Source of the DNA: Anthoceros angustus
Lineage: Eukaryota > Plantae > Anthocerotophyta
Length of the DNA stretch: 64,000 nt
Assembly (NCBI GenBank): GCA_010909165.1
Contig: VJWM01000025.1
Location: forward strand, 744,001-808,000
Direction: 5' to 3'
Under the pieces are notes generated by a model. It saw nothing but the letters and a program-made list of their open reading frames with translations, made no database searches and was not told the DNA's origin. Below, one piece after another: positions 1-64,000 of the stretch (its first letter is position 1; the number at the start of each line of letters is the position of its first letter). A program made the translations under genes and the position numbers.

Positions 1-79
1 GGCCATCATCTGCCTTGTGAATCTTGATAAAAGGAAGCGGATGGCCTCATGTGCCTTGTGAATCTTGATAAAAGGAAGC
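1..79. repeat. Short direct duplication (~41 bp period)
   Basis: TGCCTTGTGAATCTTGATAAAAGGAAGC occurs at 11 and 52. Confidence 0.8.
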
Positions 80-113
80 AGAGGAAGAAGACTGAACTTC
101 GTTTGCCGGGCAC

Positions 114-135
114 TGGAGACGCCGGGTTTCGATCC

Positions 136-181
<46 letters not shown>

Positions 182-186
182 CCCCC
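114..186 (-). tRNA. tRNA-Ala (anticodon UGC)
   Basis: Reverse complement GGGGGTGTAGCTCAATTGGTAGAGCGCGCGCTTTGCATGCGCGAGGTACCGGGATCGAAACCCGGCGTCTCCA is a 73-nt cloverleaf with anticodon arm CGCGC-TT-TGC-AT-GCGCG and the G3:U70 Ala identity pair. CAA directly upstream and a TATA-like run at about -30 are typical of plant Pol III tRNA genes. Confidence 0.96.
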
Positions 187-462
187 TTGTGCAAGTGGAT
201 TTTCTCTCTATATATATTTAATACGTTTTATTTTTATTCTGATTTCACAATTGGACACACATTTATAAGAATGCCGTTGTTAAGCATTCTGCGCTTCGAT
301 CGATACGTAGATGAGATGCCTTAAGCGAGTGGATGCCCTTGGTTGTTAATACCAAGTCTCATGACAGGAAAATTCGATCCAAGTGGATGAAATGGTTTAA
401 AGGTTTAACCCCTAATGGACGAATCGACTCGTTTTGAGTGTTTGGCATCGAAGAACGGCCGT

Positions 463-592
463 ATCTTTGTCGTTGGAAGTGGTCCTTGTGGGATGAGGTT
501 GGCACAATGTGGAGAAGGCAATGGACTATATCTTTGTCGTTGGAAGTGGTCCTTGTGGGATTCGGTTGGCACAATGTGGAGAAGGCAATGGG
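463..592. repeat. ~67 bp tandem duplication
   Basis: TATCTTTGTCGTTGGAAGTGGTCCTTGTGGGAT..GGTTGGCACAATGTGGAGAAGGCAATGG occurs twice back to back. Confidence 0.85.
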
Positions 593-2341
593 CTATTTTT
601 CGAGTCCACGGGCCAAAACATTGGCACAACGATGCACACACCAGTGGCATTCAGAGTTCACGATTCCATCAGATGCTTGGGAACTCAAGGTGAGCTTGTG
701 TGGTTAGGGTGACCGTGTTGTGCACCACGCGATCCCACCACGAAAGCCCGGTTGACGTGGCAGGCATTTAGGGGTTTCCTCCGAAACGTGTGCGCTACAG
801 GTAAGGAAGGCCCGGGCTTGTCTGCAGCAATTCCATCTCAATTCCAATCCCCTCATGACACCAAACATTTTGTGAATTCAGGTGGGAAACAACACGCGTG
901 CTGCAGGAGGCAGGGAATTGCAAGGCTCCACATGCTGTGTTGGACACGGAAGTGGAAGACGAGGTGGTGGGTGCCATAAAGATGGGAGAAGGGCGGAAGA
1001 AGAAGAGAGGAAGAAGCGCGGCCTAATCGTCTCAACCTCCTCCCACTAGCAGGCATCCTGCAGCAAGCTGCCAGACTGAAGAGGCTGCAGGAGCAAGCCC
1101 CCTCCCCCGGCGAAGGAGGAAGGCTTCACCAATCACTCCCCCCGCCAATGACTGATTCTCAACTTCTGCCCGAGCTCGTTGAAGCTGGTCTAAATGACCC
1201 GCTGGAGGATGTCATTCTGTCTTCACGAAAATACAACCATATTAACTGCATGGTAAGTCATGGTTATATGTACTATAACTACCTTTCTAACAGATGGAAG
1301 TGTGGGCAGCCTATTCAAGCCGATCAGGAATTGGAATCTTGGAACGGGGCAAGGAGTTGGCCGACGTGCACGTTGCTCGCGTCGACAAGGAGGTGCGGAA
1401 ACTACCCTTAGGTTGGTATTGTGTTCACATTTCGACATCTAAGGAGAAGTTGTTGATGCTGCCGAACCCGACAGCATCAATTTTTGATGTCTTGGTAGCG
1501 GAGATTGTGCCCAACATTTGCTGCATGAACCCACTGCTATTTGTTGTGTGTGTGTAGCTTGCTTCAGCCCATCAGGCACGAGGAGTTCATGGACGCCAAG
1601 GTTGCTCAGTGGGAACGGGCTGGTGTAGCTCAAACACCCGGAGGAGGGGAGATGGCGCGTTCTGCAAAATGTAGGAATTTCAGAGGTTCAAATTTGAACT
1701 TTCTAATTACATGGCAAGGAAGAGAGCCCCTCGTTAAATGGAGGCGCCCCCTAACCTTGGAAGAGGTGCGGCAGCAAGTATGACATGAAATGATCCCTTT
1801 CGGTATGTGTAACAGCCGGGTTGGAACGATGCGGACAGAAGAGAGACAAGGAACCGTCGGCAAAAACTTAGATTAAGTCTAAGCTCGAACAAAAAATAAA
1901 GGCTGGCAGTTCTCTCCTTATCACGTTGTGAACTTACAGGACTCGAATGAGGAACTGCGCTTGCCCTCAGAGCACTCAGAAACGCGGGCAGAATTCCACC
2001 GGCACCTATAACCTGCCAGGGCAAAGAGGTACATCCATTCGATGGCGTCACTATCTTATTTCAACAAGAACAGGCTTCCAACCTGCCCAGCCACCACAAA
2101 CCTCTCTGACGTTGCACGGCCAGTGGTTCTAGACCACTTGAAGGTTTGTGGTCATGCCATAGCGGGCTCCAATTGTGAAAGGTGGAAGTTAGGCCACCTT
2201 TTACAATTTACGCTGCCAGAGACACATGAAAGGTTGAGGTACGTGCTACAGTACATGCTACCGTCAATCAAACACAAACTAGACCACACCAGCCACCATC
2301 CCCAACAACCAAGACGCAACCATAGGAACATATCCACAGCG

Positions 2342-5074
2342 CTAGCAGGGCAGAGGTCTTGGAAGACGTACAGGTTTCCTGTTTGGTCTGAAGTCTTCAT
2401 AGCCTGGAACAGGAATCTGCCACGTGCGATCTGCCGATGAAGATGTCATCAGTGAAGATTGTGTACACTACCAATACCCATCACCAACTTACTGCAATGA
2501 CACTTCTGTGATGCTCAAACATTCTATTACTTAGAGGCAATAGGACATCGTCTACGTCCAAGAGGCCAGCCTTCCGATGTTTCGCCATGTCGCAGCTAGA
2601 GCGAGCTACCTGCCAAAAAACACTACTTGGACGATCAGACAAAGGAGTCAACCATCACAACAGGACAACATGAACATCACAGACCATTTTCAACCCAGGT
2701 TTCTCCTACCGTGTCAATAAAATGGTCTACAAATTCCAGTAGGACATCTTCTGCATCCGGATCCAATTCCTCCAATGGATCAATCTACAAAAATACAACC
2801 ACCGCGTCACACTTATAAAGTGCTACAGCTTAGTGAGGAGCAGAACTGAAAGCAGGAGGGAAGCCAACTCACTTCTGCAAGCAGCTGCTGTACTCGGCGC
2901 TTGCCAAGAGTCCGTCGCTCAGCAACAGGGGGTTGACCACCCAAAGGCGTGCCAGGTTGGACAGCAGGTTTAGCAACGGGCGAGGGCTGCAACCGAGGCT
3001 GCTGAGGCATGTGCTGTGAAACCAAGGAGTGATATGACACATATCCTTGTGCAGGTGGTGGCTGGGTCTGTGGGGGCAGGTGGGATGATGGGACCTGAAG
3101 TTGCGATTGCGAATGGGCTTCTGACATAGTAGAGGTCTGGGATAGAGGCTGGGGCGCTGACAACTGCTGGGATGGAGGGGCCAGATGAGTCATAGACACT
3201 GACTGTTGCAGCTGAGTAGGAGGGTGGGACTGAAACTGTCCTTGAGGTAGTCCCTGTGACACTGGCGAGCTCCCGAACCCATGGTTTGAGGTTAGATACT
3301 GCTGGTGCAGAGAAAGGTGGTGTTGCTGGTGCTGCACAGACTGTTGTCCCCCTGTTGGCCTCTGCATCCCATACTGTGCTTGATACGACGGTGAAGGAAC
3401 ACCCTGCTGCTTTGAAACCCATTGCTGTTGCTGCATGCTCTGCTGAACGAGGTTACCTGTCATGCTGAACGGCTGCATTGAAGAAGTCAACGCCTGCATT
3501 TGGAAGGAAAGGGTAATCACCTCAACAGTCAGCATAGGACCATGTTTCATGAACCAGCAGGTCGAATTAGGCAGGCATACCGGAGACATGGCAGACTGCT
3601 GCTGCTGCTGAAATTTTGGTGCAGAGTGCAGAATCCGCTGTTGCTGTGGCTGCTGCTGGGCAATATTTCCGGCTGGCCTAGAAGGCTGGGGGCCAGAAAG
3701 CGAAGCTCCCATGGGTTGCATTCCCTGATAGGTAGATCCCACGGACTGCATTTGTGGTGGCATGCTTGAGGACTTCATCCGCCCCTGCATTGCTATCACC
3801 AGGCATCACGTAAGAATGTAGAAGGCAGGTGCTGGAGCTTGTTGTGTAGGTCTCAAACGTGAGGTGGAGCAGGAATCCCTCACATGGATTCCCTCGGTCA
3901 TGAGGGCGTGTTGAATCAAGACGCTCGCAAGGCACCCTAAGGGGTATTCCGGCAAGCAAATGTAGCGTGCATGCATAAGTTTTGTCAAAGCCTAGAAAAG
4001 TTCCATCCAAGGTGGTCTGGCATGAAGACACGGGACGCACCTGAAGATTTGTCTGTTGCGCTGCACTAGGCTGCTGAGGCTGCATGCCAGGCATTTGCTG
4101 TTGTGCATTCGGCATGGACATCATGGGCGGGGGTTGCCCAACACCTTGACCAGATACTGCTGGCAAGCCTGCGGTTGTGAGTGAAGTTTAAACCCCATAT
4201 TGCTGTTGCATTATGATAAAGAATAACAGCCTGTTGTGGGCTGACTGATGTTTACTGAAAGACTGGAATAGTTGCTGGAGTTGCATAGTATGAAAGCTGA
4301 CCTGGTTGAAGGCTGCTTTGCGAGGCCCTTTGTTGAGCAGTGACAAGCCCCTGCTGCTGCATGCTAACCTGTGTACCTCTGGGACCTACATGCTGCGGCT
4401 GTTGGCCGGGATGCATTTGTGGGCTGGACACCAGCCCTCCTCCCGAGGGGGAAGAACCCAATTGGTACAAGCCTGAGACAAAACAAGAAAAGGACCAAGC
4501 ACTAAGTGGAGCAGGAATGGGATCGTGAAGCCACTACACACCCAAGAGGAGCTCAAAACCCTCACACTGATTTCTACGAATATCAATACTACAGAGTCTG
4601 CAATATTGACATGTACTTCCCAGGACGACATGACACAGGTGTACCAAGTCAGAAGGGGAAACCTGAAGGGTTGTAGCTCGACGTAGCCATCTGCGCCAGC
4701 CGCTGTCCGGATGCCGTGCGGGTAAGCCCATGTACCACCTGAGGCCCGCTCAAATGCATTGCCTGCTGTTGAGATGCTGCCATGGGCGATCCCTGTCCGG
4801 AGTGCAGAAATCGGGTATTCGGGTGCAGCTGGGGCCTGAGCGTGGGAATTCCTTGCTGCGCCTGTTGCTCAAGGAGCGCCTGGGCCTGCTTCTGCTGCTG
4901 CTGTTGCAGATGACTCTGGCCTCCATTATGGGCTAGTAACACACCTGCTGATGACAAATTGCTTTCGTCCAAATTGGATTCTTGTTGCGCATGATCTCCA
5001 GGGTCTTGTGGCAGATTTTGTACTTGCCCGGCATTGGAATTTGGCTGACCACCAGGCTGCAGCTGTTGCTGCAT
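2342..5074 (-). CDS. TAF12: TFIID subunit TAF12 (Gln-rich N-terminus, C-terminal histone fold); multi-exon, 3' end uncertain
   Basis: Spliced exons give RTLGKRRVQQLLAE / IDPLEELDPDAEDVLLEFVDHFIDT (exon 2710-2784) / VARSSCDMAKHRKAGLLDVDDVLLPL / RTWQIPVPGYEDFRPNRKP, matching the plant TAF12 histone fold. Q/P-rich upstream exons start at ATG 5074. Confidence 0.88.
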
Positions 5075-5505
5075 CGTTAGCTCAAATCTCCAAGCTCCTC
5101 ATATCATAGTACCATGTGCCTCGCCGGGTCCAGGCTTCGCAGCTTCCGCAATTCGCCCCAACGTTGGCCTGGGAGCAACCGGGTGACCCACGTTGTTTCC
5201 CCCCTCCGAATGAAAGTCTCACAGTGTCCACCTCTATATGTACGTCGTACGTATACGACCAACAATATTTGTAGACAGGTAACGGAAGCAATACGAGTAG
5301 GGATCACGCAACGAGACCTAATACCATCCAGGAGGTTCTATCCATGACACATGCCCACCATGGCAGCAGCACATGATTTGAAGGCGTCGTGTGTGTGCCC
5401 AATCACACTCTCAAGAAGGCAACTTGTAGCTTCTTTCCTACCTAATTAGCCTGGCCTGTGGCCTGGCCTGGCAGGTCTCCTTCAAGAAGCTGCGTTCCTG
5501 CTCCA

Positions 5506-6958
5506 TCAGACTACAATAGATGGTTGCAAAACTTCTTGTTGATTGCTCGAGTCAAGCAGGCCATCCTTGGGAAACGGCGGCAAGCCCCAGTCGCAAGGGC
5601 TGAATTCCAGCAGGGAGGACAGAAGCTCGTCTGCTCCCGAGCAAAGACTCCGGTCCAGGTTCGGATCAGGAACCATAACCACATTCCTGAATCCGATGCC
5701 AATGGCAAGTTTCGCAGGTTATACTAGTGCATTCAGCAAAGCTGAAAATGTGATGGAAGATTTTCACAAAGTACACCAACTCACTCACATGCCAGCATTG
5801 CGGGCGGCAGCCACGCCGGTGGGAGCATCTTCGAAAACTAGAACATTGACAGGCTTCAGAGAAGAATCCTGCAGAAACAAGGTGCTGATATGACATCAGC
5901 TCCGGACAGACCTAATTAATTCGGATATTTCCTTAAAACACAGTGCAAGGGTTGGGGGTGGAAAAGAAACCTGAAATCGGCGAGCTGCAATAAGGAAGAT
6001 GTCTGGAGCAGGTTTACCATGGACGACATCAGGGTCATCCCCAACAACTACGTGATGCATCAGTGTTGTCAGCTCCTTGTGACGAGTTGTTTTCAGTTCA
6101 TAATGACTTCGATGCGAGCTGCAATTTGGCAGTTCTAAAATGTGAGCGGAAAGGAATCACCCTCAGCAGGGGCAAGTGAGGGAGCAAGTTCATACCTGGT
6201 AGCAATAGCCATTGGCACCCCGTGAGAATGCAGGTGTCTGATGAGTCGTTCTGCACCTGCAAGCTCCAACGGCCGAAAACAGGAAGTTGAAGGCATGAAG
6301 ATCTGAGCTGGTGAGAAAGCTAGGAAGGCGTAAAATGAAATGCTCATGTAATACCTGGCATCAGGTCACTGTGTGGGAACAGGAGATGGAGAGCCTCTTC
6401 TCGCTGTTTGATGAACTCTTCCGGGGTGATGACTCCCTCAAGGCCAAGCTCCTGCACCAAGATGCGGCCAGCCTCCAAGGCCTTCTTCCCCATCATCTTG
6501 GCCTTCAGGTCCCAGGTGAAGGTCTTTCCATAGCCTGCCAAAATGGTCTGCTGCACCTCGGTGTAGAATTTCTCCGTATCTGCAGGCATAAATGCAGCAC
6601 ACACACTGTCAAGCTATGCGAGGGAATGTTGGAGGTGGAGCCAAGCCTTCAAGACTGTGTGCTTACCGAGCAGAAGGCCATCCATGTCGAAGAGGACGTG
6701 GGTGATGGCTTCCCGAGCAGGAGGAGCTCCATGGCTTTCCACTTGCTTAGCCATGGCCGCAATGGCCGGGCAGAACCTGAAGGGGACCGTATGTACAGAA
6801 TTTACATCATCCATAAACAAGGGGTCTGTGCGGGTGCGGGAAGGATTATTATTATAACTGCGGAGAAGTAGCGAGTCAGGCGGTAATGGCAGTTGGCCGA
6901 GCCGCAAGACAGGAAGGGAAAGGAAGGGACGCACGCACCAAGGCAACGCCATCGCCAT
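5506..6958 (-). CDS. GPP: HAD-superfamily hydrolase, (DL)-glycerol-3-phosphatase/GS1-like; alternative downstream start at 6754
   Basis: Motifs ITHVLFDMDGLLL/DTEKFYTEVQ, DLKAKMMGKKA, VPMAIAT, GDDPDVVHGKPAPDIFL, LVFEDAPTGVAAA, VVMVPDP and WGLPPF lie across GT-AG exons; stop at 5506-5508. The upstream in-frame extension resembles a transit peptide. Confidence 0.92.
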
Positions 6959-7007
6959 AGCCTTAGCCAACAGCGTCAGCGTCGTCATCGCCGTGCCAGA
7001 AAGAAAG

Positions 7008-8167
7008 ATGAAGAAGGAGCGGCAGAGCTTTTTCCACTTGCTGGCCTGCACCGTCTTGTGTTCCGCGCTGTTGCCGTTCCCGTTCAATCAGATTCACGGT
7101 CACCTTCAAATCATATTGTGTGTTTTTCTTGCCAGCGGCACCGAAATCCTGCTACACACCTATGCTGTAACAGCAGAATGCCTGAATTCGGAAAGAATGG
7201 TTTCCAGGCTTGGACGTCGACATCGATCTGAAATGTGAGGAGCTGGAGCCTGAGGAATGTGCGTACGCGGTGTCCTCATCCGGCGCACGCTGCGTGCTGG
7301 AGAAGCTTGCTCCTGACGAAGCCTTTGCGTATGCAAATGTAGATGAAGGCCAGTTGCAGGCGCTGCGGTCGCGGTGTCAGGTATGGCTACTGTTACAGCA
7401 CTGCAGCAACATGCAAGCAGCCAGATCTGGCCAAATTCAGTGGAATGTACTTTCACTGAAGAGAAAAGTGCTGCTGCGCATGGCATGCTGCAGACGTCCT
7501 CCGTCATGGCGGAGAAGCAAGTGGAATGGATCGAGACGGACGAATGCATTCGAGTGTGCGGCTTGCAGAGGATGACGTACGGCATGTCCACTGATGTGCT
7601 TTTGGACGACGATGCGAGCAGGATGCTGTGCTCTGGATCGTGCCTGCAGAATTGTCCCAATATTGTGCAACTTCACCTGGCGCTGGCTGCCGACGAAGGT
7701 AGCTTAAGCTTGCCTTTGCTTTGGCGTGGGAATATGTGAATTGAGCCGTCCTCATGTCACTCCCAAGGTCATGGTAACAGGAGCGTTTGGATTGGCATTA
7801 TGTTGAAACTGCAGGCCTCTACCTTCCTGACCTATGCGCGGCCGTGGCCACAAGCTTTGAGAGCCGCAATCTGGTAGAGACAGAGAAACCTCGTCATCAC
7901 AATGTTCCGGATGAGGAAGAATGGGGATTTCAAAGGGAGAGGAGGCCAAGCTGGGGCTGGAATCATGATGCACCAGCTCCTCACCCTGAGAATTCACCTG
8001 CTCCTGCTCCTGCTCCTTGGCCTGCTGCAGGCTGGAGGCCTGATCATGCAGCTGCTCCTGCTCCTCACTGGAGGCCATGGGAAGCCGCATCTGCTCCCCA
8101 GCCCGCTCCCACATGGAATTGGAGACCACGGCCACCTGCACCACCTCCGACTCATCCAGCTGGTTAA
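7008..8167 (+). CDS. PAR1: PAR1 (photoassimilate-responsive) secreted Cys-rich protein with Pro/Ala/Trp-rich tail
   Basis: Exons 7008-7098, 7208-7380, 7494-7698 and 7815-8167 encode a signal peptide, then CEELEPEECAYAVSSSGARCVLE..TSSV..IETDECIRVCG..GMSTD..LCSGSCLQNCPNIVQLHLALAADEG/LYLPDLC, the PAR1 cysteine pattern. Confidence 0.9.
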
Positions 8168-8645
8168 CACTTTTCCACCAATTTGTACCATATTCCATGT
8201 ATGTAACCAAGTTCCAGCCAGAGGCACCTATTTTCTGCAAACTGGTTGGCCCACAGCACGATGTATGATGTATACTGAGCAGTGCAGTGTTTACGCAGCA
8301 CCAGAGGTCTTTTATGTTTGCCTGCCTGGAACACTACTAGTGACATGGTGGCACGACGTGAACCAGACTATGCATCACGCAGCTGCATTTCTACTCGCAA
8401 GGAAAGAAGAGATTGAGAAACTCGGAAGCATCACAAGTGCGTGAATAAGTGTATAACACCAACAGTTTCTCAAATGTTCATCTTTCCTCAGCTGACTGAC
8501 TTTGTCAACGATGCACTAGCCACAAAGGAGCCGCAATATAATTAACCCCAAAACAGTGGAAGCCCCCTCACCTCACCTCACTTCCCCTCTCACCCAGCCT
8601 ACCCGCAGGTTATAAGCTTAGCCTCCACCTTCCTTCCATGCTAAC

Positions 8646-11600
8646 TTATACCAGCACACCGTCAGTCACAAGTTTGATACCCAGCCGATGATTCAAGTGC
8701 CCATTTTGCGAAAGGGGGCTTCCACTCATGTGTATGCTCATGTGTCCGCTCGACGCATTGCCATCCTTCGAAGCTTGCTCTATGTGGCCATTTTGTGAAT
8801 CTTTTGCGCGGATGGCTTCCTCCCATGTTTTCTGCATGAATTCCCTAGTAACTGCTTCCCTTCCATTTCCGTTATGGAGTCCCTCCCTGCCCTGGGCATT
8901 GTGTACGTGGAGCGGCACAGGAGCACCACTATGAACTGACTCTTTCATGTTGCCACCCTCTGATGAGTGACGGTTTGGCAAAGAGTCTCTACCTTGCCTG
9001 TTCTGAACCACTTCCCTTCTGCGTCCATTTTCATTTTTCCTGGGTCCCATGTCATTGGCCTCTTCTCCATGCCCGTTCTCCCGACTGTAGCCATACAGGC
9101 CCGTGTGGTAAGCGGTCTTAGGCTGCCCGGCGAGCTCGTCTTCCTTGCTTTCTCCATTGCCCGCCTCACCATGGATCTCCACATGTGAATTTCCAGGCGC
9201 CTCGTTCACATCCTGAATACAGTGGGCCTCTTCCATGTGCCCATTGGAATACTCCGGGGACAGGTGCTTGTCTGCACATGCTTGGTCTGCATTGCTCCTT
9301 ATACCAGCTTCTGATTTAGATAGTGGATTGAGTTCCACGTATCTGGTGGAACTTGACTCCTTGGCGTACTCAGCTGAAATGGTGTCCCTCCCCCTTGGAG
9401 ATCCCTTGTCACTCATATCACGGCTAGGGCCTCTCTTATGAGTCTCTTTGAGGTGACCATTATCCCTCGTGACCATGATGTCCTTCAAATGTCCATTTTC
9501 CTTAGCATGCCCATTCTCCTTGGAATGCCCGTTCTCCTTGACAAGCCCATTCTCCTTGACAAGCCCGTTCTCCTTGACAAGCCCATTCTCCTTGACAGGC
9601 ACGTTCTCCTTGGCATGCCCGTTCTCCTTGGCATGCCCGTTCTCCTTTGCATGCCCACTCTCCTTGGCAAGCCCGCTCTCCTTGGCATGCCCGTTCTCCT
9701 TCACAAGCCCCTTCTCCTTCACAAGCCCATTCTCCTTGGCATGCCCGTTCTCCTTTGCATGCCCACTCTCCTTGACAATTCCATTCTCCTTGACAAGCCC
9801 ATTCTCCTTGACAAGCCCATTCTCCTTGACAAGCCCATTCTCCTTAGAATGCCCATTCTCCTTCACATGCACACTGTCCTTGAAGAGACCGCTCTCCTTG
9901 ACATGCCCATTCTCTTCCTTGGCATGCACACTGTCCTTATATTGACCGTTCATCTTCACATGGCCGTTCTCCTCCTTGGCATGCCCGTTCTCCTCGGCGT
10001 GCCAACCTTTCTTCTCCCCGTGCCAACGGTTCTCCTCAACGTACCCCCCGTTCTCCTTGGCTTGCCTCTTCTCCTTGGCTTGCCCCTTCTCATTGGAATG
10101 CCCGTTCTCCATGGCGTGCCCGTTCTCCGTGGCGTGCCCGTTCTCCTTAGCATGCCCATTCTCCTTAGCATGCCCATTCTCCTTAGCATGCCCATTTTCC
10201 TTCGCGAGCCCTTTCTCCCTGGCAAAACCATTGCCGTTGGCGTGCCCATTTTCTTTCACGTGCACATGAGCATAGCCATTCCCATGTTGAGATGCCTCTT
10301 GTTTGGTAGCAAACACCGCCTTTCCTACAGAAGGACTTACTGCAATACGAGTTATTGAGCTGCTTGCTTGTTGGCTCGTGTCTAGCTGCCCAGATGCAGC
10401 CCGGATCAACCCTGCAACACACAGCCCAAACGGAGAATCTTGCTGATGAGTAAGACTGTCCATCAACAAAACATACGGCAGCAAGATTCCCTTCAGCAAA
10501 AACACACCTAGGAAAGGTGCAGAAGGATGGCCCGGCCGTGAATTGAATTCAGGATGAAACTGGACACCTACATAAAATGGATGCCCTGAAAGCTCAATAA
10601 TCTGGACACAAGTGCGATGGTCAGATGATTGCGATCCAAGGGAAAACTCGAGTATCAACTATCCAAAAACCGCTGCAAAAAAGTATGACTTCTCACCTCC
10701 ATCCGTTGTCCCGACTCGTCTTTGCCCACAAATTCAAGGCCTGCATTTTCTAGACTGTCCACCAACTCAGGATTGACCTGAGCAGAAAGTAAAGCCGAGT
10801 GAACTGCCGGCAACGGACCAGAAATGCTATGTAGGATGGATGGCAATGTCAAGGAATCCACAATACCTCATATCTATGGCGATGACGCTCATCGACGTAC
10901 TTTTGCTGCTTCTGATCATCATAGAACAGATGGTTCTCATACCTACAAACCCATACAGCAGAACTAGTCACAAAAAAGGAAGAGCTATGTCGACCCTTGC
11001 AATGTACTCAGTTCTCGCATGGCATTGATGGACAACTAGAAAGCCGTGACGAGACTCACAGTCTTGAAATCTTGGAGTCAGGCTTCTGAATGTAGGTCCT
11101 CCGAGATCCCAACCTCATGGTCCCACCCATTTGAGTAGTCGAGTGCTGCAGAAATCCTGAGAGTTTAGTGGACAAAAGCAGACGGCATACCATGTGATTG
11201 TCTGCCACAGTCCAAGAACCACGTTTTGGGCTTATGCTTTGAGCTAGTAGGTACCTCTGGCATGGATATAATGCATGGGTGTGTGGCTGACCCATCAAAC
11301 TCAGTGCTGTTTGCATTTGCTAAGCCCAGAACCTGCAAACACATGTCAGCAGCCATCTCAGAATTGGGCAATTAGGGTTTACCAAGTTTTAGTCTACCCA
11401 GTTGATTTCCGCCAACAACAAAGAGACTCTACATGTTCACTTACCGATCGAGCAAATTCAATCACTGCAACTTGCATCCCGAGACAGATGCCCAAGAAAG
11501 GAGTATGTGTCTGACGAGCATAGTTTACTGCCAAGATTTTTCCTTCGACGCCCCTGGGACCAAAACCTCCTGGAACTAAGATACCATCTACTGCCTGCAA

Positions 11601-14538
11601 ACGCGCAGATTGCCAATTTGATTACACAGGGATGGAGTAAACCAGAAATGTACACACTAAAATTTTTTGGCCTGCTGACACGTTGCCCAAAGAAGAGCTC
11701 ACCTTCAGAGTGTCCCAAGCTTCAGCATATGCATCTGGAGCCTGCACGGTACACATGAAGGTAAAATAAGATCAAGCAAATCCTATCATTTTAGAGCTAC
11801 TGTGGAGGTTCTGCTCATGGGACCAACCGTTTCTCTCGTTTCTTCCTCCAAATTAGTAGCCAGAACCCACTTAAGCACCAATTTCCTGGAGCATGCAATA
11901 GATGCATGCAAGAGGGCCTGCACGAATAACAAGATCAAGGTTCCGCTGATGGATGAAGCACATGCCACCATAGAATGCTCGCATAAACACGTCAAGCCCT
12001 TTTGTGTATAATACCTTGATAACAGACAAATAGGAGTCTGCAAGACCTGTATACTTGCCAACCATAGCAATGGTGACAGGGGTTGAAAGCTTGTCAAAAG
12101 CATCTGCCCTGTTGGTCCAGTCATCCAACAGAGGGTGGTGAACGACACTGCACAGACATATCACCCATAATGAAACTGCATAAGAATGAGACGGAACAAT
12201 ATACGCTTCACTTTGGAAAACAAAGTAAGGATAGCTAGTATGAGGTCCCAAGCACTGGGGGCTTCAGGACACCAAAGCAGATTAATTCAAGCAGATAGAC
12301 ATACGTCAATTTTAGCTGCTGCAGGATTGCTACATGTGCCTTTTGATCCTGCATATAAAACAAGAAGAGACCCACAAGCTCAGTACTTCAAAGCAGTTAA
12401 CCACCGCACCCTGACTCTCAAGCTCTACAATTCTGTCGGCATGATATCATCAAGAACTATCTGCTTGAAATTTTGTTGAGACCAACCTTCAGCAGTAAGG
12501 GGATGTGCCAAATATTAGACACGTCATGAATGTTCACTATATTGCTAGCCTGTTCCAAATATCACAGCAAAATTGAGTCAGCTACAGTTCTGAAGAAGTT
12601 CACTCATGACAGATGAAGTACTCTTAAAGCTGAAGCCCTCGTTGGCACTTACTGAAACATGACAAAACATGGAGAGCTTCTCCTTTGTTGATTGCTCCAG
12701 GGGCTGAAAGCAACACAAGGATATATCAGAGGGAGCCCGAGAAAACATCCAGCAGAGAATAACTCGGAGCAGTTTGTTCACTCACTTGGGCACTCCTGCA
12801 TGCCAGGAGGTGCGGAGGAAGACCTAACGCTCTGAGGTCTCTGACACTGTGCTGCGTTGGTTTGGTTTTCTGCATTTGCCCAGATTATAAATCAGTGCAT
12901 ACATCTAACTTCCTGTGGCTACGTGAAATAAACTGCAGAGCAATTGGCATACCTGTTCCCCAACCACATTAATGACAGGGATCAAGCTCACATGCACTAC
13001 GCAGAAATTATCCTGGCCTGCAAAGCGACGATGTCAAAATGGACCTTCCAACCTCATGATGAGATGACAGTTGAGATGTTAACAAGAATGAGAAACTTGT
13101 GATTAGCCAACAGCTGCCAGCAATCAGTCAACTCACCCACTCGAAGCTGCAACTGCCGGAGTGCCTCAATAAAAGGGCCTGACTCAATATCTCCTGCAAA
13201 ACATGTAACAAAGACAAATTGGTATCTGTAATGAAAAAAGGTAAGGACAAACAATCTCTCCACGGTACTCGACAGACAGTAGAAAGCCTTTGTGGTAGAG
13301 CAAAGAGCCTTCTCGAGGGATGGAGAAGGGTAATACCAACAGTGCCGCCAAGTTCGATCACACAAACATCTGCAGGACCTTCCTTTCCATCAACCGGGAT
13401 TCTTGCAACACGCTCTATCGAATCCTGGATTTCATCTGTCACATGTGGAACGACCTGTTGCAAAAGTACGAGGGCACATTAGAAAGCTGTGACGTGAATA
13501 ACGAGGAATCCTGCCTGGGTTCAAATTCTCAGATCCAACAAGCTCACCTGTACGGTCTTCCCCAGGTAATCACCTCGGCGTTCTTTGTCAATGACCGCCT
13601 GTACGCAGAAAAAAAGTGTACATGTAGCAGACCGAGTCACAGAGAGAGAGGCCCAGATGCATCATTTGGCACGGCAAGTTCCAGAAAGCCAAGAGATGAC
13701 CAACCTGGTAGACTTTCCCAGTAGTTATGTTGTTGTCCTTCGTCAGGGTGATGTTGAGGAAGCGTTCATAGTTCCCGAGGTCCAGATCCACCTAGCCAAT
13801 GTTTTGGACATGGTCAATTACAACTCAAAACCGCCAGGAACACAATGCCTAGCAAAATAAGGTGTCCTGGCGACCTCCTGGGTGAGAAGAGCTACCTCGC
13901 CGCCGTCGTTGAGAACATAAACTTCCCCATGTTCGTACGGTGACATGGTTCCTGCATCGCTGTTGATATACGGGTCTGCGCAACAAACACTTAAGCAACA
14001 TCAGCGCCCACCTCAAGAGACAATCGCCAGAAGGCACTAAAGACGCGCCACGAGAGGGATTCCGACTCCCGGCCTCAACACCGACAAAATGGATCATCCC
14101 CGAGCCTACAAAAGGACCCAATTGGCCCAAGCCTGTAGAGGAAAAGCAGCCCCGATTGGGCGCCCTCCCGATTCCAAGCCCAACACGCAGCACCCAGCAG
14201 CCAGCAGCGACAAGGTAAAGACGCCAGCTCAAACACCCAGCAGAAAAGTCAGGCACTTGAGCTGCTCGCACCCAATTCCCAATTACAAGCCACAAACACA
14301 AGACAAGCACAAAGAGAAGCCCCGCATTGTACAGATCCCACCCAAATTGACACCACAGGAGAGCAAGGCCGGGGAGCGGGGCCCAAGATGGAGGCTGCTG
14401 CACGCAAGAGGAGAGCCCACCTATTTTAATGGACGTGACGCGGTAGCCGCATGCCTGCAGCACAGCTCCCAGGCTGCTGGCTGTGACGCCCTTGCCGAGC
14501 CCGCTCACCACCCCGCCTGTAACCAGCACATATTTCAT
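8646..14538 (-). CDS. CTPS: CTP synthase, many exons, with ~580-aa repetitive C-terminal extension
   Basis: Motifs [101 protein letters not shown] and [15 protein letters not shown]. Last exon 10411-8646 is open throughout. Confidence 0.97.
9490..10260 (-). repeat. Coding 18-bp tandem repeat (KENGH/KENGL hexapeptides) inside the CTPS last exon
   Basis: Plus-strand units such as CATGCCCGTTCTCCTTGG and ACAAGCCCATTCTCCTTG repeat with 18-bp period, varying mainly at codon-compatible positions. Confidence 0.95.
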
Positions 14539-15212
14539 TCTGACGGGCTGAGGCTGCGGCTGGGATGGCCCAGGCCCCGGCAGGAAGGAGGCGAATTGGG
14601 AAGGGGCAGGAGAGGGAAAGCGGCAGGGGCAGGGGAGGCAGGCAGGCAGGCAGGGAGGCAGGCAGACGCAACTGCTCCTAGCCAGGCCGCCGCACACACA
14701 ACATCTAGGCTGGGGGAAGAGAGCAGGCAGGCAAGGCGCAGCTATAAATAGGCCTGGCAGGCTCCTCGGGGAGTCCAAACAGAGGCATCCAACGCCGATC
14801 TGCTGGTGCTGGGCTGCTGCTGCTGGGCTGCTGCGCACTCGCTCGCTCGCTCTCACTCGCTCGCTCTTCACTGCTGCTGGAGCCTGGATGCGGAGCGGGA
14901 GAGAGAGGCCGGGCCTTGCACCTCTTTGAAGGCTCCTGGTGGGTGCTGGACGGACGGATTCGAACAGGGAGGCGACGGCAGCGCCGAGGAGCGCAACGCA
15001 GGCCTGGCGCAGCAGCGCAGCTCAGCGCGTCCAGCAGAGCAGTCAGTCTGAGGCGGAGGCAGCAAAAGCAGACAGCGCCCAGAAAATGGAAAGAGTGCGG
15101 TGGCCTGGGCAGCCGGGCAGGCACACACAGCGTGCACGGCCCCTCGGGAGCCGAGAAGCGACTGGCTGGCTGGCTTCGGCTGGCCTCTCTCGCCTGGCCC
15201 TGGCCTTGGCGA

Positions 15213-15298
15213 GAGGCGAGGCGAGGCGAGGCGAGGAGAGGCGAGGCGAAGCGAGTCGAGTCGAGTCGAGTCGAGTCGAGTCGAGTCGAGTCGAGTCG
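15213..15298. repeat. Compound pentanucleotide microsatellite (GAGGC)n(GAGTC)n upstream of CTPS
   Basis: Directly visible GAGGC run followed by about 9 TCGAG units. Confidence 0.95.
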
Positions 15299-17027
15299 TC
15301 TCGATCGATCGCCGATCGAGTGGCGAGTGACGAACGGGCCTGGGAAAGCGCGGGAAGAAAGAAGCAGCAGCCAGAGCCAGCTCCGGCGACGAACGGAAAG
15401 GCCGTAACGGAACGGACGACGGCCAAAGCTGCACGGGGTCACGGAAGGCATGTGCCACGGTGATGATTGACGGGATAACGATGGAGTCAGAAGGTTGTTG
15501 GGGAGAAGGCCCGGCCCTGCCGCCTGGGCCCTGGGTGTCAGCTCACCAGGCCAAGGACATTGCGCTGATGCAACCCAACGTGGACATGTACCGTCTTATT
15601 CCTTTCGAATCCTATCGAATGGAACATTATATTGGAAAAGAATGGAATGGAATTTCACTTCTTTTTTCCCTCCTCACCCTCAGCTAATTAATTCTATTTC
15701 TTCCATCTTTTTCTCTTTTTCCTTCCCCTTCCCCTTCCCCTTCCCCTCCCCTTCTCCCTCCCTTGGACCAGCACCCACTTTACTCTTCACTTCACTATTG
15801 GACTAGTGCCCACTTTACTTTTCTTTCCCACCACCGGGCTTAGAAGGAATCCAGAGAATCCTTGCTATGCAACAAAATATTCGTCCCTCCCCCTTTTTCT
15901 TCTACCCGCTCTACTCTCTCTCTCTATGTACATTGATCAGTACTTTTATGACTTGGTGTAGTACCGGTTCGTGTCATATATTGTACTATAGCGGCTAGCT
16001 TCTCTGAACATAGACTACCTACAAGGTGGAGTATATATTATTTTAGTACATGAACAGCCATATTGAACCCAGGAGGAAGAATATTAGGGAACACTCACTT
16101 ATTCGGACGTGTCCTAGAGAATAAAACCTCACTTCGAAAATGTCCTAGAGATCAACTTTAAACGCCGCAACAAAATGCAATTACAGTTATTCTTGTGGGG
16201 TGTATTTTAGTGGGGATAGACAAGGATTTTTTGTGAGGTGGCCAGAGACATGCCCCACTTCCCGTTTTCCTCTCTTATTGGAGTGTCTAAGTCCTTGGGG
16301 GAGAGGGTAAATAAGACAAATTATTTGAATCTAATTTCTCTTTGATATCAATGCATGCAACACATGTTGGAGACAAAAATCCATCTTATCCTTAACAAAA
16401 TTGGTAAACTTATGTCTAGTCAACTATAATTAAAACTTTATTAGCTACTTGTTGGAGATAACAATATTCCATAGTGTGTCTTTTGTTTGTTATTCAGTAG
16501 TAGTACTGTAGGTATCACCGAAATTAGTGCTTTGTGTTGACTTTATGTACCCTATCAAGATATTAATGTATGATCCCATAAATGCTGGAGTATATTTGTC
16601 TGTCTATGTTGTATGTGTTGTTCTTTCTCCTACCACTAGTTTTCTCACATTGTCTAGTAATATGTTGCAATTTGCTGTGGATTGCTTCCTTGTGCCTAGG
16701 CCCTTGTCCAATAAAATAGGATAGATTCTTGAAAAATAGATGGAATCTTCAAGATTCTATTCATTTGTGTCCATGAGTAAGTGAGTAATAACCTTGTCAA
16801 TCTACGGACATGGTTGTGAAAGCTTATCATATGTAGTTTGTCATTCAAACCTAGTTAAAATTTGGGTCTATTTCTATAGGATTGTCAACTTCTCCCACAG
16901 CAATGGCATCTATGAGGGTGCTCTAAGAATAACTGTGATTCTTGAAAAAAACAATGTAAGGTGAAGTTACGTACCTCTCTTGTGAGGATTCTTTTAACAT
17001 AAGAATCTTTCTCTAATTGCTTCTTCA

Positions 17028-17125
17028 GAGGGACTTCACGTTTTAGAGGTTCAGGGACTTCGCGTTTTAGGGGTTCAGGGACTTTGCGTTTTAGGAGTTC
17101 AGGGACTTCGCGTTTCAGGGGTTCT
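17028..17125. repeat. 24-bp minisatellite, about 4 copies
   Basis: TTCAGGGACTTCGCGTTTTAGGGG variants; the minus strand reads REVPEPLK repeats. Confidence 0.85.
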
Positions 17126-17169
17126 CGTGGGGCTGGAGTACTTGGATGTAGCTTCGAGGTAGGACTTGA

Positions 17170-17800
17170 CCCACATTGGCAACCTTTCTCTTGTAGGGGA
17201 CCCACCAGTGGCGTTTGGTATCCTCTCTTCCTGCTTCACGCATAGCCAGGGGCACCTTTTTCGAATAGTGCCTTGCTCTCTGGCTTTTCTATCTAGCCCG
17301 AAGGACTTCGACTACCAAGTCATATGGGCTTCAAGCCTTCTCCATGAGAAGCAGTACGAGCAAGCGTAAAAGGCCTTACTTCTAGATTCTGCTCAACCCG
17401 CTCGAGCTTGCCTTCGCTCTTGTTCGGGGAAGGAAGCAGGTTCTTGGCTTATGGCCTGACCTTGTATCCAGACCATCCTATTTGCACCAGCTTCTAATTC
17501 TACCACAAATAGGTTTCGCCTGGGCTTGGTCCAACCTCTGGACTATTTTCTCATGACCTACGATTGTGGGGCCCCCCTTGACGATTTTGGGAACCACTTT
17601 GGTACACAGCCCATTGCTACACACAACGCAGCCCGAGACGTCATCTTTTCCATTGCTAGGGAGAGTGGATTTTTTCTTTTCAGGCAATACGTATATACTT
17701 TGCATAACGGTGGTTCTCTCAGGGCTGACCTATTTCTGACCCAGGGGGACCAGTCTCTATTGCATGTGTGGTTGCGCTACGGCCAAGATTCACAAGTACA
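17170..17800 (+). mobile_element. Degenerate non-LTR retrotransposon remnant (REL-endonuclease, CRE-like C-terminal region)
   Basis: Broken frames give GDPPVAFGILSSC..HLFRIVP and CGAPLDDFGNH..IATHNAARDVIFSIARESG..LRADL, resembling the zinc-knuckle, RH(N/D) and PD motifs of REL-type LINEs; similar to 56430-57575. Confidence 0.6.
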
Positions 17801-18932
17801 GCCCCATGTAGGAAGACCATGCTTTCATTTCTTTTGCTATTGAGACTCACGGGTGTAGAAGAGACTTCTCATCTCTGAATATTCATAAAGTCTCCACGTT
17901 CTCGTAACTAAATTTATCTCAAAAAAATATACTTAAAATATTTATTGTATGGATTAAGTTATCTCTAATTAATTTCATCATAAGAAAAAATATTATTATG
18001 ATGATAAGATAAGTGATGGATTAATAATTTAAACTAATTTTTTAAAAATATCATGGTGTTGAAAACATTGGGGTACAAAACTTAGAAATATTTTAATCAA
18101 TAAATATTCCAAAAGAAGATCCCTTTTATAAGTGCCACCTTGATATATTGATGACCTCAAGGTATAAAAGATGTCACGTTGTTTTTTCTTTTTTTTGGGG
18201 ATTCGTGTCTGAAGCCTTTTGCTGGTAGTACAAGTAGTTGACTTGGCTGAGAACGTTGAATTTACAGTACAAAACAAAAGTGCCAAGGTATTTGTGCAAC
18301 ACAAACATATAAAAATAAAAGAAAGAGAATAAAGAGGCTTTGTACCCACAAAAGTCAAAAGTATAGCTAACATAGTGTTTGTCAGAGATATTTGATTTTC
18401 AAGACGTGAGACTCGAGACGCATGATCAAATATAATCTCTTGATGCGTGGGCTACATGTGAAGAAGATGAAGAAGAAGGACGTCCAACACTGACTTCAAC
18501 TTTTTTGTATTCACTTGGAAAAAGTGATAATCTTGATGATCATTGATTGCAAGGATATGTCATGTCCTTCATCATTTGTATTTGCTGCAAGATATGAGAT
18601 ACCATATCATATTTTAGATTGGAGATGTATCATTCTATGAGATAGCATACCACATTTTAGATTAGAGATGTATCATTCTTTATGTGAACTGAAACCAAGA
18701 AGGACACTTTCATCAATTAGCTAGAATAGATGGTAGTTGATAAATGGACCAGTCAATGGCAAAATTATTTCATGATAAACTAATCAAGACTAAAAGCACA
18801 TACTCCATAAATTAAATCCCATCTTTATTGTATTCCCTAGGCCTTTTGCAATTCTTTTGGGCATTCAACCATATAGCAGCTAGAAGAGTGCATCGAAGAT
18901 TTTCTTCTCAACTATTATGTCTCTACTTGCCC

Positions 18933-21900
18933 ATGATGCGTACTATACGACCTCCAGAGTCCACACAGGCCACCACTCTTCTTGTAGTTTATCTTTCAAC
19001 TTCATGCGCTAAAATATCTCTTTCAGCTTTTCATTAGCATCATGAGTAAAGTTTTCCATTGCTGGTACATCATGTATGAACTCACAAATCGTTTTTGATT
19101 GCTTTATTCATTTTCTCTTGTTTCCATAAAATTTATCAGGTTGCAGTTAGATGCCGACCTTTGACAACTAAAGAACGTGCCAAAAGTCGGGATATTCTTC
19201 GTGTGGTTGATGATAAAGTGAGGTTCTTGTTTTCAAGATTGATAAAGCAGAAATCCTTATTATGAATAAAGTCTTGCTCATTCATTCATGAGGTTTATGA
19301 TTAGATCTTTTTGTTGGTTGATACATATACATATACCCTAGGTTGTGGTTGTACTAGATCCAGACGTCACAAAGGAATATCTTGATCGGGTTCAAAATAG
19401 AAGTAAAGAAAGAAAATATGCATTTGATGTAGCATTCGGTCCAGATGCAACAAATTATGTAAGTCTTTCTGTGTAGAATATTTTGATGTAATAATTTACA
19501 TCTAATTTTAATATCTAAATAAGTTCTTTCATAATATTTTAGTATGGAAATGTTTATTTTCTTCAAGAAAAATTGAGTGCATACTTTTTTCAATATAATA
19601 AGCCCTCTTATATCCATATTCTATTCCAGGATGTATATAAAAATACAATTAGTAATGTGGTTGAAGGGGTGGTACGAGGCCTCAATGCCACAATATTTGC
19701 TTATGGTGCTACAGGAAGGTAAATTATTTAATTTAATATAAAAATTAGTTTGAGTTATTTTTTCTTTTTTAACATTAAGATTCTATTGATTTTATTAGAT
19801 TATATAATTACCATCACAATGTTATTATTTTAAAATATTATTATCTTAAATACTATTATTTCAATGATATTTTATCAACTTTAGTGGCAAAACACATACA
19901 ATGGCGGGAACAACTAATGATCCTGGACTTATGGTCCAAAGTCTTCAAGCAATTTTTGCACTCATATCAAAAAAAGAAAGTGAACATGACTTTGAAGTTA
20001 CTTGTTCCTATCTTGAAGTATATAATGAGGTGTAAAATTTTTAAACATTTTTATGCCATCGATTGATTATATGACTTTGTGATTATCGATATTAACATTT
20101 GTTTGCATGTTGGTAGGTGATCTACGATTTGTTGGAAAAGTCATCAGGACATTTGGAGCTGAGAGAAGATCCAGATCAAGGCATTACCGTCGCTGGTTTG
20201 AAAAGAATTCAAGTACATGCCGATTTTCATATGCACTTACATGTATAAGATATACATATTGGTTAATTCAATGTGGTCATACATATTAGGTTAATACTGC
20301 AGAAAAAATCCTCGAGCTTTTGAATCAAGGAAATAATAGACGAAAGACAGAAAGTACGGACGCAAATGCTACGTCTTCTCGGTGCTTACTCTTCTTACCT
20401 CCCATGGAAGGTTTTATGTAGTAGCTAGAAGACAATCATTTGAAACTGTAGGCAAGTAGGTGAGAAAATATGCTACTGATGAGATCCCTGATGTGGTCGT
20501 AACAGGTCGCATGCCGTTCTTGAGATTATCGTGAAACGACAACAAAAAAATCAATATCAATCTCAAGTGCTTCGAGGAAAACTAGCATTAGTTGATCTCG
20601 CTGGCAGGTAGATAATCATTAACTTTTGAATATCCTCATTTGTTCATGTGCTTACTTTATGCTCTATGCGCAGTGAAAGAGCTTCAGAAACCAATAATGC
20701 TGGACAAAAACTTAGAGACGGTGCAAACATTAATCGCTCACTACTTGCACTTGCTACTTGCATTAATGTTCTTGGTAAACAACATAAAAAAGGATTAGCA
20801 TATGTGCCATATCGCAATAGGTATCATTTTATAGTGCTATAAGTTGCAATTTAAGGAAATTAATGCACAAAGTCATCGACAATAGAAGATTCTCTGATGT
20901 TAATCTGTTATCATGTATGCAGTAAATTGACCAGATTGCTTAAGGATGGTTTGAGCGGGAATTCGCGAACTGTAATGGTAGCTACTGTGTCATCTGGAGA
21001 TGATCAATACCATCATACAACCAACACGTTGAAGTATGCTGATAGAGCTAAGGAGATTAAAACACATATTCAGGTACCATCTCATCCGAGGAAAGGAAGT
21101 AAGTTGTCTTAGAATATTATCATGTTTGAAGACATGACTAGTGTTCTAATCGTAACATAAATAAACAAAATGTTTGAATTGCAACACGTAATTTGACAAA
21201 CTGTATGTACTTACAGAAGCAACAATATTTTAAACTATTTCCCGTTTATATATGCAGACTAATATTGGGACAGTAGATGCTCATGTTGCAGACTACCAAC
21301 GTATGATAGATAACCTCCAGGTATGATATATTGTTGCCCATGATAGCAATGTAGGCAGTACATAAGTTATGAGTTTCATTTTAGTAATTCGCCAAATCAT
21401 CACAATATAGGTGGAAGTTAGCCAATTACGAAGAGAGCTAGCTGATAGGGATACGCAACTGAGTGCCCGTACTCCAGACAATAAGTCAGTAGATGATGAG
21501 CTTTCATGGTTAGATGTATTGAGCCATGACATCAATGAAAATGTTGAGGAGAGAATCAATTTACAAAAGGCCTTGTTTGAGCTCGAAGACATGAACTTCC
21601 GTAATAAAATTGAATTCCAACAACTGGATGAATTTATTTCAAAGCAACAAGTAAGGTTTTTGGATTCATGTTTTCATCATTTTATTATGATCTTCAAAAG
21701 ACCTCACACTCATTTCAACATTACCATGTTATTGTGATATGTTCGGAAAACTTTTCCAGAATAATAGCACCAAAGAAAAAGAACTATTGCTAGAACGAAG
21801 ACAAGTTTTAGCTGAAAATATCCGCGAAAATGATGAGGCTGGTAGCCACTATCGGCAGGTCCGCAGATGTTTCTGAATTTGGTTGTACGTTTTATTGCGT

Positions 21901-23624
21901 CAAAGACGTGTAATAAGAAATTGAGATGGATTATCTTCAGGACATTGAGAATAATGAAGCTCAACGTAGAAACCTTCAGAAGATGATTGATGAAGTAATT
22001 GATAGTGATCGCACTAAAGTGACTTTCCTTCGTATTCTTAGTCAATATCGGTTGTTGGTAAGTTTCTCAAAATCATCAATATTTTTTTTATCAAAAAGTT
22101 TTCTTCACGATTGATACAGGAAAGAATCACACAATTCGACATTAATGTAATAGAATGAACATCAAGCAGGGAATGACAAATATGGAGCTACAGTTTCAAA
22201 TGGCTATCCGCGATCAAATAATCCATGATCAAAAAGAAGCCTTGAACAATTTGTGGCTTGTTTTAGAAAATTCAGGCTTAAACCATGAACAACTTCTTGC
22301 TATTGCATCGGAACATGGGATTGTCATAGAAGATAACATGACGGCATTACGTAGAAGTGGAAGCCAATGTACACCTCTCAGCATATCATCCACTATACCA
22401 AAGCACTCTTCCAATGTTGCGAGGTTCACCAATTTTGTCCAAATTCCTCTCAGTTGTAAATCTTCCCGAACTGTAGATTTCAATAGGGGAAGATTCGAAA
22501 CCTCACATATACATGACTCGGATGGACTAGATAAATATGAGAATGGAAAGGATGCTGCTTCAGTGGAAGAAAACGGAAAACATGAGGATAGCAATATATC
22601 TCTATCCAAAAGTTGCGATTGTTCTATGGGAAGCATCCAAGACAAAATATTGCGAGGCGATGTTTACTGTGTGAAAACAAAGAACTCTAAAATTCTAAAA
22701 TCTTGGAAAAACACACACCCACATATTATGACTTTCACACTGCAATCACATTTTAGTCCTAACAATGGTAATGAGAATAAGGAAACGCAGATACCACCAC
22801 AACAAGAAAGACGACCAAATTCTACCGAAAGTAGTCAAGATTGGAAGTGCTGGCAAAACAACATCAATAATTTTCACAATGTAGGAGACAACATTGTGCA
22901 TTCGGACGAATATTCCAACTCGAACTCTTATGTGAAAGAGAGTTTGGAAGGAGGAAGTGAGCTCTCACAAAGTGCTATAGATAATGAAGTTCTGAGAAGA
23001 GTGAGAGACCTTCTTCCCTCTATCCCTTGGGGAGTTGTGTGAATTGTCTATTGTGTGATGCGAAAGAGTATGTTTACCTTTCATTCTAAGATAGTGCAGG
23101 TTGCTCTGCCATGCCAGGAGTTGTGTGAATTGGATGATGAGCTTGAAGATATGGAGAGAGGAATTAGCATGGAGACGAATTTATCATGTGGTGACAACAA
23201 TAAGACGGCGTCATGTGTTGAAGAGAGCGAGTTCCAAATTCTCACCATGCCACTGCTGAGCGAGTGGAAGGAGATGCGTCATCAAAGCTTGATGGAGAGC
23301 ATGACAAGTTCCTTCTTCGGAGCCTTCCGGACACGCAACGGTGGCACCACGCCCGTGTCAAGCAATGACAAGAATCTTAACATGTACAGCACCAACAACA
23401 GCATCAGCAGCAGTAGGATAGACAGCGTCAGCATGATGAGGATGAACGAGAAGACGATATGCAAGAGCACCCGTAGCGATGGTGGAGCATCAAGGGATGC
23501 TCCGACCACGGAGTGCAACGACGGCAGTAAGGCCAAAGGCAAGGAACGGAGGAAGTCCAAGTTCGGTTTCGCAGCCGCGGCGGGGAGAGCTCGGCAGCTC
23601 ATGTGGCCAAGGGAGTGGAAATGA
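18933..23624 (+). CDS. KIN8B: Kinesin-8 motor protein (KIN8B-like), multi-exon
   Basis: Motifs [102 protein letters not shown] and [12 protein letters not shown], followed by coiled-coil exons. Confidence 0.93.
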
Positions 23625-26010
23625 GGCGCCCCGTGCACGCAGCGGCACGTGCAGACAGACGCAGGTGCAGGTGACGCGAGGAGGTGGAGAATCGACGCCG
23701 CGCGGGGAGCGCGAGGCTGGGCCAGGCATTGCGTGGACGGCAGCCTCCGGAGGAGCAGTGAAACTGTGCAGCTCGCCTTCTCCGTCTTTGACTGCCATGG
23801 GCATACAAACAGACACACGATGTGAAGGACTGCAGCTGATGAGTGGCCCATGGCACAGGCCTGACCGTCCTGTGGGCCACCCACGCTATCCGAACATGGC
23901 CGAGCTTTTCAGCATGTTTGTTTGTTTGTTTCCTTCCTTCCCTTTCTCGTCCTAGGGTTTGCTTTTCCTGGCAAGCAATCGCAGGCTGATGATCAGAGCC
24001 TAGCAAGCAAAGCGTGGTTATGATCCTATTTGGTGTTCCCTGCGCATCAGACATGACCAGGGCCAGGGCCAAGGCCAGGGCCAGGGCTCTCTCTTTTCAT
24101 GGCCGCCGCAGGAGGAAACAGAAGGAGCAGCTCAAGACAAAGCTGGCTGCAGTGCAGTGCAGTGCAGTGAGCAGTGCAGTTAACCTTCCTGCTGCCCCAG
24201 TGCAGTGTTCCAGATGATTCATGGACTTATCATGGCCTCCGTGCCTGCAGCTGCTGGGACCACAGTCGGGGGTGCAGTACAGCAGTAGCAGGTCACAGGC
24301 CCGTGTTTATGAGGTCGTAGACAATGAAATCCGTGAGGCCAGGGCCTGCAGGTGATTTTTACATACATATTCTGGTGTCTGCCTCGGGAGCTGTGCAGAT
24401 CCCTGGCTGATTTTGCGAATCTGAATCCTGGCTTAAGCAGCAGGACCAGTGGAAGTCGCCACGTGGCAGGGCGTCTGTCTCTCCGGCGCTACCTATGACG
24501 ACCACTATTGTTCTCGGTCTGTGGAGGCTGGCTCCATCAACGAGGAGGAACGGAATCCTGGAAGAAAGAGGGGGATGGGATGCAATCCGATGCCTCCTTG
24601 CAGCTTCTAGGGTTGCATGGGTCTCTTCAGGCAACGTTACGGACGTCAAGCATAGATGCAGCAGAAGCAGCAGCGACTGTATGTGCGTCATCAGGCCGGC
24701 TTTGTGGTGTCCTTGCCCATGCACCATGAATGAGGGCAATGACAATGAATTGATCCACTGCTGCAGGTCCCACCTCATCCCTCACGTGTTTGCCCTTTGC
24801 TCCTGAGAGGAGTGTGGTTGGCGAGCAGGACTGCAATGACGCCAGACACTATTTAATTTTGCTATGTGGCCTCTGCAGGCCTCTGTGCAACAAACAACAC
24901 ATGTACCTGCACAATACATACTGTATGTATGTGGAGAATGATGAGAGAGGCTGTGCATCGTGGGGAGGAGGGGTAAAAGTGACGACTGTAACTGCTGCTG
25001 CTGCTTCTGTGGAATGTGGATCACCTCATCGCCGAACACAGATGTGATGTGAGAGGGCCTTGAATGCCCATGTTACTCCGATCAAGGCGGGGAGCAGCGC
25101 CCAACGGTGTCTCTTGGTGGAGCCACATGATGGGGTACGTCAACATTGGCTGCGCAAAGCATGTGATGTGGATGCGGACCGAGATGAGCTCATATGTGGA
25201 CACCGTGCAACAGGAATCAGCAGGCTGGACAGGAGCAAATGAGCATCCAAGCAAGCATACAAGGGCTGGGGCCACGCCGGTTTTTCTTCCGGGGCTTTTT
25301 TGGACAACGCCACAAACATTCCTCGCTCCACCGCCCTCCTGGCGGTCTCGCCCACCATCCTCCGACTTCAGTGTGGCAAACGTGGAGGCTCATGGATGGA
25401 CTGTCCAAAGAAAGCGGCTAATCGGATCCCGAGGAAATGGCAAGCAGGCCACTTCTCGGAACCGGTAGTATGGTAGGTAGCTACATACGTGCAGCAAGCC
25501 AAGGACACAGTGAAGAGGGTGACAAACTGGCCGCTACATGTGAGAAGTTGGCCAAAACCTTTCACTGTTACCTAGATTCTGCTCTCTCGGCCAGCTCTCT
25601 GCAATTTGTACAACCGCGAACAAGGAAACAACAGCAGTTTGTGCGCACTCCCTTTTTTCTCTCAACTCTTTTGTCCTCATGTCACGAACAGTGGCAGGCT
25701 GGCAGCTACCGACTAGGAGATATCTAGGAACCCCACGCCCCCCAAAAACAAAAAGCCAACGGGGACACGGTCGGAGGGGAAGATTTTTTACAAATCGGCA
25801 CTAACCTGGTGGGTCTTAGCTTCTACAGAAATCGGTGGCCAAATGTTTTCATCACAAAGAAACACAAGGACAGGAACGGCTGAACGGCATTGGTTTTGCC
25901 TCAAACTGTGGCCTGACTGCAGGATGATCGGCTTGCAGCTGGCTGACTGGAATTTAGTGTTGTTACTGGTACAAAGGTAAATGCTTCTCAAAAAGAATTG
26001 AGGCTTCCAT

Positions 26011-29000
26011 TCACCAGGATGACCCGTAATTTGCATAGGAAGATGGGTTTGATCGGTGCATGCCGTTATGACCCGGAGCACCCCAGCCAATAGGCATCCC
26101 TGGCATTCCTGGCATAGATGGCCTGCAAGACCCCACGAAATTCATCAACTCAGTCAGTCCATGGTGGACCTGGGCAAGCCTTGACGTGTGGTAGTGCTAG
26201 TCAGGGCTTGTAAGCGGAAGGATGGTGTACACAAGATAAGAAACATGGCAGCAAGAGCTTGAAGGAGACAAGCTTTGTTTACCTTCTGGCTGATATCTGC
26301 CGGACATCTCTCCAGGCAGGCGAGCTTCTGAATCTTCCATGAGAACCGTGTTGCAGCATTCCAGAGTTGGGCAATTCTCTGGAAGTGCTTGTTGGACGGG
26401 GGGAAGGGGTGGGCCAAGATGGAGAGGAAGGAGTGAAGACATCACGGTCCGGTCTTTGGTACACCTCTCTGGAGGCTTGAGGGGCACCAGGGCTGCTCAA
26501 CCTGCCTCCACCGCGGGGAGAGTAGTTTGGGTCGGGTCTCTGGGGAGAACATATCTGCCATGTCTTGCCACTGATGAAGAAGTTCACTCCTGACGGAGGG
26601 CTGTCCCAGGGTTGCACACTTCTGGGAGCAGAAGAAGCGTAGCTGCTGCTGCTGCTGCCTCCTTGGCCTGCGACCGCTGCCGCAAGAGCTGCTGCCTGGT
26701 AAGACATGGGATCTGAGCCGTAGTCCATCATGGGTGCTTGCGTCTGCAGGGGCGTCTGCATCTGCCTGCTGCCGTAAGGCTCACCCTGCCTGAATGCATC
26801 CTGCTGCTGCTGCTGCTGCCTGCTGCTGTAGGGCTCACTTTGCCTGAGTGCATCCTGCGTCTGCTGCTGCCTGCTGCTGTATGGCTCACTTTGCCTGAAT
26901 GCATCCTGCGCATGCTGCTGCCAGCTGCTGCTATAGGTGCTGTAAGCTGGGTGGGTTTGGCGGTAGGAAGGAGGATTGAGATTGTTGTGCCTATAGGAAG
27001 ATACAACTTCCGGGGTAGAGGCAGCACCGAGCTGGAAGTGAGGGGGAAGGGAGGGGTTCTTGGCATGGCCTCCGTACCTAATGCTGGCGGCTGCAGCTGC
27101 AGCAGGCGACCTCTGCTCCGGGGAATTGAGCTGGAACTTGGGCGGGATGCCGTGGAAGCGATCCGGAGAAGTGGCAGGCAGGTGCAGGGGGGAGTCACTG
27201 AGCTGCCGGTCCAGCAACCTAGCGTTGCTGCTGCCGGGGGTGCCGGGGGTGCCGGGGGTTCTACCATACCGGATGGGGGACACCACATTCCCCATAGATG
27301 GACTATGCGGGGAGCCCGCAGGCTGCTGGTGGTAGATGGGCGACTTCCTCATTCTCCTTCCCGGAGAATGAGACTGCCTAGGAGAAGCCCTGTTGTGCAA
27401 GCCTCCTGGAGACCTCATGGACGAAGGACTGAAGGGAAAGGGAAAGGGGAATGGAGAAGATGGATCTGGGCTGTGCATCCCTCCTTTTGGGCTGTCCGCC
27501 TTCCTGGTGTCCTTGGAGGATCTGCTGGACCTGGCGGACCTGCCCCTGTCCCTATCCAGATGCACGGCAGCCACTCCTTCCACAATGCTGGGCAGTTCCA
27601 GCTTCCAGGCGTTCCTGAAGCAGTAAGCCGGAGGGATCCTGTACTGGGCTCTAGCAACCTTGGCTGCCATCTCGTCGCGCAGCAGCTCCTCCTCCGTCCG
27701 ATAAGCTGTCAGCTCATTGTAGCGTCCCAGCCCCAGACTCACCCCCAGGTGGTGCCCAGAAGAGGAGAAGCTGGAGCGGGCGCTGTCTGGGAAGCTGTAC
27801 CTGCTCATGCTGTCTTGCCTGCGCAGGTCCCCGCTGTGGCTGATGCTGCTGCTGCCCTTTTTCATTTCCTGCGAGTAGTCCGAGTCCCACCCCGAGTCCT
27901 GCGGATTGATCTTGCTCGACCTGTTGGTGCAGCCCATGACGATGAGGCCATGTGACTTGGTGCAGCGCAGGGAGCCGCAAATGGAAGGCCTGTTCCCCTT
28001 GGCAGACTTCTTGGACTCCCCCTGGAGATGCCTCTTGGCGGCCGCCGCCTTGAGGCAGCAGCACTTGCAGGCCGGGTAGGAGGGGCCCCATGCCAGGTTG
28101 GGGTCTGCAGCAAGGAGCAGCATCAGCATCGGCAGGACAGTCCAATTCCGGGATTAGAGATGCAAACAGGCTGGATTTAGTCCAAGTCCGGAGAACACGA
28201 GCAGAAGCAGGAGGGATGGATGCAGCAGGAAGAGGACATGTCTGCAGATGCTCCAGGAAGAGGAGCAGGAGGAGAAGCAGGAGGAATGGATGGATGCAGC
28301 AGGACAGTCCGGTTCAGAGTTCAGAATTCGGCGAAGTCCAGGAACAGGAGCAAGAGGAGCAGAATGCATACCAGAGTCGGTGACGCTGTCAGGAAGCAGG
28401 CGAGGCAGGGGCACCAGGTAGTAGACCCGCCCACTCTCCAGCTCGGCATCCAGGGGCAGAATCCGGCCTCTGTCCGCCCTGGGAAGCTGGAAATCGATGG
28501 AGCCGTCCTCGCTCCCGACGTCGCTCTCCAGGTCCGACTGCCCGTCTCCTCCTCGTCCTCCTCCCCGGGGGATGTGCAATGGGGACATGCCACCACCATA
28601 GCGGCCGCTTCCGAATCTCGGACTCGGGCTGCTCCTGCTGCTGCTGGGCTTGGGGGACGAGAATCTGCCGAGGGTGAGAAGCCGTTGCATCGGGGAGGCC
28701 AGAATACCGCCCAACACGTCCCGCCTTTCCGACTTGGAGCGACCCAGAAAGCGGCGCATGATGGGCGACCCCAAGGCGGACATGAAGGAGGAGGAGGAAG
28801 AGGCGCTGCCGCCGCTGCTGTTCCGGCTCCATTGCTGCTGTTGCTGCTGCTGATGCTGCTGCTGCCGAGAAGCGTCGCGGAAGGAGGAGCTGAAGCTGCG
28901 CCGCGCGGGCGAGGCTGTGAAGGAGTTGGTGTCGGATCTGTCGTCGGAGGTGCAGGAGTCGGTGTCGAAGGAGCCGTCGTCCACGTCGAGGGCGGAGGAC

Positions 29001-29287
29001 AGCTTCAGGTTGGTGAGCCGGGACTGGTGGAAGACGAAGTCCTTGGGATTTCCCTCACACACCAGATGGTGAGGGTGGGATGTGTGCGCCAGCAGGTCCC
29101 CTGCAGTCATGCTCCATAGCTCCGGGAAGCGCAGCAGCTGCCCGTCCGCAGTCAGAACCTTCAGGGTCGTCCCTGTGCTGTTCCCCCCGCTTCCTGGGTC
29201 GACCACCCCCGATCCCCCCAGGCAGCTCCCCGGCCACAGCCCCCGGGCCAGCGCAGCGTGCCCTCCTCCTCCTTTCCTAAATTTCAT
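26011..29287 (-). CDS. DUF4228/PADRE-domain protein with very long disordered Ser/Pro/Gln-rich C-terminus (~950 aa)
   Basis: LKVLTADGQLLRF..TAGDLL..HPHHLVC and RILPLDAELESGRVYYLVP match DUF4228. A phase-matched GT-AG intron (28371-28105) joins the next long ORF, which contains AWKLELPSIVE; intron 26282-26123 leads to stop at 26011. The start could lie further upstream. Confidence 0.72.
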
Positions 29288-31101
29288 CCTCCTTCCTCCC
29301 TTTCTGCTGCCGTAGCCCTGCCCTGCCTCTCTCACCTCGACTTCCTCACCATCTCCAGGCTATGGCTGCCCAGCCCTGCCCTGCCCTGCCCCGCCCTCCG
29401 CCTCCTCCTCCTCCACCTCCAGTCCTTCCCTCCCCCACTCTTCCACATGCACTGCTCCTGCTCTGAAGCTTCCTTTGCTTGCAATGCCTTAGCCTTGCCT
29501 TCCCTTGCTGTGCAAATGCCTTTCACAATGCGTTGCCCTCCCTCGGTCTGCTTGCCTTGCTGGGCAAAGGCAGTACCTTCCCCAATGCCTCGCCCTTGGC
29601 TACCTCCCTACACTGGTCTCGTGCAGATCTCCTACTACATCAGCGCATAAGGGCTGGACCCATTGAAGCGGCAGCAGAGGCGGCGGATCCTGGAGCCTTC
29701 CTCCTCGCCGCTGCTGCCCTCCTTGTCCGTCATGGATCCACAGGAAGCACACAATGTCAGCGTAGTCACTCACAAGGAGGAAGCAGCGGGGAAGAAGCGC
29801 GGATGGTGGGCGGCGGCGGGAAAGAGAGGCGGGCAAGGACTGAGGGCCTCAAGAGGGGAGGAGGAGCAGCATCGGGGAGCGTGCCAGCAGCAGCAGCCGG
29901 GAGAGGCAAGGAAAGGAAAAGAAAGGAAGGACAGGGAAGGGAGGAAGGCAGGCAGGCTATGGAAAAGCGAAACGGAATGGAATGGATGGGAAGTTGGACG
30001 TGAGGAGGGACGTTTGGTGGAGTCGAAGTGGAGTGAAGGAAGCGGGCGGGGAGTCGGGGACGCGAATCCAAAGGCGTGGCTGCCCCAAGTACATACATTG
30101 ACTTTGGCAAGCCGGGGGCAGGGGGCAGAGGCAGAGGCAGAGGCAGGGGCTGTGTAGCAGGGGTCCACACACTCGGAATTTGACGCAATTAAGTTACATA
30201 AATAAGTAAGGAAAAGGGGAAAACCGACGGAGGGGTCCCGGGAGAATGGAATATGGAATAGGACGTTGGGGCGGTGGCCAGGCTTTGGATTAATAAGCGG
30301 CAGCGGCCCTGGCTCGCCGAATGGAATGGCGGGAGGTGATTGATGAGCATTGAATGCGGAGAGCGGTGGGCCCGCGGGGCCCCGCCGCGCCCAGCCTAAT
30401 CATGCTTCATGCGCGGGGCCGCCCTAATCATGCCCTAAATTTGGACGCCCGCATGCACCACGCTGCGCGCAATCATGGCGGGCGCGCTGCCGTCACGCCT
30501 CATTTTGTCAACCTTTTTATTTACGCGGCCGCGCTTTTGGTTTCTTTCCATTGGGGCGGGACCCCCGGCCTTCTTTTCACATGCGGCGGATCCGGGCCAT
30601 CATCACGGGCCTGCTCTGCTCTCCCCTCCCCGCGCTGTCTGGATCCTGGTTCGGGAATTCGTGCTCGCGTAACCCTAACGCTACTCCTAATGCGAGCAAG
30701 GCTCCCAAAACCCTAATGAAGCTTTGTCTGTCTTGCCCTTGCCCTAGCCGTGAGCCTGGGTCTCCTGAATTAATCTCATCAGCTTGCCTGCATGCGCTGA
30801 TTCCGGCACTTGTCTCATAGCCTGTTCACATAAAGAAAACCACAGCGCAGTTCGTCCTGCCCAGGAAACTGCGCAGCTTCCTTGCTCACCGGGCTCACCT
30901 AAATTAAGCTGTCGTCGATCCACTCTGCGCTTGTCACTGTGACTGCGGCCAGACTCCGTAGTCGCAGTGTCTGCATACCACCGCGCTGTCAACCGTGCAC
31001 CATCCCGGGTGATCAAAATGCACCGAGATGTTTTGTGCTGCATTAAACAACCCAAGATCTTCCAACTAGCCGTACCAAGCCGCTTTGTGCCCTAGAAAGC
31101 T

Positions 31102-32058
31102 ATGGCAGACCTGCCGCGTTCCATAGCAGATTTTCCTCGCGGGCACCTTGAACACTGCAGCCAGCCGGTTGGTCAGGAAAAGGCGACTTGGACAGATGAA
31201 GGCACCAGAGATTGATTGCCTTGTTTCAAGAGAAGTATTTCCAGGTGAACAAAGGCAATCTAGAGGTGAAACATTGGCATGAAATTTGCAGTTTGGTTTC
31301 TCCGTCGCACTGGACTGTTCGTTGGAAGCAATGTAAGCGAAGGTAGAGGCTCAAGAAGAAATACAAGCGGAAGGAGAGAAGGTCAAGCATACATCGTGGG
31401 GACACCAAGCTCTTGGCCTTTCTTGAGCAGATGGACTCCTTCTTAGGCACAACCAAATTTTGTGGCATTCCGTGGTCCGTTGATGTTGGGAGCTTTGCGG
31501 TTGATGGCACTTCTTCCGTGAATGAGGACCCAATTGCTCCAGATTTTATCAACCTTGAAGATGAAGACCTTCACCAGGATACTGCAAACCTCCCCAGCCA
31601 AGCTTGGTGGCAAGGACACCATGCCAACTCCCGCTCCGTCCTCAGCAGCAACAGATTCTTGTCCAGATAATGGGGAAACGACACCAGATACCCCTCTATC
31701 CCAGATCGAAAAGCTTGTCGGGGTGTCTGCACAACGTAGCCAGGGGAAAAGAAAGACTAGAAAATTATCCTTCGGTGGCAAGTCAGATTTTCGCGAAGGT
31801 ATGCAAGCTTTTGCCCAAAGTTATGTGCAGATTGAGGAGGCTAAGTTGCTTCACGCACGAGAGTTGGAGAGACAGAGACTGGAATTCATGCAGAGTGTGG
31901 AACATGCCAGAGTACTTCATGATTCACAACGTCAGCAAATGCAAGCCGAAATCCAGTTGAAGATAGCAGAATTGTTTGCCAGTTCCCAAGTTGGAACAAA
32001 ACGGAACAGCCTACTTCTCATTCCGATGATGAGAGGTGATGTAGCATGGGAGGAATAG
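31102..32058 (+). pseudogene. Myb/SANT-like (trihelix-type) DNA-binding ORF of a PIF/Harbinger element, frameshifted
   Basis: KATWTDEGT..LIALFQEKY..GNLEVKHWHEI..QCK..LKKKYK plus a C-terminal coiled coil (ELERQRLEFMQ); frameshifts and stops present; convergent with a Harbinger transposase. Confidence 0.7.
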
Positions 32059-32199
32059 CGACGTTTCAATTCGGGCAGCATAGGCCCCTTCTAATGTAGG
32101 TCGAGACTTCTTGTGTTTTGTGATACCTTGATTTAAAGGTGATAATTATTTCTTTGGGCATGATGGCCTCCCATACTTTCTAACATACAATAACAATCA

Positions 32200-33411
32200 C
32201 AATTTGCCTCAACAATTTGTATTCACCCAAAACTCCAACAATGCTTGTCTTTGTTCGTTGCCCACTCGTTGAAGCTCCTCCATGGCATTCTCCAAATAAA
32301 ATGGTGATGGTGCATGGGATAAGGGTCCGGATTTTCCAGACATTTGCCACATCGGGCTCCTTGTGCATGATGCAAAATTATGTAACACTGCAAGCTACTA
32401 CATTTGCCCACATAAGGAAGAGCCACATTTATGTCTTTGAATCACTGTTCTTCAAATTCCCAAATGCATTTTCAATTTTCACCCTTCCTTTGCGCAGACT
32501 CCTATTGAACCTTCGTTTGTCAGTGCGCATGGTGTATCATATGCCTTCATGAGGAAAGGCATGATTGGATAAGCACTATCACCAACAATAAAAGGCCGAA
32601 CATTAGTGTTGCCAACCAATATCGTTGGCTCGTCAAGATGTCATGTCGATGTAATCTTGCCCACACACTACTCTTCCGCAACACGCAGTCATGGACACCT
32701 CCGGAGCAATGCAACTTACATCCAAAAGATTTGATTATAGTCACAGACTCCTTGAAGAATGACGCTATGCATGTCATGACGTGACCAATACGCCGGAGTA
32801 TACTTGTTAGCGAGCTTAGCCAATTTGATGTGCGAACCATCAATTGCACCCACCATATTTGGAACTCCGGGGTGCAAAAACTTATCGCACATGCTAGTTG
32901 TCGTTGGCCACTTGGCATGTTGATGAACTTTGAAGCCAACTTCCTTGGATTACTAAGGATGCTAGTAATCAACTTGGTATACTCATCACGATGGATGGTC
33001 CAACTCCATAGGTGTTAGCGACAACTTTAGGAGATGCTCCATAAGCTAACCTGTGCAAGACCATGGCAACTCCAAGCTCAAGTTGCAAAGGTGGCTGTTA
33101 GACTTCTTTTGGATGTAAGGACGTAATTCTTCCACCAAAAGCTTGAAAGTGAGTAGGCCATCCTGCACTCCTTCCTCCATTGTGCATCCAACTGTTCTTG
33201 CCCCATCAAAGCCAAGCAAGCATGTGTAAAGAACTCCAAGTTGTATTTTGCGAAACTTCCACCAAAATCTCGTTGAAGACTGCTGCTCAATATCCCAATG
33301 AAAGAAGTACGCTCCAACCAATGAAAGTATTAAAGGAATAACAAAACATCCATCATTACTCATCCCACTATCATCCAACTGTGAGCTAAAACCATAGGTA
33401 GATCCGTGCAT
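32200..33411 (-). mobile_element. Degenerate PIF/Harbinger DDE transposase (DDE_Tnp_4-like)
   Basis: Fragments GAIDGSHIKL, PPGGVHD, GDSAY, FNRSLRKGRVKIENAFGNLK and LQCYIILH appear in disrupted frames. Confidence 0.85.
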
Positions 33412-36400
33412 TCTACATAAGATTTCATGAAAAACCAAATAAAATATTAAATAACATGGGATCCATGACCCCAAGCAAACAAAGGACAAGACACACAAGG
33501 CCAGGTGACAAGGCCAAGGGAGCGGAATCAAAAACACAACAAGCCACACAACAGACAATGAAGTTGAAAATGAGAAGACGAGCCTCTTGTATCCTCACGA
33601 TGCCATTTTTGTAATATAATATTAGTACCATAACATCACGGGTCATGGGACCACAGCTTGGCCCTGCGTGACCACGGCCCGGCCCTGCGCCTTGCTGCGC
33701 AGTATCGACCTTATCGTTTGGTTAAAGAAACCGAAAAAGATCGGGTTCGCCCGATCTTTACGGCGAGTCTACGCAGCATGTCCGGTTCCGATGTGAACAG
33801 GCCATCACTCCTGACACAGCCACCGGCTCGCAGCCGCAGGCAGCACGCAAGCACGCAAGCACGCCGGCACTTGCAGCAGCGCCATCCGATCGCACATGGC
33901 CTTGGGCCCGGCCCTCGCCCCGGCCCCCCGCTGTTTGCGAAATTAGATCTGCCTTTGATCTCGCTGCTCCTGCTCCTGCTGTTGCTGTTGGGCAGCTGCC
34001 TTGTCCGACTCCGTATGTTAACGCGCTTGTGGCCCAGACACCGCCAGCGCCCTCGTGTGTCAGACCCTCCCTCGTCATCAACTCTCCACTCTCCACCCAG
34101 GCTTCTTCCCCAGTCTCCCGTCGAGACTGGAGATGTCTTATGACAGTCCAGTCCGGTGTGACCAGTGATGCCTGCCTGCTCCTCTCTGGCGCCTTCTTCT
34201 GCTTCCTGTCCGCTTGCTTGTAGACAATGCGCTTCTTCGTCACAGGCAGCAGCTCGCTACTGGGTCCGGGTCCGGGTCCGGGCCCGCGCCCAGATCCTTC
34301 CATCCACACGCTCTTCCAAATGCCTCAACCACCAGCTTCGTCACCACTGACCATGCTCCCACCTCCTCTCCAGCCGGAGCCGTAGCCGTAGCTGCTGCTC
34401 TTGCTTTTGCTTTGATCCCAATAATGTTATTGTTGCCAGCCTTCCCTGGACTCGTCTCCCCTTTCATCAATTCATTCTCGCCCCAGGCTGAAATTCACCA
34501 AGGCTTCACTTTCGTTATAACTGCCATCTGCCATGCACACCTGCGCTTTCCTTGCCTCCGTTTCGCAGAAGCAGCCCCTCTCTCATTGACAAACCGGTAG
34601 ACGACAGTCGTGCTGCTCGTCTTTTCCTCCCTGAATAAAGTGAGAACAAAAGCGGCAGCTGGCGGCCAGTCAGCTAGCTAACAAGCTGCAGATGCCGCTT
34701 GTCATGTAAATCCATTCCATCGCCTATCGCCTTGGCAACTTGGCGGTGCGGTTGGCCTTGTGGGAAAGGAAGATTCCTGGCCAGTCCCAGTCCCAGTCCC
34801 AGTCCCGCCGCTCATGCGCATGCTAGTCGGCTGGAAAGTTGTTAGATATTACTCTACAGACACCACAAGACAAACCGTTACACTTCCACGTCCCGTGCAG
34901 TGCCCAGTCCCGGCCCTTATCTGCCCTCGGTCGTTTGAAATTACGGACCCCGCCATGATGTATTCCACCTTCCTCTTCCTCTTACAAGCAAAACCCTCAC
35001 TTTCACCAGTAACCCTACCCTAGTGCGCTATGTACATATGTTCATTCATCCATGTCCTTTCGTCTCCCTTTTTCTCTCTTATCCAAAACAAAATCCCCAC
35101 ATCAACACTTCTGACCTAATCTGTCCTCATCTATGGACTAAAGTGTACCTAAATTCTTCTCCTCCTACTTTAGAATGGGCATATGCGTATGTATCGACAT
35201 ACCTGTACGTGGTTTTGAAAAAGCAGTAAAGTTTGCCAAAATATACTATATGCATGCGAGGACCAACAGACCGACCTGTATCAAACATGAAATTGTACGT
35301 TACAATCGCGATAAAAAAAACAAAAAAAAAACTGTACGTTGCATAAGACACAAGTGTGGTACCGTAGTACTGGACACAAGCAAGACAAAGTACACACTTG
35401 AGACCATGGAAATCTTTGACAGACTTGCATATCCTGGTGAGGCCTCATGCGCACCACTCACTTGTGAGTATCAGGTTGAGATGGTCTTCGAGAACTACGA
35501 TATGGTCCCTGTCTGTCAAACAAGAGCTCAGCAATTTGGATTCTCGGACAGCTGCCTGCAGCACATGTACCGTTCACAAGGCCTGAAGTACTATTTCGTG
35601 AGCATCTTAATTCCTCTCCACTGGATTGACAGGTTCACAACAAATCGACTCCAGGCTCCATTGCGGACAGCATGCCCCACTGGGAACTCACAGTTTCTAT
35701 GCAAATACGATTCATCTCTCAAAAAACACTGCTGACCTGCCACTGGTGAGATTGAGACTTGTGCCTGTGCCTGACAGTGTGCCTGTGCTTGTGCCTGTCC
35801 GACTGACGGTTGGAAATAGTTGTCGGCAGTTTACAACCACAAGAATTTCATGCCCTTCCCTGCACCATCCTTCCTTGGCTTCCATCTAAATCCGTCAAGA
35901 GCAGCTCTTGAAATGCACTGGTGATCAAGAACCACGTGCAATGCCTGCCTAGCGTTGACAGCCGTCAACCTCCGCAGGCGCTGTGGACACTGGTGCCGTC
36001 CAGATCCAGCCACTTCTTCCTCGCTGGTTACACAAAAATCTGTGTTTCTAGAGACTAGAGTACAGGCACCAACTCTTGAAAACGGCGCAGCTCACAACTT
36101 CAGGCTCTGTAGCAGAAATTCACCACCAGCCAAGGTGCAACGGATTAGTCAACCAATTTCAAGAGAGTAAGCACCGCCGGTTGCAAGTCCCTGAATGAAT
36201 ATGAATTCCTGCAGTGGATTCCTCTCTGGAGACATGGAATCGTCCGAAAGGTCATGGAGTCCTCCAAAGCATCTCAAAGGACAAAATAGTCATGGACTCC
36301 TCCTCCAAAGCATCACAATTTAGTCTTACAGAAACAGGCTCCCGCGACTGTCGAAGGTGGTGATCCGGAAGCTCAGAACTGATGCAGATTCCAGGCTGCA

Positions 36401-36904
36401 ACAACTTGCAGTTGTTCCGGCGCCATTGCTTCCAAAACCCACCTGCCACACCTGCCGTGCAATTGCGAACTCCAACATACCAGAACTGGGAGGAATAATT
36501 CCCGGTTGTTAAGTTAGTTAAGTACCTACACAGACACGTGTATGTCCCTACATATGTACAGTGACCCTTGATTACCATTTTCGGCTCCCTCCTCCTTCCC
36601 CACTTGGGGCAAACGGAGGTATTTGCGTATATTAGCCAGCATGCCTTCAATTCACTGGACAGGGCATATGTATTCATGAAGGCGATGTGCCCATGCTCCC
36701 TTGCATATTTTCGTAATTTTTTCGTTGTTTTGTCTCTTCCTCAATATTGGATAATCATAAGTTTACATGTGTTCATATATTCAGAAAGTATGTGGTCATG
36801 ATGATGAAGAGATGATTATTATTATCAAAAGTAATGATAATTATCATCGAAAGTGAGGATCGTCATCACCAAAAATGATGTGACTACTGAAAAATTATAA
36901 GTAT

Positions 36905-38225
36905 CTCTTTTATCTTGTGATAAGAGGGATACAAGATGAAGAAATGATTACCCCTTTCATCTTGTGCAAGAGGGAGGACGATGTCTATATCTCTTCTCGA
37001 GAACTATTATGTGAAATGCCCCTTTCATTTTACACAGGAGAAAAGACGGGAGTCTAGATCTCTTCTGTAGCCCTATTGTGTGAAATGTGTACAAGAGGAA
37101 GGATAGGAGCTTGGATCTCTTCTTCACACGGATTGTGAGAAATGATGTTTTCATTTCCTACAGAAGGAAGGAGAGAGCTTTTAGATCTCATCTTCAGACC
37201 AGACCGGTTGTGTGAAATCTGCTTTTCATCTTGTGCATGAAGAAGGACAAGAGCTTGGATCTCTTCTTTGGATCGGTTGTGTGAAATGACTCTTTTTCTT
37301 GTACACTAGGTTTAAGGACGGAATCCTAGATCTCTTTGTCAAATCGGTTGTGTGAAATAGCCCTTTCATCTTGTAAGGAGGAAGGACGGATGGCTAGATC
37401 TCTTCGTCAGGCCCATTGTGTGACATGCTCCTGTCATCTTGTACTATAGGAAGGATGGATGCCCGAGTCTCTTCTTCAACTCCAAATATGTACATGAAAT
37501 ATCCTCCGTGTTCACCATTTCATACCTTTCATCTTGTACAAGAGGGAGCACGGATGCTTGGATCTCGTATTTAAGTCCAGCTTTAGTATCTTTCATCTTG
37601 TACAAGAGGGAGGATGGATGCCCGGAACTTTTCATCTTGTACAAGAGGGAGGACGGATGCCTGGGACTTTTCATCTTGTACAAGAGGGAGGACGGATGCC
37701 CGGAACTTTTCATCTTGTACAATAGGGAGGCCGGATGCCCGGAACTTTTCATCTTGTACAAAAGGGAGGACGGATGCCCGGATCTCGTATTCAAGATCAG
37801 GTTTAGTACCTTTCATGTTGTACAAGAGGGAAGACGCATGGATGCCCGGAACCTTTCATCTTGTACAACCTTTCATCTTGTACAAGAGGGAGGACGGATG
37901 GATGCCTGGAACTTTTCATCTTGTACAAAAGGGAGGACGGAAGCCCGGATCTCCTATTTAAGATCAGGTTTAGTACCTTTCATGTTGTACAAGAGGGAGG
38001 ACGGATGGATGCCCGGAACCTTTCATGTTGTACAAGAGGGAGGACGGATGGATGCCCGGAACCTTTCATCTTGTACAAGAGAGAGGACGGATGGATGCCC
38101 GGAACCTTTCATCTTGTACAAGAGGGAGGACGCATGTCGGAACCTTTCATGTTGTACAAGAAGGAGGACGGATGGATCCCCGAAACCTTTTATCTTGTAC
38201 AAGAGGGAGGACAGATGCCCAAATC
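36905..38225. repeat. Complex minisatellite, ~25 copies of a TTTCATCTTGTACAAGAGGGAGGACGGATG core with 39/43/64/~70-bp periods
   Basis: Near-perfect copies at 37527-38225 and diverged ~70-bp copies at 36905-37480. The core contains the palindrome TCTTGTACAAGA. Confidence 0.92.
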
Positions 38226-39295
38226 AGGATGTGTGACATGTTTGCCATGTTCACCGTTTCGTATTCAATAAATTGTTATGCAGCCATACATAGCATGTAT
38301 ATATATAATTGTTTTATGTTCAATGAACTTTTTGGCACCCATATATAGTAGGAAGAATAGATATATACACTATTCCACCGCTTCATATTCAATATACTTT
38401 TTTGCATCCATATATATTAGATATATTAGGAAGGTACGAACGATACTTCAATTATGTGGTGTTGACTTAGGTCATCGTGTCCTTGTTGTGTGTGCATATT
38501 GATTGCAACCTTTATTGTAGTAACTTCCATATTTTTAGAATGTGCTTTGAAATACTTCTAGTTCTCATTCATGGAGAAGATGAAAAGCAAAATCATATAT
38601 AGTAAGATAATCTAAATAAAAAATTATAGATTCAAATACATACATATGGAAGTTTTGATGACACGCTTAACCAAATGTGAGGCAATCTTTGATTCCTAAT
38701 TTCATTCCTTACAAAGTTTGACTTCACTACACAACACGGAAGAGTAACAAATATCCACATATGTAGTGGAAATATGGAATTTACAAGTAATTCCCACATT
38801 TTTATTTATGTTGATACAAATGCTAGTAAGATATTAAAATTCAATATTATTATTATTATTCTAAGATTATATTTATTATTATTTTATTTTATTTTAAATA
38901 TTAAAATTTAAAACCTATCACATAATAATAATATTATTCAAAATATTTTTTTGCTCAAATAAGAGATTTAGAAAAAATCTCATTCACTCATGAAGCTTTA
39001 TACAATGAAGTAGAGTAGACGTTATTCATAGGCGAGATGGGAAATCCCATCTACCCCTGAAGTCCAAATAATACTTTTCTCTAAATAATTATCCAATATA
39101 TACAATAGATCTTAATTATAGGGTTCCTTCCTTATACAATGTATAGATTGTCTCCACCCAAAGATATGTTATGACTCAAGAAATCATTGATATGTGAACT
39201 TTCAAAAGAATGCCCAATTTCTAGTGAAAAACTGTTCATATAGCATTCTTGTAACTATTTCTTAATAGTACAGCTAACATCAAGCTCCATGTGAA

Positions 39296-39435
39296 ACTAA
39301 ATTAAGGTAAGGTCTTCAATAATCACTTGCTAATTAATTATAATTTCCTTGCGTTCTTTATGTTACTAAATTAAGGTTAAGGACTTCAATAACCGTTTGC
39401 TAATTAATTATAATTTCCTTGCGTTCTTTATGTTT
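39296..39435. repeat. ~69-bp tandem duplication in an AT-rich tract
   Basis: CTAAATTAAGGT(T)AAGG.CTTCAATAA...TTGCTAATTAATTATAATTTCCTTGCGTTCTTTATGTT occurs twice. Confidence 0.8.
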
Positions 39436-39885
39436 CAATCAATTAATTATCTTGTTCCATCGGAACTCTCTTCACACACTAATCTTTCAATTTAGTAACT
39501 CACTTTACAGATTTTTACTTCAGATATTTAAATTAATGTGTAACATGGCCTCGTAGACTTAAATTAATTAATCAGATATGTTCGTATCCATTTCGCATGC
39601 ACAATTTTGATGTGCTGTAATTCATAATACAAAATCTTAATCTTGGACTTATGAATTGAATCATACATTATTGGTTGTGATCTTTTGCAATTGTTTATTT
39701 TGTTAATCAGATAAAATCGATTGCAAAACAACTCACAATGTAGTATAATTAGTTTAGAATTTCTTATTTTAGTTGCATTAGCTTAGAGTTTCTTACTCTA
39801 GCTTGATTAGCTTGAGACCCTTCTTATTTTCAAAAGAATTTCTTGTTTTTTTATTGAATATAGTTCCGCGAATAAATATGATAAA

Positions 39886-40213
39886 AATGAAGAAATTTTT
39901 ATTATTATGGGATCTATGTTTAGTGGCAAGATAAGTTATTCATTAAAAAGCATACAATTAGAAAGAGAGGTAGGTAGATTAACAATCTTAGTTAAGTCTG
40001 ACAAAGATAATAATAATTCAATTAACGTGGCTGTAACAAATTCGGGAAAACAATTAGATTGTCTAACTATAGTCGAATTGAAGAACTTAAAGTCGACAAT
40101 AGGTGAAGTCCAATTTGATAGATTAGAGACTATTGATATAGACCCTCGCCCAATTATTCTTTGATTTGATAGAATTTTGTGAAGAAGCGGCCAACAAAGG
40201 AAAGAAAATTGTA
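39886..40213 (+). pseudogene. Thymidine kinase (TK1 family) 5' fragment, frameshifted and truncated
   Basis: EIFIIMGSMFSGK (P-loop), LVKSDKD and TIDID, then after a 1-nt shift AQLFFDLIEFCEEAANKGKKIV, equivalent to TK1 IGIDE(A/G)QFFxDxxEFC...GKxV. No intron in this fragment; it ends abruptly at a GC-rich block. Confidence 0.8.
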
Positions 40214-43200
40214 GAAAATCGCAGGTCGGCGCACTATGTGCAAGTAGCCATGGCGGGCGCTGGCCGGCCGGCGCCCTAGGTGCAAATGGCCGTGGACGGC
40301 GTGGGCCGGGCGCCTGGCGGAAGCGGTGAGCGTGGTGGCCGCCGGCCGGCGCCCTAGGTGCGAGTGGGCTGTGATAGGGGCTGGCCTGCCGCAACTTCCG
40401 CGGCGGTTCCTTGTTTGACCGCGGCCAATCTTTAAATATTTGGAAAAATATAGACACGCAATCGTGAGCAACTTCTTGCAGAACGCGCATATATGACTAA
40501 ACATCGCAACAAGAGTTATGTAGAGCTAGATAAGTATATTCTATTGGCGATTGATGGAATGGATGAGAAAAAGATGGAGATCCCGCACATTTTGAGGTGG
40601 CCAAAGAACTTGGATGAGGAATGCCGCGTTTCAGTTCATGTAGTGGGGCACAACTACACCCATAAGGTGAGAGTTTTTTTACACTATGCCAACCTCCGGA
40701 ATGATGCGAATTTGACTATTAGCGTCATACAAGATGTTATCCACAACTATGATGGTGTCTTGCCCAAGGTTCTTTATCTGCAGCTGGACAATACATGCCG
40801 TGAGAACAAGAACCAGCTACTATTTTCGTATCTCAACATGCTAGTGGACATGAGCACATTTGAGAAGGTGAAGGTGGGCTTCCTTCTAGTTGGCCACACT
40901 CACGATCAAATTGATCAAATGTTTTCATGCGAGAAAGAGATTGTTGTCATTGTGGAGAATAACATCGGGCTAGTGCTGGAGCGTCCTTGGAAGTGGTTTT
41001 CACGTGCAAAAGTGGAGCATACAGCCCGACCACTTCAAATGCTGGATGAAGCTTTGCTTGATGAGGCATTATTGAGGATCTCCACGCGTGATATGTACTT
41101 GAGGCATATCAAAATGCCTAAGGCAACATTGGGAAATACCGCCGATGAATGGGCCCATAACAGAAATCCGGAAGGGGATGTCTCTGGCAATGCCGTGCAC
41201 CACGGACACGCATAACAGACCATTCTGGATTGGGGAGGTCATTGATGCGAAACTAGATGCACCACGATCTCACTTTCTTATCCATTGGTATCAGACCGAG
41301 CACACAAATGCGTACGAAGGGAGATATGTGTAGGAATACATAATCGGTCAGAGTGCCAACCCATCTGATGTGATGCTGAGGAACAAAGGGAATAAGGTCC
41401 ATGACCCAAAAAACATACATGAGGTGTTTGTGAATGAAACAGTCATCCTGTATTATGGGTTTGTGTTGAAATATTTGTATGCGGTGGACAAAAAAGCAAT
41501 AAAGAATAAGCTCAGTGAGTTTCACGGCTTCATATAGCATGCGAATCAAAGTGCACATGAAGATAATGATGACAATGCTGGAGAAGCTGGACCAAGTGAT
41601 GACAAAGGATTGAACTCTGGGAATGAGTGAAACTTAGATCATGGATTGTCTCGGAGTCCCATACTGAATGCTCTACGTCTGCTTCCAGACGTTACCATGT
41701 TTTGGAGATACCCTGTCCGTGGCTTTTGTTGTATTCTTATTCAACTACATTTTCCTTCTGGAACCACGAATTTACGGTGGTCCCTTCCGCGAAATGGCTT
41801 CCCTTGGACCCCTTGAAAAGCTTGAACGCAAAGAAGCGCACACGCCTGCTGGCACACATTCTCAAATATGCCTACACACCATCACCGATGTGAAAGTGTT
41901 GTGAAGTCCCGATTTTCGGACATATGTATGGTAGAAAGGCGAGGAGATAGCAGTAAGTTTGTTGCACACAAAATTGAACAATCTATCGTTCCAGCACTAG
42001 TTCAAAATTACGCGAGAGGAGAAACCCGACTTCTGCCTTGTCATTGTCATCGAGCAACAAGATGCAATATCCCGCCTGGGAAACTAAAGTCGACAATAGG
42101 TGAAGTCCAATTTGATAGATTAGAGACTATTGATATAGACCCTCGCCCAATTATTCTTTGATTTGATAGAATTTTGTGAAGAAGCGCCAACAAAGGAAAG
42201 AAAATTGTAGAAAATCGCAGTCGGCGCACTATGTGCAAGTAGCCATGGCGGCGGCGCCTAGGTGCAAATGGCGTGGGCCAGCGGTGGTGGCGCCTGGCGG
42301 AAAAAGGTGGTGGCCGCCGGGCGCCCTAGGTGCGAGTGGGCGTGATAGGCACTGCCGCAACTTCCGCGGTTCCTTGTTTGACCGCTGCCAATCTTTAAAT
42401 ATTTGGAAAATATAGACACGCAATCGTGAGCAACTTCTTGCGTAACGCATATATGACTAAACATCGCAACAAGAGTTATGTAGAGCTAGATAAGTATATT
42501 CTATTGGCGATTGATGGAATGGATGAGAAAAGATGGAGATCCCACATTTTGAGGTGGCCAAAGAACTTGGATGAGGAATGCCGCGTTTGAGTTCATGTAG
42601 TGGGGCACAACTACACCCATAAGGTGAGAGCTTTTTTACACTATGCTAACCTCCGGAATGATGCAAATTTGACTATCAGCGTCATTCAAGATGTTATCCA
42701 CAACTATGATGGTGTCTTGCCCAAGGTTCTTTATCTTCAGCTGGACAATACATGCCGTGAGAACAAGAACCAACTACTATTTGCGTATCTGAACATGCTA
42801 GTGGACATGGGCACATTTGAGAAAGTGAAGGTGGGCTTCCTTCTAGTTGGCCACACTCACGATCAAATTGATCAAATGTTTTCATGCGAGAAAGAGATTG
42901 TTGTCATTGTGGAGAATAACATCGGGCTAGTGCTGGAGCGTCCTTGGAAGTGGTTTTCACGTGCAAAAGTGGAGCATACAGCCCGACCACTTCAAATGCT
43001 GGATGAAGCTTTGCTTGATGAGGCATTATTGAGGGATCTCCCACAGCGTGATATGTACTTGGAGGCATATCAAAATGCCGGAAGGCAACATTGGGAAATA
43101 CCGCCGATGAATGGGCCCATAACAGAAATCCGGAAGGGGATGTCTCTGGCAATGCCGTGCACCACGGACACGCATAACAGACCATTCTGGATTGGGGAGG

Positions 43201-44064
43201 TCATTGATGCGAAACTAGATGCACCACGATCTCACTTTCTTATCCATTGGTATCAGACCGAGCACACAAATGCGAAGGAGATATGTGTAGGAATACATAA
43301 TCGGTCAGAGTGCCAACCCATCTGATGTGATGCTGAGGAACAAAGGGAATAAGGTCCATGACCCAAAAAACATACATGAGGTGTTTGTGAATGAAACAGT
43401 CATCCTGTATTATGGGTTTGTGTTGAAATATTTGTATGCGGTGGACAAAAAAGCAATAAAGAATAAGCTCAGTGAGTTTCACGGCTTCATATAGCATGCG
43501 AATCAAAGTGCACATGAAGATAATGATGACAATCGGAGAAAATTTGGACCAAGTGATGACAAAGGATTGAACTGGGAATGAGTGAAACTTAGATCATGGA
43601 TTGTCTCGGAGTCCCATATCGAATGCTCTATCGACGTTACCATGTTTTGGAGATACCCTGTCCGTGGCTTTTGTTGTATTCTTATTCAACTACATTTTCC
43701 TTCTGGAACCACGAATTTACGGTGGTCCCTTCCTGGCAGAAATGGCTTCCCTTACAGACCCCACTCGAAAAGCTTGAAACGCAAAGAAGCGCACACGCTG
43801 CCTGCGTTGGCACACATTCTCAAATATGCCTACACACCATCACCAGATGTGAAAGTGTTGACAGAAGTCCCAGATTTTCAGACATATGTATGGCCGAAAA
43901 GGCGAGGAGATAGCAGGCAGAAGTTTGTTGCAGCTGTCAAAAAATTGAACAATCTATCGTTCCAGCACTAGTTCAAAATTACGCGAGAGGAGAAACCCGA
44001 CTGCTGCCTTGTCATTGTCATCAGGAGCAAACAGTATGCAATATCCCCGCTCTGGGAAACTAAA
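40087..44064. repeat. ~2.0-kb tandem duplication (second copy starts at about 42085)
   Basis: AAAGTCGACAATAGGTGAAGTCCAATTTGATAG occurs at about 40089 and 42086; both copies end at GGGAAACTAAAG. Confidence 0.92.
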
Positions 44065-44130
44065 GCTGGATTGGAGTTTCTGAATTTTGTCCCTACTGAG
44101 GAAATAACGGCTGCGCCTTTACTCTCATTG
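40214..44130 (+). mobile_element. Scrambled, tandemly duplicated transposase relic of the LQLDN..ENKN..GHTH.IDQ type (DUF7869-like, probably Sola-like DDD transposase)
   Basis: LPKVLYLQLDNTCRENKNQLLF.YL..KVKVGFLLVGHTHDQIDQMFS occurs at about 40760-40930 and 42717-42887, and PFWIGEV..IHWY follows. A GC-rich end carries repeated GGCGCCCTAGGTGC. The superfamily assignment is inference. Confidence 0.62.
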
Positions 44131-44782
44131 TGGGCTTGAGATAAGAAGGGAATGGCAGGTATCCTATCACCGACGGAAGGTGTGGCCCATTTAATTGCAG
44201 GAAGGGTTACGAGGATTGCGGCCATATGTGACAACTGAAGAGTATAAGTGGTGGGAAGCCTTCTAGGTGGGATTAATCCCATAGGTTCAGGATTGCGACC
44301 ACCATTCGACAGAGACATTGCTGGTTGGAAAGCAGTATCACCGCCGGGTGACACCCTTTTTTTCAAAGATGTTTTCCGGAATTAATCAAAAACGCTGTTT
44401 CAGGTCCCATTAAAAACCCCCTTTAGAGCTTATTAGTGGAAAACCCCCATTGGAATTATTCACCCCCTTCAAAAATATGTGTTCAAGCTGCTGATGGAAA
44501 CAGTCTGTGGTTCAATGCACTTTTGAGAGCAGATCCGAGAACATTACTTTCAAAGATGGTGATCTAAAAGCAGCAAGGAGCAGATCTGACAAAGTTATGC
44601 ATGTAAGGAATGACGTTGGGACTAGAGTTGATGTTTTGGGTAACCCTAAGAGTGGATTAGGCAGCACTGTGCATGGAAGCGGTGCCCTGAACGCACCCAC
44701 CAGCAAAACTGTTGATGTCATGCATAAGGATGGTGGTTTGAGCTCGCTTGTGGACCATGACAACAACACTGACATCGTTTTA

Positions 44783-45065
44783 GAGGAAGATGGCCGCAGA
44801 AGTTCGTTTCCTGCACACATGGGTGCTTAGAAAATTGGCACGGACACTATTTCAGAGGAAGATGCCCGCATAAGCTCGTTTCCTGCACACGGAGATGCTC
44901 AACAGATGAGCGTGGACAATGTTTGGGAGAAGACGCCTGCATAAGCTTGTTTCTTGCACATAGAGGTGCTCAACAAATCAGCGCAGACACTGTTTGGGGA
45001 GAAGACATCTGCATATATCAACTTGTTTCCTGCATACGAAGGTGCTCAAAAGATCAACGGGGACT
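44783..45065 (+). repeat. Degenerate ~72-bp repeat, about 4 copies, probably formerly coding (24 aa)
   Basis: GA(G/A)GAAGA...GTTTCCTGCAC...GGTGCTCAA...GGACA recurs at about 44783, 44855, 44926 and 44998. Confidence 0.65.
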
Positions 45066-46074
45066 CCTTTCAGGCATGTGTGGACACGAGCATTCAAACA
45101 GCCAATCGAGGTACAGGTACTCAAACAATCTGTGAAGATTTTCAAGCATATGGAGACACAAGCATACCCAGATAACTAGCGGAGGTGCAAGTGCTCAAAT
45201 AATCTGTAAAGGTGGAGATGTTCATATAGCTGAAAATTCAAGCACTCAAATGACCGGCAAAAGTGCAGGCACTCAGACACTTAACAAAAATGCAAAGGTG
45301 CAGGTGGTTGATGGAGATGCAACTGTTCGGATGATAAACGGTGATGTCCAAGCAGTTGGCGATGTTGTTTTAAGGATAGATGCTTGCACAGACCCATTCC
45401 ATACGGGACCATGTGATATTCCAATCAAGCACATTATTATTAACAATATAGTAATTTTAAGATTTAATTATACCTAATTTTCAAGGGATTTTGTAGGCAT
45501 AACCCAAAGCCCTATGCGCTGGAAAATTTGTAGGGCTGGAAATCGTTCGGCTGGGAAGTCGTGATGAGAAAGTGTTGTATAATGGCTCCGAATTCGCTTA
45601 AAAAAAATTCTATCGTGAATTACGCACGGAGAAATACATAGACACGGTCATCCCCAGCACGAGTTTAGTGGAACCACGAGTTCATGCAGTAGGCTCATGA
45701 ATGGTATGTCTCGAGTACCCCAAGCTGTAAATGGCCCATATATGTGTGTGAATATTAATATTGACAGGATATGAAAATGGAGCATTAATGAGCCGAAGAC
45801 CGTCCCGTCAAGAACCGTAGGGAGTTGTGCTGTAACGTCGACTCTTCTTGGAGACGTGTGGCTGACCTGCTCATGCTCAACAAGAGAAAATGACGAAATA
45901 CGTAACCGGTGGAAATGCAATTTAGGGATATCGCAAAAGCAGGAGAAACGCAAAACGGTGAGAGGGATGTTAGCCGAGGGAAGGGTAGTCGGTAACTACG
46001 AGCAAGTTTGAAAAATTGGTTAAGAGCTGTGCTAGTTCTGCTCCTCACGAGCTCACTCACGAGGTGAAGTCACC

Positions 46075-47565
46075 ATGTCAAGAACGGTGGTTCCGTGTAG
46101 ACGTCATCCCATGGGGAAGGTTGCCAACAGAGCAGCAGCAGCAGGGAGCGGGCAAACTCGGCGCTGCCGCGTCCTGCTGCTCCCGTTGCTGCTCCTGTTG
46201 CTGTTCGCAACTGGCATCGTCTCCTTCCACAACGCCGGAATTGCAATTCAGGAACATCGCGCTTCTGCAATCGCGGGTGCGGGAGCAGGAGGGGAGGAGG
46301 AGGAGGATCACAACAATCCCTTGAATCTGCACAGCAGCATCTCCATCTTCGTCTACGACCTCCCGCCTTCCTTCAACAGGAATTGGCTGCACGACGACCG
46401 CTGCAGAACGCATCTCTTCGCTGCGGAAGTGGCGCTGCACGGCATCCTGGAAGGCAGCCCCGTCCGCACTTTGGATCCTCGCCGTGCCGACTTCTTCTTC
46501 CTCCCGGTCTATGTTTCATGCAATTTCAGCACCAGATCTGGATTCCCGTCCCTAGGCCGCGCTGCGCAGCAGCTACGCGCGGCTGTCAACCTCGTCTCGC
46601 ACCGGCATCCTTACTGGAAGCGCAGAGGCGGCAGGGACCACATCTTTGTTGCGACTCACGACTTCGGCGCCTGCTTCCATGCATCCGAGGCTGCGGCTGT
46701 GGAGTCCGGGATTCCGCAATTCTTGTCCAAATCCATCATTTTGCAGACCTTCGGACAGCAAGGCCGGCATCCCTGCCAGGATCGCTCCCGCTCCGTCCAG
46801 ATCCCGCCGTATGTGCACCTCGACCCCCGGACACAGCAGCTGCCGCAGCCGAGCCCGGCCAGGGACATCTGGGCATTTTTCAGAGGGAAGATGGAGCTGC
46901 ATCCTCGCAACACAACCGGAGGCGGAATCTACAGCAGGCAATTCCATTCCTCCTTTCCAATCAATCAAGCGCCTTCTTGCATGCAACTGTCTTACAATTT
47001 TCTCCGATTCACATTGTGAAGCAGCAACATCTCCTCTTCTGTAGCTTACATGCATGCAGGACTGTTGAAAGTTTGCTGCAAAGTTTTCTCACAACGCTTT
47101 TGCTTTGCACAAATCGGCTGCAGGGGAGTGCGCACTACCTTGTGGCAGAAATTCGGCCACGACAGACGCTTCTTCATCAAACGCAAGAGGTCGGATGATT
47201 ACCAATTGGAGATGCTCCGATCCATATTTTGCTTATGCCCGCTGGGATGGGCCCCCTGGAGCCCTCGGATTGTGGAGGCTGTGATATTCGGTTGCGTGCC
47301 GGTCATCATCGCGGATGATATTGCCTTACCTTTCTCACAGGTTATCGACTGGCCGCGCATCTCCTTAAGGATACCAGAGAAGGATGTCCACCTTCTGGAC
47401 AAGGTATTGGAAACTATCACCTCCACCAACTTGTCCGCAATTCAGCGCGAGCTATGGAAGCCCTCCAACAGGCGGGCTCTCTTGTACAATAATCCCTCCA
47501 TCGTAGGCGATGCCTCATGGCAAATTCTTGACCACCTGTCCACGCTGAAAGCGTCCCAATCGTGA
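46075..47565 (+). CDS. IRX7: Exostosin-family GT47 glycosyltransferase, IRX7/FRA8/F8H-like (xylan synthesis), 2 exons
   Basis: N-terminal TM anchor; motifs IFVYDLP, HLFAAEVALH, VRTLDP..ADFFFLPVYVSCNFST..GFPS, DHIFVATHDFGACFH, AFFRGKMELHP and FCLCPLGWAPWSPRIVEAV; intron 46938-47123. Confidence 0.92.
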
Positions 47566-48274
47566 CCGATTGCAAGCTTGCACATCCTTCTTGTATACAG
47601 CATGTACGTTACACTTCCGCGGGGCCCTTGGACCTGTCAGTAGCTTGCTCCGTTAACCCCTTCTTCAGAGGCACCACATAATACTAATGCAGATTTATCA
47701 TCGATGTAATTGTTTTCCCATGTATATAGGATAGACGAGACAGGAAGTGGTGGTTAATTTTACTAATTTGTTTTTAGCGAAATCCTGAGATTTTATAAAT
47801 ATGCCAAAGTAGAATATGAAGACTTTATAAATACGTCAAAGTAGAAGATATGGAGTAATTCTATAGGGCACTTTAAATTGGATGAGATCTGGATTAATTT
47901 TTTTATCTCTAATATTTTTACACTTTATATCCTCTTTTTTTTGTTTCATCTATCTCTATTTATTTATATTATTTCTTTTTTCTAATTCCCTTTATTTATT
48001 TCTCATGCCTCATCCCTCCCCTCGAATGGAGCCCGCCTCTTCTACGAGAGTAAAGCACACCCCTTGTTGTCGGGCATATGATGTTTGAGCACCTGAGGAA
48101 TTACTTTCTCCCAAAAGATCCATCTAGTCACGTGGCTTTTTTGAGCCCTTTCTTTTCGGTGCTGCAATGGTTAAGGTGAGATGCCCCACTAGATCTCCCA
48201 AGTCATGGTGTCTAATAGGTTGGCCACTATGGACAAACCTCTCCCAGCTTTTGATGTGTGCCACTTGTGGTTAG

Positions 48275-48538
48275 GACGCCTTCATGCTGCTTATTAGCCA
48301 TAGTATTACCTTTCAGTGCCGCACTCTCCTCCTTTAGAGGGACGCCTTCATGCTGCTTATTAGCCATAGTATTACCTTTCAGTGCCGCACTCTCCTCCTT
48401 TAGAGGGACGCCTTCATGCTGCTTATTAGCCATAGTATTATCTTTCAGTGCCGCACTCTCCTCCTTTAGAGGGACGCCTTCATGCTGCTTATTAGCCATA
48501 CTATTGCCTTTCAGTGCCGCACTCTCCTCCTTCAGAAT
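48275..48538. repeat. 66-bp tandem repeat, 4 copies
   Basis: GACGCCTTCATGCTGCTTATTAGCCATAGTATTACCTTTCAGTGCCGCACTCTCCTCCTTTAGAGG starts at 48275, 48341, 48407 and 48473. Confidence 0.93.
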
Positions 48539-50309
48539 GAACGCCTTGCAGACTTTTAGGGCGTTGGCTAAAGAATTTGATAAATCTATCAAGTCATGTG
48601 CCAAAGCATACCATGCAAGGAAATATGGTGCGGGGCTATCTATCTTCTATTTCACAATATTCTTTTGGCAGCGGGTGTCCATTGCCCTCTAAAGGGCACT
48701 TGCAGAGGATATCTTAAATTGGGAACTGTTGGAGAAGCATCGGACACCCGCTCCAAAGGGCACTTGCAGGAATATCTTACGGACATGCATCCTCAACTGG
48801 TTCAATAATATATTGGCCATTCAATCTCCCTAGTTATGACATCTTAGACACTATAGGTGACTTTAGACATGAATGCTAATTCTTTATTTTAAATATAGCT
48901 TAGTTTCTCCTTCTTTCCTCTCCTTTACTTTAGGCATGAAGCATAAGAAGAAGAATTTACTTTAGGCATGAAACTTAATTGTTCCCAACTTTAGTGGTAC
49001 CCCTGGGGTCTCTTTCCTTAGTGGAAGTAAGGGAAAGATGGATGTCCGCTTTGCGATTGTGTCGGGAAAGAACCTCGTGCTTTTGAGATTGTGTCAGGGT
49101 GGAGATTGGGTTCACCAATCTCTCTTTCCTTAGTGGTGGTTAACTATGTACAGGTTCAATAATCCAACCCTGGTCGAAGGCTGGCTACTTCAGTTCACTT
49201 GGCTATGGCATCAAGGAAATTGTGCGAGCTGCAGATAGCATGTACCGAGATACGTGCTTGCCATGTATGTACAAAAGATATCGACTTGCTCGTTGTCACG
49301 CATGCGAGGCCTCGTGACGCGGCAGCCGATGCAGCCGGGAGCGTGACATAGAGCTGTTCAAACTAGAAGCCTCCGAGACTGCAAAATGCTCCGCCATGGC
49401 TCCTTCAATCCTCCTTCCTCTCTCAGGCTCTCGATGCTCCGTCTTCGATGCGCTCCTTTCCGTAGGACTGCTGAGGACAGCTGGCTTCTCCACAAGCAAT
49501 TCGGCGAGTGCTCAGAGCGTGAAGGTTCATACAAGATACAATTTTAAGTAGTCTCAACTTTTTCATGGGAGCAGATCATGGTTCTTAATCTTCAATTCAA
49601 CTGCTGCCTTGATTATATTGGTTCGCACGATCATATTCAGGAATCAAGAAAATGCGGTGGCATGGTGTGCAGAGTTCATCCATTCTGAAATCAGGGCAAG
49701 CACGGCTTCTGAGTTCTAGAGCCTGCATCTCGAAGTCCCATCCGGTGAGAAGTGAACTTGGAAAACTTGCACACGTGTACGTGGAAGATGCAGCAAAAGA
49801 TGATGACTGTATCTAGTCTCATGTGACGCATATTTCAGTACCCTGTCTGATCTCTGTCACATGGCTGCAGAGAGATTCTACAGCAAGGTGGAGCGGAAGC
49901 GAAAAGCCATGGGGCATAAGCACTCTAGGAACGATAAGGTACTGACGCCGGCCGGTCGGTGCAATGAGAAATTCTGAAATGCTGTGACAATATGCTTTTG
50001 GACATTCAAGATTGTGATGAACGCCCTCCAACAGTTGCTGCTTTGCTCTTGGACGCTTTGCGAATTGCCGAAAATTGCACACTGGCAGCAGTGGACAGTG
50101 GAGCGAAATAGAACCAGTGGGAGGCAACCTGTACAGTGAAACCGTCGCTCACCACGTATGATCAACCTAGATACTTCGGACCTTCGCGTGCACGCGCCCG
50201 TATTGTCGCAAGATTTATGGCACTGGGAACCAGATTTCTAGCTAGGACTTTGATCACGCTATGTAGTGATCAGATTTTCGTTATGCTTCGCGTCGCATGT
50301 GGTGAGCAG

Positions 50310-52774
50310 GGTTTGTTTTCGGCTTTGAACATCATCCATTCTTATTCAAAACATCTGTGCATGATGTTGAACAGGCGTCCAAGGAAGGTGAAGAAAAGGC
50401 GCCACGGCCTGAACTCCCCGGGCTCCGAAGAACGGTATGGGAACAGCAAGAAAGGCAAGTTGAGTATCCCAAGTTGACCAAGGATGTGAGCGCAGACGTG
50501 GTGGTAGTCGGAGCTGGCATTGCCGGCTTGAGCACTGCCTATCATCTCGCTAAAGCTGGCAAGTGTGTGATAGTTCTGGAGGCTCATGCTCGAGGTAAAA
50601 TCCATGGATTACCTTCTTTCTTACTGCCGAGATTCCGCCAGCAGCATGCTTCAAAGCCTGTCATGTTTCAGCTCTAACCAACATGGGTGTGTAGGTGCTG
50701 GTATGACTGGCAGGACCACAGCACACATTATGCCCTGGTATGACGATTATTATCAGAACGTGGAGAAGGATTTCGGACTAGCCAAGGCGAAGATCGTCGG
50801 AGAAAGCTATCGTTCAGCCATAGACTGGGTTGAGCGCATAGTGACCGAAGAACACATCGATTGCGAGTTCACTCGGCTTAACGGGTACCTTTTCCCTCAC
50901 GAAGACACAAAACAGGCGCACGATCTCCTGCAACAGGTGAGAAGTTGTTTGCTTCATTGCAGATTTGTAGTTTGTGATCCTCCCCTTCCTTCTTTGCACT
51001 TTTTATGAAGACATGAACTACCAAACGTTCAGGAGTATGAAGCTTCTCGACGGGTTGGGTTTGATGTGCGGATGGTGGACCTTGGGAAAGATCCAGCTTC
51101 TGGACAGATTGGAACTGCAATTGAGTTTCCTGGGGCTGCCGATTTTCATCCTCTCAAGTGAGCTCTTGTTCTGGTCAAAAGATCGGTTGCTGGATATTTG
51201 TGCACGTCCATCTGATTCTTATGGGATTGGCTTTGTCTTGTCCCTAGATACTTGGACGGGCTAGCAAGAGCCCTGACGAGGAGAGGAGGAAAGCTGTATG
51301 AGATGACAAGGGTTGTCAAAAATGAAGGCAATCAAGTGACCACGGAAGATGATGTCACAGTAACTGCAGGAGCTGTTGTCCTGGCTACCTGTTCTCCAAT
51401 CAATCACAATTTAGCTATCCATGCGCGCCAAGTTCCCACTCGCACCTATGTTGTGGGCCTGCGAATTCCCAGGGGCTCTGTGAAGTAAGCTCCCTCTTTT
51501 CCCGATCTTGAGGTTACAGGCATCCATGAAGTTGAGTCTTTTCCGTGTACGAAGAAGGAAACGAGACTGGCACCTATATGTCGTAGCTTCCTAGCATAGC
51601 TCCTGACACGGTTCACATTTGAGGAGGAAGATTGATATCTTTGAAACTTACTTCAATGCAGGAGGGCGCAGTATTGGGACACCGCAGAACCTTACCACTA
51701 TGTGAGATTGGAGCCTAAGGGCGATCATGACATTTTGGTGGTTGGAGGAGAGGATACCAGCATAGGAATGAAGCCCACTGATTACCATGATCCATATAAG
51801 AACCTCGAGCTTTGGGCTAAGAAACGCTGGACCTTAGCAGAGGATGTTGAGTACTCCTGGACAGGGGAGGTAAGCTGAGTGGAGGAAGCTACTGCTTCTG
51901 CTTCCAAGGTGCTCGTGTTTCTTTGATAAGCTAACACTCTGTGCTTTGGTGTGATGTGTTGTTCAAAGTGGTTTGATCCCGCAGACTACCTCCACCTGAT
52001 TGGGCCAGATCCTCTGGAATTTGGAAAGCATGATCAGTACATTGCGACAGGTGTTTTGTGTGTTTTTGGCGTGTGTTGTAAATCGATTCTCTGATCCGTA
52101 AATGATGCTTGAAACAAGTCTTGCCGTAACTTGTAAGCAGGTGACAGTGGTCAAGGAATGACAGGCGGTACTATCGCTGGTGTCCTGCTCTCGGATCTTA
52201 TACTTGGGAGGGAAAACCCATGGGCTGAAGTTTACAGCCCGCGAAGAGCCCTCCCGCTATCGAAGGATACAGTGAAGAGCGTTGGAGAGGAAGTGATGCA
52301 CACCATCCAGGTAGGTCACCCAACACAGCCCCCACCATCTGCGGCTTCAACTTCTTGTCTCTGCCGTGAGCAAGGGTGCCTCTTATGTCTGCAGGGTTAC
52401 AAGGACAGGGTGCTACCAATAACGGGCGCCGACTCTGTCGACATTGAAGACCTTATGCCTAATAGTGGAGCCGTCATACAGAAAGGCTTACACAAGATTG
52501 CTGTCTACAAGGATGAGAATGGACTAGTCCATAAGTACTCCGGTAAAGAATCTAGATTGACTGCCATGCTTATGACTCTTTTCTCTGGACGCCTTCCACA
52601 ATTCACCACCTTTTCCCCTCCTTTGCAGCGGTGTGCCCTCACATGAAGTGCAGTATCAAGTGGAATCCCGTGGATGGAACTTTTGATTGTCCCTGCCACG
52701 GTTCGGTGTTCGACTGCTATGGACGAGTTGTGTGCGCACCTGCCAAGCAAGACCTAAGCCCTATTATGTCCTGA
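50310..52774 (+). CDS. FAD-dependent oxidoreductase (DAO family) fused to a C-terminal Rieske [2Fe-2S] domain, YhfW-like; 5' exons probably upstream (possible ATG 49396)
   Basis: ADVVVVGAGIAGLSTAYHLAKAG..VLE, GAGMTGRTTAH, YWDTAEPYHYVR, LVVGGED, ATGDSGQGMTGGTIAG and Rieske motifs CPHMKC..WNP..TFDCPCHGSVFD; stop at 52772-52774. Confidence 0.88.
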
Positions 52775-53458
52775 AGGCGCTTTATGACGCGGTGGCTCAT
52801 GTAAATAGTCTGAAGATGGATAACGCAGAGGCTGAGAGACGACACCAGCGCTGTGACGAAAAAATTAGGGCTTTGCAGAATTGCCATCGCAAGCATCGAA
52901 GCGAGATGGAGCGCGAGTTATTGTGTAAACATTTGAACTACGGGGCTGCTTTGTGCCTGGTCTGGACCATATGCCCTGGGCAGGTGGAGGCAGTGGAGAG
53001 TTTGTGCGAGAGCGCCGGTACTGCGTCCAAACGTCGGCAGTGTGAAAATGCCAAGGCAGGACTAGAGTCTTGTCTTTCTACTCAAGTGGGACAATAGATT
53101 TATTGTTTACATCTTTGCGCACAAGTTCCTAGTACATATTTGTTCTTGTTGTTTTCTCTTCTGTCCCAAGCAAAATGAGGATAGGAAATTTTTGATCGAC
53201 TTTTTGGAATAAACCTTTTGACATGCATCTTTTTGTAGCAATTGCTAGCGAGGTTGTTAAGTGCAAGGCAGTACTCTATGTGACCCTGTTCTACAGTTCC
53301 GTTTCATGCAAGAACCCCAAACCACTACTAGTGTACATCACTATCTTTTGCCGATGAGAAGATGACACCTTTCTCTCCGATATGGTCAACCAGCAGCCTA
53401 TGAATGTGACACCCTTCTCACTCCCCACACTGCCCTCCAAAAATTAAGATGCTAACAA

Positions 53459-55034
53459 CTATGACCCAGCTCGTCCGTATGTGCCTCCTGGTTGGAGCTC
53501 CTCCAGAATGTGGATGTCCCTTACGCCACCGACTTCACGCAGCCCACACCATCCTTTCCGTGTCAAAAACTCGCGAAAATCATCCTCGGTGTAGAGAATC
53601 TGTGGCTCCGCGTTACCAGTCGGATGACCTGCTTCGTTGTAGGTACACACCTTTACAGTAACACCTGCAAGGCACATCCACTACAACGATCAGCAAGAGA
53701 AGCGCACGAGAATCGGCTCCCCATCTTCCCACAAAGTCTTGCCTACGAAAAAGGCCTATCATACATGTGGCCCAAAATCATAGGATACCTTGGTCAAGAT
53801 TTAGGTAGTAGGTTGATAATGGCATATCGCGACTCAAAGTTTGCACAATGCCATCTTCATCCTCAAGCCAGAACAGTCGCTTTGTGCGTAGTCCGAACGC
53901 AGATTTGATGGAATCTTTGATGAATTCAGAGGGCCCATCGATCCTTATTCTCCTTGTCATGTCACCACATTTCACGACAATGATTTTGCCTTCTAAGGAC
54001 ATGCGTTGATCCCTGCCTGCACAGCCATCAATGTGCATTGTTGAATCTGTTAGAAGCAGAACCACGATTGTAAGCTGACTCGGACCCGTCACAGAATGAA
54101 AAGGATGGATGCGTGCGGAACCGAAACCACCAAAAGGAAAGGGATGGAGTGTGACTACTTACCATCACCGTTGGCACCTGTATCCCTCCAGTTCCAACCT
54201 GAATTGATCCCATTGGGCACCACCATGAGATGCGAAGGCAGCTCTGCTGAGGGGAGAGCACTGGGGTGCCCTTCATGATCTAGTCTGCGTTCAAAACTCA
54301 GAGCACCTCTAATTGGTCCTGCTGACAACAGAAAGTACATCTTCAATGAGCCAGAGAAGACCATAAAGCACCATAACACCACTCAGTAACGACGTTTATC
54401 ACCTGAGTTTCCAAAATGATTGAGCCCTGTGGGTTCAGTGTTTTCCCATCGTGGTTGACCTGCAACCACTTGGGGGTTGCAGACCACATAAGCACGAAAT
54501 CAGGACCAGTGAAAGTAACCACACCTCGGGTCCAGACAAAGCGAAGCTCTCCTGTCTTGCAAGATACACAGGGCGTGAAATACCTTTGGGAGACAAGAGA
54601 GGACTAGCTTCAAGCTTGGCAGGACTCCTGTATGGCGTCGTTTTGATAGACCTCTCTCCAAGGATTTCTTCCAGATCCTTATAGCACGCAAATTTAGCAG
54701 AGCCACCCCTCTCGTGCTGCTGCCTGGCCTTCTTATACTCCTTGAGCAGATTCCTCCACTTATCCGTGCACATAGTACCCGACCTCTCATAACCACGGTC
54801 TTTCATCTTCATGGCAATCTGCTCCCAAAGATGCTTGTTTGATTTGGAGGTATTGAAGACATTGTCCATCTCCTTCCTGAAGGCAATCAGCGCCTTCATC
54901 TCTTCCTGTGCCCATGTCTCTGCCCTTTTCTTTGGAGTTTTGATCTCAGGATCATCTGTATCTGTGAGCATCAATTGCTGGGCAGAACCTAGCTGATCAG
55001 CTGATAAAGTGCTCGAAGGAACACCAACCTCCAT
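53459..55034 (-). CDS. GT-1: Trihelix transcription factor GT-1/GT-4 type
   Basis: [83 protein letters not shown] and [10 protein letters not shown]. Confidence 0.94.
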
Positions 55035-56429
55035 GGTCCGAGGTAATTCACCCCACTCCTCCTCAATCTCCTCCCACTACTGACCTACTCATGCAAGCTC
55101 CCCAAAAGACGACTTTCATAAAGCTCGCATGGGAGGTCTAAACCCAAAGAAACCCAGTAAGACAAGAATTCGGGGGAGCGAGCCACAAAAGACGGCCACA
55201 CGCACCACACAGCGCGCCTACTCCCTGGAGTTGGATGGGAATGCGCCAACCCCTGCCCTAATTGCCAAGAAAACCTAAGCGATGCTCCTCCTTCAAATTC
55301 CCCCTCTCCTGTCCAGCCCCCGGGCCAGCATCTTGCACATCCAGATGCTGCCCTGCCCTGCCCTGCCCTCGCTTCGGCTCAGGAAAAACACGAGCAGGCG
55401 CGTCGGATTGGAGCGGGACACATGGGCGGACCCGGGCCGGGCCTGGCCTGGCAGCAAAGAAGGCCAGGCCGCGCAACAGCGGCTCCCTCTGCTCCTGAAT
55501 ACCGCAAGATGCAGGCAGGGGCAGCGGGAAGGACCGGCCCGCGTGGGGCTCGCAGCCGGACCTGCATACAAGCCCCCAAGAACCCAGGGCCCGACCTGCC
55601 AGCAAGAACGCACGCCGGCGATGGCCGAAACGCGACTCAGAGCCAGGCCACGACTGGCCTCGACTCGCCACGACTCACCGGCGTCGCACCTCGCCGCCTG
55701 CCCCTGCTCCTGCAGCCGCAATGCCCGACATTGCGCAGCGCAGCCTCCACCTGCTCCTGCTCAGCCTTCCGGGCTCCGTTCCCCTGCCCCTGTTGTGCTC
55801 TTGCCGCCACGCTCCACTTCGCCTTTGCCTTTTCCTTCGCTTCGTGCTTTGCTTTGCTTTGCTTCGCTTTGCTCTCCTGTGTTTTGTGCTTTGCGCTTGA
55901 GCCTTCCTCCCTGGCCCAACTCCTTCCTTCTTCCCTTAGAACTTGCTGCTGGCTGGCTGGCTTTCTCGCTCACGCTTGCCCGCGCTCCAACAAACCGCAC
56001 CGAGGGTAATGCTGGCTCTGCCACCGACCTCGAGTCGAGTTAACAAAGAACGGCCGTTCCCCATCCCTAGGCTCTCTTTTACCATAATAGAAAACCCCAC
56101 CACTTGCATTATTCTATTTCGCGTCATTAATCAACATGACGGCCTTTGTGATCGAGGTCTCGGAGACTTTAAGGACGAATTGGTCCAATCAGCGACATTT
56201 ATGGTACACTACTCGTGTGTCTGCTGGATATTTGCATGTGTATGGATTGAAGGCAAAAACAAAAAACAGAAATGGAGACTTTGTAAAAAACAAGCGATGG
56301 GAAAACCATCTTTTCCGAATCCAAGGGAGGAAACCCACTAAAGGACCAAGAACCAAAAGGGCTAGCCCCCATGAATGCCAACCCCGAAGCTACCTACCAC
56401 CCCGATTATGTCGTGGTCTGAGATGAGAA

Positions 56430-57575
56430 AAGGCCTACCTACAATTGGTGCTGATGACGCTACATCTCCTACAATCATTGTCGTCCTGTAAATAGCGTCG
56501 GCCAGCACCCTCTACGGGGCAATAGATACCGCTGTCGAAAGAAAGCCACCACCGAGGAAAGAGGGAGACCCACCCCATTCCGACGACTGTGGTAGGCTTT
56601 AGCACAATCCTTAATGAGCTAGGAAAAATCCTTGCCCATAGCTCTGTGAGTCTCAATGGCAAGGGGGATGAAGGCGTAAGCGTCCTACAAAGGTGTGTAC
56701 TTGTGTACCTTGGCAATCGCGCATCCCTTCGTCACCCAGCCCGAAGGGTTGATAATGACATGCTCTCAAATGGAGTTTCGAGTAGGGTCTGTTACGACGA
56801 CATCCACAACAGAGATTTGGTCCTCCCGAAACAAAAATAGATCCGCCTTGAGCGACACCCCATTGCGCGGTGTATATGGACACTCCTTGTATGGAAGATA
56901 ACCGCTCTCCTTGGCCATTGAGTGTAGCGATATGTTGTCCTCCAATTGGACAACAAGCTAGGTGGGACCCTGAGTCATCGAGGGGGGCCCCACAGCTGCA
57001 GGCTGAGAGAGAACGGGCCCAAGGTTGGACCAAACCCAAGAGGAAACTCATCGCAGTAGAAAAAGAAGCTGGTGCGATTCGAAATGCATGGATGCAAGGC
57101 CGAGCCATAAGCTAGGAGCCTGTTCCCTTTCCCAAGCGAGAACGGATGCGGGCACGAATAGGCCGGGGAATAGTAGAGTCCAGAAGGATTGCCCTTTACG
57201 CCTACTTGTACTGCTTCTCCTAGAGAGAGGCCTGCAGGCCATGTAGCCCTTCCACAGAAAACGAGGAAAAGGGAGGCATGGCCACCCCAGCCTTGGAAGA
57301 AAGGGAGTCCTTAGTCAATCTAAGGGAAGGCCCCCTCCTCAATGCCTGAGACGAAGGCCTCCAAGATGGGAAATTCCCGGATTAAGAAAGGAGCGGTGAA
57401 GACGGGGGTAGAAAGGGGCCAGCTCCTAAGGAAGGCCCCCAGCACCGAAGCCCCCGTGGCCAGCAAACCTGTGCCACCAAAAGCATTTGGAAGGGACGTC
57501 TGCGCAAGGCCCCCTGCGGCACACTCGAAGGTCCCCTGCCCAATAATGTCTCCAAGTGCCTGCATAGAACTATGA
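56430..57575 (-). mobile_element. Degenerate non-LTR retrotransposon remnant (REL/CRE-like), related to 17170-17800
   Basis: SLPNAFGGTGL (LPxxxGGLG-like) and CSCGAPLDDSGSHLACCPIGGQHIATLN (zinc knuckle) in disrupted frames. Confidence 0.68.
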
Positions 57576-58508
57576 ATCTTTATTTTAGTCTTTTATTTTA
57601 TTTATTATTTGGATGCATATACGGATGAGTTTATTTTTCAAAAAATATTTATTATTATTTGGGTTTGTATTTATGCTCCCTCAAGGCTATGAACATGTGA
57701 TAGACCATACAGGCACTACCATTAGGTTGCTTTGAGTTTTAAATACTTCAAGTTTGATCCGTCGCATCACAAGTGCATATACTTCCTTGAGGAGGTTTTG
57801 CTATGCACTTCCTTGAGGAGGTTTTGCATTTAGTCCGGAAGGATGCGGGCTGCCTAAATTTGATAGATTTTGTATTAAAAGATGAGGAGCAGCAGAGATT
57901 GGATGTCAACAGCAACTTCTATGGTGGTTTGGGAAGTTCGAAGCTCGATTGATACAAATATGATTATAGAGCCACTCAACGGATGTGTTTCCATCTTGTT
58001 CAAGGTCTTGAACTGAGCATATGGATGCTGATGATGTTCATATTGTCATTCCTAGTAATGCATTAGGGTTAGATTTTTAGCTTTAGTTTAGAACCATAAT
58101 CAAATCTTTATTATCTCTTGTTTATTTATTCATAAGTTTTTCTCTAATACTAAAAAAGAGACAAGTGCGTATACGATTTCGCACAACAACACCAGGCATA
58201 GTGAAAGCTCCACAACCAAACTGAGCTACAAATGGCGCAGCCTCGCAAGGGGCCACGGGAAGCTACGTCAATTGGAGTAAGGATGCCAAGACTATCTAGA
58301 AAGGGTGCTTCAAGAAGCATTGAGCTTTAAAAGATGAATTACCATAAAGTGCCTTGACCTCCAACATATAAAGAGATCGATGTTCAACGTTGTTAGGAGA
58401 GCTATACATACGGTTTGGGATAAAATATGTGATAGTGATTAGTGAAATCGTAGTATGTATGCACATATCCTCGGGGGAGTACGTGGAATATATCCACAAG
58501 GATGATGT

Positions 58509-58825
58509 AAGAGGGTCATAAAGCTCAAACACTAACATTATCGAAGAGGGTCATAAAGCTCAAACACTAACATTATCGAAGAGGGTCATAAAGCTCAAAC
58601 ACTAACATTATCGAAGAGGGTCATAAAGCTCAAACACTAACATTATCAAGAGGGTCATAAAGCTCAAACACTAACATTATCGAAGAGGGTCATAAAGCTC
58701 AAACACTAACATTATCGAAGAGGGTCATAAAGCTCAAACACTAACATTATCGAAGAGGGTCATAAAGCTCAAGTACTAACATTATCTAAGAGGGTCATAA
58801 AGCTCAAACACTAACATTATCGAAG
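58509..58825. repeat. 35-bp minisatellite, 9 near-identical copies
   Basis: AAGAGGGTCATAAAGCTCAAACACTAACATTATCG repeated head-to-tail with no spacers. Confidence 0.97.
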
Positions 58826-59393
58826 CCCTTCGTTGATAATTGTGAAAACTTGCCAGCTAGAACATGTGGAACGTATTATCCATAGGAAAGAGGTAGTCCT
58901 ATAATGTATTGACGTTGTTGGATGAAACCTTTCGATACACATGCCACGTCAAAAGATGCTCCACCTAACTTTGTTTATTCCTGGATATTAAGAAATTGGG
59001 TGAATGAGAGTTTAGGTTACACATGTAGTCTAACAGTTGATTTGAACATTTTTTACTATTTTATGCTATATAAAATAGTAAAAATTAATGGATGTTTATT
59101 TTTCATTTAATAGGGAGAATAATTCTCAGTCAAATGCATTTTTCTTAGTTTATGATATATAAGACTTAAATCAATGGATAATTTTTGTTCACTTAATAGC
59201 GAGAATTACTTCCAATCAACTATTATTTCTTTTCATCTAGCGAGAAAAATAACTCACTGTGGACTATATATGTGATGCATAGGGCTTGTACTTGATGTAT
59301 TATACTTGCTTATTTCATTGATGAGTCTTCAGGGTGAAACTAATATTCTTCTTCTTTTATTTTTCTCCTCACTTATCTCTTTTTCTATCGATA

Positions 59394-61996
59394 ATGTATT
59401 ATGTGAATCCAAAAATTTGGTTAGCATTATTGTTTTTGGTGGATCTTTCGTATATTTGTTATGGACATTCTTCACCAGTCTTGCCTTCTACTAGAGGATT
59501 GGATTTGCACCATGGACCACCTGTTCAATCGCATCTGGTATTTGTTTTTACATTGCATGCAAGCAAAATGACTTCCATATTTGTAGTCATAGCAATGAGT
59601 TAATTGTGTCAGACTTGACAATATTTTTATCTATACATATTTTCAGCTCACGGATGGCACAACGATAGATTGTATTAAGGTGGAGGATCAACTCACTTTG
59701 CAACATCCAGCTTTCAAAAATCATGTAATACAAGTAAGTACTTTTTCAATTTTGTGAAAAACAAGTGATTACTTTGATTCTTACATTTATGTAAGTATTA
59801 ACACATAAATGCATATGTATTTATTTCATTACTTTATTTGTATATCCTTGCATGCACCATCCAGAAACCTCCATCAAGAAGACAATTCGAAGCAAAAGAT
59901 AATCGAATCAATTACAAGCCTCCTCTACAACGTTACCATCAGGAAATAGGTGCATGTCCAGAAGGCACTATTCCTGTTCAACACCCAAGGAAGGGTGTTT
60001 CTTATGAACAAACGCTTGAAGTGCCTCGAAGGACTAAAAGGCATGGCATAGTGGACTCATCCTCAAATATTCAAGAGGATTTGCGGAGTGAATATGTAAA
60101 TTACAACACCTTGTCCTTGTTTCATAAAGATTGCTTTTTTTTTTTATCATGATTATTGTAAGTGCTGATTAATAGTAAATTGTAGTATGTAACTGGTAGT
60201 TATGATACTAGCGGGGAATCTATCATTGGAGCAACGAGCTCGATGGCGATCTGGAATCCTGGACTTGGAATCTCGGAATTAGATGAAACAACCTCACAAC
60301 TCTGGGTTACTCATCAAAGTGCAGAAAACCTCGATGCAATTGAAGTTGGATGGCATGTGAGTTCATATCTCTAAATTATTGCTATGCATTGATCATGTTC
60401 TTGTAAAAATTCCTAGACTAAAAACTAACTTTGTCAATAGACTTCATCTAACCGAATTTGCATAATCCTTCATAAAATAGGTATATCCATCATTGTACTC
60501 AAATGATGTGGCACCACGATTATTCATCCAACGGATGAAGTTATGTATTTTATGTTGACATTCATGTTTTAGTATATTGGTAATAAACATGGTGATTTTG
60601 CGGTGGACAATTATGAAAGTACAGTTGCTATAATTTGATATGTGCTGGTTTCATCCAAACCAATCCACGATGTACTTGGTGGTGCCGATACCCCCATATG
60701 AAGGAACGCACTGATTGAGATTAACCAAGTAAGTTAGATAAATAATCATATTTATTTCATAAATTGAGTTTGGTATCCTCAATTTTACCTAATTTTACGC
60801 ATGCAATGTTGTTGACTCTACTTCATATTTCAATCATTATTGTAATGTCTGATTGTATATTGTAAGAGATTGGTGGCTATATATATCGGTAGTTATGATA
60901 CTAGCGGGGAATCTATCATTGGAGCAACGAGCTCGATGGCGATCTGGAATCCTGGACTTGGAATCTCGGAATTAGATGAAACAACCTCACAACTCTGGGT
61001 TACTCATCAAAGTGCAGAAAACCTCGATGCAATTGAAGTTGGATGGCATGTGAGTTCATATCTCTAAATTATTGCTATGCATTGATCATGTTCTTGTAAA
61101 AATTCCTAGACTAAAAACTAACTTTGTCAATAGACTTCATCTAACCGAATTTGCATAATCCTTCATAAAATAGGTATATCCATCATTGTACTCAAATGAT
61201 GTGGCACCACGATTATTCATCCACTGGACAGTAAGTTATGTATTTTATGTTGACATTCATGTTTTAGTATATTGGTAATAAACATGGTGATTTTGCAGGC
61301 GGACAATTATGAAAGTACAGGTTGCTATAATTTGATATGTGCTGGTTTCATCCAAACCAATCCACAGTACGTACTTGGTGGTGCACTGATACCCCCATAT
61401 GAAGGAACGCACCTACAGATTGAGATTAACCAAGTAAGTTAGATAAATAATCATATTTATTTCATAAATTGAGTTTGGTATCCTCAATTTTACCTAATTT
61501 TACGCATGCAATGTTGTTGACTCTACTTCATATTTCAATCATTATTGTAATACAGTTGTATATTGTAAGAGATTGGTGGCTATATATCGGCGGGGTAGCA
61601 ATTGGTTATTTCCCCAGGATCTTATTTACTCCAGGACTTCTCCGAGATGGACTTGCAAACCACTTGGAATGGGGAGGAGTAGTAAGGCGAGCAAGCATGG
61701 ACTCCATAGTTCAAATGGGAAATGGGAAATATGGATCTGAAGGAGATGTCAGAGCCGAAGTCATTGATTTTCCAGCCTATCATACTTATATCAATTATCT
61801 CACCTTAGTTACAAATAACTCAAATGGAAATACTGATTACGTTCTAGGCCATGATGTTGGATTATTTCCGGATCTACTTCAAACATCACTCATACTTTAT
61901 AATGGCAAGAGCGTCGGAGATTGCTGGGTCGATCCTTGTCATAATTACTTATTTTTTGGTGGACCTGGATATGTACCTGGAAACAATGAGTTGTAA
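59394..61996 (+). CDS. Neprosin (DUF239) prolyl/glutamic peptidase with signal and activation peptide; contains an internal 693-bp duplication
   Basis: Signal peptide, DGTTIDCIKVEDQ..QHPAFKNHVIQ, CPEGTIPV, SQLWV..IEVGWH/VYPSLY..PRLFIHWT/ADNYESTGCYNLICAGFIQTN, WWLYIGGVAIGYFP, EWGG, QMGNG and FGGPG. Confidence 0.88.
60195..61590. repeat. 693-bp tandem duplication of three neprosin exons
   Basis: GGTAGTTATGATACTAGCGGGGAATC occurs at 60195 and 60888; copy 1 is damaged in its distal half. Confidence 0.93.
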
Positions 61997-62589
61997 AGAC
62001 ATTTGTTTAAGGTTTTTCCAATAATATAAAATCATATATGGATCTATGTACCCGAATATATCTTTGAAAGTTTAGGTCGCTCCAAAATCATTTCGTTTTT
62101 AAACCTCACAAGTTTTATGGAAATATCTTAGGAGTTTCTCAAAGCTTCATATATGCATTCCGTGGCTACAAGAGCCCGCGCCGCTCATGCTTTAGAAAAG
62201 ACACTCTGTTCAAGTTTTCGAATTGATCTTGCATCCAGTCGTTCTACATCATACGAACAACCTTTGCAATTGCCATGTATTTCTTTCTAGGTTGGGTTTA
62301 ACCAATAGCCTCCTTGTCTTATATGTGGATTAATTCAAGATTTTATGCAGTTATGTGGAACGTAAAAGTTTGGTCACTTAGGATCTAGCGGGGAAGTGAT
62401 AGGACGTAGGAATAGCTATGTTGATAAGGGTATTCTACAGGTAAGAAGCAGTGGTCACCAGTCGTCCAACCTAGCAGAATCACGATTCGAGTCGTCGTAG
62501 GAAGTCGGTAGAAAGTTCTATAGGAAGTCGGCATGAGGACTCAGACTTAGAAACAAGAGAACCCAGTAGGATGTTTGACACTTAGTTTA

Positions 62590-62962
62590 GGAGAAGAAGG
62601 GAGAAGGAGAGGGGGATGCGGAGGGGGGGGTGATGTTAGACTGATCAACGTACCAAGTCATGGTATGAATCGTTTATATAGGTAGGAAGTCCTTGGTCTT
62701 TGGTAGGGAGTCATAATTAGGTAGGCTAGAAATTCTTGAACTTCGGGGGTCTAGTTAGATGCTCCTTGGTCCTTGGTCAAGAGAAAATATTGCTGTAAAA
62801 AAGGGGAAAAGCATTTCGCTTGGCGCTGTCGCTTCACTTGAGACTTCTCTTCCCGACCTGATTCTGAATCCTCTAACTCAACTCGTGGCATCCATCTACC
62901 AGACTAGATACACTCTAAACTAGATACCTAAGCTATGGTTAATCTTTCCTATAATCCTGACA
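62590..62962 (+). mobile_element. Probable polypurine tract plus 3' LTR (~330 bp) of an LTR retrotransposon
   Basis: A long purine run ending GAGGGGGGGG is immediately followed by TGATGTTAG (62631); the segment ends CCTGACA (62962), giving TG..CA termini. No partner LTR is in the window. Confidence 0.5.
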
Positions 62963-62972
62963 GCAGTTTCAT

Positions 62973-64000
62973 TCCCCGGCAACGGCGCCAAAATGTGGAA
63001 TGGGGTTTCTGCGTCCCGGAGGCGCAAAGAGGCCACATTACCCTCTATGTCGTTATAGTCCTAGGATTCGATCCCAAGGGAATGGTTTTGTGTCAAGATG
63101 TTCCAATCTACGGGTCCTAGACCTACCACAACCGATCTTTACCCTACCAAAAACAGCCACCGTGGAGATCCAAACCACCGCAGTAGTTGATTCAACCACC
63201 GTGGTGGTTTAGCCACCGTGGTGGTTACTTCCCCACGGTGGTTGCTTGGCTCTGCTGTTGTCACCGGCTCCGGGCGAGGTCTCTGAGAGTTATGGCTTTA
63301 CACACACACACACACCTAGACTCACACCTGGTCTAATTCTCTCACAGGGAAGTCCGTCCTCAGAACTTCCGGAAATTAGGCACCACGACCCCGAATACCG
63401 CGAAATCTCACTCTGGCGCCGACCCTCACTGACCTCGCCACTCGCTTCGCCCTTTTCTATCACCCGCGTTTTCTCAAATCGCACACGCATTTTCCCCGCC
63501 CTTCCCTACAGCGGCACGCTCACCCTCTTCTGCCAAGAACCTTTCCCCACACATGGATACCCCCTCTCTTCCCTTTCTCAGGCCACACAGACCTCACCCC
63601 GGGCCACACAGACCCCACTCCCTCATAGAATTAAACACGTTCTGATGGACAACTCCCTAGGAGGGGGACAGAGGAGGCACGGTTAGTACTTGGGCGATTC
63701 ACCCGCCGGCGTTCTCACCTCGACTTTCCGCAGCAACCTTTGCCCGTTCGGTAGCCGGGCGCCCCTCACCAATTCTTGTCCCAGCGTGGAGCTTGGCCAC
63801 TCGCTCTCGACCATCCAGGATCTTCCGGCCTTCTTGTGGCGAAAGCGATGTGCCGAACGTTGGTTTGATCGACGTCTCAATCAACCCCGCGAGGATTCGA
63901 TACGGAAGTTCACACGAAATCGTCTGAGAGACACTCAAAGGGTCTCTTATACATCTATGGTTGACTCACTTCTCTCCAGTGTCTAAAAATTGTAGCTCTA
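62973..64000 (-). mobile_element. Primer-binding site and adjacent 5' LTR of a Ty3/gypsy (Athila-like) retrotransposon
   Basis: Minus strand reads ..CA-TTT-TGGCGCCGTTGCCGGGGA (62990-62973), the tRNA-Asp PBS typical of Athila-type elements. The LTR extends from 62994 rightwards; its far end was not located. Confidence 0.72.

Follow-up and report, generated by a model that had tools for sequence, protein, structure and literature searches.

Does the CTP synthase (CTPS) gene of the hornwort Anthoceros angustus really encode an enzyme doubled in size by a long, repeat-bearing C-terminal tail, as a sequence-only reading of the locus had claimed, and if it does, what could such a tail be for? Metabolic filaments (cytoophidia) have CTP synthase as their model enzyme, and a form of it in which a disordered tail equals the enzyme in size, and is kept across a deep split, would be an extreme case in which to test how tails control assembly. 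We examined the gene in the 64,000-nucleotide stretch of the A. angustus genome that contains it (the window) and compared it with a second long-tailed gene and with ordinary plant CTPS.

The CTP synthase gene and its last exon

The catalytic exons of the gene (10497..14538, minus strand) were located by tblastn with the cotton CTPS P0014 and by Pfam. Residues 1-544 of the cotton protein are covered by colinear exon pieces in the right order, with no stops in the aligned cores. The Pfam family CTP_synth_N, the N-terminal amidoligase with its P-loop, is recognized in exon 1 (14419-14538, E 1.4e-13) and in the exon at 13334-13463 (E 3.3e-9), while GATase, the C-terminal class I glutamine amidotransferase domain, is recognized, again in single exons, at 11442-11600 (E 1e-15, with GICLGMQ inside) and at 10497-10607 (E 3.2e-5). 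The exon translations contain the 17 N-terminal residues with which exon 1 opens at its start at 14538 on the minus strand, and both the nucleophile motif GICLGMQ and the motif HRHRYEV are readable in the open reading frames. The penultimate exon (minus strand) ends with SAPFLG at 10508 and is followed by a last intron of 96 nt (10412..10507, minus strand; GT..AG, phase 1, as read from the sequence), whose acceptor AG lies at 10413-10412. Splicing of this intron restores PFLG and the ten residues after it in agreement with the plant CTPS pattern PFLGLI.A..GQL. Judged by its domains, motifs and exon order, the CTPS gene on the minus strand is intact.

The last exon (8646..10411, minus strand) begins at 10411 and consists of 588 codons and a stop, in which the glutaminase domain is completed and a tail of about 577 residues follows; it forms the final 588 codons of a minus-strand open reading frame of 670 aa (8646..10658). 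The alignment to cotton CTPS (561 aa) places the end of the catalytic part near residue 550, and the whole protein would have about 1,130 aa, as estimated from separate, unjoined exons. The earlier claims of a last exon open for about 588 codons and of a doubled enzyme are therefore borne out. For the analyses below, the in-frame tail was taken as positions 8649-10409 of the window, minus strand (587 aa).

The 18-bp repeat array and the distal tail

The proximal part of the tail is a coding tandem array (9489..10256, minus strand; tail residues 52-307) of about 42 lengths of an 18-bp unit, with the subfamilies KENGHA and KENGLV and a degenerate middle that contains 21-bp units. Tandem Repeats Finder reports an 18-bp unit in 41.5 copies with 75% matches (9489-10250), the best self-offsets are 18, 36, 54 and 72, and the consensus 18-mer with at most three mismatches was found 29 times, always on the minus strand (9504-10256), where shuffled sequences predict 0.06 matches. 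Twenty-eight in-frame units fit K-[ED]-[NSK]-[GV]-[HLIP]-[AVSL], the others being degenerate or seven-residue variants. For an array of about 42 hexapeptide lengths, the 35-40 units first counted were a fair figure; the unit count rests on one assembly. About 10 of these 28 canonical units are of the KENGLV type, with Leu or Ile replacing His, and in the ENGH units a Glu usually stands three residues before the His. All length variants in the array are multiples of 3 (18 or 21 bp), and the frame is unbroken over its 768 bp as well as over the 840 bp past it.

These 840 bp are the non-tandem distal tail (8649..9488, minus strand), 280 hydrophilic codons, close to the 270 previously noted, with scattered NGH and QNGH motifs and nine Asn-Gly dipeptides where composition predicts 2.4 +/- 1.4. 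In the whole tail 40 Asn-Gly were observed and 7.1 expected. The post-repeat part has no stops in the CTPS frame and 9-16 in each of the other five, and none of 20,000 shuffles kept an open frame; the tail in the CTPS frame is thus coding, far beyond chance. An open reading frame on the opposite strand (9438-10358, plus strand, 306 aa) stops where the repeat stops. It exists only because the repeat has no stops on the plus strand, and we rejected it as a gene.

A second long-tailed CTP synthase

An independent genomic contig from Logan run SRR33208241 (L001) carries a CTPS gene whose exons stand in the same order and whose tail, about 625 aa long, is in frame and free of stops, as opposed to 9-44 stops in the other frames. 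The two tails align colinearly at 31% identity over 447 aa (E 7e-24), and so do the distal, non-repeat parts when compared alone by BLASTP (28% over 250 aa, E 3e-9). Asn-Gly is again enriched in the tail of L001 (21 observed, 5.3 expected). The tandem array is missing there and only scattered units are present, so a function of the array as such need not be assumed.

The distance between the two genes is considerable. Their introns fail to align, no synteny was found downstream of CTPS between the window and L001, and the core exons differ with a pN of 0.065 and a saturated pS of 0.68. In the tail pN is 0.45, about seven times that of the core, and such fast divergence is expected of disordered regions. 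A neutral frame of 600 codons could not have survived in both lineages, and the keeping of both the frame and similarity at the protein level indicates at least occasional translation of the tail. As a separate observation, the low identity of the tails fits weak constraint on all but composition and length. About 110 nt downstream of the stop a block of the window (8497..8538, minus strand) is 83% identical by blastn to positions 6846-6887 of L001 and is a probable 3'UTR element.

Among the best 150 of 607 matches of an exhaustive representative search, the only true relative of the tail was P0077, and among the matches listed a long CTPS tail outside A. angustus was found in one other species only. 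The other strong matches (P0049-P0062, P0092, P0094, P0135, P0160 and others) are unrelated repeat proteins. Word-index searches, which cover proteins of 0.55-1.75 times the query length and to which fragments are invisible, gave with the whole tail only low-complexity matches, P0001 (a PLP enzyme with a short KENG repeat) and P0002 (an Ulmus NTF2-RRM protein), with the non-repeat tail alone no match in that length range, and with the CTPS end only angiosperm CTPS of 460-663 aa. When metagenomes were scanned with the tail alignment, a single locus came back, L002, which encodes an unrelated PLP-type enzyme ending in a short KENGVV/KENGLV repeat, and exact-sequence look-ups of the A. angustus open reading frames themselves gave no matches.

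Composition and predicted structure of the tail

The tail is rich in Gly (12.9%), Glu, Lys, Asn and His (46 residues, 7.8%), its charge is balanced (82 K+R, 87 D+E) and it is very hydrophilic (GRAVY -1.23). Its mean scaled hydropathy of 0.364 is below the boundary of 0.416 and places it on the disordered side of the charge-hydropathy relation. AlphaFold2 gave a mean pLDDT of 36, with 564 of 587 residues below 50, and coil throughout except for one conserved helix, with no strands; these low values are partly expected, because the alignment contained only two sequences. The tail is thus predicted to be an intrinsically disordered region, in line with the charge-balanced, His-rich and disordered tail suggested earlier. 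It gave no Pfam domain besides GATase at E up to 1, no match among PDB sequences and no usable match in the ESM Atlas. The computed net charge per tail is about -4 at pH 7.5 and +20 at pH 6.0. Both long tails turn from slightly negative to strongly positive between these values and have a pI near 6.6-6.9.

The predicted helix, the sole structured element, comprises tail residues 517-548 (8766..8861, minus strand) and reaches pLDDT values of 72/61, compared with 30-40 elsewhere in the tail. The same region is the best-conserved block between the tails of A. angustus and L001, with W529, E531, R534-A535-K536 and Q539-N540-G541-H542 invariant in their pairwise alignment. A complex prediction of the helix peptide (8730-8897, minus strand) with the cotton CTPS P0014 scored 0.00, which speaks neither for nor against binding.

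Ordinary plant CTP synthase tails

Plant CTPS tails are normally short, as was assumed at the outset: in 15 readable cases they measured 21-72 aa. Those of Musa, Ensete, Forsythia and Gossypium, and of Arabidopsis CTPS1-5 in the literature, occupy the same place as the A. angustus tail, in the last exon after GLI.A..GQL[DE], and like it they are enriched in Asn-Gly, with His and Gly common and NG-[LVIH] near the end. They differ in being far shorter than its approximately 577 aa, in having no tandem array and in showing no counterpart of the conserved helix. Over the 15 tails 39 Asn-Gly were observed and 6.5 expected; at the level of sequence, Asn-Gly enrichment is a general feature of the plant CTPS tails seen here. 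No description of it was found in the literature searched, and it offers a simple, testable lead.

Origin and possible role of the long tail

We consider it somewhat more probable than otherwise that A. angustus has an intact CTPS with an overgrown ancestral disordered tail and a recently expanded minisatellite, and that the tails form a brush which tunes assembly or solubility. The tail can be regarded as overgrown because ordinary plant tails are short yet already enriched in Asn-Gly, and the array as a recent expansion rather than the origin of the tail because L001 keeps a long colinear tail. A tail of about 600 aa was present already before A. angustus and the second, deeply diverged plant (L001) separated, and in the A. 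angustus lineage the 18-bp minisatellite then grew to about 42 units, with replication slippage or unequal exchange as the most likely mechanism. Since CTPS acts as a tetramer, four tails would form a His-titratable polyampholyte brush around the enzyme. Such a brush may tune filament formation, bundling, condensation or solubility as cytosolic pH or water status changes, with the conserved helix near the end as a candidate docking site. Among pH sensing, filament control, metal binding and a deamidation timer, only pH-titratable charge has a computed basis. To call the locus an undescribed system, as had been done, is an overstatement, for what we find is a single enzyme whose disordered tail has been enlarged.

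A bolder version, which we regard as rather doubtful, would make the tail of hornworts a conserved His-titratable disordered module that switches CTPS between soluble and assembled states on changes in pH or hydration, and would make the Asn-Gly-hydrophobic/His motif common to all plant CTPS tails an undescribed plant-specific short linear motif for CTPS regulation, multiplied about tenfold here.

The strongest competitor of the brush, although less likely than it, is that the tail is translated and tolerated as a passenger with no specific role, its length having drifted and its array being neutral and kept in frame only because frameshifts would give harmful ends. The tails are merely 28-31% identical with a pN of 0.45 and match no known domain, the array is lineage-specific with only scattered units in L001, and the high identity of its units and the runs of identical ones point to recent expansion. 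However, a frame of about 600 codons has persisted in both lineages despite saturation at synonymous sites, while pure neutrality would permit early stops, given that 21-72 aa of tail suffice for ordinary plant CTPS, and Asn-Gly enrichment, the pI and the one helix are conserved as well. Even as a passenger, the tail would offer a clear-cut case of coding-minisatellite expansion in the gene of an essential enzyme.

It is unlikely that most transcripts or proteins lose the tail through alternative splicing, early polyadenylation or proteolysis, which would leave a working enzyme of normal size. A GTAAGT hexamer in phase 0 does occur 23 codons into the last exon (about 10340), but it fits just 6 of 9 positions of the donor consensus and L001 has no equivalent strong donor. 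The purine-rich tail of neither species offers a pyrimidine-rich acceptor; the scan of the A. angustus tail, made with a crude consensus untrained on hornwort introns, found no such acceptor and no donor of at least 7/9. The conserved frame and protein similarity argue for translation at least some of the time, and the conserved block past the stop codon in both species looks as if the 3'UTR begins there.

Slightly less probable again is that the His/Glu units bind Zn, Cu or Ni, or that the roughly 40 Asn-Gly sites are a deamidation clock recording how old the enzyme is. No other dipeptide deamidates as fast as Asn-Gly, which occurs here and in other plant CTPS tails at 5-6 times the expected frequency; His-rich dehydrins bind metals, and the tail has 46 His, usually with a Glu three residues before the His in the ENGH units. 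Yet about 10 of the 28 canonical units carry Leu or Ile instead of His, so that His is not required in each unit, and neither the Cys or His clusters of known metal sites nor any Pfam match is present.

Least probable is an assembly artefact, a wrong unit number or frame from noisy long reads, for although tandem arrays are prone to collapse or expansion in assembly, the frame is intact across the array and beyond, every length variant is a multiple of 3 and an independent assembly of another species has a long in-frame tail, so that at most the unit count is doubtful.

Comparison with known systems

Left-handed beta-helix hexapeptide transferases (Pfam Hexapep) share only the six-residue periodicity with the array, and we rejected this fold: Pfam gives no such match at E up to 1, AlphaFold2 predicts no strands and the pattern [LIV]-G-x4 is absent. 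Coding minisatellites that lengthen disordered regions resemble the array in several ways: the unit length is divisible by 3, the units are highly identical, subfamilies occur in runs, and copy number is specific to the lineage. What sets this array apart from typical ones is that its host is a central enzyme of nucleotide synthesis that is known to polymerize and that it lies inside an already long, conserved tail. In composition the tail resembles hydrophilins, LEA proteins and His-rich dehydrins, which are also Gly-rich, hydrophilic, charged, disordered and His-rich. The usual criteria for hydrophilins are Gly above 6% and high hydrophilicity, and hornworts undergo drying. The resemblance is limited to hydrophilin-like composition, with no K-segment and no Pfam match in the tail, and the tail is fused to an enzyme while those proteins are free-standing.

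[quoted passage not shown] Tails are among the variable regions that serve as CTPS filament interfaces (PMC12219555), and assembly of the yeast enzyme is switched by pH via a histidine (PMC8641951). In plants, Arabidopsis CTPS3-5 make filaments, whose assembly and purpose are still unclear (PMC8960734). At the filament interface the human RYHEAW aligns with AHAAAW in cotton, AYAEAW in A. angustus and AYASAW in L001, the interface His (human H355, yeast H360) being Ala in all three. This Ala is found in the plant CTPS sequences examined generally, beyond the A. angustus gene. Since these plant sequences are without the interface His of animals and yeast, some other part of the enzyme may be important in plants, possibly the tail. 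The tails of human CTPS1/2 and yeast Ura7 are, like that of A. angustus, disordered, fast-evolving and placed after the glutaminase domain, but they have about 30-45 residues and act via phosphorylation, whereas the A. angustus tail exceeds them more than tenfold in length, is repeat-based and can be titrated at its His residues.

Structure of the CTPS gene and its tandem array

All parts of the CTP synthase (CTPS) lie in order from 14538 to 10497 (tblastn with P0014, the 561-aa cotton CTPS, as query), the Pfam domains CTP_synth_N and GATase match above threshold when single exons are searched, and the motifs GICLGMQ and HRHRYEV are both found. As read from its sequence, the gene is intact. 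A minus-strand ORF of 670 aa runs from 10658 to 8646, and within it the DNA reads, on the same strand, as a penultimate exon ending at 10508 (...SAPFL + G), a 96-nt GT..AG last intron (10507-10412) and a last exon which starts at 10411 and has its stop codon at 8646-8648. The junction restores PFLG|..., the conserved end of the glutaminase domain (PFLGLILSAKGQLE in cotton). The last exon stays open for 588 codons up to this stop, exactly the length proposed by the sequence-only reading. The full protein is estimated at ~1,130 aa, from a catalytic part reaching to about residue 550 in cotton numbering and ~577 tail residues. About 700 nt upstream of the start codon, where the 5' region is GC-rich (59%), there is a (GAGTC)17 microsatellite (15213-15298).

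Tandem Repeats Finder places 41.5 copies of an 18-bp unit at 9489-10250, and the consensus 18-mer, with up to three mismatches, occurs 29 times against 0.06 expected, always on the minus strand (9504-10256). This is a plain 18-bp tandem (top self-offsets 18, 36, 54 and 72) whose units, in frame, form two subfamilies, KENGHA and KENGLV, with frequent runs of three identical copies and a degenerate middle containing 21-bp variants such as KEENGHV; every length variant is a multiple of three. A stop-free repeat alone is no proof of coding, as one antisense frame is likewise open within the array. The antisense ORF that it leaves open (9438-10358, 306 aa) was rejected as a gene. Unrelated proteins, too, carry short (K/E)ENG-[LVFH]-x hexapeptide repeats: a PLP-dependent enzyme of the Cys/Met-metabolism type has them at its C-terminus (metagenome contig L002, Ga0247778_1000450, 6453-8177, plus strand; Logan protein P0001), and an NTF2-RRM protein of Ulmus minor has them midway along its sequence (P0002). 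These look like convergent low-complexity sequence.

Elsewhere in the window, two plus-strand ORFs 2 kb apart (40493-41212 and 42600-43322) match Pfam DUF7869 (E 1.8e-33 and 1e-32) and are probably, from these matches, two copies or fragments of one gene, possibly related to a mobile element. Ordinary plant genes near CTPS are represented by one ORF that has a domain of the Exostosin GT47 glycosyltransferases (46075-47016, plus strand, E 8e-35) and by another that matches the PADRE domain (28157-29335, minus strand, E 3.9e-9). The 616-aa minus-strand ORF at 26279-28129 has no Pfam match and carries ~3.5 copies of a 51/54-bp tandem repeat (26752-26932).

A second long-tailed CTPS and the coding status of the tail

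When the 670-aa ORF served as query in an exhaustive search of representative proteins, the matches listed were chiefly unrelated repeat proteins, and one of them, P0077 (611 aa), was a true relative of the tail. It is encoded on L001, a single genomic contig of 8,975 bp (Logan run SRR33208241), in a CTPS gene whose exons follow the same order and whose last exon reads GLVAAASKQLEKF... and then ~625 further open codons, with no stops in frame versus 9-44 in the other frames. The two tails are colinear, with 31% identity across 447 aa (E 7e-24), and so are their distal non-repeat parts when compared by themselves (28% across 250 aa, E 3e-9). Where the window has its array, L001 shows no more than scattered NGH and NGY units. 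No downstream genes common to the window and L001 were found. The two genes are deeply diverged: the exons share 72-83% DNA identity, no alignment was found between the introns, and core exons have a pN of 0.065 and a saturated pS of 0.68. In the tail pN is 0.45, so that its sequence changes at roughly seven times the rate of the core. The tail has probably been kept translatable by selection, because over such a distance a neutral 600-codon frame would vanish in both lineages. The main rival explanation, to which we give a limited chance, is that this fast-evolving sequence is a tolerated passenger of the enzyme.

The part that is decisive for coding of the tail is the 280 non-tandem codons following the array (8649-9488), where the CTPS frame has no stops and each of the five others has 9-16; this frame stayed open in 0 of 20,000 shuffles. 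The tail may alternatively be spliced out or the transcript otherwise processed, for there is a GTAAGT hexamer 23 codons into the last exon, but it fits just 6 of 9 donor-consensus positions and a crude consensus scan found no pyrimidine-rich acceptor in the purine-rich tail of either the window or L001. A translated tail also fits a ~42-nt block, 83% identical between the window (8497-8538, minus strand, ~110 nt past the stop) and L001 (6846-6887, ~195 nt past the stop), which agrees with a 3'UTR starting after the tail's stop codon. It contains GTTGACAAAGTCA, in L001 as a perfect inverted repeat GTTGAC-AAA-GTCAAC, and is possibly a regulatory element conserved in the 3'UTR. We are confident that the tail is real, translated, ancient and disordered, with a recent array.

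Composition and predicted structure of the tail

Over the 587 aa analysed, the tail is rich in G (12.9%), E (11.9%), K (9.7%), N (9.4%), A (8.2%) and H (7.8%), with 82 K+R versus 87 D+E, a pI of 6.9 and a GRAVY of -1.23. Its computed net charge titrates from -4.4 at pH 7.5 to +19.5 at pH 6.0 and +35.9 at pH 5.5, and that of the L001 tail from -7.9 to +12.3 and +26.0. AlphaFold2, run on the alignment of both tails, gives a mean pLDDT of 36 without secondary structure, except for one predicted helix (tail residues 517-548, window 8766-8861, block pLDDT 72). This is the block best conserved between the window and L001, with W529, E531, R534-A535-K536 and QNGH 539-542 invariant. No family besides GATase was found in Pfam, no relative in the PDB and no look-alike in the ESM Atlas. 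When the helix was modelled in complex with a heterologous CTPS, the prediction returned no answer, which weighs neither way.

Plant CTPS tails had been said to be normally short, and this is borne out: from GLI.A.. to the stop, representative matches covering the CTPS end have 12-72 aa, ordinary plant ones 21-72 aa (e.g. Ensete, Musa, Forsythia, Gossypium and Daucus; among the proteins P0143, P0165, P0194, P0076, P0072 and P0064). Asn-Gly is present in 15 of 15 plant-type tails, 39 in total versus 6.5 expected from composition, often in terminal motifs such as NGNGLHV or NGNG[LVI]H-like ones. The window tail has 40 versus 7.1 expected, or 9 versus 2.4 outside the array, and the L001 tail 21 versus 5.3. 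In the literature searched we found no description of this enrichment in plant CTPS tails. Since it is common to the short tails, the window tail and L001, the hornwort-type tail looks like an ancestral Asn-Gly tail enlarged about tenfold, with a recent minisatellite burst in the window lineage.

Possible role of the tail

CTPS forms polymers in every domain of life. Its N- and C-terminal tails belong to the variable surfaces that serve filament interfaces (PMC12219555). In human CTPS1, C-terminal tails with little order contribute a filament contact, and the C-terminus of CTPS2 has a regulatory role (bioRxiv 10.1101/770594). In yeast, assembly is switched by one histidine that is protonated as the cytosol acidifies (PMC8641951), and Arabidopsis CTPS3-5 form filaments whose role is unclear (PMC8960734). 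The histidine at the filament interface of animal CTPS (human H355, RYHEAW) is Ala in the window (AYAEAW; 11700-11743, minus strand), L001 (AYASAW; 3381-3424) and cotton (AHAAAW; P0014 residues 350-357), and therefore assembly in plants may use other surfaces. Four ~577-residue tails per tetramer would form a polyampholyte brush, and reversal of its charge near pH 6.5 could alter tail-tail and tail-core interactions, which in turn might adjust how the enzyme assembles into filaments, bundles or condensates, or might keep it soluble during drying. This assembly or pH role is tentative and, in our estimate, rather doubtful taken singly; a long-tailed CTPS with such a mechanism is, as a whole, the explanation that we slightly favour.

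In place of the undescribed system suggested by the sequence-only reading, we see a known enzyme with an enlarged, putatively regulatory tail. It offers the cytoophidium field a striking construct of natural origin, together with a pH hypothesis that can be tested and an Asn-Gly motif shared among the tails. Tails that are long, disordered and derived from repeats are, however, common. It differs from animal CTPS in the absence of the H355 filament contact, which cotton also lacks, and it resembles ordinary plant CTPS in Asn-Gly enrichment but not in tail length. The literature searched yielded no paper describing a plant CTPS whose tail is long or bears repeats; the closest oddities on record, such as those of Toxoplasma CTPS (PMC5874296), consist of short extensions and insertions.
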